A DNA stretch of 62,574 nt, counting the filler, from Stramenopiles sp. TOSAG23-3 (Eukaryota), in NCBI GenBank assembly GCA_900128585.1. It is 10 parts of 10 records of this genome, joined end to end, with 100 filler letters (N's around TTAATTAATTAA, not from the genome) between each part and the next. Parts side by side here need not be neighbours in the genome. Positions count along the whole stretch, not along the records: positions 32,284 to 42,895 come from LT642800.1; 9 more parts are not named here. One strand, written 5' to 3'. Positions 1-62,574 of this stretch are shown piece by piece (the stretch's first letter is position 1; each line of letters begins with the position of its first letter). The notes beneath the pieces were generated by a model. It was not told the origin of the DNA, did no database searches, and was given only the letters and a program-made list of their open reading frames with translations. A program made the position numbers and the translations under genes.

Positions 1-3000
1 CAGGCCCTCTCCAAGATAGCTGAGCTAGAAAGCGCCGCGCTGGTGCTGTCCTCCGAGAATTCCCGGTTGCAAAAGGACAGCCGAACAAAGGACGAGCGCA
101 TGAACGACCTGGCCGGCGACTTGGCAAGCATGGAAACCAAGCTCAAGAAGACCAAGCGGGACTTGCACCAGGTGGCCCAGGACAACAGCGACAAACAGAG
201 GTCCTTGAAGGCGCTGAAGAAGACCAACAGCGACCTGGAAGAGGCCGTCGTCGCCATGAAGGACGAGTTTGACAAAAAGTGCAAGCAGTGGGCAAAGTTC
301 GAACGGGACGTCCAGGAGGAGCACAAGCGAAGCAGCAACCAGATCAAAGAAATCCAGATCGAAAAGGAAGAGCTCGGGCGGCACCTTTGGCACGTCATGG
401 AGGAGCTGAAAACGTGCGAGCGCCGCGTCGTCGACATGCAGAAGGCGAACCAAGGCCAAGAGCAGGAGAAGGACGAGCTCGCGAAAATGATCAAGCAGTC
501 CCAGGATGCCATCGAGGCCGGAAAAAACCGAGAGGAAGGCCAAGCCAACGAGCTCAAGGCGCTCAAGGGGGAGGTTACCAGCATCCTGGCGGCCGCCAAG
601 AAGAAGCAAACGGAGACCGTAGACGAGCTCTCCGGGATCAAGCAGGTGCTCTCGAAGACCATGCAGGAAAAGTCCCAGCTAGAGACCCAGATCGAGGCCA
701 TGAAAACGGACATGAAGCGGGTCAAGAACACCGCGATGGACCAAATCCAGACCGCAAAGTCGGCCTTCCAGCAAAAGCTTCAAAACTCCTTGGAGAAGAA
801 AGAGCACAAAGTCGGGGAGATCGCCAAAGAGCTGCAGCGGGCCAACGAGCAACTGAAGGCCGGGAAGGCGTCCCGAAAGGCCCTCCAGGACGCGCTGGAA
901 GGGAAGAAGGCGGAGATCGTCGCCACCCGCGAGGAGTGCGCGGGCATCCGCAAGGAAAATGTGGAAGTCTCGCAGCGCTGCCAGCGCGCGGTTAAGGAGC
1001 AAAACTCCGTCCGGGCCGCGATGGACAACGAGGTGAACAAGCGCGACAAGCAGATCGCGGCCCTGACCAAAGAACTCGCCAAGCTGACCGAGGAGAACTC
1101 CCACATGAAAGACACCACCAAGTTCATGACCAAATCGATCGAGGACGAGCTGGCCCGCGCCAAAGACTCGGCCACAAAGTTGGGCGAAACAAAGGGGGCC
1201 CTGGAAAAAGAATTGGCCGCCACGAAGGAAGAACTCGACGTCGTCACGAGGGCCATGGGAGAATACCAAGAGGCCGCAAAGGACAAGATAAAGGCGGCCA
1301 AGGCCATGGCAGAGGACTCGCAAAAGGCCACCGTAGAGGAGGCCGAGAAGGCCGAGCGGCTGCAGACCATGCTCACCGCGCTCGAGAAGCGCATGAAGGC
1401 CGCGGAGAACGAGAAGTTCCTTCAGATCGGGTCGTTGACCGAAAACATCGGGCAGAACACGCAGCAGCTGAACAAACGGGTGGAGGAGTGCAACCGCTTG
1501 CGCAGCGAGCTGGCCATGGCAAAAACGCAGAACGAGTCGATGCAGGAAAGCACGGAAGAGCTCTGCCAGAAGCTGGAGGCCGCGGAGAAGGAGTGCAAGG
1601 AGCGCGCCGACGAGCTGGCCCAGATGCTCTCCGCCACCGAGGACGAGTTGAACGACGCCAAGGCCACGACCGAAGAAACGACTGGCCTGCTCCAAGAACT
1701 CCATACGGAAGTCAGCGAACAGAAGAGCCAGAACAGGGCCCTTCGAAACAAACTGGAGGAGATCGTACAGGAGAAAAAGTCCATCAAGCAGGACGCCGCC
1801 GCGCAGATCCTTGCCTTTTCCGAAAGGAACAAGACCATTACGGACGAGCTGCAAGGGGTCGTGGGCCAGAAGGCCAAGCTCTTGGCCGAGCTGAAGAAGA
1901 AGAGCCAGACCGTCGAAGACGCGGTGACCACCATAACGGAGCTTCGCACCGAGCTGAGCAACGCGGAGGACGACGCGGAAGCGACGATCGAGCAGCTCAG
2001 CCAAAAACTTATGGCGGTGGAGAAGGACTTGCAGCAAGTTCGGGGGGCCCGGGAAACGGAAGCGCGCGACAACGCGAAGGCGATGGCCCAGCACACGGCC
2101 CGCCTAGGCCAGCTCCAAAAGGCGCTGGACGAAGCCAACTGGGAGATCGACGGCCTGAAGCGGGATTTGAACCAGTACTCTCGGGAGCGCGACGAGTTCA
2201 AGAACAAGGCCAAGCGATTGGAGCGTGACAACGAGAGCCTGAAGAAGGTCGAAAGCAACATGAGCGGCTTCTTGAAGAACATGATGAACGGGAACGACGG
2301 GAACGACGCCGCCGTCCGAGCCGCGTCGACCGGGCTGACCCCGCTCAACCTGAACAAGACGAACAAGTCAGGCAAAGACAAGTACAGCGCTCGGTCGCTG
2401 GGGGGTGCTTCGAGCAGTCGCAGCTCGAACGGGGACGCAAACTCCGCCCGAAGCAGCTCCTCTGCACCGGAGAAGCGCGAGTCGTACACCCCAAGCTCAA
2501 AGAGCAAGAAGAGCCGCCCGTCCTCGGGCTCAAGGTCCAGGCCTTCGTCCGGGTCTCGGTCGCGCCCGTCCTCTGGCAAACGCAGCCGCTCCAAGGACAA
2601 GGAAAACAAGTGGGGGGATGTCGTGGTGAACGATGACGAGCTGGTTCTTCCTGCCCTTCCGGCCGTCGGCGAAGATGTCGCGGCAAACGTCATTCAACGC
2701 ACTGCAGACTTTCTCCAACGCCGAAATAGAACCCGGGGATCCTCGAACGCGCTCCGGCCAATGTCCGCGAACAACATGGGAGAAGACGAGGTAGTATTTG
2801 CAAAACGCCGAAACGCTAGGTTGGACTCTATTGGAAAAGAAAACTCCAACAAACCGAGCCGTGCAAAGAGCGCCAGTGGACGGCGGTCGAGACAGGCCTC
2901 ATCGTACGATGTAAAGCAGATAAAGAACCTTTCAAAGCAGGCACGCCCCCTTCGAAAGGACCGCCCCAACTCGGCGCCAATGCAACAAACGCCAAAACGA

Positions 3001-3002
3001 GT
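1..3002 (+). CDS. Large coiled-coil protein, exon 1 (5'-truncated at window start)
   Basis: Frame is open from base 1. Long E/K/L/A heptad-rich sequence followed by S/R/K-rich low complexity (SRPSSGSR repeats). GTAAGT donor at 3003. Confidence 0.8.
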
Positions 3003-3239
3003 GTAAGTTTACCTTCAAACCTCACCCTCCAAATTATACAATAAAACAAATAGATTGCCACCGCCGTCGTTTCATCTAGACGTACAGGGAACGACGGGGG
3101 GAGCAAGTGCGAAATTTTCTCACGACGCACAGCGTTCGAACAATAGAACTGACAAATAATAAAAAAAATAAAAAAATTTTGCAATCTTTCTCTTTTTTTT
3201 GTGTGTGCCTCTTCTTTTCCCTGATTCTCGCCAACGCAG
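3003..3239 (+). other. Spliceosomal intron (237 nt)
   Basis: GTAAGT donor at 3003, AT-rich body, pyrimidine tract, CTGAT branch-like site at ~3221 and CAG acceptor at 3237-3239. Splicing gives GT+C = Val and joins in frame to HEDEVAIG of ORF 3199..3822. Confidence 0.75.
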
Positions 3240-3822
3240 CCATGAAGACGAAGTTGCCATCGGCCTGGCGGTGCGACGGTCAAACCTCCGAAAAATCAAC
3301 AAACCGGGCAATAATCCGCCCCACCCAGGCATCGCGGCCAAGTCGCGGTCCGTCACCAAGCCCCCCAGACGATCTTACAACAACAACGTCAACCCCCAGA
3401 ACAACGCGAAAGCCCCTACCCCTTCCAAGGAAGCCGCCAGCTCTGTCCTTTCCGCGTACAAGCGCTACATGCAAGGCTCCAGCTCGACAAAAAAGCCTCG
3501 CGGCGATCAAGCCGCGCCCATCTTCGAAGACGACCGGGTTGAGTACACCTCCCCGCACGGCCACCGGGCTAACGCGAAGAATCGGTTTTCTTTGCGCCGA
3601 AGCAACAGCATGGACGCCCGAACTCCCGGCGCGGCACACCAATTCAACTCGGCAAACGTGCAGAACGCGTACGAGTACGATGACCAGATACAGCCCCAGC
3701 AGCATGAAGACAACGATGTCATAGAGGTTCTTTACCAAAGTCAGCATGGAAACTATAGAACAAAGCGGGCAGAGATGACCGCCGTGCCGTACAACGACGG
3801 CGATGACGAGAGGTTTGAATAG
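3240..3822 (+). CDS. Coiled-coil protein, probable exon 2 (disordered C-terminus)
   Basis: GC-rich open frame with no good ATG of its own; in phase with exon 1 after splicing. Confidence 0.7.
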
Positions 3823-4230
3823 AAAGGGGGTGCCTTTGAAAAGGTACACCTTTTTAGAGAAATTGAGAGAGATTCATGCGCAGTTTACATTTTTTATTAA
3901 AGTAAGTGTGGCGGTATATTTGTTTAGTTTCTTACTAAAAGGTGGGAGCATTAATTTTAAACATATACTATATAATTTGTTTTTTTAATTGCTCTCCTCT
4001 AGATAACAGCCAATTTTTTGTTTTAAAAGGTGGGAGTAATTTTGATAAAAATGAAAGAAAGAAAAAAATGCGTAAGGAAGATAAATTTTAATATAGTACG
4101 CTTTACGACGCTCACTTAATATCAACTTAAATAACAGCCAATTTTTTCTTTTTTAGTGTTGGCGGACGGTAGTGTTGGCGGACGCTCTTCGTTTTCGTTT
4201 TTCGACCTCGGCCTGCTTGCCCAAGAGAAC

Positions 4231-4740
4231 TTAAAGTTCGTCGTCCCCGGCGTTCAATTTTTCATCTTCTTCGGCATTTCCGTGGTGGTCGCCGTCGTCG
4301 TCCTCTTCAAGCTCTTTGCCCAAGTTTGGGTTTGCAGCTAACTCTGCCCTTATTTTCTCTTGGGCGGCGCGTGCGGCTCCTCGTCGCGGTCGGCCACCGG
4401 ATATGATGTCTTTGATGTCCAAGCCGCCGGTATCAATCTTATCGTCCTGCTCCGCCCAGTCGTCCCCACTGTCCTCGTCGTCGTCGTCGGAGTAAACCTT
4501 CCTCTTCTTCTTCTTGGGCTCCTCCACAACGACGTCCGCGTACCCCTTTCCACGCTTAAGGGCTTCCCTGTCTTTCGCAAACTTCAGAGCTTCTTCCGCC
4601 GAGTCCTTGCTGATGACTTTCTTGTCCCCGGCCTTACCAATTTTGCCAAAGGTCAGCGTAATCTTGCTCCCTTCCACGTTTATCTCCCAGTACTTTTTGG
4701 TTTTCCCCCCCAAACTTTCCAACCTTAACGGGTACGACAT
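4231..4740 (-). CDS. Small WGR-domain protein with basic NLS-like patch and acidic tail
   Basis: KYWEINVEG...TFGKIGKAG...KRGKGY matches the WGR domain pattern. ATG at 4740; KKKKRK patch. Confidence 0.75.
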   Translation of the reverse strand: MSYPLRLESLGGKTKKYWEINVEGSKITLTFGKIGKAGDKKVISKDSAEEALKFAKDREALKRGKGYADVVVEEPKKKKRKVYSDDDDEDSGDDWAEQDDKIDTGGLDIKDIISGGRPRRGAARAAQEKIRAELAANPNLGKELEEDDDGDHHGNAEEDEKLNAGDDEL

Positions 4741-5734
4741 GGTAAAATAAGAGTATAGAGTAAGTAAGTTAGAGAAACGGTTGCTTTTGTAATTCAAAAA
4801 AAAAAAACGTGGCAAAAGCAAATAGCAATTACTGATTAACGTGTATATTTCCAAACAATCCCCTCAGACTTTCTACAATTCCATTTCCTTTTTGGTTTTT
4901 GGTTTTTCCGTTTTCATCATATAGAAACCAATTAATTTTTTTTACATGCACAACAAAAGAGGAAAGAAAAAAAAAAAGTGTTGTTGTTTTTTGGTTGTTG
5001 TTATTTATATAACTAGACTATATAAAATACCAATTATGATAGGTAGTATGTGGGTGGTGGGTGGTTGTGAATGTTTTATGATATCTTCCTGATACCAGAT
5101 ATAGTATTATTATAATTAGTACGTAGATGACTACGAGGTACTTATCATCCTTACTTCTTCTTCTTGGAGCTATTATGCTATTTATACGTATAATTCTCTC
5201 TCTCTCTCTGCAGTTATAAAAGTCTTCTTCATTGTATATAATTGGATTGTATTGTATCTCTATATATAGATTACGAGGATAATGAAGTTTGATGTAGTAG
5301 GAGGACTAAAATAATTAAAAATATCTTTCTTCTTCTTCTTCACACATAAATATAATATGGGTAGAATAAATATATTTATAATTTAAAAAAATTTATAAAT
5401 AATAAAAAGCTGGAAGTAAATAAAAAAAGAAGATAATAAAAATAATAATTTTAAAAAAATGAGAAGAAGAAAGAAGAAGCGAAGTAGTATTATAATAGAC
5501 GACTAGTTAGTAGTAGTAATAAAAGATACACTAAATTGAAGTAGTACATCATAATACACAAAAAACGAAGGCGCAAGAAGTAAGTACGAATAATTCTATA
5601 TATATATATATAGACTATGTAATGCACCAAACATTTCTGATCCTTTTCTCAACTTGGGTTGATGACCATGTCAATGCTTTACCAGAAAAAAATTACCCGC
5701 GTTCTGTAACATTAATTATCTATTTATTCGCATC

Positions 5735-7426
5735 ATGAAATTGGCTTTATTGTTGGTTGGCCTTGCAGTCGCATGCTGTTCCGCTCAGGAGGACCTTGCT
5801 GCCGTAGAGGTGGACGCGCAGTACCACGCAAACCTACCAAATGGCTGGGCCGTCAAAGGGCGCTCCCCGAGGACTGAGACAATCGAGTTGGTCTTTGCGG
5901 TGAAACAGCAAAATATTGATGAGTTGGAAAAGGCCTTGCTGTCCGTTTCGGACCCTACGTCAGAGCAGTACGGCAAACACTTAAGCAACGAACAAGTTCA
6001 CGACCTGGTGGCCCCCACCAGAAGCGACGTAAGCACCGTTGTCCAGTACCTTTCGAAAGCTAAGCTAGCCTGGAAATCGGCGAGCCGGAACAACGACTTT
6101 ATCAAGGTGGATGTGACCGTTCAACAGGCGGAAGAGCTTTTGAACACAGAGTACTACGAGTATGCGCACAAGCCCAGTGGCCACTCCGTTCACCGCGTAA
6201 AGGCTTACCACCTCCCGCAGTCCGTCGCCGCTGCGCTGGACTTTGTCGCACCGACGGTGCGCATTCCGACCATACACAACTTGAAACGGGAACGAGTTCC
6301 AGACGCCATATTGAACACCCCAGAAAGTTTGCGAGAGCAGTACCAAGTCGGGAATGCTCAAGGGAGCGGGAAAGGCCCCAACAAGCAAGCCGTCACGGCG
6401 TTCTTGGAGCAAAAGTACAGCCCAAACGACCTTAAAGTTTTCCAAAAACTGTTCTGCGGGAAAAACGCAACGTTCGACTGTGTCGAAGCTGGGGGCGTTG
6501 TAAAGATGGTGGGCGACCAGAAAGGGACCGGGGAAGGGACCGAGTCCATGCTTGACATTGAGTACATCAATGGCATGTCTGGTAACATTGAGACGGAGTT
6601 CTGGGGATTTAGCGGAAGGTCGCCAGACAATAAGAACAACGAGCCATTCCTGAAATGGCTCATGTTGGTATCCAACACCACCGACGACGACGTGCCGCAC
6701 TTGTTTTCTACGTCCTACGGAGAGGACGAGGACCTTTGCTCGAATGGCTGGGCGAAACGGATCAACAACGAGTTCATGAAAGCCGGGGCCCGGGGGATTT
6801 CCCTCCTGTTCGCAGCAGGCGACAGCGGGGCGGCCGGGGACAGTGGTTGTGGACCGCATGACTCTTTCGTGCCGCAATGGCCCAGTGGGTCGCCTTACGT
6901 AACTGCCGTGGGAGGGACCGGAAGCATTTGCTCAAAGCCGCCGCCGGCGTGTGAAGAGTCCGTGGCGGCCCTCTCCAGCGGAGGGTTTTCGAACCGTTGG
7001 GCAAGACCTAAGTGGCAAGTCGACGCGGTCGAAACGTACAAAAAGACCGCAACGCTCCCGAAGAACCCGTTTAATGCCACTGGGCGCGGGTTTCCTGACA
7101 TCGCCGCCCAAGCGGTCAACTTCATTATCGTTCAGTTTTCCTTCCCGCTCCCTGGCGTTAGCGGAACAAGTTGTGCGTCGCCCACGGCAGCAGGAATCTT
7201 TGGCCTGTTGAACGACGAACGCTACAGTGCAGGAAAGTCCCCCATGGGGTTCCTGAACCCGTTTATTTACCAGAATGCCGATGCATTCAACGACATTACC
7301 AAGGGGGCAAATGGAGGGTGCAATCTAAACCCAGGGTTCCCGGCGGCAAAAGGCTGGGATGCGGCCACAGGGAACGGGACGCCGAACTACGCTGCTTTGA
7401 AGACGGCCGTTGGGAAATTGGCCTAA
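5735..7426 (+). CDS. TPP1: Tripeptidyl-peptidase I / sedolisin (peptidase S53), secreted
   Basis: Signal peptide, prodomain (VSDPTSEQYGKHLS), ESMLD (catalytic E/D), GDSG, GTSCASP (catalytic S) and GWDAATGNGTP. Confidence 0.95.
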   Translation: MKLALLLVGLAVACCSAQEDLAAVEVDAQYHANLPNGWAVKGRSPRTETIELVFAVKQQNIDELEKALLSVSDPTSEQYGKHLSNEQVHDLVAPTRSDVSTVVQYLSKAKLAWKSASRNNDFIKVDVTVQQAEELLNTEYYEYAHKPSGHSVHRVKAYHLPQSVAAALDFVAPTVRIPTIHNLKRERVPDAILNTPESLREQYQVGNAQGSGKGPNKQAVTAFLEQKYSPNDLKVFQKLFCGKNATFDCVEAGGVVKMVGDQKGTGEGTESMLDIEYINGMSGNIETEFWGFSGRSPDNKNNEPFLKWLMLVSNTTDDDVPHLFSTSYGEDEDLCSNGWAKRINNEFMKAGARGISLLFAAGDSGAAGDSGCGPHDSFVPQWPSGSPYVTAVGGTGSICSKPPPACEESVAALSSGGFSNRWARPKWQVDAVETYKKTATLPKNPFNATGRGFPDIAAQAVNFIIVQFSFPLPGVSGTSCASPTAAGIFGLLNDERYSAGKSPMGFLNPFIYQNADAFNDITKGANGGCNLNPGFPAAKGWDAATGNGTPNYAALKTAVGKLA

Positions 7427-7634
7427 AATATAACCATCGGGTGAGTGGTACACAAAAAGGAAATAAAAAAATAAAAAGATATATATATCATAGTATTTTT
7501 TTAAGACTCTCATTTTAAATCAAATACTACTTCAAATCCAACCCTAGAAATAAAAATATTGATCCGCGACATTTTATTAAAAAACAAAAAATTAAGAGTT
7601 CCTTTTACTTCGGTAAGATTCGGCAGATCCAACT

Positions 7635-9176
7635 TCATGATGCACATGGTTTGCGAGAGCTTTCATCGGTTTTCACACCTTCTCCGGCCTCTTCTCCTTC
7701 CAGAGCCTCCAACCCCGCGGGAAGGTCTGGCATGCTGTCTATTACTGCTTGCAACGTGCTTTCAAAGCTACGCTCCGGTAACTCCTCGGTAGGGTCTGGA
7801 AGAACCGTGCCGGCTAGTGCTGGCTCGATGCTGTGTGTTACTGCGTCCTCGGTTTCATCCGAACCGCTGGTCAGAACTTCTTCTTCAACAAGAACAGGTT
7901 CCTCCAAGATCGGGGTTACCATTACCAAGTCTCCCATTGGAAAATCGCTGCCAGTCACCGGCACCGCCGTTGCTACTGGTAGATCGTCAACTTCATCTTT
8001 TCTCATTGCTGTTGGTTTTCTCGCGTCGTTGGTTAGACCCGATTCTTCTTTACCGATCTCTCCAGTCCTCATTGCATCCGGCCCACAACGCCTTCTCATG
8101 GGTCCCAGGAATTTACCGTACATTATATAGTCTTCTTTGTTAGATTTCATTTCTCTGTTGACTTGCTGGAATTTTTCGTTGATTACCACGACCGCCGCTG
8201 CTAGCATCTTGCTGTGAGCTGATGCTATCTTGGCAAATCCGGTGTCCTTTCGGGCGAGTGCCGCTTTGACCGCAGCCACCATTGCACTGTTCCTGAAACT
8301 CATCCGTTTTAAGTGGCAGAAACGCTTGTTCTGGTCTAGGGCAATGCTGCTCATCTTAATCTCTCGTTTCACAACGGCAAGCCTTGCATGTTTTTCACCC
8401 AACGACCGTTCCAAAGTGGCTCTTACGTCCGCAGCGTTTGAGGCGTCCACCGCTTCTTCCAATGATTTTATTTCCGCCAACAACGCATCTGCATCTTTCT
8501 CTTTTGCCTCTATGAATAATTTCCAAGCTTCATCGGGATCGACGGAGCGGTTTCTCTCTTTGAGCAAGAGGGCTTTTTTTTGCACAGTTTTCAAAAGCGC
8601 CTGTGCCTCGGCAGATGTCGACCGCAGAAGTAACGCGAGCGGCCGTTTATTTTCGGACGTTTTGGCCAAATCGAACCCCTTCTTCAATTCCTGTGCTCGC
8701 GAATTTAGTAAATTGGTGACCGGTACAATGGCCTCCATTTCGTAGAGGATGTGCCTGTCCGACTTGTTCTGGTCGTTTACCGCGAAGAATTCGACGTGTG
8801 CTACTCCCTTGGATATTCCTTTCAAGCCCAACAAGTGCAGCACGCGCCTTTTATGCATCTCTACTTCCTTCGCTTTATTAACGACGCACTCGCTCAAAAA
8901 TTTACACTTTTCATATGCCCTTGCGTTTTTAGCTGCTTGGCACTCCATGTTCAACGCCTTCAAAACGTCCACCTTTTTCCGCATGATCTCTCTTTCCATT
9001 TTTACCTCTTCAGAAAGTACTTCGTTCGACTTGCCTTTGTCTTCCGGTCGGACAATTTGAAACGTTCCCGCGTTTAGTGCAGCAGCGTTCGGCGCGTTTA
9101 GTGCAGCAGCGTTCGGCGCGTTTAGTGCAGCAGCGTTCGGCACTGCAGCCGCTTCCGTCGACGTACTGTTCCCCAT
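7635..9176 (-). CDS. Hypothetical helical/coiled-coil protein with possible N-myristoylation (MGNSTS)
   Basis: 513-aa ORF with ATG start and acidic C-terminus; no recognised domain. Confidence 0.65.
   Translation of the reverse strand: MGNSTSTEAAAVPNAAALNAPNAAALNAPNAAALNAGTFQIVRPEDKGKSNEVLSEEVKMEREIMRKKVDVLKALNMECQAAKNARAYEKCKFLSECVVNKAKEVEMHKRRVLHLLGLKGISKGVAHVEFFAVNDQNKSDRHILYEMEAIVPVTNLLNSRAQELKKGFDLAKTSENKRPLALLLRSTSAEAQALLKTVQKKALLLKERNRSVDPDEAWKLFIEAKEKDADALLAEIKSLEEAVDASNAADVRATLERSLGEKHARLAVVKREIKMSSIALDQNKRFCHLKRMSFRNSAMVAAVKAALARKDTGFAKIASAHSKMLAAAVVVINEKFQQVNREMKSNKEDYIMYGKFLGPMRRRCGPDAMRTGEIGKEESGLTNDARKPTAMRKDEVDDLPVATAVPVTGSDFPMGDLVMVTPILEEPVLVEEEVLTSGSDETEDAVTHSIEPALAGTVLPDPTEELPERSFESTLQAVIDSMPDLPAGLEALEGEEAGEGVKTDESSRKPCAS
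9069..9141. repeat. 24-bp tandem repeat x3 (encodes PNAAALNA)
   Basis: cgcgtttagtgcagcagcgttcgg repeated three times. Confidence 0.9.
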
Positions 9177-9950
9177 GAGTTATGTTCCTGCAGAGCACCC
9201 AGGCTGAAAACAAAAATCTTTTCGAATGAGCAAATTGTTTGTTGTTTTTAATGTAAAACTCTTTGAAAACATATACCTTTATTTAAAATATATTTCTTTC
9301 TTCTGTGGTATATATAATAATACGCATTGAAAAGTACGAATATACACATATGGATAACTGCCTTCACTTCAAGGTTTTTTGTTGGTTGCTGTACCTGGTA
9401 TATTTTATTGTTTGTATAGTATTATTGCACGATTATTATTAATTAGCTGACAGCTAAGATTAGATTCCCTGAATAGATTTTGGAAAAAAATACCGGGACC
9501 ATCTTAGGTCTTAGGCCTATGCACGTACCCGGTGATATCGACCGTTAGGGATTATACATGCAATATCATAGTGGGTCACCCTCCTTAACATATTTTACTC
9601 TACCACCCCTTGATAGGAAAAACGGTACTAGGCTTTGGTGCCAAAAAAACGCCAGCATACGTGACGCATATGCTGACTAGTCTACCAAATAACATAGTTG
9701 TTGTTGCCCAAAGTTACCTATTGCTGGCCACGAGGAGGAGGATTTGTGCGTTCAAAAAAATCCGGGGGATACTCGAGCACCCTGTTGTGGCATGTACACC
9801 GGCACGATGTGCATATTCCCTCACGCGGGCGAAACAACATCTTCCACCTGCCGGTAGTTGGCACATGCACTCCGCCAAGAATTTGAAATATGCAAAGCGT
9901 GCAAAAAATCCTGTTTTCCCGTACCCATCCTAAGCTCATGTACCAACATG

Positions 9951-10691
9951 TCACAATCCCATCCTCGTTACCAGAATGCACGTCGATGCCATCATCACTC
10001 TGTAGAGGTATCGTTCTGGCCCGGAACGACTGGCAGCACTCAGTTTATTTGGCACATTGGTTGTGGAAGCATTGGCTGCCGGGGATGGCGAGCTTCCTGC
10101 CGGGGATGGCGAGCTTCCCGCCGGTGACGGGCTAACATCCGATGGCGACGGGCTAACATCTGATGGCGACGGGATATCATCCGATGGCGACGGGCTCCCG
10201 GCCAAAGCGCACACTCTATCCGCTGTCGTAGAACCAGCGCTGCTCTCGACTTCGGTAGTAGCGTTGCATGCGGTCCAATTTGTACAGGCGTTCTGGTTGG
10301 ATGCGGTAGAAAATTTTCCGGTGGGGCATACTACGCAGGTACGGTCGGTGGTTGCAGTGCCGTTGGCGGCTATTTTCTGGCCGGCAGTGCAAGTTGTCCA
10401 CGCGGTGCACGAGAATGCGTTGGCGGAGGTGGAATATGTTCCGGCTGTGCAGCTGCTGCAGGCGCGGTCGGTGGTGCTTGTGCCGTTGGTAGAGATGCGA
10501 TGGCCGGTGGTGCAATCGGACCACGATTGGCATTGATATTGATTCCATGAGCTAGAAAATTTACCTGCGGGGCAGGCTGCGCACGTGTGGTTGAATGTTC
10601 CCGTTTTATGGTAACCTGCGGAACAGTTTTGCGCACATATGACTCCAACATCGGTTTGGCCATTAATATTACGGTCAGCACATATATTGTT
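9951..10691 (-). CDS. Cys-rich (TNFR/GCC2_GCC3-like repeat) surface protein, 5'-truncated, with Ser/Pro stalk and hydrophobic tail
   Basis: Minus frame is open from the contig end: ...CAACPAGKFSSSWNQYQCQSWSDCTTG...TDRACSSCTAGTYS...CPTGKFS..., then SPSP repeats. Only its last 87 aa appear in the ORF track. Confidence 0.8.
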   Translation of the reverse strand, partial: NNICADRNINGQTDVGVICAQNCSAGYHKTGTFNHTCAACPAGKFSSSWNQYQCQSWSDCTTGHRISTNGTSTTDRACSSCTAGTYSTSANAFSCTAWTTCTAGQKIAANGTATTDRTCVVCPTGKFSTASNQNACTNWTACNATTEVESSAGSTTADRVCALAGSPSPSDDIPSPSDVSPSPSDVSPSPAGSSPSPAGSSPSPAANASTTNVPNKLSAASRSGPERYLYRVMMASTCILVTRMGL

Positions 10692-10693
10692 GC

Positions 10694-10793
10694 NNNNNNN
10701 NNNNNNNNNNNNNNNNNNNNNNNNNNNNNNNNNNNNNTTAATTAATTAANNNNNNNNNNNNNNNNNNNNNNNNNNNNNNNNNNNNNNNNNNNN
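10694..10793. other. Artificial contig linker (also at 21468-21567, 32184-32283, 42896-42995, 53603-53702, 55398-55497, 57193-57292, 58988-59087, 60782-60881)
   Basis: Identical N-run / TTAATTAATTAA (stops in all frames) / N-run spacers. Confidence 0.99.
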
Positions 10794-11798
10794 AATAATA
10801 TTACCTGCTCAAAAATATTAGTACTAAAGTACAATCACCAAAACGAAAACCTTCGTTAACCTTACATCACGGCTCTGGGACTTACGATGTGCGCGGGATA
10901 AAAGTCCAATCGAAATTGGAATCATTTCCTTATTTTGGAGCCCCCGATTAATTTTATAACATTATTTACATGGCGTGTAATCTATAATCTTATTACGGCG
11001 GAGGATTGAATGTATTTAGTGGAGTTCTCACTATTTTAAGGCCCTTCTCCTTTATTCGGCGCGTCCTTCATATTATGCCACATGTTGTTATATTAAGGAT
11101 TTTAACTCGAACCGGTTTGCATGGAGGAGGAAGAATTTCGGCGGAAAATTGTATGTAATAATATCAGAAGTTGTATTGTATTGATAGGATATGTATGTAC
11201 TGAAAATCGACAATTAAAGATTTTTGCCTTGCTGTGGTCGGGAAAGACACAAAAATCGGTCCAAAAAATCATTTTCGAGAGACGAAATAATGTAGTGTGT
11301 AATAAAAAATCCAAAGGTCATTTATTTGGGAATTTTTACTCCTCCCTGAGGTAATCCTTCTTTGTAGTATACTGTTAGTGTCCAGCCTATCAAGGGCAAC
11401 CGAGGCCGCTCGTGTAAATTTTAAGGGACTTAAATAATATATACGAGGACTCTCTCATAGGTAAATATAATTTTGTTTTGGTACAAATTCAATATTGTAA
11501 TTTCACATATTTACTCCTAATTGACAAATAATAGAAGTTGGTTTCAAGGAAGAAGGCTCAAATTTTTACTTGAAAAAATGGGGGGATATATGTGAGGAGG
11601 AGGATGGGGGGCACTTATTAATATTAAAACTTTTGGGTATAGGGAATAGGGCGCCATGACGCCATGACCATTGGTTCAGTCATTCCGCTTAGTTGGTGCA
11701 AAGGTCTTCTTCGAAAGTGATTTCCATGACTGTTGAATGGTCGGTCTCAATAACAAAATCACTAGACTCACATAGTTTATATAAGTTGTAGTGTTGTT

Positions 11799-12599
11799 AT
11801 GAAATCAATCCGTGTTTGTATAATTTTGTGTTCACTCGTTTCTGTCCTGGGTCTGTCGAGGACGTCGGGTGCTCAACATAGACCTGCTGAACAAGTGATT
11901 CCCAAAGCCCAAGTGTTCGACGAGCCGCGGATCAGTTTCTTATCAAACTTAGAGCGGGTAGATAAAGGCGCTGCAATTGAGCGAGTGAACACGTATGTGG
12001 TATCAAAAGATGCTAAAAATGTGAACAAAAAAAATAACAGCCTAAACGGTCAAAGCTACGCAGAATGGGAAAGTTCAACTATGACCACTGCGTTTTCAAA
12101 CCATTCTTATACGCCTGTGCAAGTCCCTGAAGGTTATTATAACAAATTGAAATCCAAAGCAGATTCTATTACATTGTCTTTGTTTTCTCGTAAACTTCGA
12201 CAGGCGAGACGTTCTAGGCGTATACGCATTTGTCAAGTTTGCGATAGTTCTGTTGACACTGGCCGTATCATAGTAAGAAATGAAGCTGTCCGTGGTGCTT
12301 TAAAGAGTAAAGGACTAGTGGCCTTTGTAGATATGATTTGTGCCTCGTTGAAAGATGGTTTTTCGGCAGAGCTTGATTTTTTAGAATGTGATGTCCTGCA
12401 CAAACATATTGCATCTTACTATGATCCGAAATATGTACACACGTTGCATAGCAATTCGGGTAGATATAACGAAGATGGTACAACTTTCGCACGGATTGGT
12501 ATCACTAGAAAAGTTAACATAGCACTTGCAAGTGCATTACAAAATTGCAAGTCTCTGCTGGGTCTGGACTTTTGTGATGCAGTTATGAAGGATTTGTAG
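11799..12599 (+). CDS. Hypothetical secreted protein
   Basis: 266 aa with an N-terminal signal-like sequence and several Cys; no recognised family. Confidence 0.6.
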   Translation: MKSIRVCIILCSLVSVLGLSRTSGAQHRPAEQVIPKAQVFDEPRISFLSNLERVDKGAAIERVNTYVVSKDAKNVNKKNNSLNGQSYAEWESSTMTTAFSNHSYTPVQVPEGYYNKLKSKADSITLSLFSRKLRQARRSRRIRICQVCDSSVDTGRIIVRNEAVRGALKSKGLVAFVDMICASLKDGFSAELDFLECDVLHKHIASYYDPKYVHTLHSNSGRYNEDGTTFARIGITRKVNIALASALQNCKSLLGLDFCDAVMKDL

Positions 12600-12809
12600 C
12601 TTGGATACTTATGGAAGTGGGAAAGTGAATGAAATAGCCATTGCGTAGCATTTCAATGAAAATATCGAGTCTTGAATCAGCTGGAAATAAAAACTAAATA
12701 ACATAACTGCTGTTATTTAAAAAACTAATGGATATAGTACTGTTTTAAGACTCTCAAGATTATCCTAATTGTAGAACTGAATCTAATTTTGCGACTGCTA
12801 AAAATCATA

Positions 12810-14305
12810 TCACTTAAAGTCGGTCGGTACCTCCTTTGTCGTTCCTACGATATTGTATCTCTTCAAAACTTTGTACCATCCCGTCTGGTTGTGTTCCATA
12901 ATTGACTTGTTCAAATGATTGAGAACTATACTGTGACTCCGATTTTTCAATATCCGGGCTGTTAGTAATTTCCGTAAGAAGGCAGCGACTGTTTTTGTTT
13001 TTAGATTGTCTGGTTCTGCCATCCTGTACTGGAACTTCACTGTTGCCTCGGACATTAAGAAAATTGGGATGTCATTGGTGTTGATATTTCATGGGCGTAT
13101 CGATTTCACCCGATTGTCGTGCTAAACGAGATAGAACTTTTCCAACTGCCCGTAGGTTATTTTCCGTTTGTTCTTTTATCAGACTTATACAGTTGTTGTG
13201 TGTCTGTAAATGGCATTCGCCCGCCTGTTGTCTCTGTAACACTCCTAAATACCAATGGGTTGACTTCACATTGATAGGGATCAAGATCTTGTTGAAAACT
13301 TTTTTACTAGGCGACTGTTGTATCCTTTTTTTAATAATTCTCAAGATCCTGTCGGTCGGAAGGTGGGACAACAATACGTCTGCCAAATATGAATCTGGTC
13401 CAATGGTTAGATTGAGCGACTTTATTGCCAGCTGAATAGCGTCCCCTGCTACGTATTGATCTGGAAATAGGGTTGAAATAGCTGCTACGATAGGTGAATT
13501 TCGGAATTCCACAAAATTCTCCGGTTAAAACCATTTGTTTACCTCCATGCTCCTGCGTATGTGGACTTTTAGAGATTGAGCCCATGACATTCCTTCGTGT
13601 AATCCTTCTACTATCATCTTAATGAGCCGGGCTCTTATTTGGATACTATGTGTCTCGATTTGGGAAGGTGACATGGAGAGTTTTATTCCGGACCTGCAAT
13701 TTCCCATGATGTAGAAGATCGTGTGGATCCCACAATTGTTGCGGGACACTTTGGGTTGTTTCTCATGATTCCTGCTAGTTTCGCGTGCGCTTGGGTTCGC
13801 CAAAGAGAATAGTCGTCGGAGATATTTTTCGTTTTCCTGTATGTTTCTAATCCTTTTCAGTTCATATTCACTCATAGGCTCGTTGGGTTCGTCACCTGGG
13901 ATTTCTGTCGGACCGGTTTCTGTTTTCTTCCGTATGGTTGGTGATGTCACTCGGATTGGTGATGTCGCGGCCTCTATTGCCCATTTCTTGTCGGCGATTC
14001 GGATGTGTGGGCGTCGAGTAGGCGATCTTAAAGGGTTGCGTGGGGACACTGCCAAATCTTGTGCTAACCGGGTCCTATGTGCGAAGCCCGCTTCAATTCC
14101 TGTTACGACCGCTTCACTGACGTTTTTTTGTATTATTCTGATCCACCAATCTATCCATTGTTGTCGAGCACTGAGGTAACTTCGGCACTGGGGGGTTTCA
14201 GAAATCGGATTTCGGATAATCGGACTAAGACTTTATGCGCATCTTTGCTTAGGACCCCGAATATATTGACTCCAAAAGGCGTTACCTTTGGTTCACCTCC
14301 GCTTG
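12810..14305 (-). pseudogene. 5'-truncated RLE-type non-LTR retrotransposon relic followed by a Ulp1/C48-like protease region
   Basis: Reads GGEPKVTPFGVNIFGVLSKDAHKVLVRLSEIRF / frameshift ~14198 / SYLSARQQWIDWWIRIIQKNVSEAV (RLE C-terminus). Then NNCGIH, an in-frame TAA at 13525, and ILIPINVKSTHWYL. Confidence 0.55.
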
Positions 14306-14422
14306 AAACAAATTATATATAGTTGTTATGTCTAGATGTTTAATAAGTCAAAAAAAGAAAAGAAAAAAGAAGGTAAAACCGTCCAAGAACCCAAACTCCT
14401 CCTTGTTCCAGAATAAGACTTC

Positions 14423-14729
14423 TATCATAAAATTGTTTGAGACAGCGGCTATTATTGTTTTGTAGATGCCTGGCTATATCCCAAAACGTATTACGATGAT
14501 CATAACGATGAATTTCTTTCAAGTCGTATACATAAACCTGCGTAAATGTATCTTCTAAAGATCCAAGTCTACCAAGAGTATATGGATTTTCCACTTCAGG
14601 GCGTATTCGTATTCATCATTCAAAGTATCATAAAATTGTTTAAGACAGCGGCTATTATTGTTTTGTAGATGCCTGGCTATATCCCAAAACGTATTATAAT
14701 GATGAATTTCTTTCAAGTCGTATACATAA
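14423..14729. repeat. Local direct duplication of ~105-113 bp (14423-14535 and 14626-14729)
   Basis: tatcataaaattgttt...gacagcggctattattg...caagtcgtatacataa occurs twice, with a small indel. Confidence 0.9.
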
Positions 14730-14810
14730 CTGCTGTTATTTATGTTACAAAAGCATACTATATAATTTGTTTTTTATGTTACCAACAGGTGTATTTAAAA
14801 TTGAAGAACT

Positions 14811-15030
14811 AAAACGAAAAATTGGCTGCTATTTAAAAAGTAATTAAAATTTAGCTTCCTCGTAAACCGCGAAAATAAATCTACTGAGCATTTGTCCATT
14901 AAAGGTTTGCATATTCTGCTTGTACTGCGAACTGATCTCAAATGTTGCCCTTGTCACTTAGTCTTGACTATCATGTTCAGATGTACTCCATGCGTAGTCC
15001 GAATCGGTAGGTGGATTTGCGTCAATGGCA
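14811..15030. repeat. Dispersed modular repeat family member (copies at 20193-20370 and, inverted, 52030-52505)
   Basis: Shared blocks AAAACRARAAATTGGCTGYTATTT, gtactgcgaact and cccttgtcacttagtcttgactatcat...tccgaatc. Confidence 0.8.
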
Positions 15031-17183
15031 AAAGACCCGTTTAAGACTTATCTTCTTCATGTACCACGAATTTATTTCTGCTCCTTATGCCCAATAAGGT
15101 TTTACGAATAATTCCTTCATGTACTGTTCTCCGAATTCATTTCTGCTTCTGTGGTTTTCTCAATCAATTTACCCTTGTCATTTAGTCTCATTTAATGGAC
15201 TATTATCCTCTCGTGCACTCCATGCAAGTAAATACTTCCACTGGTATCTGGATTGTAAATTACTCAGGTTAACTTGTTAGTCTCAAATTTATTTCCCTCC
15301 GTCTCGGGTTTATATATTTTCGCTTTTTGTTTTTTTTTCTTGTTGTTTCTTTTCGCTTTTGTGAACATCCAGAGAAAATTCACAATGTTCTTCTAGGCAC
15401 CATTGACCTGCCATTGTTCCCAAAGTTACTTGCTTTTCGAACAGTCGGGGGTGATTTTCCCCTCCGGTCATTAAGCATATCTGATGGAATGACATCCCAC
15501 GCACGCTCAGATGGCAGAGAGGCATCCGTGGGATCACTTTCACCCCAGTCAACCGGTTCATCCTTAGGCATGCCCAAAAATAATACAGACACTAGGCAGT
15601 AAGTGCATAATATGTACAGACGATATTACCGTTTATATGATCAATTCCTTCTCCCCGGGGCAATTTGCCGCGGTTTGAAAGTGGCTGATATTGTTTTTTT
15701 TGTGTAGCCGGGGCTTCCAAGTGGGAGCGAATATCCTAAGTGCCAGGGGGATTCTTACGTGTTGTGGTGCTTTGCTTTACCTCTAAGATATGATACACGT
15801 ACACATTGCCTACATATTGGTTTTCTCAAGCAACATCAAAAACTTGTTTTTCTTCTTACAATTGTAGTGTAAAGGTATTTTACAAATACGAAAATATGCA
15901 TATTTTAGATGGGAAAATCAGTTCGAAAATAAAATAACAGGTAATAGCAACAGTCAAATTAAGAAAAAAATATTTAGGTTTTTCTTCTTCTTCCGACTGT
16001 CCGATTTAAATGACTTCTACTCTACGACGCATTTTGGGTATTTTAGTTTAGTTAAAATCTATAAATAAAGGGAGTGTAAGTAGAAACAAATCTTCCCCTC
16101 TTGCTACAAACGAGATTTGTGGACTTTCTAAAGATCTTTCCCTAGATCTGGTCAAGACTCCGCTCCGATTGGCTAAAAAATAGCAGCTATATAGTGTTTT
16201 TAAAGGTTATCGTTTTCTGTTCATTGACTCTATAAAAGAATGATCGGTTATGAGTTTGATCTTATCCTGTTCATATACACACACACATGTAAGTGTACAT
16301 TCTGGGAATCCTAAGCGGCCAAGCCGATCAACAATTTCCAGGACGTATCATATAATTTAAATATAAGAACAAAATATATTCTGTTATTTAGAGATAATTT
16401 ATGCTCTTAAATTAATTTGAGATAAGATTATAAAAACACCTAATTCAGTTTATCTAAAAATTATAAAGTAAATGTTACCATTTGAGTAAATGCATTTGGT
16501 TATTTGTAAACCAATATATCGCCGTCAATGAATTATTTCTGTCGCTAGGTTATCCTTTTCTTGTCTCTTAAATTGTTTCATTTCCTTTTTCCTCTGCTCT
16601 TTTTTTTTCTTTCCTTTTCCTGAAATGTAACATAAAGTTAAGTTTCAACAAAAAACTATTTCAGTTTATCTAAATTAATAAGTTACATTTCTGTTGCAAA
16701 TGTTGTTTTGTGACAATATGATGTTTTTCTTTTATTTTTCAGTATTATTTCTATACACATTTTCTGTTGGTTGCTTTTATTCTTTTCGTCGAACCTTTCT
16801 ATTATTCATTTCCTGTTGTAAATCTCCCTAGTCTGAGTTAATGTTCCAGGAACCCTCGTACAAGTAATGTTCTTTTCACAATCGGTGAAATGTTGGTTTA
16901 TTATATCCTCTATATATATCAGACCTAAAAAATAGGAAATATCAGTACAGGAACACACCATAAGGATTATTTTTAACTAATACATAGAATTAGCATAGAA
17001 GTGTTTTTTTATTTCACAAAAAATGGTTTAGTTAATTTTCACTATACCATTTGATATAGGTAAATATTACAAGTACGGCATTTTAAGTTTTTGCGATAAA
17101 ATTCCATGTTTTTTGTACTAGAGAGGCTAATATTACAAGATTTCGAACTTGTAATACAATTTCCACGCTCCCAAGAATATTTT

Positions 17184-18818
17184 TCAGGACGGGTTTATTT
17201 TTCTACTAAACCAAATATGGTAAGTGCCGTTCAATATCGCCTTATAATCCAACCATTCGTTTTCGATGGGTTCAGTGACGATACCCTCCTTTTCTCGCTT
17301 TTTTTTATAATTTAAAAACGACATATATTTGTCTTCATTTGGAGCTGGGTTACACCATTTTACCCAGCGCTGTTGTACCGTTTCGGTTACACTAGGATTT
17401 TTCATATCTGGCAAACGCATGTTATCAAGAATAAAAACTTGGACTACAATTTCCGTTCCCAATAATGATTTTGTGGTATCAAACTGGTGCTCACTCTCAA
17501 AATGATATATAACAGGGCCTGAAAATCCTTCTTGTTCGCTAAATAAGACTCGCTCTGTTTCAAACGTTTTTCCGAAAAATGAATACTTGCAGTACATTCC
17601 TTGTACTGCGTCATCGGTATCATTTTCGAAACCAGTGATCTCAAGATGGTATAAGCAAGGTTCTTTCTGTAATTTTTCCGGGCTAGAGGTGTCGTCACTG
17701 TGGATTTTTCCCTCCTCTGCTTCGGGCGATAATGTAGCCATCCAACAAATAGAGATATTGCCGACAGTTAACATGTCTTCTTTCCCACTCTCCAGTGCCC
17801 CAGAAGACATTTTTGTGTTATTTTTTCCCTCGGCACTATTGTGCTCAACCCGTGTCAACATAACAACTTCAGTCGAGCTGTTACCTTTTGTGGTATCTAA
17901 GCTGGTACGTGCAGTACCAAACAATTTGTACTCGGGCGTATGGATACCATTAATAACCGCGTTCGCAAGTACTGCCAATTCTGGCTCGCCTTTGCAATCT
18001 TCGGATGTTCGCTGAAAAAAAGGTTCAAGTAGATCAAATTCTTTTGATAACGCACGACGTTCGAGGAAGTTATGAAATGACAGCAACTCGGTGCCTTTGC
18101 TTATTGAAGTATGCGGTGTTGAATCCTCAGTGTAACACCTTGACAATGCATGCGTCCACTCATTAACCCAGTCCCGAATCATATCAATTTTCCCCCTCAT
18201 AGCCCAATTGTTAATCTCTTTCTTTGCATTTGTATAACCGTCCAATGATTGAAGTAACCCTGATGCTGAAACAAAGCCCATGGGGTCTGTAACTAACGAG
18301 TCCCAAAAATCCCTCATCGCGACTAATTCATCTGCGTTGATGCCTGTATTTTTTGAAACTTGATGGTCAGCCCATATTTCAAATGAGTCCTTGACAATGT
18401 CGGACATATGATTTGGATCTGGTACAGCATCACCAAAAAATCTCCATAAGAATGTATAATATTTAAGAATGAAGGCAATATCCTCTCGTGAAAGGTTTGA
18501 ATGATCCTCTGTGCAGTAAGAGTTGAACGCAAACAAAATTGAATCAGAATCTGATAAGGTTTGAACTAGTGGCGTGATCGACATTGTAAATTCAAAGAAG
18601 TCAACTTTCCCCGTTCCATTTCGATCGTGAATTGTGAACACCCGATCAAGCACATCTCTACTTTTCAGATTGATATCCATCGCAGACATAATTCTATGCA
18701 ACCGATGCCGAGACAGTTCCATTTGAGTGTTTGTTTCATCACGGAGACGGCGAGAAAGCTTCATGAAGCTCCATGAATTAAAATTTAACTGCTTTGCAAG
18801 TGCGGTAGTTGTCGACAT
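17184..18818 (-). CDS. EF-hand calcium-binding protein with possible C-terminal C2-like domain
   Basis: DRNGTGKVDFFEF EF-hand plus a degenerate partner; beta-rich YCKYSFFG...VQVF segment. Confidence 0.7.
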   Translation of the reverse strand: MSTTTALAKQLNFNSWSFMKLSRRLRDETNTQMELSRHRLHRIMSAMDINLKSRDVLDRVFTIHDRNGTGKVDFFEFTMSITPLVQTLSDSDSILFAFNSYCTEDHSNLSREDIAFILKYYTFLWRFFGDAVPDPNHMSDIVKDSFEIWADHQVSKNTGINADELVAMRDFWDSLVTDPMGFVSASGLLQSLDGYTNAKKEINNWAMRGKIDMIRDWVNEWTHALSRCYTEDSTPHTSISKGTELLSFHNFLERRALSKEFDLLEPFFQRTSEDCKGEPELAVLANAVINGIHTPEYKLFGTARTSLDTTKGNSSTEVVMLTRVEHNSAEGKNNTKMSSGALESGKEDMLTVGNISICWMATLSPEAEEGKIHSDDTSSPEKLQKEPCLYHLEITGFENDTDDAVQGMYCKYSFFGKTFETERVLFSEQEGFSGPVIYHFESEHQFDTTKSLLGTEIVVQVFILDNMRLPDMKNPSVTETVQQRWVKWCNPAPNEDKYMSFLNYKKKREKEGIVTEPIENEWLDYKAILNGTYHIWFSRKINPS

Positions 18819-20529
18819 TTGTGCGATTGTAATGGTGTGTGTTTGTGATAAAAATATTTTTACAATTTATAAGTTGATTTCAAATGAATCTAACAACGGG
18901 GGTCGTTTTTGAAATGAAAATATTTTTAGAGCATTAAGCCCAAAGATTATTTCACTTGTCCGTTGAACTTTTTGGTTGTGGGAATTAATTTAAATTAAGT
19001 ACTTTTGTTGCACTAAGGTTGTTTTCCTTAATCGAATTTATTAATTGTGTCGAAATGGTTTGAACTAGAGCCGCACATCATAAATCCGCTATCTAAATGA
19101 ATGAATGTCATTAGGGATTTCTAATACAATGTATTTAAGGGATTCAAATCCGTAATCAAGAAAAAAGAAACATTGAAGAAAAGCAACTGAACTTGTGTTT
19201 TTTCATCGTTTTTTCTTCTAGTTGAAGCGTAGCGAAACATTTTGCCTTTATTATCCCGTGCACTTTCGTTTTTTGCTAGACTATATTTGTCGTTTCATCG
19301 ATATTGTGAAATCAGAAACTTTAAAAAACACTAATTTTTATCCCCATATTCCTTATCTTATCGAAAAAGGGCCAAGAGATCGCATACACGAGTGTGCTGT
19401 TAATTTTATTGTCTCTAATGTTATCGAAGTACTACTGAATATCTGAACTCATCAAAGAGGTACGCAATCAAGACCTTTATTGTCGATATACTTCTTTTGT
19501 ATTTTTAATTGGCAATTAGCGTGAGTAGTGTCTCCCTACTTTTTGGTTTCAAGGCACTTTTATTTATTCTGAATATATGCTAGCGCTATCAGAATTAGAG
19601 ATTACAACTAGATCCTCGTTCTTTAATTTATCTCATCTATAATTTAAGGTAGGAATCACTCGGATAGTTTACCTTGTTTTTATATTAATAAAGGGGATAC
19701 GAATCATGTGTCGTCCGCTACGCTACACACCCCTGGATCGATATAATATACTCACGCTAAGGCGTCCTAATGCCTCATGATCAGGGTCATAATTCCGAAG
19801 GGAGCAAGAGATCGCAATCTTCCTATTACAGCCTACATATGATTGCGTGCATCACTGTTTTAATTTATTATCAGAGAGTCCCCGAGAGTCCCGCATACGA
19901 TATGTGATATGTAAAAAAAATATATAGTCGTCTAGTATGTTTTAAGACTCTCATTTTAAATCAATTACTATCGCAGTTCCAACCGTAATCCTATCTTGAT
20001 GGTTTAATTTAATTTTTTAATTTCGTTTCGTCGTTGATTGTCAATCACTGAGGAATTATTTTTATTCCAATGAGAAGAATTATTACCAGGTGATAACAAT
20101 TCTTTTCTTGTGAAAGGCGATTTGAACTCAACAAAACGATCCAATTCCCAGTCGTATATTTAACCAAAAGGGTTTATTAGTAGTATTTTAGTAAAAACAA
20201 GAAAATTGGTTGTTATTTCGGTAATTAATTTAATGTACTGCGAACTAAACTCTACTGGTGTGATTTTAGTACTCGATAAACCCTTGTCACATAGTCATGA
20301 CTATCATTTTCATATGTACTCCATGCATAATCCGAATCGGTGAGTGAAAACGCGTTAACGCCATAAGACCCATAATCAACTTCCTCATCCAATATCGCAT
20401 TCATAAATGAATCATTCCTTTTGTGGTTTTCCGAGCAGCGGCGTGAATGTTTTAGAAGTGCTCGTTGTCTGTCTTGTAAACCAGGTAGGGAATTGTCATT
20501 TTTGAGTTAAGGTGTCGGGTAAGGTACGT

Positions 20530-21390
20530 TTAAGTCAGTGTGCGCAGTCGGCGTTTGTGTGTGCTGTTCCGATGGTGAAGATTCGATAAGCAGTGCAATG
20601 GTTGGGGTCGTTGGCGCGCCAGTTGGAGTCTCGTCCTGCCGGCAATGCTCTGGTCCCCTTCTTCTGAAGACTGTGTTGAGGACTGTACCTCTGTGTCGTC
20701 ATCCGAGGGTGACACTATTATGGTCGGGCCGTTATTGGATTGCTCCGAGCTTTGCGGTTCTATCTCGACCTCCGAATCCAAGATATCCAAGGCCTGGGGT
20801 TGGGAGTACCTGGCGAGGGGCGCGGTGTCGACTGCTTCCTCGGCATAGTCCATTGGCAGGGCTGTTGGGACATAGGCACGGAATATCCGGATCCCTGATG
20901 CTATAGACTTGGCGACCACATTATATATGTTCCGCTGGAAGATTCGCATCTGCCAGTCCATCCATCTCTGGCGTGCTGCTAGGTAACCGAGGCTACCAGC
21001 GGTGATCGGGGTGGGGAACTTTATTTCCGCGAGGCGGTTAAGGAGGGCCTTGCCCCCCCTCTGAAAAGGCCCCGCTGAGACTCATCCCGAACAGAGCTAT
21101 TTTGGGGGCGCCATCGCGGGCAGGGTTCAGGTGTCTCAAGATGTCAAGCGCTTCCGCGTTGTCATTGTTTTCTATGAAATCATTCCATGCTTGCGCGTAT
21201 TTTGAGCCTTTGGATCGTTCGTTGGTCTGTAGTTGGGTGTATTTTCCCTGACAGAAATGGACGTCCCAGTGCTCGGCTTGGAGGTCCCGGGCGCGGCATA
21301 TGTTATGGAGGGTGGTGAACTGTTCCTTCCGCCTCTCTATGCTGTTCGGGTTTTGATTGACATTGGGGCCCTGGGCGCTGTTGTTGATCG
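20530..21390 (-). pseudogene. Second 5'-truncated RLE-type non-LTR retrotransposon relic
   Basis: HWDVHF...NERSKGSKYA (RLE D...E..K..KY pattern), DGAPKIALFGMSLSGAFSEGG / frameshift in C7 run 21053-21059 / KALLNRLAEIKF...YLAARQRWMDWQMRIFQRNI. Homologous to the 14300-14090 segment. Confidence 0.6.
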
Positions 21391-21567
21391 TATTTTAGTA
21401 AGTGACACAATTCAGTTTATCCAAATTTATAAATAAAATGATTTTTTAAGAAAACAAATTATATATGNNNNNNNNNNNNNNNNNNNNNNNNNNNNNNNNN
21501 NNNNNNNNNNNTTAATTAATTAANNNNNNNNNNNNNNNNNNNNNNNNNNNNNNNNNNNNNNNNNNNN

Positions 21568-22726
21568 CGATGCGGACACCGCCGGGGCTGAGCGCACTAC
21601 GGTCCCCATAGATAGCGTTTTTGTTCAAAGAAATATTGATCATTTCGCAGGTAATTTCCATTTTGCTGCCGGTGATTCCCGCCGGGCGAAGATCCCATAG
21701 CTGCAAGTGGTTGTCTGAACCCCCAGTGGCCATCACGTACCCCTTTGCCGTCAGCGCTTCTCCAAGAGCTTGGCAGTTCGTCACGACATCTTTGATGTAC
21801 TGTTTAAACTCTGGGCTCATGGCTTCTTTCAGCTGGACCGCCAAGGCACCGATTTGGTGTTCGTGGGGGCCGCCTTGGAGCCCTGGGAACACTGCCATGT
21901 CAATCTTCTGGCCGAATTTTCGCTCGTCTTTGCGGTAAAATATCATTCCCGCTCGTGGGCCACGGAGGGACTTGTGCGTGGTCGTCGTCACAATGTCACA
22001 AAATTCAAACGGGCTCTTCGCAGCCCCGGTCGCGACAAGGCCACTAATGTGGGCCATGTCCATCATGAGCAAGCTCCCGTTGCTGTTCGCGATGGCCCTG
22101 AACTTCTCGTAGTCCCACTCACGGGGATACGCCGATGCGCCCATAACAAGCATGGCCGGCTTAAAGAGTGTCGACGTCTTCTCCAACGCTGGAAAATCGA
22201 TCAACCCGTCGCTCGCGGATACCTGGTACGGCAAACTTTCGAAATAAATAGACGTAGCGCTAATTTTCTTCCTTGTTCCTAGTTTCTTGTTGAGCGTGTA
22301 GTACCCGTGCGTCAAGTGCCCTCCAGAGGGCAGGTCCAGTCCCATAATTCTGTCGTGGGGCTGCAATAGAGCGGTGTACACGGCGAAATTAGCGGGGGAA
22401 CCACTGTAAGGCTGCACGTTGACTCCCCACTTTTCGGGGTCCAAGCCGTACAGCTCCAACGCGCGCTTCTGGCACAAGCTCTCGACCTGGTCGACGATTT
22501 CGCAGCCTCCATAGTACCGCTTTCCTGGGACACCTTCGGCATATTTATTAGTAAGCGCGCTACCAAGTGCTTCCATGACCGCACGGCTAGTGAAATTCTC
22601 GGACGCGATCAGCTCCAAACTCTCCCACTGCCGTCTCTTCTCTTTCTCGATCAAGTTGTAAATTTCTGGGTCGTGCTCGGCGAGCGGCTCCAAGCCCGTA
22701 AGTTCTTTTGCTGCGAGAGAGGCCAT
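21568..22726 (-). CDS. SHMT: Serine hydroxymethyltransferase (3'-truncated by contig end)
   Basis: [26 protein letters not shown] and [12 protein letters not shown] (PLP lysine). Confidence 0.98.
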
Positions 22727-24509
22727 GATAGTTAGTTTTCTTTTTGCGTTCGTTGTAAATTAAAAGGTAAATGTTCAGTTAAAATAGTTGCTGTGTGATT
22801 CTATGCACTATTTACCGTTGCTTCTCTTTTTTTCTCCTTCGTCCAGATATCTAATGAATGAATGCTTTGAATCTATCCGTACGTACTCTATAATCCAAAG
22901 GTTAATATTTATTCCTATATTGCGCTATATCTGAATAATTGTCATTGTCATGGGAATTATTGGCAGTGGACTCACCACTCAATTTTGACAAAAGAAAGCC
23001 ATTCATTCTCTATTGCTATGCAAAACAATTGTTAAGGGTATATGTTTACCTCTTATTTGTTAAAGAAGAAGTACAGAATTTCATTTGCCTTAAAAGAAAT
23101 AAAAGAAAAGATGACGATGCGATTCTAATGTTAAATATTTAAATAATAAAAAAACAGAATCAAATCAAAATCAAAATCAAAATTAAAATAGATGGTTTTA
23201 GGTCTTATTTATTATTATTATATAGAGCTAATATAATAGAAGAATATCCAATATTTATTATTTACATTAGACGACTACTCGTACATTCTATTATCTTATT
23301 TACTATCGTTAAAATTAGAAAGAAGAAAAGGAAGAATAAAAGAGGAAATTATTTTATTACATTTATTTAGAGTTATCTAGTATCTAGTACTATTTGACCT
23401 TTATCAAAAACCAATGGCCCATATTTCACAAGGTTCATCCTTGTAGTCCTCTTATTTTCTCTTTCTTTTTGATCTGAAGTGAGATAAGAGGAGTGAGGAG
23501 GAGTGAGTGTGAGAGGGGGGGGGTCATTGTATACTAGTCTAATGTACGTAATACATAGTCCTAGTCTTCTACGAAATAACTAGAACGACTACTAATAAAA
23601 TATCCAAACTTTTCTTCTTCTTTATTAGTCTAGATAATAGAGGTGAGCTACGTAGAGACTACAGTATGTCCTCTTTTGTTTTTTCGGCATCTTCATCTTC
23701 TTTCTGGTGGATAGCGTAAAAATAGTAAATAAATTGAAGCAGTGAAGCGTGTCAATCAATCAGATTCGAATATACTACAATGTACACAATACAATGCAAT
23801 ACAATGCAATGCAAACATGCCCCAAAATTATTAATGAAAAAATGAAGTCTTCTTCTTATTTACTAGTCTATTATAGTTTTATGCTGTGTGATAGTATTAG
23901 TTTAAATTGTTCTACGAGGACTAAAAAAAGATTTATTTTTTTTAGTTAAATAATCTATTTTCTTCTTCGTTCTTCTTTCTTCTTCTGAATTTTTTAGTCT
24001 TCTTCGTGTACCTTCCCTACTATTTACTTGTATATTACAAACGAACTAACTAAAGAAAACCTTCTCTTATTTTTTCAACAACAAAAAAAAAAATTCTATA
24101 TTTATCTGCAAATCTTTTATTTACAGCGACATAGTATAAGATTCATACTTCAAAAATCCAACAACACAAAAAAAGAAAATTTTCTTTTATTACCCCCACT
24201 GCTGCCTTGTACTTTATTCTTTCTCTTTACTACTACCTATCGTTTGAATAACCTGTGCTTAAGATAGAAAAGAAAGACTAAAAGATTTCACACAAATATT
24301 TAAAAGTATCATTCTTGTCGTAATTTACAAAACTGACGTCTAAACCACAGAGCGATTTATATCTTTCTCTTGGTTCTCTTCTTCACAAAAGCCCTTTAAA
24401 AACACTTATTTTATTTTATTCGAAACAAGCGAAAATCCTTTTCATTTGAATCAGGCAACTTGCATCGAATCAGAGGCATCATCATCATCATCACTTGCAC
24501 GTACAAATT

Positions 24510-27500
24510 ATGTCTGGAAACCCAACACTAAGTTTGGTTAAGGATATTATGGGTCGGCCTCAGCCAAACCCCGAACAGATGGCAGGAGCCATCAGGAGCT
24601 TGTGTGGATCGATACGGTCTGAAGGACTAGAACCTGAAAAGTTCCAAGGGGATTTCCAAAGAGTAGGGTACGACCTGAAGAAGGCCTTGCGGGAGGGTCC
24701 CAATCGGGGGTTTGTCAGTGCCACTCCCCCTGACTCTGGGACCTTTTACAATGTCCTGCAGTCCATGGAAAGGACACTCCAGCAACCCAGCAACGGTGGT
24801 GGTGGTTGGGGAAACTCATCCAGTGGCAATTCAGGCGGAGGGCGTGACTACGGAGGTGGACGGGATCCACCGCGCAGCAATGATTACAGCCCTCGCGGGG
24901 GCGGTGGCTACAACGACCGTGGAGGGCGTGGTGGTGGCTACAACGACCGTGGAGGACGTGGTGGTGGCTACAACGACCGTGGAGGACGTGGTGGTGGCTA
25001 CAACGACCGCGGGGGAGGTGGCGGTGGCTACAACGACCGCGGGGGAGGTGGCGGTGGCTACAACGACCGCGGGGGAGGTGGTGGTGGGCGCGGTGCGTGC
25101 TATGCCTTCCAACGAGGGGATTGCCACCGAGGCGATAGCTGTCGTTTCTCACACGATAGTGGAGGTGGCGGCGGAGGACGTGGCGGTGGCAACACTGACC
25201 GTGGAGGAGGCGACAGGCGACGACCACGGGGCCAGGACGACTACAACGACAGGGGAGGAGGTCGGCCAAGAAACTTCGGTTCTCGCCAAGCAACTGATGC
25301 GGAACTAAGCGACAACGCGGACCGAAATTGTGAGTTGACTCGAAATTGTTTTCGGCTTTCGACCAAATCCTCCCAACAGATGCATCAGTACCGTGCGGAA
25401 TTTGAAATATTCTCTGCGGAAGAAAACGGGTTCGTCCAGGACGAGATTCTGCAGACAGGAGTGGGAGAGCACGCCCAGATGCGAAACCGTTTGATGAATA
25501 AATGCTTTCGGCACTTCCAAGAAGGTGCATTTCGCCTGCGCCTTCCAGGGTCTACCCGAAATTACCCAAAGGAGAACGCGTCTTTTGACGGCATGACGTT
25601 CATGTCCCTTTCCTCGAAGGAACAATTGGACGAGCTGTCTGGAAAGGATGTCTCAACCGAAGGCGTTGAGGTGAGTTGGGAATCCCGAAAAACGCGTGAT
25701 CCTCGCCAAGAGGAGGAGGAGGATGAGGAGGGCGCAGGAGAAAAGCCTCAGACCACAAAGTACTGTATAAAGCTCATCAATGTGAGATCAATCGAAGATC
25801 TCAATGAGATTGATTCGAGTGAATCCGTTCAAGTCCAAACCAGTTGGGTAAGAAAAGCCATAAGTGACTCTGACACAGAATACATCGCTACCATTGAAAA
25901 TGGAGTATTCCTCAAGAAGAGTGATGTCCGCGCCATCATGGAAAATGCCGTTGGGCGACAAAATCGCGGCACTGGTTTGGCAACGATCCAAGAGCTTGAC
26001 ATCAGAGGTTCGGACAACCTTATTCTTGTTCGGGGTTGGAATACTTGTGTCGGGCATTCCAGCGAGGGATTCTTTCTTGAAGTGGCCCTGAAAAATATTT
26101 ACTTTCAGAAAATGTCTGTGTTGAAGCAGATGACAGATTCGGGGTTTAAGTTGATTGGGGAGACTGGGGAGAGGGAGAAGGAGAGAATATGGGAGCTGTT
26201 TAAGGGGAAAAGAGTCGTAACCATGTACAATGGTCGGAAGTATCTCCTGGACCATATCAAGTGGGACGTAACGGCGGGTGACGCGGTACCGGAGAACCTG
26301 AACCAAAAGCTCATGAAGAAGAAGTCGCAGACGAATCCGTACACGTATAAGGAGTATTTCCTCCTGAACTATGACTGCCACGTAGACGCGAATGAGCCGC
26401 TTCTGTGCAGCATGGTGACGTCCCGACGTGGAGGCGAAGCCAGGACCCACGAATGCTTGCTGCCCCCATCGCTTTGCCACCGCCTTGGCCTTAACCAGGA
26501 CCAGGACAGGAACAGTAGTACAAAACAGGCCATGGTAAACAATTGCAGGGTCAGTCCAAGAGACGGCTTGGAGTTTGCACAGCTGTTTGTGAGAGAAATT
26601 TCAACTGTCATGGGCAGGCCTGGTTTTCCCATTACCGTGGACCCTCACCCCATAACAAGGACGGGGAAAGTATTCAAAAAAGCAGTGATCGAGTTTAACG
26701 ATGAAACCGCCTACTTTCCAAGTGACCGCCACGATTGGCGGAGACCGCAGCAAGGGAAGCCCATCGCAAAGCAAAATGAAGGAACCATTGAATTGAAGAA
26801 CTGGGCAATTATTTGCCCGGTACGCCACCGACGAGATGCTGAGGACTTTGTGCGAAATTTTGACAGGATTCAAGGTCCGCTCCGAGTCGCTCTTGGCCAA
26901 CGACCGGTTTGGATTGAACCGAATGGTTCGAGTGCAGACGACTACATCAGGGCCTACACACAAGAGATCAGAAGGCAGCAAAATGGTTTCGATTTTGTTC
27001 TGGTTGTGTTGACTAGCACGACCGCATCGTTTTACGAAGCGATCAAAGGTTATTTAACTTTTTCTGAATGGGCAACCATGTCGCAGTGCATATCCCCACA
27101 AAATTCTTTACGTAACTCGAAGCGTATGATGAGCGTGGCGACGGGGGTGGTGCTTCAAATTGCTGGGCCAAAGAATGGTAAATCCATCTGGTCTGTGCGT
27201 GCGCTGAGCGACCTTACAGCCAGGATTTGCAAACCAGCCGAAGGGAAGCCGAAGAAATGCTGTGTCATGGCCCTGAGCCAGTGGCAGGGTATGAGTTGCT
27301 TAACTTTCAGTGTCGACGAGGGCTTGGTGGACATTCGGTGCGATTTTCATTTATCCGAAATTGTGGACGAAATTCGCATAGGAGGTGATCCTTTTCAAGC
27401 CGAAATGGTGAAGAATAGTCTTGATCGGTACGCGAAAGCCAATGACAGCACAATGCCAAATGGTATCTTGCTCTACGTGACTGGCCATGGGGATGGACAA

Positions 27501-28001
27501 TCGAGATATGCCGAGGAGTCTACGTTGAGAATCGTGACACAAGTTACTGAACATTATGACAGCAAGGGTCTCCCAAGGCCTGGTTTCGAAGTTTGCCAAG
27601 TGAACCAATCAGGCTCAAAACTTTTGGGTGCTCGCATGGACAATGCTGACCCAGGAAGCTGCCTGGACATCGATACGGAAACGTCCATTCTGCTTGCGCA
27701 CAAGTGTGGGATTCGGGATGCCACCGCTGTCCCTATAAAACTCATTCGAGCGACTCCAACACTCTTAGAAATGGGGCCTGATTCTTGGGATGCTGTCAAA
27801 CGAATTTCCCATAAGCAGTGTCATATGTATGAGAATTATCCTGGCGTCATCAGGCTTCCCTCCATATTACACAAATCGAAAATTGGGGCTGAAAAGCTTT
27901 CAAAATGGTGGAAAAAATTCCAAGCCAGTGATAATGGTACTAATTGGCAGAGTGGGCGTCGTAACCTGGAACCTTTTTTAGACAAGTCGTTCTTTGTGTA
28001 A
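24510..28001 (+). CDS. PIWI-type Argonaute with RGG repeats and CCCH zinc finger; catalytic tetrad degenerate
   Basis: PAZ-like (VVTMYNGRKY...YKEYF...LPPSLC), MID (FYEAIK...SQCI...LQIAGPK) and PIWI (GHGDGQ, DPGS, CHMYENYPGVIRLP) segments. ATG at 24510. Confidence 0.9.
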   Translation: MSGNPTLSLVKDIMGRPQPNPEQMAGAIRSLCGSIRSEGLEPEKFQGDFQRVGYDLKKALREGPNRGFVSATPPDSGTFYNVLQSMERTLQQPSNGGGGWGNSSSGNSGGGRDYGGGRDPPRSNDYSPRGGGGYNDRGGRGGGYNDRGGRGGGYNDRGGRGGGYNDRGGGGGGYNDRGGGGGGYNDRGGGGGGRGACYAFQRGDCHRGDSCRFSHDSGGGGGGRGGGNTDRGGGDRRRPRGQDDYNDRGGGRPRNFGSRQATDAELSDNADRNCELTRNCFRLSTKSSQQMHQYRAEFEIFSAEENGFVQDEILQTGVGEHAQMRNRLMNKCFRHFQEGAFRLRLPGSTRNYPKENASFDGMTFMSLSSKEQLDELSGKDVSTEGVEVSWESRKTRDPRQEEEEDEEGAGEKPQTTKYCIKLINVRSIEDLNEIDSSESVQVQTSWVRKAISDSDTEYIATIENGVFLKKSDVRAIMENAVGRQNRGTGLATIQELDIRGSDNLILVRGWNTCVGHSSEGFFLEVALKNIYFQKMSVLKQMTDSGFKLIGETGEREKERIWELFKGKRVVTMYNGRKYLLDHIKWDVTAGDAVPENLNQKLMKKKSQTNPYTYKEYFLLNYDCHVDANEPLLCSMVTSRRGGEARTHECLLPPSLCHRLGLNQDQDRNSSTKQAMVNNCRVSPRDGLEFAQLFVREISTVMGRPGFPITVDPHPITRTGKVFKKAVIEFNDETAYFPSDRHDWRRPQQGKPIAKQNEGTIELKNWAIICPVRHRRDAEDFVRNFDRIQGPLRVALGQRPVWIEPNGSSADDYIRAYTQEIRRQQNGFDFVLVVLTSTTASFYEAIKGYLTFSEWATMSQCISPQNSLRNSKRMMSVATGVVLQIAGPKNGKSIWSVRALSDLTARICKPAEGKPKKCCVMALSQWQGMSCLTFSVDEGLVDIRCDFHLSEIVDEIRIGGDPFQAEMVKNSLDRYAKANDSTMPNGILLYVTGHGDGQSRYAEESTLRIVTQVTEHYDSKGLPRPGFEVCQVNQSGSKLLGARMDNADPGSCLDIDTETSILLAHKCGIRDATAVPIKLIRATPTLLEMGPDSWDAVKRISHKQCHMYENYPGVIRLPSILHKSKIGAEKLSKWWKKFQASDNGTNWQSGRRNLEPFLDKSFFV
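24904..25083 (+). repeat. 30-bp tandem repeat x6 encoding GGYNDRGG(R/G)G
   Basis: ggtggctacaacgaccg(t/c)gg... repeated in frame. Confidence 0.95.
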
Positions 28002-28778
28002 AACAAAAAAAAACAAAGCATAGTGAGCAGGAACGGTCTGGGAACACCATTTATTATCCTGCTCGTGTCGGTCATATGCGCACTATCCGCCTGAAGTGCG
28101 AAACTCAGCCAACTGTGCTGCAATTTCGTTTTTTTTATTTATTATTATCAGTTATTATTTCCCTTTCATTATAATAACGATGTATTGCCATCATTTTTCC
28201 CTGTTTTTTTTGTTCCCTTCTTGTTCTATTGTTCTATTGTTCTACGAGTATTGTTCTACCTCGTATTATTGTACCGGTACTACTTCTAAATCATTAGTCG
28301 TCTATGATAATAATAATAATAAGCCCTCCGCGACACAATAACGGAATAATACTATTATTCCTACGTAGTATATTATTCGCAAACAAAAAATGCATTTCGC
28401 TTGTTCGCTTGCTGCTGACTCTTCTTCTTCTCCCTATTTAGGTCTAATAATAAAAAATATTACACTACTACATAGCAATAGCAGGAAAATCATTCTCTCT
28501 ATCTCATCATCATAATATTTTTTTTAACACAACAACACACCACTCTTCTCTAAATGATTTGCTTCTGGGATTTCTGCTTCCTAATTTTTTCTCCTCCTCA
28601 CAAAATTGCTTCTACCATATTGCATTAACTATTAATGTAGCTCACTGAAGCAAATGATAGAAAAATCAGGTAGCAGGTCCCGAGCCACTATGTGATATTT
28701 TTCATACGAAAAGCGCAAACGGAAAGGCAACGATCATTTTACGTCAAGGGATTACAAACAAAATCTACGTGTGTCAAA

Positions 28779-29936
28779 ATGTTATCCGCCGAACACTATG
28801 CCCTGGAAAATGAGCTTGTACGAAGTGTACTTGAAATTAAACAAAAAGAAATTGAGTTTTACTTGGACCGTTTCAGTGCTATTGCAACTCAGAGCGCTCT
28901 TCTGTTGGGTGTTGTAACGGGTGGGTTTGCCAGTTTCGATTCTGGTAAATTTGACCATACTGATCATCCCTGGTTAAAAAGCATTGAAAAACCTTACATT
29001 TACTGTGGAACACTCTCTCTTATATGCTCCCTGGATACAATCATGGTCGCCACGTTTGCAGGTATCTGGGGTCCGTCGCTTGCGCTACGGGGACCCGGTG
29101 GCAGTGTAACAAAAGCCTACTATGTTCTTAAAAAGCAATCAAAGCATGTTATGCTGTCGTTTGGCTTATCGATTTTGTTCTTCACTGTGTTCATTGCGTC
29201 CGCAATGTTCACAGTGGACTTGCCGGGTGTTTTTTTTACGGACGCAACAATTTGCGGTGCCCTTATTATTGTTGCAGTTTCGATGTCCACTAGAAATTTG
29301 TACCGCGTACGTGAATCATTTATGTTTAAAAAGCAAGTAATAATGGATAATGTAGTGACGCCCGAGGAGAGTGTCGAACTGAAGGATGTTTCAATGCATA
29401 AGAGCAGCTCAGAGCTTTCACAAAGGTTACTATCAAGCTTGACAAAGGCGAGTAGTGGTTCATTCGAGGATCACTCCACCGAGCGACCTGCTGACGAACC
29501 CATAGTTGGCGCTAAAGTTGCACCAGTGGATGGAGCTTTTCAGTGTGAAGGTTATTTAGAAAAGCGAGGGAAAATACAGAATAGCTTAATTGGCTACGAA
29601 TCTTGGGCAAAACGGTATTTTCTTTTACTCGGCACCAAACTCTATGGTTTCAAAAATGAAGATGCGTGTCATGATTATTTTTATAACCCGAACGGGAAAA
29701 ACCGAACGAGCACTAAAATTATCGAACTTGGAGGATATGAAATCATGGTCGATTCTCAAGTGGTCTCGAACCAAAACGCAAATCGGGGAAAGCCTCGTTT
29801 CGGTTTTTCATTGGTGCGCATTGATGATCAAGAATCTGAAAGAGACCGTTTCTTTCGAACCGATTCAAGCGAGTCGTTGAATACGTGGGTCAAAGCTTTG
29901 GTAATGGCAAGCCTGACTGGCGACGATGAGAGTTAG
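28779..29936 (+). CDS. Four-TM Orai-like membrane protein fused to a C-terminal PH domain
   Basis: TQSALLLG (cf. Orai RTSALLSG), WGPSLALRGPGGS and four hydrophobic segments. PH motifs EGYLEKRG, WAKRYFLL and WVKAL. Confidence 0.65.
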   Translation: MLSAEHYALENELVRSVLEIKQKEIEFYLDRFSAIATQSALLLGVVTGGFASFDSGKFDHTDHPWLKSIEKPYIYCGTLSLICSLDTIMVATFAGIWGPSLALRGPGGSVTKAYYVLKKQSKHVMLSFGLSILFFTVFIASAMFTVDLPGVFFTDATICGALIIVAVSMSTRNLYRVRESFMFKKQVIMDNVVTPEESVELKDVSMHKSSSELSQRLLSSLTKASSGSFEDHSTERPADEPIVGAKVAPVDGAFQCEGYLEKRGKIQNSLIGYESWAKRYFLLLGTKLYGFKNEDACHDYFYNPNGKNRTSTKIIELGGYEIMVDSQVVSNQNANRGKPRFGFSLVRIDDQESERDRFFRTDSSESLNTWVKALVMASLTGDDES

Positions 29937-30304
29937 AACGGACGTGACCGACCGATAACCGATGAGTACGCTGCCCATGCACTCCACAGAGTGCAAGGGA
30001 TAATACAAATAAAACATAAATTTAACATTGTAACCAGAATTCTTTCAGCAATTTGAATTGGGACTGGTGAAAGGTCATGGTCTGGATGGGAACTTTTAAG
30101 CCGGTTATTTACTCCTTTTCAAACTGGTCTGTCGCGTACCCCACCAGGCGCGCCTGTAGCGGTCGGTAAATAAAATCCATTCAGTCAGATGAGGAGAAGA
30201 GAGGAGATAAGAGTCAGAGTTTTTCTGTGTGGTTATAATTTTATAAGATAGACTATAAATAGTATGTAGAAAAACAAATTATTTATGCCTAATTATAGAT
30301 CCGA

Positions 30305-30771
30305 AAATCGGTGAAGTGGTGGTCTGCTATTGCCTGTACTTTTTCACTAGGAGCAAATGTCCAGGCACAGAGCACCGACTAACTTTTTGGGGCCTCTCAC
30401 GATAGAGTCCTTTTGTTGCTCCCCATAGGCTAAGGCTATTCTTCTCCTCACAAATATACGACTAGAATTGATTATGGCATCAATATCAAACCTCACATTA
30501 TAGCCAACTCCCTCACATAATTTAGGGCATTTTTTGCTATACGGATTTATATAGGTAAATATTACAAGTACAACACGCGTTTATCGCAAAAACTTTTACT
30601 ATTGTACTTATAACAGTTACCAATATATATTTGTATAGTAAGAAACAAATAATAAATCTGACTGTGTCAAGCTAGCACTTTCTACAAAAAAGGTTAGTCG
30701 GTGCTCTGTGCCTGGACATTTGCGCCTAGTGAAAAAGTACAGGCAATAGCAGACCACCACTTCACCGATTT
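30305..30771. mobile_element. MITE-like element with 79-bp terminal inverted repeats
   Basis: 30305-30383 is the reverse complement of 30693-30771 with one mismatch; non-coding interior. Confidence 0.8.
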
Positions 30772-30900
30772 CAAACTTTTTAAACAGCAAGCAGGCGTGT
30801 ATGGAATTGAGCATAAGGAAATCAATCTCCTCTGAGAGAGAGAAGAAATCTCAAATATGATGATGCATTCTGGAAGAACTCGCACGAGTTACAAAAACAT

Positions 30901-31902
30901 ATGAAAGAATCCTTGGAACCGCATTTCCAGGGAGTTGCTATGTTTGTGAATGAAACTGTTGTCAAGGGTGGCAACGGTCACGGGCTCACCGAAGCCACTA
31001 TTGGGGAGTACTTCAAGTCATTGGCTGGTTTACTTATCCCATGTTACACTTTGTTTATGATGCGGTATGGTTCATATTTAGAGGCTCCCCATAATATGAT
31101 AGTTTTCTATGATATTGGTGTTTTTTCCTTACGGAATTTGGTTTCGTTGATTGTGCTTTTTCATATACAGTTAGGTGTTGAGTCGAGTTGGTTTTGTTCG
31201 TTTCGCGATATTTCGGTCAAGTTTTTAAAAGGACTTCACACAACGTTTGTGCTCGAATATGCCGTAGAGGTTATGTATGTTATATCTCGACGGAAGTATT
31301 TTACATGGTGTGACGATCGGGATAAGGGCATCGATCGCAAAAAAGTATATTTTGGAATTGCGTTTGGGGTGGCCACACTGACGTCTATTCTAATATGGTC
31401 TCCGGGAGGGTGGCGCCTAGACGGGATTTGCACGGTAGCTCGAGGTATATTTGAGCAAACGAACGCCAAGCAATATCGAGCCCTAAAGTACGCGGTTTAC
31501 AACTGGTTTACTACAATCTTCTATTCTTTGGCGTTGATCATAACTCTCTGTACCTGTATTAAGCTGCAGCGTGCAGCTACCACCCAGCAAAAGAGGGCAC
31601 GTGCGTTAGCATGGAAGTTGATCTTGATGACTTTTGTTATGGCTGTCCCCGCAGAGCTGCAGACCGCTCTTCAAGTAAACTCACTACACGATCCTGATTC
31701 ATTATTTTCCCGAGCGTTGCACTGGGTCCGGGATATGTACGGTATCTTTGTTGCGATTTATGTAGTTTTGATCAGCAAACCATTACAGGCAACATTTTGT
31801 TTACCATGGTGGTGTTTTCAGGGAAGTGAGGAGGACACAAACAACAATGCAACACATGGCGATGATTCGTATGTTGAGCTCTCTGACAAGGAAGGAGTCT
31901 AG
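30901..31902 (+). CDS. Seven-transmembrane GPCR-like receptor
   Basis: About 7 hydrophobic helices, Cys at the start of TM3 (WFC) and in ECL2 (GIC), basic third cytoplasmic loop. Confidence 0.65.
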   Translation: MKESLEPHFQGVAMFVNETVVKGGNGHGLTEATIGEYFKSLAGLLIPCYTLFMMRYGSYLEAPHNMIVFYDIGVFSLRNLVSLIVLFHIQLGVESSWFCSFRDISVKFLKGLHTTFVLEYAVEVMYVISRRKYFTWCDDRDKGIDRKKVYFGIAFGVATLTSILIWSPGGWRLDGICTVARGIFEQTNAKQYRALKYAVYNWFTTIFYSLALIITLCTCIKLQRAATTQQKRARALAWKLILMTFVMAVPAELQTALQVNSLHDPDSLFSRALHWVRDMYGIFVAIYVVLISKPLQATFCLPWWCFQGSEEDTNNNATHGDDSYVELSDKEGV

Positions 31903-32283
31903 GTCCCACAATCCATCCTTCATTGCAAGATGTGATTGATTGTTATAAATGAAAATTAGTATTAAATATCATCGCGAAAATTATATTAAGAGTACGGAAA
32001 TAAGACTTTAAATTATTTTGTTTACAAAATCTTATTATATTAAAACAAGAAAATTGGCTGTTATTTTTAAGTAATTAAATTTAGCGTATTATATATTTAT
32101 TATCGCGGAGATACACAGTTATGAGGATTATGATTGGGTTCAGGGTCGTATGGTAGAATATCGTAGGAATGATAATGATGGTCNNNNNNNNNNNNNNNNN
32201 NNNNNNNNNNNNNNNNNNNNNNNNNNNTTAATTAATTAANNNNNNNNNNNNNNNNNNNNNNNNNNNNNNNNNNNNNNNNNNNN

Positions 32284-32416
32284 CTTCTTTACCCTTGTCA
32301 CTTTGCGTGTATTGTTTGACTGTATCTTTGCGCCTTTGATTGGCGACGGCATGTATCAACAACTCATTATATTGGTCAGGTGTAAGCTTTATTGAGAATG
32401 GCATGATACTATACAT
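32284..32416 (-). CDS. Small basic protein, 5' part; continues at 42816-42674 after circularisation (91 aa)
   Basis: MYSIMPFSIKL...LIHAVANQRRKDTVKQYTQSDKGKE is shared with the ORF at the other end; the joined ORF is intact. Confidence 0.8.
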
Positions 32417-32420
32417 ATTG

Positions 32421-32436
32421 TATATATCTTTAAGTA
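32421..32436 (-). promoter_or_regulatory. TACTTAAAGATATATA promoter-like motif (identical copy 32771-32786; variant ACTTAAACATAT 38898-38909 on +)
   Basis: Each copy lies 5-35 nt upstream of an ATG, in the gene's own orientation. Confidence 0.55.
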
Positions 32437-32463
32437 GTAATATTATTTATAAAAATAACATTT

Positions 32464-32739
32464 TTACAAATTGGGAATCTGGAAAGACATAGATATTAAA
32501 CGAGACAAAGCTTCACTTTCACTTAACACTGGATGCCATATTCCATTGACTAATCTCATTATTTTTCCATTTTTCAGAACATTAAGGTTTTTTTCACAAA
32601 CACAGTCTTTTGGGTTTTTATGGGGACAGATTCCGTTGTATGACCATTCACCTTTGGACCCCCTTTTTAGCTTCTTTAATATTCTATTGTATGCTATATC
32701 ATTTAATGCGTAGCTTCTTTTACTTATATTATTTCTCAT
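32464..32739 (-). CDS. Hypothetical 91-aa protein with CPH..C.C cluster
   Basis: ATG preceded by the element's promoter-like motif. Confidence 0.55.
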   Translation of the reverse strand: MRNNISKRSYALNDIAYNRILKKLKRGSKGEWSYNGICPHKNPKDCVCEKNLNVLKNGKIMRLVNGIWHPVLSESEALSRLISMSFQIPNL

Positions 32740-33078
32740 TTTATTATTTATATTATTATAATATATATATTATATATCTTTAAGTAATTACATTTTACCT
32801 TAAATGCGAAAAAACATTTTATCACTTAAAAACAATATCTTAATGTGCATAAGTTGAGATCATCATTGTCCGATGTTATGCACCATTAGGTAACAATTAT
32901 TTAGATTTAAAAGATACAATAGTATAAACAATATAAAGCACCATAAGGTAGTAATATCTAAAAAAATTAAAATTAATAATCAAAAAATAATAGCTATTAT
33001 TTTTTGTTTTATACAAGTGGATTTTTTGTGTATTTGTTACGGGTGCTTTATATTTTTTTGCAACAACTTATAGTTTTC

Positions 33079-34104
33079 TTACCTTTTCCTGGCTTTTTTT
33101 TTGGCTCGCTTTTTTTCTTGCTCATGATTTTTTTTTTCATTCTCCGCTATCGCGTGTCTTTCATCTTGCTGTTGCTTTCTCCAAATTTTGATTTTTCGTT
33201 TGGCAGGAGGGCTGAGCACATGTGCTTGGATTATTTTCTTCAAGGCAAGCTTTCTCTTCTCTTGCTCTTTTGCAATTTTCTCGTTGTATCGCTTTCGGCG
33301 TTCATGAAATTCATCAAGAGCGTTCTTTTCCTCTTCTGCAACAAGTTTTGCACGTTCAGCATTTGCTTTTTCTTCTTCTGCTGTCAATTTTTTAACAACT
33401 TTACGCTTTTTTCTTCTCTCCTCTTTTTCTTGTTCTTTTTTAGCGACATGATCGTTCCATTTTCTGTCGTCACGTTCTTTTTCTTCTCGTTTTCTCTTCT
33501 TTTTAAAATCCTCTTTCCACCCTTTAGGCATAGGCATACATTCAGAGGCTTCTTGCCACGCATCCATGACATCATCTTTCCATCCTGTAGGCATACTTTG
33601 AAATCTTTCACCCGTATAATCTAACAGATCGGCAGTAAATACTGCGGGGTGGCGAATATCCACGCTTCTTGGTGACAACCTTGAAAGGCGTTGAATCACA
33701 CTCTCGTATTGAATTAGATTTGCACCATGAAAAGAAACGTTACTGGAATGGAATATTAAATTTTCAATTGCTCCCACAGGATTAATGACAGCAGTCATAT
33801 CACGACAAATAACATTATCTACTGCCGTGAAAGTGCGAAAGACATAGTTCCAATCTGCTGCGGGACGACCGACGCAATACAGCCTGTAGCCTCCTAGAAT
33901 TTCGCCACCTTCAATCCTGTTCCCAAGTATGTTTGGGTGTTCTCGTAGAGCTAGTCCGTCGTAAGAAAAAGCATGTGTGTGTCGTTCCACAGCATGACAA
34001 TCCTCATTGAATAAGTTATCAAACCTTTGTAGTTGTCGTTGAAGTTCTCCAACCAACCTCCTACCTTCTTCTACGGCGTCAGTTTCGGTTGCAAAGCGTG
34101 CCAT
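33079..34104 (-). CDS. Hypothetical protein with a globular N-half and K/E/R-rich coiled-coil C-half
   Basis: 341-aa ORF starting 1 nt after the stop of the preceding ORF. Confidence 0.75.
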   Translation of the reverse strand: MARFATETDAVEEGRRLVGELQRQLQRFDNLFNEDCHAVERHTHAFSYDGLALREHPNILGNRIEGGEILGGYRLYCVGRPAADWNYVFRTFTAVDNVICRDMTAVINPVGAIENLIFHSSNVSFHGANLIQYESVIQRLSRLSPRSVDIRHPAVFTADLLDYTGERFQSMPTGWKDDVMDAWQEASECMPMPKGWKEDFKKKRKREEKERDDRKWNDHVAKKEQEKEERRKKRKVVKKLTAEEEKANAERAKLVAEEEKNALDEFHERRKRYNEKIAKEQEKRKLALKKIIQAHVLSPPAKRKIKIWRKQQQDERHAIAENEKKNHEQEKKRAKKKARKR

Positions 34105-34105
34105 A

Positions 34106-34570
34106 TTAATAGATAAATATTGGGTTTTTCTTTGAGCTTCCTCTTGATCTTTTTAAACGTTTCTTGTATTTTTCTTTCTTTTCGTTGAATTTTGGCACTG
34201 GTGGTAGTTTTGGTTTTGCTTTCTTCTTCCGTAACATATTCTTTCTCTTCTGTTTCTCGTATGCAACTCTACCTTGTTGTTTAGCGAAATCCAGTTCTTC
34301 TGGTGTATAACTAAGATCCTTCATTGTTTTTTTTAGATCCTTTAGTGCTTCAATAGCATCTTTTTGTGTATTAAATTGAAGATTTTTTGTAGTCTTTCTT
34401 GTCAGCATATTCATAATTTTCCATTTTCCTCTTATTTTAATTGCTTTATATTTCCTTATAAGAGGTTTGAATGGAACATTTTTATAGTATAGCGTGTCTT
34501 TTTTTTTTGGCCGTGGCATAAAACCGTATCGTATATAGTATAGCATGTCTTTTTTTTTTGTTCGTGGCAT
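34106..34570 (-). CDS. Highly basic 154-aa protein (possible DNA-condensing protein)
   Basis: K/R-rich, duplicated MPRxKKKDxLYY; ATG after TATATAAAT. Confidence 0.7.
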   Translation of the reverse strand: MPRTKKKDMLYYIRYGFMPRPKKKDTLYYKNVPFKPLIRKYKAIKIRGKWKIMNMLTRKTTKNLQFNTQKDAIEALKDLKKTMKDLSYTPEELDFAKQQGRVAYEKQKRKNMLRKKKAKPKLPPVPKFNEKKEKYKKRLKRSRGSSKKNPIFIY

Positions 34571-34602
34571 ATTTATATAAATAGAAAAAGATATTTTATT
34601 AA

Positions 34603-36160
34603 TTATTTTTTTTCATTGTCAGAATAGTTATCAGAATCGTTATCAGATTCGTTTTCGGAATCGTTATCAGTATCAGAACCATCATCTATCCAACATTTAC
34701 CTGGTATCCGTTTAGAAGGATTATAATGAGGCGATATAAATTTGTTAATTGTAAATTCTTTGAATGCATCAATCCACGCTAGTTCTTTTTTTTTTGCCGC
34801 TATCTCCTCATCTTTTATATTTTGGACACCGAGGTGCATTGTTGCCAATTTCCTTTCCTTGCAATACTCATTATATTCGCGACTCATTCGGTTTGTTTTT
34901 AAAAAATGACTGTCAAATTCACTTATGTCTATAAGAACCTTTTCTTCAAAGTTGTTTTGTAGGTATTCATCTAGCTCTTCGGGTTTCATTTCTACATCAC
35001 CTTTCTTTAATTTAAAATGATTTATAATAAATTCTGTGTTTCCGAGTGAGAGTTTCTTGCGTGGTTTTACAACTTTTTTTGTTATCGGAATTGTCCGAAT
35101 CAAGTATTCCCTCGCTGATTTTTTTAAAGTATAAAGAAAAATAGTTGTTTCGTTTTCAAACCATCTAATTGATTTTGCTTTATTAGCAAGTCTGTTTGAA
35201 ACTCCTTTTTTTTTTAATAGTTTGTATAGCGCCACTTTCCATGGTTCATGCAAATGCATTTTTTCAGGTCTATTATACCTATTCAGGTGAGCTAAAAAAG
35301 CGTTTGCCATAGAGTCTTCGTTGGCTTTTGGTTTATTTACGCCTCTATCAATTAAATAATCAACAAATGGTTCCAGTTTTTCTGGTTTTACAAAATGTGG
35401 TCTTTTGTTTTCTGTTTCTCCATATTCAAACCAGTTGATACTATCGATATTATCTTTTTCTTTATCAGGTAATTGCAAGTGTAACTGTGATAAAATATAC
35501 GCTTTATCGTCATCTTTTTTTGCATTAATTTCAGGAAGGTGACTTTTTTTTCCCAATTGGCGAAGATACGCACGATAATGAGGCACCCCTTTAACGCGAT
35601 AATACGGCGGCTTTTCCACCACCCTTTTATCATGTTCTTGGCTGTAATACCTATTTACGATAAAACTAACTGCATCGTCTGGTGGAATATATACACTTGA
35701 AAAAATGTCCAGTTTCACAAGCCGATCATATACAGTGTCAGACAATACTTTCTTTGCTTCTTTATAAAACAATTTTTGGAGCGACTCCTTAGTTTTATGC
35801 GTTTTTTTATACAACTCGTCATCACGATTAAAGTTTCTTAAATGCGCAAACATTGCATATACAAAAGCTTCATTATCATGCAATAAATTATTTTTTGGGC
35901 GTTTTCTGGCTTCTGTCTTTTCAATCCATTCCAATACAATTTTAATTTTTTTAAGCACAGCCTCTGTATCTGCCTCCTTTTGACTTCGCGTTACATTGTT
36001 TATTTTCAAAAAATAATCAATCTTTTCCTCAGTAAATACAACGTTAATTGGAGTAAGCAGTTGGATCAAAGCTTTACGGAACAGCGATAGATTAGAAGAA
36101 TTGAGTAAAAGAGCTTCCAATATGGATAGATTGATGTCTGGAATAATTTTTACGACATAA
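34603..36160 (-). CDS. Hypothetical ~520-aa protein with internal repeats; start codon unclear
   Basis: Long open frame with repeats AMFAHLRNFNR / AFLAHLNRYNR and SINWFE / SIRWFE. No in-frame ATG near the 5' end. Confidence 0.6.
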
Positions 36161-36181
36161 AATAATATGGTTTTATAGTAT

Positions 36182-37102
36182 ATGACGATCACAGAAAAAA
36201 GAATAGAGGGCTTGCAAAATAAAGTAATAAAACTAGTTCAAGCTCCTCCACGAAAAGTTCCTGAAAATCTGCCAACATTACACTTTTTAAACTTGATATG
36301 TGGTATGCGTGGTTCAGGCAAGACCAACACGATGGTAGGCTTAGTTCAGAAATACGACAAAACTAAGTCGTTTGATTTTATTTATATTTGGAGTCCTACC
36401 TGTAGAAGGGAACCAAAATATCAACATTTAATAGACACGCTAAAATATTCAAAAGTTGATTTGCGGGAGGATTTTACGATTGATGACTTTGTTCAAGTTA
36501 GGTCCGATATTGAATTAAGAATAGAAAAATACAAAAAGTATGAAAGAGATGTGAAAATTTGGAAAAGATTCTGCCAATACAAAGGGAAATGGGAGGACTT
36601 TGACAATGATGAACTACTTACAGTATTTGACGAATTTAATTACCAAAAGCCAGAAACTGAGTTTAAGAACGGGTGTCCCACCACGTTACTAATATTTGAC
36701 GACTTACAAAACAATAAAGATTTATTCGGAACGCTTGGAAAAGCTGCCCGAATTATGAATAACTTCACGGTCACGCATCGGCACTTTTTGACTAGCATAA
36801 TCTGGTCTTGTCAGGCATTTAAAGGTGGTGGTGTGCCTAAGAGCATCCGACAAAATATTAGTTGGTTGATATTGTTTTCAAACAAATCACCAGAGATTAG
36901 AAAGGAGATAGCGAAGGAAGTATGTGCAATAGTTTCACCAGATGAGTTCATTGAATGTTGGACGCACGCAACCAGGCAAAGCCGACATGACTACCTTTAC
37001 TTAGACCTAGAAGCCCCCGATGGTTTTCAAATTAGAAAGAATTTAGATATATTATTGACTGTAAAAAACTCTGATGAGAAAGAAAATAATGTAGATAAAT
37101 AG
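36182..37102 (+). CDS. A32-like (FtsK-HerA superfamily) genome-packaging ATPase
   Basis: Walker A GMRGSGKT, IYIWSPT, Walker B LLIFDD, HRH..SIIWSCQ, IRQN and HDYLYLD, as in Polinton/PLV/virophage ATPases. Confidence 0.9.
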   Translation: MTITEKRIEGLQNKVIKLVQAPPRKVPENLPTLHFLNLICGMRGSGKTNTMVGLVQKYDKTKSFDFIYIWSPTCRREPKYQHLIDTLKYSKVDLREDFTIDDFVQVRSDIELRIEKYKKYERDVKIWKRFCQYKGKWEDFDNDELLTVFDEFNYQKPETEFKNGCPTTLLIFDDLQNNKDLFGTLGKAARIMNNFTVTHRHFLTSIIWSCQAFKGGGVPKSIRQNISWLILFSNKSPEIRKEIAKEVCAIVSPDEFIECWTHATRQSRHDYLYLDLEAPDGFQIRKNLDILLTVKNSDEKENNVDK

Positions 37103-37163
37103 TATATGGTATGCACAAAATGCAATAATATAGAAAAAAGTAAAATATATTGTTATATTATAA

Positions 37164-38243
37164 ATGGCTACACAATTTAAAGTATTGGAACCACGCGCAT
37201 TAACAGAACATATATTTGGTGGCATGATATTATCTTTATTATCACCCTATGCTAATGACCCTAGATTACATACACATTTCTTAGACTTGAACCGAATACC
37301 AAAAACAACCATAACAGACACTGAATTTAACATAGTTCAACAACTTAATTTATTAGCCAATGGAGCCAATAGTTCTACTGGTGCTAAATTATTTAATATC
37401 GGTATAAATGCTGTAAATGAATTATATATTAAATTAAATGCTGAAGACCCTGTTTTAGGTGGTGGAAATCCACCAGCAATACTGGTAGATTCTCTTGGAA
37501 ATGTTTATATAAATGGTATTCAAATATCCAGTAGTCAATCAACAGGATTTTTATTTGAATTTAATACTAATGGAATTACCCAGTATAACAGAAACACCGC
37601 TAATCTCGGACCATTAGGACCAAATTACTGGACAGACCCAGCGACTGGCAACGAAAGATTTGATAATATTTTCTATGGCAGTCCTATCGGGTCATACGCT
37701 TGGAACGTTAAGACTATACCTTCAACCACACCATCATCACAGCTTATTTACAACAACAGTCCGATTCCTGGATCTTCAGCTCCTGGTTTTAGAACGTTTG
37801 CCTCAACAACTGACCAATTACCCGTTGATTGCGTAGTGTATGGTGAATTCTTTAACACCGTTCCACCTCCAAATGGAGCACTGATAAACAATATACCGCA
37901 TACTTTCAGCAACACTCCGATAACACTGGATTTCACAGCTGGCTATACCTTTACAGTTGGTATAATTAAACAAACTTATACAGGTGTATTTCCCACCCCA
38001 ATCATCAATGAATTAATTGCAAGTCAGGATATTCATGTTCCTTTTCGTGCCAATTACAACGGAACTGCCGTCAGTTTCTCCTGTAATTTTGCCTTTGAAA
38101 TGAGCGATAATGACGTTGCCACTGGAGCGCCTTGTTCGTATATACCATTCTTTAATCACAATGCTATTGAAGTCGGTCCTAACACTGCCGATTTAAGGTG
38201 GCGAGATGTGACCATAAGCTTCACCACTAAAGTAAATTTGTAA
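37164..38243 (+). CDS. Beta-rich putative virion structural protein (minor capsid/fibre-like)
   Basis: 359 aa, N/T/G/P-rich and K-poor unlike its neighbours; directly downstream of the packaging ATPase. Confidence 0.45.
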   Translation: MATQFKVLEPRALTEHIFGGMILSLLSPYANDPRLHTHFLDLNRIPKTTITDTEFNIVQQLNLLANGANSSTGAKLFNIGINAVNELYIKLNAEDPVLGGGNPPAILVDSLGNVYINGIQISSSQSTGFLFEFNTNGITQYNRNTANLGPLGPNYWTDPATGNERFDNIFYGSPIGSYAWNVKTIPSTTPSSQLIYNNSPIPGSSAPGFRTFASTTDQLPVDCVVYGEFFNTVPPPNGALINNIPHTFSNTPITLDFTAGYTFTVGIIKQTYTGVFPTPIINELIASQDIHVPFRANYNGTAVSFSCNFAFEMSDNDVATGAPCSYIPFFNHNAIEVGPNTADLRWRDVTISFTTKVNL

Positions 38244-38610
38244 AGTGTTTTTTAGCATTATTTAGTATAATAATAGTAATTAATACCATTATAATGCTAA
38301 TTATTGCTTAAAAAATATATTAACATATATTTTAAAAAAATACCATTTTTAGACTTTTTATACCCAATTACAGATATATTATATCCAAACCAACCGTATT
38401 TAAACTAAAAATAGTAAAAAAATGAAAAAAAACATAATTCCATTTTAAGCCTTTAAATAGTGTATAAATACATTATTATGTAGTATTTAAAGATAATCTT
38501 CCAAAAAACACCCTAAAATAGAAATAAATTGAAAAAAAAAATATTTTGGCATCTCGGCATTATTTCCGGTAGAAAAAATGATTGGAGGTGTCACTTCACA
38601 ACAACATTTT

Positions 38611-38777
38611 TTTTTGGTGTAGGCGTAGGCAGTGCATCCCCCTACACCTACACCAAAAATTTGGATAGTAAAAAGTTGAGTTTTGGTTGTAATGGTATTT
38701 CCATATAAAATAATTATCTAAGATAATGATATTTTTTTGGTGTAGGCGGCACTAACTACCTACACCTACACCAAAAA
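38611..38777. repeat. Twin hairpins TTTTTGGTGTAGG...CCTACACCAAAAA
   Basis: 38611-38659: 19-bp stem (1 mismatch), 11-nt loop. 38734-38777: 13-bp perfect stem. Both lie in the largest intergenic gap. Confidence 0.85.
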
Positions 38778-38922
38778 TAAAGATAATTATGCATAAAAAC
38801 CATGATTTATTGCAACATACAGATCCAGATACGATATTACATAACAGGACCGAAAAAACGAATCAAACCCGCACAAATCACAACACATTTGATTGTAACT
38901 TAAACATATTAGTGTTGTAAAA

Positions 38923-41900
38923 ATGGCATCCCTTGCACAAAACGACAAAGAAAGTTGGAGAGATATTTGGAAAGATCTAAAGACCAACAGACGCTACGAG
39001 CAGGATGTTGGTAAGGAGTGGAAAAGTCACTTTAAAGTTATAGCAAACCGAAAGGACATCAACGACGATGACAAATTTAATATATTTAGTCAAATTCAAC
39101 AACAATTGCACGAAGCTGAATGTTTTTCAGCAAATGAGCAAAAAAGAAAGTTTTTAAAAAAAACTAGAGACTTTCTTGAGCTAGAAGGCACGGACGGAGA
39201 AAAGCTTCTGAAGGAAACCAAGGACAAGATCTTGTTAAACTTAAATCAGTGTGAAAAAGCTTTAAAAAAGATGGGTTTATTGGTGGAAGATATACCAGAA
39301 ATAGCGTCAATGAAAGAAGACATATTGAGCGGGTATAAAAAAAAGACATTACCAAGAGGGAAAGCAGATGACCGTTACTCTACTATGACCGAATTGGAAA
39401 AAGAACTTGAACTGTTAAAAAAAAAATATAAAAACCAGCCAGAAAAAGTAGCAGAGATGCTAAAGATGTTTGATGAACTTATTACGGTAAATAACAATGT
39501 TGATTTTGATTGTGACGAAAAAAGCCCGCCCCCACAATTACCGCCAAGAAAGCCAACTGATGATATTGATGAAAAACTATCACCGTGGCAAAATATGAAC
39601 GGTTTTGACAGACACAAAACTTACATTGAAGATTATGCAAGGGAAAATGTTAGTCAGGACGCAAAGGAGTTTAAACTTAAAGTTCCTGAATGGATGCTGA
39701 AGCAGAAGGTCAATGGAATGAATTTTATTGATACAATTTGTTATTTTCATTCTACATGGCAATTTCGGGACCGTATATTTGCAAGATGTCAAAGGGGAGA
39801 GTGTCGGACCATTATTTTGGATCCTGATGTGTATGTAAATGGAAAACCAAGGTGTAGTAATCAAAAATGTCAATCTGGTTACAAAAAAAATCCATACAGA
39901 AAAAAAAATGATGACTTAATTGAATTTTTAACGAATGAGGATCCATCTATTTTTGATCCATTATCTATTGTTTCTGGTGAATTTAAAACAGACAGGTTTT
40001 TTTCCATTATTTCTATTGGAGAAACAATGAAAGGAAAGACATATTGTAGTTATTCATTGTTAAAAGACATACAAAAAAGCAAGCAAATGTTTCATACCAA
40101 TGACGTTCATGTTTTTAGTAAAATATCAAAAGGAAAAAAAAAAGAAAACTTTCCAGACGTTTTATCAAGAACTGGAGCTTATCAAAAAAATTTTCATAAA
40201 ACAAGGTTCTCCGAGTTAGATAAAATAGCAAAGAAGGCGGCAAAAAATAACGAAAATGGTGATGAGAAAAATACGTTAGTAGTTTTGGATGATGTCTCCA
40301 CTAGTTTTAAAAGATCTACAACAGCATTAGCAGACTTATTTACCGCAGGGCGTCATGATAATATATCTATTCTTGTGCATACACATGAGAGGTTTAAAGG
40401 TCCTAATGGACCGCTCATTAGAGCAAATGCCACACTGATAGTATTAGCACCTGGCAGCTTCAGAGGTTCCCAAGCGTCACAAATATCTGAAGATTTGATT
40501 GGAAAGCAATCAAAAAAAATAACAGATGCATTTATAGGCTATGTTAATAATATTTTAAGTTTAAGAACAAGGACATTTGCAATTATTGACCGTATTAAAT
40601 TGGGTGCATGCGATGGAGCTCATGTTCCATTTCATAAATTTGTTTTTTCCTACAAAGTTCCAAAAATGGAAAATCCAGCTGATGAATTGGCTGAACTGTT
40701 TGGAAAATATGATGACCAGCCAATGGAAGAAGAGGAAGAAGAAAGTAATGATGACAGTGACACGCCTTCTCCAAAACCCAAACCGAAGCCTAGACCGAAG
40801 CCTAGACCAAAACCTGCTCCTTATAGCAGGAAAAAAAAAGAAGAAGTAGAGGAAGAAGACGAAGACGTAAGAAAAGCACTACAAAAAGTAAAAGCCAGTA
40901 TTGAAGCTGGTAAAAGATCAAAAACATCATTTAAAGACATAAAGGGTTTAGATGATATCTGTAAATCTTTACAAAATTCTGTTAAAATGCGATTATTTCA
41001 ACCTGACCTATGCGATAGGACGGCTGGTGACGGGTTTTTACTGTATGGACCACCTGGCTGTGGCAAAACAATGGTAGCTGGTGCTCTAGCCCATCAATTT
41101 AAAGATGTTACTTTTTATAACGTATCAGCGGCGGATATTAATAGCAAATGGAAAGGCGAATCAGAAGGATTTGTAAAACAATTGTTTAAGCATGCAAGAA
41201 ACAAAACTTATAGTATCATATTTTTGGACGAATGCGAAGGTATATTTGGTGTAAGAAGTAAAGGTGGTGATGAACCAAATTTTGCTTTAACTCAGTTTTT
41301 ATCAGAGTGGTCAGGTGAGCAAAATGCAAATGTCCTAATTATTGCTGCCACCAATATTCCAGCAGAGATTGATGGTGCAATACTACGAAGATTTAATAAA
41401 GGTCATTATCATATACCATTACCAAACGATGAAGCAAGAAAGCATTTACTTTTACATTTATTTGGAAAAAAACAACACAATTTAACGGATAATAATTTTG
41501 CAGAATTAGTAACGAAAACAGAAGGATTCAATTGTTCAGATATTAAACAAATTGAGGTGGATGTTTTTGCAAATGCGGCAGAAAAGTTTTTTGAAGAAAG
41601 GGATATAAAAAGCAAAAGATACAAACCCAAAGATTTGCCACCTGTTGAGTATATAGACGTTGCAGAGTATATTGATAAAGAGTTTCAGTCAAAGGTAAAA
41701 AAAGAAAATGTTTTAATGTGCCAGCGATTTGCAAATCCAGATGAAATGTATGAGGATGTCACACCAAAAAAAGTATCACCAAAAAAAGTATCACCAAAAA
41801 AGGCATCTCCAAAAAAGTCGTCTCCAAAAAAGGCATCTCCAAAGAAAAAAAATGAAAAAAAAGCCTCAGCAATTCCCCAAAATTTACCAGAAGAAGCCAA

Positions 41901-42372
41901 AATGTGGAATGAAAAATTCTGGAGCGACAGTAAATTTAAAAAATACCACATGTTGGTAAAATTGGGTTGGGTTTGGCAGCAGGTTAAAATAAAAATGGGA
42001 GATAAGCCTGATTATGTAACTGAATCTGAAATTAACAGTATGTTAAAGCCAGATTTTTTAGCCAAACAAGAAGCTGAAGCTGAGGAGAGAAGACGGAGAC
42101 ACCAAAAGAGAAAGGAAGAGGAGAGGCGTAAAGGAAAAAAATCACCGAAAAAGAAAGAAATAAAAAAGTTGAAAGTAAGAAGTGTTAAAGCAAAAGGTGA
42201 TTTGTTTAGTGATCTTCGGGAAGCGAAAAATAGGTTAAAGAAAGAGAAGAAAAAATGCGGAGAGAAAGAGAAGAAAAAAGTTGGAAAAAAAGAGAAGAGT
42301 TTGAAGGAGATAATTAAAGAAAGGAGGGACGATATTGACCCAGAAGAGGACAATGGTGATTGGGAAGATTAA
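38923..42372 (+). CDS. Multidomain protein: Pro-rich + Cys cluster + A32-like ATPase + Vps4/katanin-type AAA+ ATPase + SPKK repeats + WCA-like tail
   Basis: GETMKGKT / VVLDD / GRHDNISI / IRAN; GPPGCGKT / SKWKGESE / IIFLDE / AATN / ILRRF; GDLFSDLREAKNRLKK; ends DNGDWED. Confidence 0.85.
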   Translation: MASLAQNDKESWRDIWKDLKTNRRYEQDVGKEWKSHFKVIANRKDINDDDKFNIFSQIQQQLHEAECFSANEQKRKFLKKTRDFLELEGTDGEKLLKETKDKILLNLNQCEKALKKMGLLVEDIPEIASMKEDILSGYKKKTLPRGKADDRYSTMTELEKELELLKKKYKNQPEKVAEMLKMFDELITVNNNVDFDCDEKSPPPQLPPRKPTDDIDEKLSPWQNMNGFDRHKTYIEDYARENVSQDAKEFKLKVPEWMLKQKVNGMNFIDTICYFHSTWQFRDRIFARCQRGECRTIILDPDVYVNGKPRCSNQKCQSGYKKNPYRKKNDDLIEFLTNEDPSIFDPLSIVSGEFKTDRFFSIISIGETMKGKTYCSYSLLKDIQKSKQMFHTNDVHVFSKISKGKKKENFPDVLSRTGAYQKNFHKTRFSELDKIAKKAAKNNENGDEKNTLVVLDDVSTSFKRSTTALADLFTAGRHDNISILVHTHERFKGPNGPLIRANATLIVLAPGSFRGSQASQISEDLIGKQSKKITDAFIGYVNNILSLRTRTFAIIDRIKLGACDGAHVPFHKFVFSYKVPKMENPADELAELFGKYDDQPMEEEEEESNDDSDTPSPKPKPKPRPKPRPKPAPYSRKKKEEVEEEDEDVRKALQKVKASIEAGKRSKTSFKDIKGLDDICKSLQNSVKMRLFQPDLCDRTAGDGFLLYGPPGCGKTMVAGALAHQFKDVTFYNVSAADINSKWKGESEGFVKQLFKHARNKTYSIIFLDECEGIFGVRSKGGDEPNFALTQFLSEWSGEQNANVLIIAATNIPAEIDGAILRRFNKGHYHIPLPNDEARKHLLLHLFGKKQHNLTDNNFAELVTKTEGFNCSDIKQIEVDVFANAAEKFFEERDIKSKRYKPKDLPPVEYIDVAEYIDKEFQSKVKKENVLMCQRFANPDEMYEDVTPKKVSPKKVSPKKASPKKSSPKKASPKKKNEKKASAIPQNLPEEAKMWNEKFWSDSKFKKYHMLVKLGWVWQQVKIKMGDKPDYVTESEINSMLKPDFLAKQEAEAEERRRRHQKRKEEERRKGKKSPKKKEIKKLKVRSVKAKGDLFSDLREAKNRLKKEKKKCGEKEKKKVGKKEKSLKEIIKERRDDIDPEEDNGDWED

Positions 42373-42396
42373 TTATGTTACTATATATTATACATT

Positions 42397-42714
42397 ATGC
42401 CGAAGACAGATAAGACTATTGCTGGCATTCCAAGCGCTGATTACTACCTAATTTACAGGTTAATCACAGCTGGCTTTGCTCATGTATTGAAACGAAAAAA
42501 CGATCCATCATATGTTCCTCCATCTAAAATATGTAACATATCTTACCAACAAATGGAAAATATTTACAACTCATTGCATAAGAATTATCCTCACCTATTT
42601 GATAAAACAGGTGCGATTAAAAGAAAAAAAAGTAATGTGGAAGAACTTGAGAGTGAGAGAAAAAAGAAGGAAATTACTTATGAAACAAACAAATTTGTCC
42701 TGAATTTTGACTAG
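42397..42714 (+). CDS. Hypothetical 105-aa protein
   Basis: ATG after TATATTATACATT; ends with a hydrophobic FVLNFD; overlaps the convergent ORF. Confidence 0.6.
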   Translation: MPKTDKTIAGIPSADYYLIYRLITAGFAHVLKRKNDPSYVPPSKICNISYQQMENIYNSLHKNYPHLFDKTGAIKRKKSNVEELESERKKKEITYETNKFVLNFD

Positions 42715-42895
42715 CTTTTTTAGCTTTTACTTTTTCACGATACCGTTTATTTATTTCAGCTATTTTCTTTTTACCTTTTTCTGATGCTTTGTATTTTTTA
42801 GCTGCTTTTTTTCTGGCTTCTTTACCCTTGTCACTTTGCGTGTATTGTTTGACTGTATCTTTGCGCCTTTGATTGGCGACGGCATGTATCAACAA
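42674..42895 (-). CDS. 3' part of the junction-spanning basic protein
   Basis: YTQSDKGKEARKKAAKKYKASEKGKKK; continues the 32416 ORF. Confidence 0.8.
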   Translation of the reverse strand: MLIHAVANQRRKDTVKQYTQSDKGKEARKKAAKKYKASEKGKKKIAEINKRYREKVKAKKASQNSGQICLFHK

Positions 42896-43173
42896 NNNNN
42901 NNNNNNNNNNNNNNNNNNNNNNNNNNNNNNNNNNNNNNNTTAATTAATTAANNNNNNNNNNNNNNNNNNNNNNNNNNNNNNNNNNNNNNNNNNNNTTGAA
43001 CAGGTGTCTACAATCGCATTTTACTTAAAGAAAAACAACGACGGTCGTGTTTCTTATTTTTGAAGAGCGATGGTAACATTAATATAGGAATAGCATCACT
43101 CGAACATTAGTCGTATTTATTTTATATAATTCTATTTTTTTTTTCTATTCAGTTCGTACTGCTATATTTTTCT

Positions 43174-46100
43174 CTATGCGTTTCTCCAAGCAGTGAGGGG
43201 TTTCCACTTAGCAGGCCGTCCAGACTCTATTCCAGTTCTCAGGAACTTCCATTGGAACACCCCGCAATCCCAGCCCCCGACAGAAACTACACTCTCGTCG
43301 CCGAGGAGAAACCGCACATTCATTACGTGGCTACTGTGGCCGTTGTACGCGTTGCATGGCGCGTGCTGCACGACGCAGGGGGCGTTGAACACTTTCACTT
43401 GCCCGAAATCGTCGGCCGTAACGACATACTTTCCGTCAGAAGTTTTGTGCAGTGAGTTAACATCGGTCCCGTCAGAATACTCTGGCCAAATTCCCATGAC
43501 AGAGAATCCAAGTACGCAGGTCCACGAGTACCAGTCGGTATCGGCTTCTACCTTGTCTAAAGTACTTCGCAGGGGGGCCCCGCTGGGCATGTCCCAGTAT
43601 ATTATTTCGTACGCCCCGCAGTTGCTTTGAAGTATACGACTGTCCCTCGACCAATCGATATGGGTGATATAGGAAGTATGACCCTTGCAGCGTGTGATGA
43701 AATCATACGAGGAGCGAACGTCGTAAACATCCACAAAGTTGTCGTGGGAAGCAACTGCCAAGTACTGGCCGTTCGGGGAGTACTTCAGGTCGTCTATGGC
43801 TTCTCGGCAGTCGTGCACGGACTTCAACATTGCCAGGGTGTCACCTCGGAAGGAGGTGGCCTTGTGGTACGCGTACACCAGAAAAGCGCCATTCAGCAGC
43901 CCGACTGCAATCGATTTTCCGTCCGGGGAAAAGTGGCAGGAACGGCCGAAGTCCGGCAGGACGATTGCGCAGAGCTGGGCGCGGGTCGAACCGTCCCACA
44001 GACTAAGCTGCTTGTCTTCTCCCACGGTAGCAAACAGGCAATGGTTCGTTGGGTGCCTTGCCAGCCCATACACTGGCCCGTAGTGACTTCTAGAGATTAC
44101 CTTCGCCGAAGAGCCCACGGAGGACTTTCCGCTCTTTTTCGACTTTTGCTCTCTCGACGGTCTACCAAATGCGGCCGCCGATTTCGGCCTTCCCTTGTTC
44201 TCGTCCGCAAGTTTCAACGACCATATGTCTCCTCTGCTCGTGGTGCAGTATATCTCTCCAGAATTTTTGCTGAGGGCAAATGTCCGTACACCGTGCGAGC
44301 TCCCCGCCGGGACGTCGGGACCGACACGCCCCGCCCCCTTGTTCTTGCCACTGTCGTCCGCATTTTTCTGCTCTGTGTGGAAGGGGGCTACTGCCCCACT
44401 GTTTGTGGTTTTGAACATTGGTGCGGCTGTGCTCCCACCCGGCGCGATAATGGTGTCGTTGTGGGCTGGGCCCTGGCGTTGTTGGGCCGCTCGTAGCTCG
44501 CCGTGTGTCCCAGAGAGGTTGACGTGGGCGATCAGGTTCACGGAGAACTCCTTCGTCCCCCGCGACGCCCTGTCCATCCTCCATCTTTTCGCCTCCGCGT
44601 CTGCCCCACCCGTCAGCAGCGTGGTGGAGGAGGCATTGTAAGCGTACAAATCAATAGAGTACACGGGCCCCCGGTGCGCTTGAAAGCTTTGTATGCACTC
44701 CCCTTTTGACACGTCGAAAAGGTAGACGAGACCGTTGCTTCCCCCCGTTAGCAGTCGGGCACCGCCGTCGATGTACTTCCCACAGAAGGTCTTCCTTGGC
44801 AACCGATTTGCTTTTCCATAGCGTGAGTTTTTTACCAGCAATGGGTTCAGTCGGTCTTTCATGTTCAAATCCAACGTCCAGAATTTGGTGTGGTTGCAGC
44901 CGACGGTAGCGAACTTCATTACTTTGCGACTGTTGTCGAGCGACGATGCATTTGTGGGAACAATAATTCCAAACACCTGCGGCGGAGCCCCATTCTGGCA
45001 CCCGGACTCCGCAATGAATTTTCCCGGGGTAGGCTCCCCTTTCGTGGCAAGGCCGTGAATTTCGAGGCCTTCCTGCTCCGACTTCGACAGTTTCCACTTC
45101 CATATCCCGATCGCGTGGTGATCGTCGGAGCCGATTCCACATATATAGCTGCTCGAATTTCCCAGGAACGAGACGGCGCAAACAGCCCGGTGAAAGAAAC
45201 CCCCGGAACCCACAACAGAGAAAATCTCGAATGTCTCGATGGACCAGACGACGACCCGGGGGTTGGCCCCCAGCTGGCCGCTCGCGGCGACTTTGCGAGA
45301 ACGGTCCAGCGTCAGCACTGTGATATCGTCGTCATGGTTGATGAAATGCCGCTGGGTGTTCTTCTTTGGGTCGTACACGACAACGACAGCGGCAATGTTG
45401 TACACCAACTCCCCCGCGGCGGACAAGTGAAAATTGTGGGGGGAACGACCGTTGCAGCCGTAGACCCACTCCAGCTCTAGGTCTGCATCGGGCGTCTTTG
45501 CCGATCTTGCCATATCAGCGGGGTCCCAGCCGGACGGCGGTTGAACCGAGGTACGGCTATAGCGGTACTTCATTCTCTGCGGCACCTCTCCCTTGGATAT
45601 CGGCTTGACGACGCGCTCCCCGTAGTGCCCTTGGTCAAACGGTCCCTGCAAAACGACGGGGCGCTCGTCGTCTTCGTACTGCAACGCCAGCAGAGCCTCG
45701 TACTCCTCGGCCGTCCGCCCGTCCTGCTTCTGCGGTCTTGACCTACTGCCATGACCGCGTGGGGGAAACAACAAGTTCGACAAAAGGGTCTTGTTCCCAC
45801 CGTTGGTCGAACGCCACAGGGACGTCACCTCCTCGTCAGTCATCGGCTTTGTCCCATTTTCTGTGAACGCACGAAGGACAAACCCGAAATCCCTTCGGCG
45901 CAGTCGTGCGTGGTTACCATACCTGTCGCAGACAGTCTTCAATATTTTCTTTCCAATCTCAATCTGCATCGCAGAGATGTGGTACTGGAGCCTGTCGTCG
46001 GTGGTGAGGAGCTTCTCCCTGCCCTGGCCCCGCAATATGACTTCCTGACGGAGGCGTTTCAGCAACCGATGCGAATCCCACACGTCTGGCAGGGGACCCG

Positions 46101-47676
46101 TGGGCCTCGGCGTCGATATTCGAGAAGATACCACGCTTTCCCTGTCGCTCGCGGAAGATCCACGGGAGGAGTTAACCGCCTGTCTGGACGATTGCTGCCT
46201 TGATGACGGTCTCCTGCCGTTCGACTGGTGGTCGTTGGCGAACGGGGCAGCGGCTGCCCCGGGGGCAGAGACCCTCTTGGCAGCCGGCGGCCTTCCAAAA
46301 GTTCTATCTTTTCCCTCTTTCGACTTCTTTCCGTGTTTGGACTTCCCAGCTTTCCCAGCGGCACCGAATGTTTTCAACCCGACAGCTTTGATTCCCCGTT
46401 TGCGAAGAATGGCTTTCATTGTTTTGATATCATCGGCGGCAATGCCAAGGTCGTCCGTTATCTCTTCGACGCTCTGGCGGCCATCCTCGTGCGTGACAAG
46501 GACCCGGCGGCAAGTGCTGTTCTGATAGTTCCCTTTGCCCCCGCTGATGTGCCAGGCATTGCGAATCATCAGCTCAAAATAGTCGTCGCTTTCGATCGCA
46601 GCCCCGATGTTTCTATAGTAGGTTTTGAACTCGTCTTTCGTAACAATTCCGTCCTTGTTCGCACTGTCGAAGGCATCCAAAAGGTGCTTCAACGCGTCCG
46701 CTTCCGATATTTTGCCAGACACAACGTCTGGAAGCAGCGAGACGTCGTACACGCCTGCCAGGTCATCAATCGTGATGACCCCATCGCCAGTCTTGTCCAT
46801 GACGTCAAAAGCCTTCAGAACCAGCTTTTCCCGCCGCTCATTCAAAGGCCCCGCCAAACCGAGGAGAAACTCGTCGAAATCGATGGAACCGTTCCCGTCG
46901 GTGTCAAAATACGCAAACAGGGTGTCGATGTCGTCGTCGGCCAAGTTCACTTTGAAATCTTTCAGGCCATACTTCAACTCCTCCTTCGAAAGCTTACGGT
47001 CCCCGCTGTCGTCCATGACTTTCATGATTCTGGAGACGCCGTGAATCCCGGTAGTCCCGCCACGTTCAACGATCTGTTGCTTTATGCGGTCGACAATCCT
47101 GGTAGATTCTTTTTGTCGACCCTCCTGGGAGGACCCAGACTTATCCCCCCTGGAGACGGGCTCGTCCCCTCGGTAAAACGGTGCATTCTGCACCGCAGAC
47201 TTCGTGGCAGGGGCCTTCCTCGCCTTGGAACGCCCGGCGAGAAAACCGTTCCCCCGGGAAGGGGATGAGTTCCTCTTGCTCTCCGATTGGCTGGTATTTT
47301 TGGCCCGGGGCTTGACCTTCTTGTCCCCAAGCATGCAAGCGATAAATTCATTGACGGACAAGATGTTGCTCCCGTCTTCGTCAAAGTAATCAAACAGTGC
47401 GCGGACAACGCCCTCTTTGATCCCTTGCAAGTAAGGCGCCATACCCTTTGCAAACTCGGAAAACTCGACGTCCCCCGAACGGTCGACGTCTACGTTCCGA
47501 AAAGCGATTTCCACCGTCCTCCGCGGGGTATGACCCTTCCTTGTTTTCGCCAACACGTTCTCACGAAGGGTCACAACAATCTTTTCAAGCTCAGCAGTAG
47601 GTACATTCGCAGAAGCAGTCTTGCGTTGCTGTTGCTGCAAGCGCAAGCGTTGGCGGGCCTTTGTAAAGGCACTCAT
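43174..47676 (-). CDS. EF-hand/calcyphosin-like + EML (HELP-WD40 tandem propeller) microtubule-associated protein
   Basis: Multiple EF-hands (DVDRSGDVEFSEF, DTDGNGSIDFDEF, DDYFELMIRNAW); LELEWVYG, GHTSYITHIDWS and GHSSHVMNVRF. Likely ATG at 47676. Confidence 0.9.
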   Translation of the reverse strand: MSAFTKARQRLRLQQQQRKTASANVPTAELEKIVVTLRENVLAKTRKGHTPRRTVEIAFRNVDVDRSGDVEFSEFAKGMAPYLQGIKEGVVRALFDYFDEDGSNILSVNEFIACMLGDKKVKPRAKNTSQSESKRNSSPSRGNGFLAGRSKARKAPATKSAVQNAPFYRGDEPVSRGDKSGSSQEGRQKESTRIVDRIKQQIVERGGTTGIHGVSRIMKVMDDSGDRKLSKEELKYGLKDFKVNLADDDIDTLFAYFDTDGNGSIDFDEFLLGLAGPLNERREKLVLKAFDVMDKTGDGVITIDDLAGVYDVSLLPDVVSGKISEADALKHLLDAFDSANKDGIVTKDEFKTYYRNIGAAIESDDYFELMIRNAWHISGGKGNYQNSTCRRVLVTHEDGRQSVEEITDDLGIAADDIKTMKAILRKRGIKAVGLKTFGAAGKAGKSKHGKKSKEGKDRTFGRPPAAKRVSAPGAAAAPFANDHQSNGRRPSSRQQSSRQAVNSSRGSSASDRESVVSSRISTPRPTGPLPDVWDSHRLLKRLRQEVILRGQGREKLLTTDDRLQYHISAMQIEIGKKILKTVCDRYGNHARLRRRDFGFVLRAFTENGTKPMTDEEVTSLWRSTNGGNKTLLSNLLFPPRGHGSRSRPQKQDGRTAEEYEALLALQYEDDERPVVLQGPFDQGHYGERVVKPISKGEVPQRMKYRYSRTSVQPPSGWDPADMARSAKTPDADLELEWVYGCNGRSPHNFHLSAAGELVYNIAAVVVVYDPKKNTQRHFINHDDDITVLTLDRSRKVAASGQLGANPRVVVWSIETFEIFSVVGSGGFFHRAVCAVSFLGNSSSYICGIGSDDHHAIGIWKWKLSKSEQEGLEIHGLATKGEPTPGKFIAESGCQNGAPPQVFGIIVPTNASSLDNSRKVMKFATVGCNHTKFWTLDLNMKDRLNPLLVKNSRYGKANRLPRKTFCGKYIDGGARLLTGGSNGLVYLFDVSKGECIQSFQAHRGPVYSIDLYAYNASSTTLLTGGADAEAKRWRMDRASRGTKEFSVNLIAHVNLSGTHGELRAAQQRQGPAHNDTIIAPGGSTAAPMFKTTNSGAVAPFHTEQKNADDSGKNKGAGRVGPDVPAGSSHGVRTFALSKNSGEIYCTTSRGDIWSLKLADENKGRPKSAAAFGRPSREQKSKKSGKSSVGSSAKVISRSHYGPVYGLARHPTNHCLFATVGEDKQLSLWDGSTRAQLCAIVLPDFGRSCHFSPDGKSIAVGLLNGAFLVYAYHKATSFRGDTLAMLKSVHDCREAIDDLKYSPNGQYLAVASHDNFVDVYDVRSSYDFITRCKGHTSYITHIDWSRDSRILQSNCGAYEIIYWDMPSGAPLRSTLDKVEADTDWYSWTCVLGFSVMGIWPEYSDGTDVNSLHKTSDGKYVVTADDFGQVKVFNAPCVVQHAPCNAYNGHSSHVMNVRFLLGDESVVSVGGWDCGVFQWKFLRTGIESGRPAKWKPLTAWRNA

Positions 47677-48775
47677 GGCGTGTACTATATGAAAGCGAAT
47701 AAATGGGTAGTTGCAAAATTTCCCTACCTCTTGAATATTACAAAGCAAACGTGCAGTAAAGTCTTACTTGAACAAAGAACAAATACGTTTCCTTTAACTG
47801 GCTGTTTATTTAAAACACATGAATGTATATGTACGTATATTCATTCGTGACACTTCAATAAATACGAGGAGATACAGTGAAAACAACAAAGAAGAGTGGT
47901 GAGATTTTTTTAATTATTATTTGTTTTTTACATAAACACAGTACAGCGTTTAGAATACGTACACATTTTAAATTTTTAAAATATTAATAGTACCTAATAA
48001 TTCAAAATTGCAATGGACATATAGAGACTAGAACGACTATTAATACCCTTGAATGAAAATAAATGAGTAACGGCGGTGATGATCATCCGATCATCGAGAA
48101 GAAGCAAGAAAAGAGGAAAAGAAGAGGAAACTCAACAAAGACTACGAGGAATTCTTCAATTTTTTATTTTCAGAAGAATTCAGAATAGAAAGAATTAGAA
48201 TTAAAACTTCGTAGACTAAGTACATAATATATTTCAAATTGGGGGTGGTGTGTCCTTATAAATACGAGAGTATATTAGTCTAATAAGTATTCAGCTGATC
48301 ATTTTTATATATTCTTCGTAAAATGAAAATAATAATAAAATAATAAATAAAGAAGAAAAAGAAGAAACGAAAGAAGAAAGAAGAAATGTGACAACGTCCA
48401 ATATAAGCGTACGTTAGGACCTCGTATTATTATGAGGTAGGACGGAGAGAGATAATGTCAATATATGAAATGCATGGATCCAATGGAGGATGGATGGATG
48501 GATGGTTATTTGGTTTTTTGTTTGGTGATTTTGTGAGGAGTCTGGAGAGAGTAGAGTAGAGTAGATAAATAGATATCTGTTTGAGTGCTTGTTTGATTTA
48601 AAGAAAATAGGAAAAACAAAAAAACAGTTCATTTGGTTACATGGCTCTTGTAATTAAAAAACACATTTAGCAGTATTAATAGCACGTACGTTTCTTCTTC
48701 TCACGTCCTGTTCGAAGACTGCCTATACGAATACGAATAATTAGACGAACTGAGGTTCTCCAAAAAGGACTTATT

Positions 48776-50299
48776 ATGGGGCGGCACTCCCTCCTTCTCA
48801 ACGTTTTGGTCGTTCCTTTCTTACTAGCTGAATGGGAGGCGAGTGCGTTCCAGCTGAGCTCGGCATGTTCAAAGCCACCGTCCCAGTCCGAAGAGAACCC
48901 TTGCGTCTGCCCTACTGACGTGCGAGTGGAAGGTCCAGTCACAAACTCGTCCTGGATATGGAATTACGACTACGGCACGTGGCAGCCGCGAATTAACGAC
49001 AAAAACGATGCTCCAATTAAGATAGCCGGGGACGGAGTTGCCGGCGGAACGTTCAAGTGGGAGTTTATGGAAGGAAGCACGGGAAACAAATACGTCGTTC
49101 AGGAGCTGACGTACTGGGGTGTCCCAGAAGAAGGGGCAGTCGACGACGCGAAAACTAGCTTGATGAGGGACCTCCCGGGTGGTCCCAACGGGACCAAAAT
49201 CATGGACCGTTTCGGGGCACACGTTGCGAACGTAGTGTACTCTTGCCAAATGGTATGGAGTGGCGTCTCTGGCAGGTGGTGGACGGTTCTTTCCGCCACC
49301 AGCGCGAATCGCGACGGCCAGTCCACCCCAATAGTTCCATCCTGCTCAGCGGGCGCGGCAACGGGCGACTGCCCCGTGAGTCCTACGTGCTACTTGCGAA
49401 AAGCGGACTGTGCGTGGGATCCGAGCGCGGAAGATTGGAACTGTGGCGACGAGAGCGGCGTGGGCCCCTGTGCATGGGACCCAAGCGGGATAATGGAGGA
49501 CAGCGAGCTGAACGATATTCAGATGAACAACAACTTGTACGATTCGTGCAATTACCCAATGTTGGCCAGCACCATGGCATTTCCAGCTGCGGCGATGGTC
49601 GAGGACCCGACATCGAACCAGACAGTTGTGATTGGAAACCCCGCCACTACAAGGAACGGCGCGGAGCTGAAGCCTGCCGACGGGGGCGTGGGCGGCGGCT
49701 TGTTTGATACGTTGCTGCTGTGCGAGGACGTGTTGGACGTGAGCGGGAAAACGCCAGTGTGCAGTAATGGGCAGCCGGCCCCAGGCCCTAGTCCAAGCCC
49801 CAGCCCCCCCCCACCGCCCGCTCCCTACTCCAATTGGCCCCAATGCCCGTCCATCGTGAAGAGTTACTGGACCCGGACCATGTGCCAAGGTTTCCTCAAC
49901 TGTTTGAACGTACGGTTGATTGAAAACTATGCTGTTCGGGTCTTGTCAATGCGTTTTTTGTCCGTTATCTTTACCGGTGGAGGAATTTTTGCGGCTGGGT
50001 GGCTGTTCTTCTTCTTCAATGTTCGCGACCCCCCCGAAGGGGAGGAGCCGTCCGACGTCGACAAGAAACTTCGCCCCCCGAGCGCGTACATAACAGCGGC
50101 ACGGAAAAAAGGTAGTAGAAACGCCATGAGGTGCAGCATTTGCACAACTACCATTGTCGAGACGGGCGAAATAGAGGTGCTCTCATGCTCTCATTGCGGT
50201 GCGCCTCGTAAGCAGTTTTTGACTTTTTCAAAATACGTGAACGATTGGGTAAAAGTAGACTTGTCTGAGCCAAGGGCAGAGGAGCACAGGCGATCATGA
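48776..50299 (+). CDS. Type I membrane protein with Cys-rich ectodomain, Pro stalk, TM and cytosolic rubredoxin-like CxxC..CxxC
   Basis: Signal peptide; TM FLSVIFTGGGIFAAGWLFFFF; CSIC...CSHCGAPRKQF. Confidence 0.7.
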   Translation: MGRHSLLLNVLVVPFLLAEWEASAFQLSSACSKPPSQSEENPCVCPTDVRVEGPVTNSSWIWNYDYGTWQPRINDKNDAPIKIAGDGVAGGTFKWEFMEGSTGNKYVVQELTYWGVPEEGAVDDAKTSLMRDLPGGPNGTKIMDRFGAHVANVVYSCQMVWSGVSGRWWTVLSATSANRDGQSTPIVPSCSAGAATGDCPVSPTCYLRKADCAWDPSAEDWNCGDESGVGPCAWDPSGIMEDSELNDIQMNNNLYDSCNYPMLASTMAFPAAAMVEDPTSNQTVVIGNPATTRNGAELKPADGGVGGGLFDTLLLCEDVLDVSGKTPVCSNGQPAPGPSPSPSPPPPPAPYSNWPQCPSIVKSYWTRTMCQGFLNCLNVRLIENYAVRVLSMRFLSVIFTGGGIFAAGWLFFFFNVRDPPEGEEPSDVDKKLRPPSAYITAARKKGSRNAMRCSICTTTIVETGEIEVLSCSHCGAPRKQFLTFSKYVNDWVKVDLSEPRAEEHRRS

Positions 50300-50594
50300 A
50301 ATATTAGTAAGGAGTACTTAATCATATGACTAATTCTTAACATTAGTACTTTGTTAACTTCCTAAATTTAATAATACGATTTCATGGTAAGTGCTACGAA
50401 CTAAATTAGTACAAGTACGAGAATAATTTTATTTATCTGAAAACACTTTTGAGCCTTTAAATTCTCAAAAATGATCCTTTTTTCATAAAGATCGCGCCAA
50501 AGATAGGTGCATCCGGAATATTTCGTCTCCCTTGTGATATTATTAATGCTGTGTGAATATAATATTGAAATAACATAATCACAGTGTTATTATT

Positions 50595-50890
50595 TTGATC
50601 CTGTTGTGTATTTTTTTTTTTTTTTTCGTTGTTATTTCCTGTTGTTGCATCGTCTTCTTCGTTTGTTTCTTCTTCTTCGTTTGTTTCTTCTTCTTCTTCT
50701 TCTTCTTCTTCTGCTTCTTCTTCTTCTGCTTCTTCCTCGTCGTTCGTATCTTCTCCTCTTCTCCTCCGCCGTTCGAAGAACAACAAAAAAAAACAATAAT
50801 AAAAAAAACAAACCCCCCACCCCCAAAAAAAAACAAAAAAACAAACAAAAATATAGAAACAAATAAAAATCCTCTACCACCAAAACAAAA
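50595..50890. repeat. Low-complexity TTC microsatellite and A/C-rich tract
   Basis: (ttc)n and poly-A/C runs. Confidence 0.85.
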
Positions 50891-51020
50891 TACTGTTATT
50901 GAAGAAGTATACACTTATAGAAGAATGTAAATATTCGAATGATGCTTGAACACGCATTTGTAATATTGAACGAAATCAATAATTGTATCGTTTCTTCAAG
51001 ATTCAACTGGGTGGACAGAA

Positions 51021-51674
51021 ATGAACACAGGGTTTCGTTTGCTTTTGACCGGTCGCCTCGCCTCCTCTCGGACAGTCGCAGGTCGCTACCAAGTTCGTGC
51101 AAACCACGGCGGGTTCCGGCCAAAGCATGGCCCACCGAATAGAAATATTTCAGATGATTTCGGAGAGGAGGCATCGTATGGAAGGTTTGCCCAGAACGTA
51201 CAGGCAAAGAAGTTGGATATCGCAAGAACTGAATGGGGCCCGTCAAACCGTTACACTTTGTTCTACGACGGGGGCTGCCCACTTTGCACAAAGGAAATCA
51301 GGCACTACATGAACCTTCACGATACGCTGACAGTTCCTGTGATTAGTTTTTACAATATAGACTCTCTTCCAATTCATCCAGAGTTAGAGAGAAGGGGAAT
51401 CACAAATACGGAATGCATGAAACGGATACATGCGCTAGACGAGGGAGGGACACTCCTAAAAAATTTCGAGGCCTTCCAACAGTTGTGGCTTCGTCTTCCG
51501 TACTGGAAACTTCTAGGTATGTTTGGAAATGTTCCTGGGGTAGCGCAGGTTGCAAACTACGCGTACGGATACTTTGCAGAAAGGCGATTTAAGTGGAGGT
51601 CCTCAGAAGCTAGCGCTGGGACTGCATGCTCCATAAAACAGGATGGTGCGTCGAAGAAGAAGAACACTTTGTAG
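51021..51674 (+). CDS. DCC1-like thiol-disulfide oxidoreductase (DUF393) with possible organellar presequence
   Basis: FYDGGCPLC, RIHA...AF...W and AYGYFAERR; R-rich N-terminus. Confidence 0.9.
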   Translation: MNTGFRLLLTGRLASSRTVAGRYQVRANHGGFRPKHGPPNRNISDDFGEEASYGRFAQNVQAKKLDIARTEWGPSNRYTLFYDGGCPLCTKEIRHYMNLHDTLTVPVISFYNIDSLPIHPELERRGITNTECMKRIHALDEGGTLLKNFEAFQQLWLRLPYWKLLGMFGNVPGVAQVANYAYGYFAERRFKWRSSEASAGTACSIKQDGASKKKNTL

Positions 51675-52590
51675 GCATGTTGGCAAATATTCACCCCGTA
51701 GTCAAGGCTAGTAGATTTTTTGAAAATAATTGACCCAAGTTTCACTAAAAATCAGAAGTTCGTAGAAGTACGAAAAAGCACGCATGCATGTGTTGAACAT
51801 GATATCGTTTGCCTTTTCTGCCGGCAGATATTAACTGTACAATAGTGTCTAATGGAGGCATTTTGGGTTTTGTTCTTAAAAGACTGTGCTGCGGTAAAAG
51901 TTTTTTTGTGGTGTACTGATAAAATTCGTACAACATGTATTTTCATATTTTTATTATCATACTTGTAAACAACAGCCATTTTTTTGTTTTTATTATACTA
52001 CTTCTTGTATTCTAAAAAACATGTGTGAAGGAAATGTAAACCTCAAATGGACAAAAGCTGAGTAGATTCATTTTCGCGGTATGAGGAAGCTAAACTTCAA
52101 TTACTCTATCAATAACAGCCAATTTTTTGTTTTTAAATAAAGTGTACTTAGTACTTGGTACATCGTAGAGATCAGTTCTTGGTACATTAATTTTTATTAC
52201 TGATTCGGAGCACACATGGAAATGATAGTCAAGACTAAGTGACAAGAGTATATTGATTACTAAAATCACAATATAGTAGAGATCATTTCCCAGTACATGA
52301 AGGAATCTAAACCTCTAATGGACAAATGCTGAGTAGATTCATTTTCGCGGTATAAGAGGAAGCTAAATTTTAAGTACTTTCCTTTTTTTGAATTGTCTAA
52401 ATTTAGAGTTCAGTTCGCAGTACATTAATTTTAATTACTTCAATAACAGCCAATTTTCTTGCTTTAATTATGATACTTAAATAAAACAGCCAATTTTTCG
52501 TTTTTATCGTAAACTTAGATAAATTTACGCGTCAGAAGTGTGCAGATGCCGCGGGCGCGAATGTGCCATTTTATCACCAGCAGGAGTGCC

Positions 52591-53427
52591 TCACGCATCT
52601 TCCAGATCGTCACCACCAAAAAGCGATGCATCTACTGATGTGCCTGATCCCGGTTTGTTCTCCGATAGGACGCTAGAACCAAACACCTGGTCCCCTTCTT
52701 CCGCCATCATTTCGGCAAGAAAAGCAGCGTCTGAAGTGATCATCTTGGTGTCCATCTCAAACAATCGTTTTCCAGTCAGCTTCCTGTCCACCTTTCCTTT
52801 CCCTAATTTCGTCTTCAAAGAAAGCTCCTCCAACCTGGCGAGTGTTTCCTTTTCTTCGATTTTGTCATACTCTGCGATGAATACAGTGTTCCACTCTTGA
52901 AAATTCTGCTTTGTGACCGGTGTCCCAAAGCGTTTTAAGCGCCCGGAAGCACTGTTGTGCACTGCCAGCCGCTCTTTCTCCTCCTTTAGTTTTTGAGCAT
53001 CCTCTTCCTGTTTGAGTGCCTCTGCCTTTTGCCGTTCGCGCTCCATCATTTCGGAATGAATCGACCCATCGGTAGCGGGCCTATTGTTGTTCAAGAGCCA
53101 CTCTACAATACTATCGGCGATGGTGTAAATCATCGGCATCCCTATGTTCTCCTCCACACAGCTGTTGACCACAGTCTCCAGGTCAGGGAGTTGCTTCTCT
53201 TTCAAGCCTTTCACTATTTTCAACTCGAAATTTGGGGCTACGTCAGGATAAGTCTCCGTATATGTACACACAAATTGAACACAAACATGATTTTCAGCTT
53301 CACCCCCCCCCTGCACGGGCACCAGGGTGATTGAAAAACTTTTATCGTCGATCACACTGTACTCGTCGCAAAACATGGCCTCCAAGGCCTCCATTTCCAT
53401 TTCCTGCTCTTCTTTGTAGTCCACCAT
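52591..53427 (-). CDS. RWDD1: RWD-domain protein (RWDD1/Gir2)
   Basis: EEQEMEMEALEAMF, YPDVAP, IGMPMIYT, GTPVT..F..W and KLTGKRLFE. Confidence 0.92.
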   Translation of the reverse strand: MVDYKEEQEMEMEALEAMFCDEYSVIDDKSFSITLVPVQGGGEAENHVCVQFVCTYTETYPDVAPNFELKIVKGLKEKQLPDLETVVNSCVEENIGMPMIYTIADSIVEWLLNNNRPATDGSIHSEMMERERQKAEALKQEEDAQKLKEEKERLAVHNSASGRLKRFGTPVTKQNFQEWNTVFIAEYDKIEEKETLARLEELSLKTKLGKGKVDRKLTGKRLFEMDTKMITSDAAFLAEMMAEEGDQVFGSSVLSENKPGSGTSVDASLFGGDDLEDA

Positions 53428-53704
53428 AGTCTATACGTTCCCTTACCAACGCGTGAAAAGAAATAGTCAGTAACCACCGTATGTATTGTATTCGCGCATT
53501 CGAATCTCTTCACGGAAAGTTGTGTTATATTTAAAGTGTCTCTCTCTCTCTCTCTCTCAAATTTTTTCATTCAATTTTCTTCATGTACACACACGAATGA
53601 AGNNNNNNNNNNNNNNNNNNNNNNNNNNNNNNNNNNNNNNNNNNNNTTAATTAATTAANNNNNNNNNNNNNNNNNNNNNNNNNNNNNNNNNNNNNNNNNN
53701 NNGT

Positions 53705-54103
53705 GATATTGCGGACGGGAAGTTGGCAAGGGCCTGGAAAGTTCAATCAAAAGTAGGAGCAACATTCGATGGGCTTGCTGATATGATGGCATTTGGCATA
53801 GGCCCCCCTATGTATTTCGGCATAAGGTATGCGGGGGAGAACGACCTCGATGTCCTGCCGCTGTTGGCTATCACGATTTACGTGGGAGCCGCCGTCTACC
53901 GTATTTCCAGGTTCCTTGTCCTAACGTTCTCGTACTACAACGGGTCGTTCAAAGGCATGCCGACAAACGTTGCAGGGTGTATATTTCACATGTGCGTCGC
54001 CGTTCTTGGGTTTGAGCATTGGTCTCAGCCATGGATCCTGTGCTTTCTTGGCGTACTAATGGTTTCGTCCATTCCCTTCGAAAAGCCATCTTTTCTACTT
54101 TAG
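53705..54103 (+). CDS. CDP-alcohol phosphatidyltransferase (PssA/CHO1-like), 5'-truncated
   Basis: DIADGKLAR...GATFDGLAD signature; FKGMP and LMVSSIPF. Confidence 0.85.
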   Translation, partial: DIADGKLARAWKVQSKVGATFDGLADMMAFGIGPPMYFGIRYAGENDLDVLPLLAITIYVGAAVYRISRFLVLTFSYYNGSFKGMPTNVAGCIFHMCVAVLGFEHWSQPWILCFLGVLMVSSIPFEKPSFLL

Positions 54104-54244
54104 TCTTGGAGGAGGGAGAAAAAAGAGAGGAGAAAGAGAAATCTATAAGTAATTTACCATCAATACGAAGTAAGATTATCACATTGAACATAAAGTTTAC
54201 TCCTTTACTTATGACACGGTATCAGCACGTGTGCTCCAGCACAT

Positions 54245-55397
54245 TCATAAGTATTTCCTCATCTTGATTGGCCGAGAAACTATTTGGCACTGTTGGACGT
54301 CGATCAGGATTCCATACTTGAACGCTAGAAGGGGTGGGTGCCTTGGGGCTGGGAGTGCCGTGTCTGCTTGGGGCTTCCCTTGGTGCACCACGGGCTTGCT
54401 GTCCTCCATAGGCAGGTTAACAATAACCGTGAGCCCATGCTTCTCATCACCCCGAACGATCTCTATATTGTCTATGAATTGAACGGCAAACCCCCCTCTG
54501 TCTTCAAACCACTCGTACAGAATATTCACCGGCTCGTCGTCCGCCTCAACGCCCCGTTCCCACTTCCCAGTCTTTTCCATTATTGCTTCTAAGATCGTTT
54601 TGTTTCGCACCAGGCACAGTGCAAGCGCAGGCTCAAATATGCCCCCCTTCGGCTTGAACAGGTCAAACAAGGGCTTTACATTTTTCAAACAGGTCCGTTG
54701 CACCCCCTTGTAGAGCAAATTATTCTCGTACGCTTGGCCGACTTCAAGGGCAGGTTCCAGCCGCTCCGCTCTGAGCGAGCATTCCACGCGAAGGGCAAGG
54801 GTCCGGTTTTTGATGAAAGGGATATCTCCCGAAAGTTTTCTTTGATAAAAACACTCATCAAGAAGCCCAGCAATTTTGTTTCGGTGTTTGTCGGAAGAGC
54901 AGACTGCCGCAATCATTTCCACGAAGGTTCCAGTAGTGCTGGTTGGCCATATGTATGACTGGTCCAGTGGGTTGGTCACCGCTTCAAGCATTGCAGCAGT
55001 CATCGGCCGAGGGTCTAATATGTCCTTCATCATGTCCAACAAGCTTATGCACACATTAGCATCCACCCCGCTCGGGTCGAACGCCTTCAAGTCCACCGCT
55101 TGCACGCTCGGAGAGTCCCGGTTTTTGTACCACCGGGCGTGCACTACCTTTTCCCTTTCATCAATCTGTAGCGAGCCAGGAACCGACGCAGCATTCAGCC
55201 CCAAAAACGAAGAAAGCGACCTATTGAAGCTTGGGTCGAATGGGGGAAGATCAGAGCCCAACATTTCTTCTATTGTGGTCGACAAACTCATTATCTGTTC
55301 CGTAAACAAGAACGATTTCCACCCCGGCTCTTCCACGGCCAAAGACGTTCTCGCACTGAGCACCAAATTCCACAGGCCCACGTAGTCCATTATGTTG
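54245..55397 (-). CDS. Hypothetical protein (possibly 5'-truncated)
   Basis: 381-aa open frame with coding-like GC content. Confidence 0.6.
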
Positions 55398-55497
55398 NNN
55401 NNNNNNNNNNNNNNNNNNNNNNNNNNNNNNNNNNNNNNNNNTTAATTAATTAANNNNNNNNNNNNNNNNNNNNNNNNNNNNNNNNNNNNNNNNNNNN

Positions 55498-56974
55498 GAA
55501 GGACGTTGTGGGGGACGGCGAGCCCGCGCGAACTGGAAGCGCGCCGCAGGGAGCAGAGCGCAAAAAGGCAAGCAAGGGCCGGGGATCGAAGAAGAAATCA
55601 AAGTACGCGATCAGCGCGACGTCTTTCGGTGGCACTGAAAAACCTACCCCAGGGCGATTCACGACGTCGATCAGGAGGCGGGCAAACCACCTGTCCATGA
55701 GTGACTTGACCAGTGCGGACAGCACCGCGAAAAGCGACGAAACGCCCGCTCCGGGTCATATCCAGGCGGCTTTAAAAATGAGTTACAAGTGCAAGGACAT
55801 GGCGGGAAGATCGCACGATGTCAAGGAGCTGCGAAAAAAGAGAATGAAAGCCGTCAACAAGGGGATCAAGTACATGCACAAATTTTTGCGCAAAAAAAAG
55901 TACAAGAACTTGTTGGAAATCGGCGACGATGCCCCCAGCATTTTTTTTGAGATGTGGTACACCTCGGCAGACAGCCGGGTGCGCACCACGTGCCGATCGA
56001 TCGCCATAGAGCTTCTGGAAGTTTTGGAGAGACGAATATTGGCAAAACCAGCGAACGACCGGGACGATTTTTTCGAAGCAATGTTCCTATTACGCATCAA
56101 GCACGAGATGGATTTGCCGCACGAGGAACTCTTGAAGCGGGCGGACAAAATTTTCGACGAGCAAAACTTTTCCGATACGGACAAACTTTTCGACGTGCCC
56201 CTGGATGGTCTGGACTACGTGAAGACGCAGCCATGGCTACTGCTTCTCATGCGGATACTAATCATGGAGTACAACAACCTAATATTTTCAAAACGGTTCC
56301 CGCTAGAGTGGGGGCTCAAGCACGCCTTTCTAGCTATTAGACGGCACGAGTTACAAGGGCCACCGGCCGGGGGGAACTTTCATGACTCGTTCTTCCTGGC
56401 CACGCACATTTGCTACGCCCTCAGTGCGTACTGCGCAACGAAGACCTCGGAGAGAGAGGTAAAGTGGCTCTGGAGGTACTTGCGAAAGTCTCTGAAATAC
56501 TGGATGGGCGAAGCTCGCCTGAGAGACAAGGAGCACAGGGTGGCCGAAGAGGAACGAAAAGTGGCTCAGTACAGGTACGTCGATATCGACGGCGTCGCCG
56601 AAGTTGTCGACGTGCTCCGGGGGTGCGGGCTCACGCCGGCCGGGGACACGATGCTGTGTGAAGCCACTGTATGGCTCTTAAAGACCCAGGAAAAGAGCGG
56701 GAGCTGGCCGTTGTGGTTCGACCACGGGACGGGGAAGGACGACAAAGACACCACTCCATACGATTTTCTTCACCCGACGTGGGTGGCAACACAGGCCCTC
56801 CGTGACCGTGACTTCAAGCTTCAGCGAAGGGGAAACCAGAAGTGGGACGACTGGGTGCACAAGCTAATCAAAGAAACGGATTTCGGAACGCTTGAGTACG
56901 AGGCCAAGTGGAACGAAAGGAGAAAGAAGAAGAAGAAGAATGATGCCCTGGGGAGTCGTCTTTTAAAAAAGTGA
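55498..56974 (+). CDS. Alpha/alpha-toroid-like hypothetical protein, 5'-truncated
   Basis: WLLKTQEKSGSW (QW-like motif), THICY and DGVAE helical motifs. Confidence 0.6.
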
Positions 56975-57372
56975 ATATTTAAAACGAAAAATTGGCTGTC
57001 ATTTATAAAAGATGCAATTAATAATTTGGCGTGCCCCTTGGGCGTACAAAAAATACAAACTGAATGGCTTCTATATATTATGTATGATATGAAAATTTTA
57101 TAAATATTTAACAAACAAATTTTTCTTGTTTTTAAATATTTAGGACGCTAAATTTAATTACTTAAATAACAGCAAATTTTCTTGATGAGAGTNNNNNNNN
57201 NNNNNNNNNNNNNNNNNNNNNNNNNNNNNNNNNNNNTTAATTAATTAANNNNNNNNNNNNNNNNNNNNNNNNNNNNNNNNNNNNNNNNNNNNGTCAAGAG
57301 TAACACGTAGATTATAGTTGTTTTCTAGTTTACATTGTTTAGTATAGAGTACGAGTTTGAAGATCATCACAT

Positions 57373-57384
57373 TGGGGGCCGTTC
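57373..57384 (+). promoter_or_regulatory. Putative primer-binding site after an LTR-like ...CA end
   Basis: catcaCA t TGGGGGCCGTTC, 75 nt upstream of the gag ATG; resembles a tRNA-Pro-type PBS (TGGGGGCT...). Confidence 0.4.
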
Positions 57385-57447
57385 ACAAAAAGGAGCACCC
57401 TCAGTTTCAGAAGTTACAAGTTAAAAGTTGGGCGAGTACCGATCGCC

Positions 57448-58902
57448 ATGGCCGATGAGACCCTCACGGTCGCAGAAAGAGTGGCGAAGCACTTCCCAGA
57501 GTGGTTGAAAGTAAGAGACCAAGTATATGACAAGGATGGGGACCTCGTAGTACCCACCGATGATAATACTGTGGTAATTCAGAGGTACAAACTTTTTCGG
57601 AACCTTATTAAGGAGTACAAGAAGTCTGTTATGGTACGTGTTTGGGTGGAGTGTTTTGAGAGGCACCTGAAGTCTTCAGGCCTCTCGAATAACCCACGTT
57701 TGATTTTAAATGTTTTGCTAGAGAAAGCAAGCATCGAGACAGCACTCGGACGACAGGTCCATGAGAAATGTGCGAGCTTGGAAAGTCGAAGTTTGCAAGC
57801 ACGTGTGGAGGCAGGTGCGTCGCCAGCGGAAGCTAATGAAGCCGCGTTCGCCGATCCTGCGTTGAGAGAATATATCGTTGTGTTGCTACAGTACATAGTG
57901 ACAGCAAGGGCTAACAAAGCGAATTTGGAGCGCCTGAACGATAAGTGGGATGCGATAAAGCTCAAGTCGACCGAAACGATTCAAACGTATTTTTATCGGG
58001 TACAGCAGATGGCTCACAAAATTGCGATGGAAGGTGGCGTGAGATCGAAATCCCAGTGTGTAGACACAGTGATTAAAGGGCTTGGAGTGATTTATTCGAA
58101 TTCGAAAGATCACAAAGGATCCAAGTTGCATTATGATGTAGGCGCAACAATGCGGAAATGGTGGGCGGAAAACCGCAACGTACCGCATGTCAAGGAGGAG
58201 CCGATGCAGGCACTTCAGGACGAGTTGACGTCCTACGCGGGCATTTATAAGCTCAAGGTGAAGATTTCGGAGGATGCGTCAGACGAGGAGGATTCCGACT
58301 CGGACGATGCAACCGAAGATGAAGATGAAGGAAAAAAGAGGAAGAAGAAAGTCCGATTTGCGAAAGGAAAGGGAGACAAGAATGAGAAGCCGAAGGACAA
58401 ATTGCTTAAAGCGGCGAAGAAGATTCCGACGGAGGACCATGATACTGTCCCTTGTGCGCTATGCGTGGCGCGTGGCAGGAAGAAATACGCAGGAGGCCAT
58501 TCGATGACAACTTGTTTCGATTATCCAGACGGGGATTACTATGAGCCGGTGTTTGGGTATGATCAGGATGGGAACAAGAAAGGAACCGATGCAGCAAAGC
58601 GTGCGTGGGGCAAAGGCGGCGGTGGCGGTGGCAGCAGTGGCAGCGGAAAGCGAAGCTATTCCGAGGCGGAGTTAGAGACACTTTTGGAAAATAAAGTTAA
58701 GAAACTCAAAGCTGACAAAGAGAAGGCCGATACCGACTTTGCGACGCGCATGCAAGAGTATGAGAAATCGAAGGGCTATGTTTCTGTAGCGTCAGATGAG
58801 TTGGCGAAACTCAGACGCGCGCGAACCGCTGGTGGGCATGACGCCGACACGGATGATAAAGCGCAGTGGAAGTTTAATCCTGTTACCGGAGATCCCATGT
58901 GA
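57448..58902 (+). mobile_element. LTR retrotransposon gag-like ORF
   Basis: ETIQTYFYRVQQMAHKI (gag major-homology-like), knuckle CALC-x11-H-x4-C, upstream PBS-like site, and a downstream in-frame ...CCDT. Confidence 0.65.
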
Positions 58903-59710
58903 AATACAGCGTCGCCTCGAGCAATACGTAAAGTGTTGACTTCGGTGGTGGATGTAGGGGATAGAGGAAAAGGTTGTTGTGACACCGNNNNNNNNNNNNN
59001 NNNNNNNNNNNNNNNNNNNNNNNNNNNNNNNTTAATTAATTAANNNNNNNNNNNNNNNNNNNNNNNNNNNNNNNNNNNNNNNNNNNNAATTTTCCTCAAC
59101 AGTAGTAGTAGTACCGTAGTAAGTAAATAATAAAGAAAGTAATAAAACAACATCATAATAATAATTCTCAAACGTTCACGTAACATTTACATAGGAATTT
59201 CCGAAATATGATCATTTTTGCGTTTTTCCGGCATTTTTCTCATTGTATGTGCCTGTAATATTTACGTAACATTTGATGGCGGATTTGACCATTTTTAGAA
59301 TATTAATGTCGGTACTTACAGTATTACGTAACAATGTTACGTAATTGCAGATAATGGAGAATTATCAAACTCATAACATTATACAGCATCAAATATGTTT
59401 TCGCTGTTACGCCACACTAGCCATTTCTGGACCTGAAATCGTACCTTGATAGGAAAGCCATGATATTTCTACGTATTTGAAAAGGTTTAAGTACAAGTCA
59501 CGTAACATGAAAATTGGTCTCTTAAAATTCACGAAAACAATGATGTAAGCCTTCTAAGACCCTTACATAGGGCATCGCACTACGAACATAAATATAATTA
59601 AGTACTCAACAATTTTACGAAACAGCATATACTTGGCAATCGCGTAACATTTCTGACAGAAATGTTACGTGATTATTACACCCACATACCATCGGTAAAA
59701 AAGATGCGAG

Positions 59711-60000
59711 CGACGAAATGTTTGTTTTTGCCCTCCCTATTGCACGCTAGCAACATGCAATAGGCCCGGGATGAAAAAAAAAATTCGTGCCCGGACGCGC
59801 TCGGCCGACGAAATTTTTTTTTGTTGCCCTCCCTATTGCACGCTAGCAACATGCAATAGGCCTGGATTGAAAAAAACATTTCGTGCCCGGGAGCGCTCGG
59901 AGAACCAAATAATCAAAGAATCCTAGAAGAGCATCCAACAGATTAGACAGTAGTAAACCGACGAAATGTTTTTTTGTTGCCCTCCCTGTTGCACACTAGA
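59711..60000. repeat. 95-bp direct repeat x2 plus a partial third copy, each with a CCTATTGCA...TGCAATAGG hairpin
   Basis: Units start at 59711, 59806 and (partial, diverged) ~59959. Confidence 0.85.
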
Positions 60001-60881
60001 AACAAATCAAGTCCACCATTTGGCTGTTGCAGTATATATACTGGAATTTTCGGATTCGTCTCTGCAACGACAACGATTTTCTTTTTGTTTTGAACTGCAG
60101 GTGTGAAGAAATTCATTTACGAACACCTTATGGTAGTGTGAGACTCAGCTAGGCCACTACTCACTAAAACTCCCCACCTACAATCATTCCCTTTTTCTCG
60201 CGTTGCCATTTGTCTTTTGATTTTGTTTTTATGTCAATTTTGCCTTTCACCTATTTCTGTTTACAGTATCGGTTACATACTAATTCTGCACTACGTTATT
60301 AATATCATTTACTCTATGATACTAATCACGTTCCTTTCTGTCGGTTCTCTCTGGTCGGATGGTTCCCCCTGCTGCTCCCTCTCCCAACGAATTTCAGCCT
60401 AAAATTTGAATTCTGCACATAGTATATATACTAAAATTTTCAGTGCAATCCCCGTTAGCAAGGTACACAACCTGGGAAATATCTCGGGAGCCTGTTGTTT
60501 TCGTACTATTGTACCACCACTGTGTATGTTTCTAGCCTTAGTTGTGAGGCGGGGACTCTCTAGAAAACGACAAAAGAACGAGCGGCCGTTCGTTTTTTGT
60601 TTTTGCCCTGCTGTGAAGCAGTCGGTTTTTATGGCAGCCGGTCTTTAAAACAATTTTCATTTACGTGGGAACAAAATTACTTAAACATTCTGTACCTTAA
60701 TACAACAGGGCGGCAAGGTATTGCTGCTTGTAGTCGCGGGCCTCAGTCTCCACCATCGTTTGCCGTTCCTAGCCGTAATGCNNNNNNNNNNNNNNNNNNN
60801 NNNNNNNNNNNNNNNNNNNNNNNNNTTAATTAATTAANNNNNNNNNNNNNNNNNNNNNNNNNNNNNNNNNNNNNNNNNNNN

Positions 60882-61612
60882 TGGAATTGAATAATCGTAG
60901 AAGACAGATGGCTTTAGAGGATGCAATTCGTGAAGATGCAGAACGAGTCGAAGGATTATTAGAAAAACAAGCTGAAGCCGATGAGTTAATGAGACGCGTT
61001 AAAATGGAAAGAATGAGAGCACATAAACTCAAATCAGAAAGAAGAACTTTGGAAATTGCTACTCGTCATGCTACAGTCGAAAGGCAAAAGAGGATTGCGG
61101 AATTTAAGCGACAGCAAATACAGCAAGCACTTGATGCTAAACGAAAAAGAACAGAAAAAATGCTTCAACAAAAAGCGGCTTTATTGGAAGACCGAAAACG
61201 TTCTGCAATAAAGGCAAAACAGACTCGCGATCACTTAGTTACTACTATGGCAAAGATTAAGTCATCAAAAAATTGGTCCAAAGCTGAAAATGTACTTAAA
61301 AATTTAGTAGGTGGTGGTGGACCTGATAAAAGTCCTGCTGGGAAAGGGAAAAGGAGGAGGAAAAGAGACAATGGTGGAATTAGTGCCAGATCAACTAAAA
61401 AAGAGGAGGATAGGCTGCCCGAGTTAGAAGAAAGCCATAGACGTGCAAAAGCTGCTGCTGCTAACATTGAAATGGAGAGAGCAAAGAAAGCTATGCCATC
61501 GCATGTGGAAAATGCAGCAGATACAAATGAATATAGATCTCCGTATGAGGATCCCATACAGATACCTGGTCCTCGCGGGGCACGAAGAAGTGAAGACTTT
61601 GCAAATTTTTAG
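60882..61612 (+). CDS. Coiled-coil protein C-terminal part (5'-truncated)
   Basis: E/K/R-rich helical ORF open from the contig start. Confidence 0.65.
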
Positions 61613-61685
61613 ATGTTTTATTTTTGTATTATTTGAGATTTGTATAATAAACATTTTTGTTTAAGTTTCTACTATAGCTGGCATA

Positions 61686-62141
61686 CTATCGCCTTGATTT
61701 TCGTTGTCGCTTTTTGTGTCGTGAATCTGTCAGTTCTTTGTTCAACGCTTTTTCCTCTTGCGTAGGAGTAAAAATATAGCTAAGCAACATACGAGTTAAC
61801 TTGTACATGATAAAAGAAGGAACAACCAATAGAAGGTAAAAGAAATATGATGAAAACAATGATGACGTTAACTCTACAAAAAGCACTATACACCCATAAT
61901 CAAATGTGTAACCTTTGATTGCATCTGTCCAAATATATTGCTCCAGAGAAGAGTACGTCAAGAAAAAACATGCGCAGGAACTACCACTAATGAAGATAAC
62001 GCGCAACCAATGGACGGTTGAGTCAATGTTAAAAATTTCACTATACATATACAAGACATTGACTATAAGGTAAGTCATGGAAAATATTTGCTTGAACAAA
62101 GCATTTCCCTTGGCTCTCTTCTTTTGACTATTCCCTGCCAT
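61686..62141 (-). CDS. TMEM208: TMEM208/SND2 (DUF788) SRP-independent targeting protein
   Basis: MAGNSQKKRAKGN start, hydrophobic segments, YLLLVVPSFIMYKL and C-terminal KKRQRK. Confidence 0.8.
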   Translation of the reverse strand: MAGNSQKKRAKGNALFKQIFSMTYLIVNVLYMYSEIFNIDSTVHWLRVIFISGSSCACFFLTYSSLEQYIWTDAIKGYTFDYGCIVLFVELTSSLFSSYFFYLLLVVPSFIMYKLTRMLLSYIFTPTQEEKALNKELTDSRHKKRQRKSRR

Positions 62142-62383
62142 TTTGAATGTATGATTATTATTTGCTGGAGTTCAAAATGTAATCGTCCGGAACCAGAATT
62201 ATTGGAATAATTCGAATTGGGGAAGTCAATGGTTCGTGTGGTGGCTCTTTGATAGTTTCAAGTTGACCCGCGGGTCCAACCCTAACCCTAACCATTTAGC
62301 AATCGATATATATATATATAAAAATAATATAGAAAATTTACCATATTATAAAATATTCATAATAACTGTTCTTAATTCAATAA

Positions 62384-62572
62384 TCAATCATCTCTAAAAA
62401 TTATATCGTCGAATCCATCCTTTAGACACAATCGTTTCAATAATTCATAGCTTGTAATTAAAAGAGCAGTTGAAGGCACCATACCAGCCATTCTAGCCCC
62501 ACAACCTTTCCAAAACCCTTTAATCCCAGCTTCAAAAAAGACACCTTTACCTGCCTTCCACACACTACTACT
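62384..62572 (-). CDS. Mitochondrial carrier (SLC25) C-terminal fragment, not in the ORF track
   Basis: Own translation: ...EAGIKGFWKGCGARMAGMVPSTALLITSYELLKRLCLK...*, matching the third carrier repeat. Confidence 0.8.
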   Translation of the reverse strand, partial: SSSVWKAGKGVFFEAGIKGFWKGCGARMAGMVPSTALLITSYELLKRLCLKDGFDDIIFRDD

Positions 62573-62574
62573 AG

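Follow-up and report, generated by a model that had tools for sequence, protein, structure and literature searches.

A virus-like DNA element from marine samples encodes an A32-like ATPase and a classical AAA module in one open reading frame

Introduction

To our knowledge, A32/B204-type packaging ATPases and Vps4-type unfoldases, each well studied, have always been treated as separate machines. Here we ask whether a reading frame within the window (the whole stretch of DNA that was analysed, 62,574 nucleotides) genuinely joins the two, on what kind of genome it lies, and what a protein built in this way might do. The original prediction had placed such a fusion at 39990–41745 and suggested a DNA motor coupled to membrane or cytoskeleton remodelling.

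Results

One reading frame with two different P-loop ATPases

The fusion protein (P0001) is a genuine single-ORF protein of a virus-like element, and its parts follow one another in the order coiled coil, zinc ribbon, A32/B204-type FtsK-HerA P-loop ATPase, linker, classical AAA module and basic tail (Table 1). All motifs named earlier for two different P-loop domains with intact Walker A and B were found within 38923–42372, and both modules retain every catalytic motif. The span first given does lie inside a real ORF, but this ORF is about twice as long, with 345 additional N-terminal residues and a 210-residue tail. Its frame is unbroken despite 18 homopolymer runs of at least 7 bases. A programmed frameshift at the A9 run of the linker was considered and rejected, since this run is not special among the 18, most of which have early stops in the other frames.

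The N-terminal region has no credible Pfam match (the best, tRNA-synt_1c, reaches E 0.0034 and 16.8 bits against a cut-off of 23.4), the first 345 residues have no match in the Atlas, and the putative zinc ribbon has none in Pfam. Outside the fusion's own variants, the sequence-database searches made returned no protein with an A32–AAA architecture, and at the level of titles and abstracts the papers found describe none, although supplementary gene tables on virophages or polinton-like viruses could list one; these searches agree with the earlier statement that no such protein had been described.

Table 1 Features of the fusion-bearing contig, with positions in the window.
Feature	Position	Strand	Details
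Fusion-bearing contig	32284..42895	.	10,612 bp, low-GC (~33%), TTAATTAATTAA/N spacers on both sides
Second, stand-alone A32-like ATPase	36182..37102	+	306 aa; Pox_A32 E 8.9e-8, 32.3 bits
359-aa all-beta protein	37164..38243	+	candidate capsid or fibre-head protein; immediately after the 306-aa ATPase
Whole fusion ORF (P0001)	38923..42372	+	1149 aa, ATG to TAA, one open frame
N-terminal region	38923..39786	+	aa 1-288; K/E-rich helical part, Pro-rich SPPPQLPPRKP at aa 201-211
Putative four-Cys zinc ribbon	39787..39870	+	C289, C294, C311, C316, read from sequence
A32-like (FtsK-HerA) P-loop ATPase domain	39955..40668	+	aa ~345-582; from Pox_A32 profile, relatives, model
A32-like Walker A, GETMKGKT	40018-40041	+	aa 366-373
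A32-like Walker B, VVLDD	40288-40293 (DD)	+	VVLDD, aa 453-457
A32-like GRH	40348-40356	+	aa 476-478
A32-like IRAN	40420-40428 (R500/N502)	+	IRAN, aa 499-502
Linker	40669..40884	+	aa 583-654; acidic run, (PK/PR)x8, second acidic run
Single classical AAA module	40885..41736	+	aa 655-938; PF00004
AAA FKDIKGL		+	motif, aa 670-676
AAA Walker A, GPPGCGKT	41047-41070	+	aa 709-716
AAA pore loop, SKWKGESE	41146-41157 (KWKG)	+	SKWKGESE, aa 741-748
AAA Walker B, FLDE	41227-41232 (DE)	+	FLDE, aa 767-770
AAA sensor 1, AATN	41353-41355 (N811)	+	AATN, aa 808-811
AAA arginines, RRF	41386-41391 (RR)	+	RRF, aa 822-824; R822/R823
TPKK/SPKK x6 repeat	41761..41847	+	aa 947-975; one TPKK and five SPKK
Basic K/E/R-rich tail	41848..42372	+	weak CCDC53-like stretch; C-terminal DNGDW at 42349-42363

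The first domain resembles A32 and B204 packaging ATPases

The first domain scores above the Pfam cut-off for Pox_A32 (PF04665; aa 359–487, 27.9 bits against 22.8, E 2e-6) and carries Walker A (GxxxxGK[ST]), Walker B (hhhhDD), GRH and R-x-N motifs that align with those of seven Pox_A32 proteins and the 306-aa stand-alone ATPase of the same contig; D122, D123, R143 and H144 (numbering of alignment A4) are invariant among the aligned A32-like proteins. A search of 1.84 billion representatives with this domain gave eight matches, namely the fusion's own cluster and seven distant relatives, all of them stand-alone proteins of 156–267 aa that pass Pox_A32. With an AF2 model of the domain (pLDDT 69, pTM 0.74), the best 10 PDB matches listed by Foldseek are all STIV/STIV2 B204 (E 1.7e-7 to 6.7e-7, TM 0.62–0.68 on the target), and HerA, FtsK and TcpA rank next. 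Profile, relatives and model bear out the A32-like character proposed for this domain.

One relative, P0003 (235 aa), stops in the alignment exactly at the end point of the fused domain, and is the only A32-like match among the 10 larger ORFs scanned on its contig, L002, which hints that the fused domain may itself have descended from a packaging enzyme. L002 is an unrelated 16-kb virus-like contig that otherwise has nothing in common with the fusion element.

The fusion gene lies on a small circular or concatemeric element

The window had been taken for a single stretch of genome, which proved wrong: it strings together unrelated contigs, separated by nine TTAATTAATTAA spacers that have N runs on either side (100 nt of N/TTAATTAATTAA each), and spacers of this kind stand on either side of the fusion-bearing contig. 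The eukaryotic EML-like, Piwi/PAZ and SHMT genes elsewhere in the window are therefore unlinked to the fusion gene. The fusion-bearing contig is circular or concatemeric, with a repeat unit of 10,533 bp; its two ends share the same 79 nt, an ORF reads through the end-to-start junction without a break, and this junction is also spanned by an independent metagenome contig (L001). The element turns up again in metagenome assemblies of both ENA and JGI. It is a virus-like DNA of ~10.5 kb, circular or forming concatemers, that was found in marine samples; its virus-like context lies in the contig being separate and circular and in the second A32-like gene, which has a jelly-roll gene after it. The original prediction was right about the domain architecture, but overlooked this contig, the second ATPase, and the absence of the SPKK repeats from other variants.

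No tRNA or Rfam family was found on the 10,612-bp contig. IMG/VR scans with the A32-like part, the AAA part and the 359-aa family as queries gave no relative of the element, and a GTDB scan with the 359-aa family gave no match. Part of the contig is contained in 20 of the 23 sequencing runs listed (12 studies; mostly marine, sponge or viral metagenomes), and one listed run besides the likely source run contains 0.68 of the contig's words; we take none of this as evidence for a habitat, a virion fraction or the junction.

The 306-aa ATPase, which matches PHROG 2666 'terminase large subunit' (E 2.4e-6), lies 1.8 kb upstream of the fusion gene and is marginally similar to the fused A32-like domain (BLASTP E 0.089, around Walker B–GRH). 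It is followed by the 359-aa jelly-roll gene, 680 nt and then the fusion gene; the 680-bp region directly upstream of the fusion gene is AT-rich and holds two GC-rich hairpins. The family of the 359-aa protein comprises 14 clusters of 51–100% identity. Its AF2 model is poor (pLDDT 57), Foldseek returns weak TNF/C1q-like jelly-roll and fibre matches with a query TM of at most 0.29, and the Atlas holds no usable match. This model and these matches do not establish it as a double-jelly-roll major capsid protein, and no major capsid protein was securely identified on the contig.

In this virus supergroup, the genes for the packaging ATPase and the capsid are usually found near one another (PMC6563490). 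The 306-aa ATPase followed by the jelly-roll gene resembles the usual packaging–capsid module. The 306-aa enzyme might then do the packaging and the fusion serve replication or segregation instead of morphogenesis, its A32-like ring moving or resolving the circular genome while its AAA ring recycles nucleoprotein complexes. Such a role would suit the putative zinc ribbon and the basic SPKK tail, which suggest DNA binding, the two hairpins upstream, and the contig's other ORFs, among which Pfam and PHROGs reveal no polymerase, primase, Rep or helicase. We nevertheless consider it improbable: the seven relatives that could be detected for the fused domain are, without exception, short Pox_A32 proteins that stand alone, the contig of the nearest of them, P0003, has its own SF1 helicase protein, and the element may rely on its host or on a helper virus for replication. 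Moreover, we know of no classical AAA module that acts as a DNA helicase.

The fused frame is kept while its parts diverge and recombine

The same parts occur in the same order and in frame in four variants (that of the window, P0002, P0010 and P0011), which come from ENA and JGI assemblies and lie on contigs of up to 10,713 and 12,404 bp. Between variants, the N-terminal region is 90–97% identical, and all four cysteines of the putative zinc ribbon are invariant in the four. The two halves of the fusion differ, at 98% versus 74% identity; the lower value is that of the AAA domain, in which Walker A and B, the pore loop, sensor 1 and both arginines are nevertheless invariant in all four variants. 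The tail is only 22% identical, with D1143–W1147 (DNGDW) invariant. P0010 is a recombinant that combines a window-type N-terminus (97% identity) with a P0002-type AAA domain (99%) and tail (96%); the lineages therefore recombine, and the frame survives. Judged by these comparisons, the fusion is real and conserved.

The SPKK repeats, earlier reported at 41761–41850, were found in that place as a 15-nt tandem repeat of 5.7 copies. They are peculiar to the window variant, the other three having a single SPKK.

The linker, acidic and PK/PR-rich as had been described, contains a 12-nt tandem repeat besides the A9 run. It is 82–85% identical between variants and differs in length by 1–3 residues, in frame every time, and its PK/PR core is invariant in all four full-length variants. 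A further protein, P0020, is the 461-aa product of a 3,947-bp NCBI contig; it begins at M688 and consists of the AAA module and tail only, and may be either a fragment at a contig end or a gene called in its own right.

These data also bear on whether the two ATPases work together at all, as one ORF could yield two independent enzymes, or the linker could be cut in the manner of a polyprotein. In favour of this, the linker is a long and flexible low-complexity stretch, the halves differ in rate and recombine as modules, and P0020 is an AAA module with its tail alone. Yet Pfam and PHROGs point to no protease gene on the contig, and all four full-length variants keep the fused frame together with the invariant PK/PR core. 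We hold the absence of mechanical coupling to be improbable, slightly more so than the replication or segregation role.

The AAA module is probably close to Vps4 and MSP1 and is not a Vps4 orthologue

The second module matches the AAA family strongly (PF00004, E 2.6e-31, 109.2 bits, cut-off 21.2). Its top single-domain matches are Vps4/CdvC proteins (128–145 bits), and the first single-AAA chains in a PDB search are Vps4B/SKD1 (140–144 bits); identity to the best matches is 41% at most. A short SRH form, 'RRF' without the 'PGR' of Cdc48 and the proteasomal ATPases, defines the Vps4/katanin/spastin/MSP1 ('meiotic') group. In alignment A3 the fusion has LR--RFNK, as in the Vps4 and MSP1 rows, while the PAN rows and P0064 have L/MRPGRxD. 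A quick ML tree of 73 rows, which include no katanin, spastin or fidgetin, puts the virus AAA pair in a Vps4+MSP1 group (SH-aLRT 93, unstarred) split from Cdc48/PAN (96, starred), with the fusion AAA on a long branch (1.63) outside the Vps4 rows; in an AU test, placement with Cdc48/PAN is not rejected (p 0.195). Membership of the Vps4/katanin clade, as first proposed, is thus favoured by the best matches, the LR--RF form and the tree, but not secured, given the AU result and the make-up of the tree.

The A32-like domain stands where Vps4 has its MIT domain. As had been noted, no MIT domain is evident in P0001 (PF04212, no Pfam match at E <= 0.1); Pfam gives no match to Vps4_C (PF09336) either, and the beta-domain, a ~25-residue lid insertion in P0040, is missing from the fusion in alignment A3. 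For these three reasons the module, on the evidence of its sequence, is not a Vps4 orthologue.

The tail has a weak match to the WASH-complex subunit family CCDC53 (PF10152), with E 0.0053 in P0001 and 0.0073 in the divergent P0002, both under the 24.6-bit cut-off. It ends in an acidic DNGDW, which we take to resemble Arp2/3-binding or kinesin-light-chain W-acidic motifs, and a WH2-like stretch was considered at aa ~1096–1110, but Pfam WH2 gives no match on the tail at E <= 10. A weak PDB match of the tail to protein phosphatase inhibitor-2 (E 0.004) was judged compositional and discarded.

A DNA motor coupled through a Vps4/katanin-like AAA module to ESCRT-III-type membrane remodelling or cytoskeleton severing, the function first suggested, would account for the Vps4/CdvC matches, the grouping with Vps4 and MSP1, the short LR--RF form, the CCDC53 matches shared by two divergent tails, and the invariant acidic C-terminus. 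However, the protein has no MIT, Vps4_C or beta-domain insertion, the CCDC53 matches stay under the cut-off, the AU test and a tree without katanin or spastin leave the placement loose, and Pfam and PHROGs show no ESCRT-III-like gene on the contig; we rank this function just after independent enzymes, as an improbable one.

Discussion

That two genes were misjoined at the repetitive linker is very improbable, for although the linker has a tandem repeat and an A9 run and P0020 begins just past it, the same junction occurs in four variants from ENA and JGI on contigs as long as those given above, the linker varies slightly between them and always in frame, and 18 homopolymer runs leave the frame of the ORF intact.

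The best explanation, and to us a somewhat probable one, is a real A32–AAA fusion protein whose AAA ring is delivered to viral DNA or the packaging vertex. The site at which the unfoldase of Vps4, katanin or MSP1 acts is determined by the module that precedes the AAA cassette; in the fusion, an A32-type ring occupies this place. Hexamerisation of the fusion would give two tethered rings, one engaging DNA and the other threading polypeptide, and the AAA ring would thereby be brought to viral DNA or to the packaging vertex of the capsid, a term that assumes the capsid type. Once there, it could pull away or extract a protein while the genome is being encapsidated or released; this might be a DNA-bound, plug, scaffold or membrane protein. 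The basic tail would perhaps help to hold DNA. The part of the canonical packaging enzyme may fall to the stand-alone A32-like ATPase, which neighbours the jelly-roll gene, in which case the fusion would be an accessory morphogenesis machine. This mechanism, in which an A32-type ring would bring a protein-threading AAA ring to viral DNA or the packaging vertex, we advance tentatively, as a possibility that falls somewhat on the doubtful side.

A bolder form seems unlikely. The protein would be a hetero-double-ring machine of a kind not seen before, in which a dsDNA-translocating FtsK-HerA ring and a Vps4/MSP1-like threading ring couple genome pumping to the ATP-driven stripping or extraction of protein (chromatin, a plug or a membrane conduit) at a capsid vertex. 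If true, this would be the first case of a virus encoding a Vps4-type unfoldase as part of a packaging motor, and the marine viruses concerned, with circular genomes of ~10 kb, would make up a family not yet described.

A covalent fusion of this kind, occurring in nature, offers a handle on what else must be moved or removed while an icosahedral virus with a membrane drives its DNA through a vertex, and suggests that a classical AAA unfoldase may be retargeted by a motor domain instead of an MIT domain or a membrane anchor. The fusion gene is also a marker of a small (~10.5 kb) circular virus-like genome. Were the fusion merely to co-express two enzymes, its gene would be an unusual accessory gene.

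Among known systems, the A32/B204-type packaging ATPases (vaccinia A32, STIV B204; PF04665) share with the fusion the Walker A, Walker B DD, GRH and R-x-N motifs; the fusion is like them in its PF04665 score above the cut-off, in having B204 as its best structural match, and in lying on a small virus-like genome with a jelly-roll gene. Whereas the known members and the seven relatives are stand-alone (156–267 aa in the relatives), the fused domain sits inside a protein of 1149 aa, preceded by 345 residues and followed by an AAA module, and whereas an A32-type packaging enzyme is usually the only such gene and adjoins the capsid gene, this genome has a second, stand-alone A32-like gene.

Vps4/CdvC, the single-AAA ATPases of ESCRT-III disassembly, share with the fusion the KW-x-G pore loop, the RRF arginines and an aligned C-terminal segment beyond the lid, but have the MIT, Vps4_C and beta-domains, of which the fusion has none. 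MSP1/ATAD1, extractases of membrane proteins, fall in the same tree group as the virus AAA pair; they, too, have a single AAA module and act at a site determined by their N-terminal part, but their N-terminal transmembrane anchor is absent from the fusion, and their scores are below those of Vps4 (about 110–118 bits). Cdc48/p97 and NSF, which have the highest total scores against the fusion's AAA module, resemble it in carrying two P-loop ring modules in tandem on one polypeptide, and by the AU test (p 0.195) the module may be nearer to the Cdc48 group; in Cdc48/p97 and NSF both rings are AAA, whereas the first ring of the fusion belongs to the FtsK-HerA division and a long disordered linker separates it from the second.

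One open reading frame carries two P-loop ATPase modules

A single chain holds two intact, differing P-loop modules separated by an acidic, PK-rich linker of ~70 residues. A zinc-ribbon-like four-Cys motif precedes the first of them, and the second is followed by a basic tail. The original prediction, an A32-like ATPase fused to a Vps4/katanin-clade AAA+ ATPase, had placed the fusion at 39990–41745, which lies within this open reading frame (ORF), but the true ORF is about twice as long. All motifs listed for both P-loop domains were recovered in the ORF, and the SPKK repeats noted after the AAA module are present as TPKK/SPKK. The proposed lack of an MIT domain is in agreement with our Pfam search, in which neither MIT nor Vps4_C matched the fusion protein at E ≤ 0.1.

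Features of the fusion gene, its element and the contig chain
Feature	Position	Strand	Details
Fusion gene, 1149 aa	38923..42372	+	One ORF
Pfam Pox_A32 PF04665	aa 359–487		E 2e-6, 27.9 bits, cut-off 22.8
Pfam AAA PF00004	aa 706–826		E 2.6e-31, 109.2 bits, cut-off 21.2
TPKK/SPKK repeat	aa 947–975		15-nt tandem repeat
Stand-alone A32-like ATPase, 306 aa	36182–37102	+	Pfam Pox_A32 E 8.9e-8
All-beta protein, 359 aa	37164–38243	+	Starts 62 bases downstream of 306-aa ATPase
AT-rich non-coding region, 680 bp	38244–38922		Upstream of fusion gene
100-nt spacers, N44-TTAATTAATTAA-N44	10694–10793, 21468–21567, 32184–32283, 42896–42995, 53603–53702
Four further 100-nt spacers, N44-TTAATTAATTAA-N44	near 55.4, 57.2, 59.0, 60.8 kb

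The fusion gene lies on a circular or concatemeric element

The window contains nine copies of TTAATTAATTAA, every one between runs of N, where 0.03 copies would be expected by chance. The window is thus a chain of separate contigs (five of ~10.6 kb, the remainder of ~1.7 kb) whose adjacency is biologically meaningless, and the third and fourth spacers in the table place the fusion gene in its own contig, 32284–42895 (10,612 bp). The G+C content of this contig is ~33%, compared to 40–59% in the flanking contigs, whose genes are plainly eukaryotic (an EML-like EF-hand/WD40 protein, a Piwi/PAZ protein, SHMT and a sedolisin-type peptidase) and uninformative on linkage to the fusion gene. Two of the neighbouring contigs contain long, intron-free eukaryotic ORFs, one encoding a 1524-aa EF-hand and EML-type double-propeller protein (43174–47748, minus strand), the other a Piwi/PAZ protein of 1168 aa whose N-terminus bears an RGG/GGYNDRGG repeat (24495–28001, plus strand).

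Both ends of the fusion-gene contig carry an identical 79-nt direct repeat (32284–32362 and 42817–42895), and an ORF of ~91 aa crosses the end-to-start junction without a break. The same junction is read through by L001, an independent metagenome contig of 1,168 bp, in which bases 1–1116 match contig positions 9497–10612 at 99.5% and bases 1038–1168 match positions 1–131 at 100%. These findings identify the element as a circle or concatemer whose unit measures 10,533 bp. No tRNA or Rfam family was found on the contig.

The 306-aa ATPase of the element additionally hits a PHROG whose annotation is terminase large subunit (E 2.4e-6), and shows only marginal similarity to the fused A32-like domain; two A32-like genes within a 10.5-kb genome are unusual in themselves. 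The 359-aa protein, with a poor model (pLDDT 57) of weak likeness to TNF/C1q-type jelly rolls and fibre heads, is a candidate capsid or spike protein, and its relatives form 14 clusters (51–100% identity) on small metagenome contigs, mostly of 1.5–16 kb, with a few reaching 27 kb. Double-jelly-roll-capsid viruses have an FtsK-HerA packaging ATPase in common, usually near the capsid gene, as stated in PMC6563490. ORFs of 341, 154, 529 and 105 aa gave no credible match in Pfam or PHROGs, nor did the 91-aa ORF, with one weak Pfam match below cut-off (E 0.028). Two repeats are located in minus-strand genes at 34483–34571 and 34619–34674: a 38-nt direct repeat duplicating the initial residues of the 154-aa ORF (MPR.KKKD.LYY twice) and a 12-nt tandem repeat that codes for an acidic C-terminus, rich in D, S and N, in the 529-aa ORF, which has no ATG within its first 80 codons.

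The first module is an A32-like ATPase

A search with residues 310–606 of the fusion protein against 1.84 billion representative proteins returned eight proteins at E ≤ 0.001. One of them, P0002 (a full-length variant of 1096 aa, 98% identical), represents the cluster of the fusion itself, and the other seven, of 156–267 aa, all score above the Pfam Pox_A32 cut-off (26.5–63.6 bits). Alignment shows that Walker A, the Walker B 'DD', GRH and R-x-N are common to the fused domain and its stand-alone relatives, and the C-terminal end of the nearest of these (P0003, 235 aa) coincides exactly with the end of the fused domain, which is therefore the counterpart of a complete stand-alone enzyme. With an AlphaFold model of the domain (9-row alignment, pLDDT 69, pTM 0.74), every one of the top ten PDB matches listed by Foldseek was a B204 packaging NTPase chain from STIV or STIV2 (E 1.7e-7 to 6.7e-7), with HerA, FtsK, TcpA and EccC ranking after them; a PDB search by sequence alone found nothing (best E 0.35). 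The Pox_A32 score, the seven distant relatives and the closeness of the model to B204 all support the predicted A32-like identity.

P0003 is encoded on L002, a 16-kb metagenome contig (1–16172) of 52% G+C filed under a Legionellales MAG, which also codes for a 1349-aa SF1-helicase protein and has nothing in common with our element beyond the A32-like ATPase. L002 looks like a small virus-like element that ended up in the bin of a bacterial genome.

The second module resembles Vps4/MSP1-type AAA ATPases

The two-ring proteins VAT and p97, with scores summed over two domains, lead the whole-protein PDB ranking. Among the best 60 matches, the first single-AAA chains are Vps4B/SKD1 (140–144 bits) and then another Vps4 (136 bits), with no katanin, spastin or Msp1 chain. 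Searching residues 655–940 against proteins shorter than 631 aa yielded 189 matches at E ≤ 1e-20 among 1050 candidates; PF04665 is present in none of the 120 listed, and MIT/Vps4_C-bearing proteins rank first upon per-domain rescoring (128–145 bits). A quick maximum-likelihood tree was built from 73 domain rows, comprising 64 of the 120 listed matches and two viral alleles, while 56 matches were omitted: P0020 as a self fragment, numerous near-identical proteasome ATPases of archaea, and incomplete two-domain proteins. The virus pair has a long branch (1.63) and lies within a Vps4/CdvC and MSP1/ATAD1 group (SH-aLRT 93, not starred), which is split from Cdc48/FtsH/PAN with a value of 96 (starred).

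In the alignment, the fusion AAA reads 'LR--RF' as in the Vps4/MSP1 rows, a form that we take to be a marker of that group, whereas PAN rows read 'LRPGRFD'. The predicted Vps4/katanin-clade membership is thus favoured by the best matches, the tree group and LR--RF, but an AU test does not reject a tree in which Cdc48/FtsH/PAN and the virus pair are held together (lnL difference 7.3, p 0.195). The beta-domain insertion present in P0040, an AAA relative, is missing from the fusion. Overall, we regard this part of the protein as a predicted Vps4/MSP1-type unfoldase module.

The fusion is kept in variants and has no precedent in the searches

Residues 1–640, searched among proteins of 631–2011 aa, retrieved one cluster, P0002, from 7,997 scored candidates. 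Its three members come from ENA and JGI, with contigs reaching 10,713 and 12,404 bp; contigs of these two lengths also carry members of the 306-aa ATPase and 359-aa protein clusters. Identity of P0002 and P0010 (another full-length variant) to the window protein is 90% and 97% in the N-terminus, 98% each in the A32-like domain, 85% and 82% in the linker, 74% each in the AAA module and 22% each in the tail (41752–42372), yet the last residues of the tail, DNGDW, are invariant, as are the catalytic residues of both P-loop domains. The SPKK array is expanded solely in the window variant. P0010 combines a window-type N-terminus with an AAA module and tail of P0002 type (99% and 96% to P0002); this mosaic marks it as a recombinant, the exchange having taken place either in the A32-like region, which hardly varies, or in the linker, so that of four possible combinations of modules three exist, all intact. 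Domain order is kept in frame in all four full-length variants, which is good indirect evidence at the sequence level that the fusion is real.

The A32–AAA combination was absent elsewhere in our searches of 631–2011-aa proteins, of the 1.84 billion representatives and of the 120 listed shorter AAA relatives. Of 50,697 phage records, 103 matched and none covered at least 80% of the two-domain query, the 15 matches listed covering the AAA part only. Scans of IMG/VR with the A32-like part, the AAA part and the 359-aa family likewise did not turn it up, and full-text searches of the literature, supplementary tables apart, found no account of such a fusion. A fusion whose A32 sequence is strongly divergent would escape these searches. 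The suggestion that this architecture lacks a described precedent therefore stands across these sources: each domain is of a known family, and the combination, unseen in these searches, sits on a small circular element that itself appears undescribed.

Discussion

FtsK-HerA ATPases are rings acting on double-stranded DNA, and Vps4, katanin, spastin and MSP1 are hexamers threading a polypeptide, which act where their N-terminal module, MIT or a membrane anchor ahead of the AAA cassette, directs them. By analogy, we tentatively propose that an A32-type ring, occupying this N-terminal position in the fusion protein, would bring the unfoldase to viral DNA or the packaging vertex to remove protein, stripping or extracting it during encapsidation or release.

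A role of the fusion in replication or segregation appears unlikely. In the region upstream of the gene lie two GC-rich inverted repeats that resemble each other, GGTGTAGG.../...CCTACACC (~38609–38660 and ~38736–38777), each bordered by T and A runs; they could serve as bidirectional terminators or indicate an origin. A scan of the element's ORFs other than the junction ORF identified neither a polymerase, primase, Rep or protease nor a secure capsid protein. We consider it slightly less probable that the modules are co-expressed without coupling, or cleaved apart in the linker. P0020, a 461-aa product that starts at M688, is encoded on a 3,947-bp NCBI contig and comprises the AAA module and tail alone, counts against the fusion, and may be a contig-end fragment or a separate gene; the in-frame variants speak for it. 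Marginally more doubtful still is the coupling of a DNA motor to ESCRT or the cytoskeleton, as originally predicted. Both tail versions weakly match the WASH-complex CCDC53 family (E 0.005–0.007, below cut-off), and the tail may carry a stretch resembling WH2 and an acidic-Trp motif of Arp2/3 or kinesin type; the AAA module lacks MIT. An assembly artefact is very improbable; the ORF has 18 homopolymer runs of at least 7 bases, and its linker a 12-nt repeat and an A9 run, with the frame open throughout and conserved in the variants.

In our preferred reading, where an A32-type ring delivers an unfoldase to viral DNA or the packaging vertex, the AAA module would be of Vps4/MSP1 type. Judged by its sequence, it is not a Vps4 orthologue: Vps4 combines MIT, Vps4_C and a beta-domain, whereas the AAA module of the fusion has neither MIT nor the beta-domain and gave no Vps4_C match.
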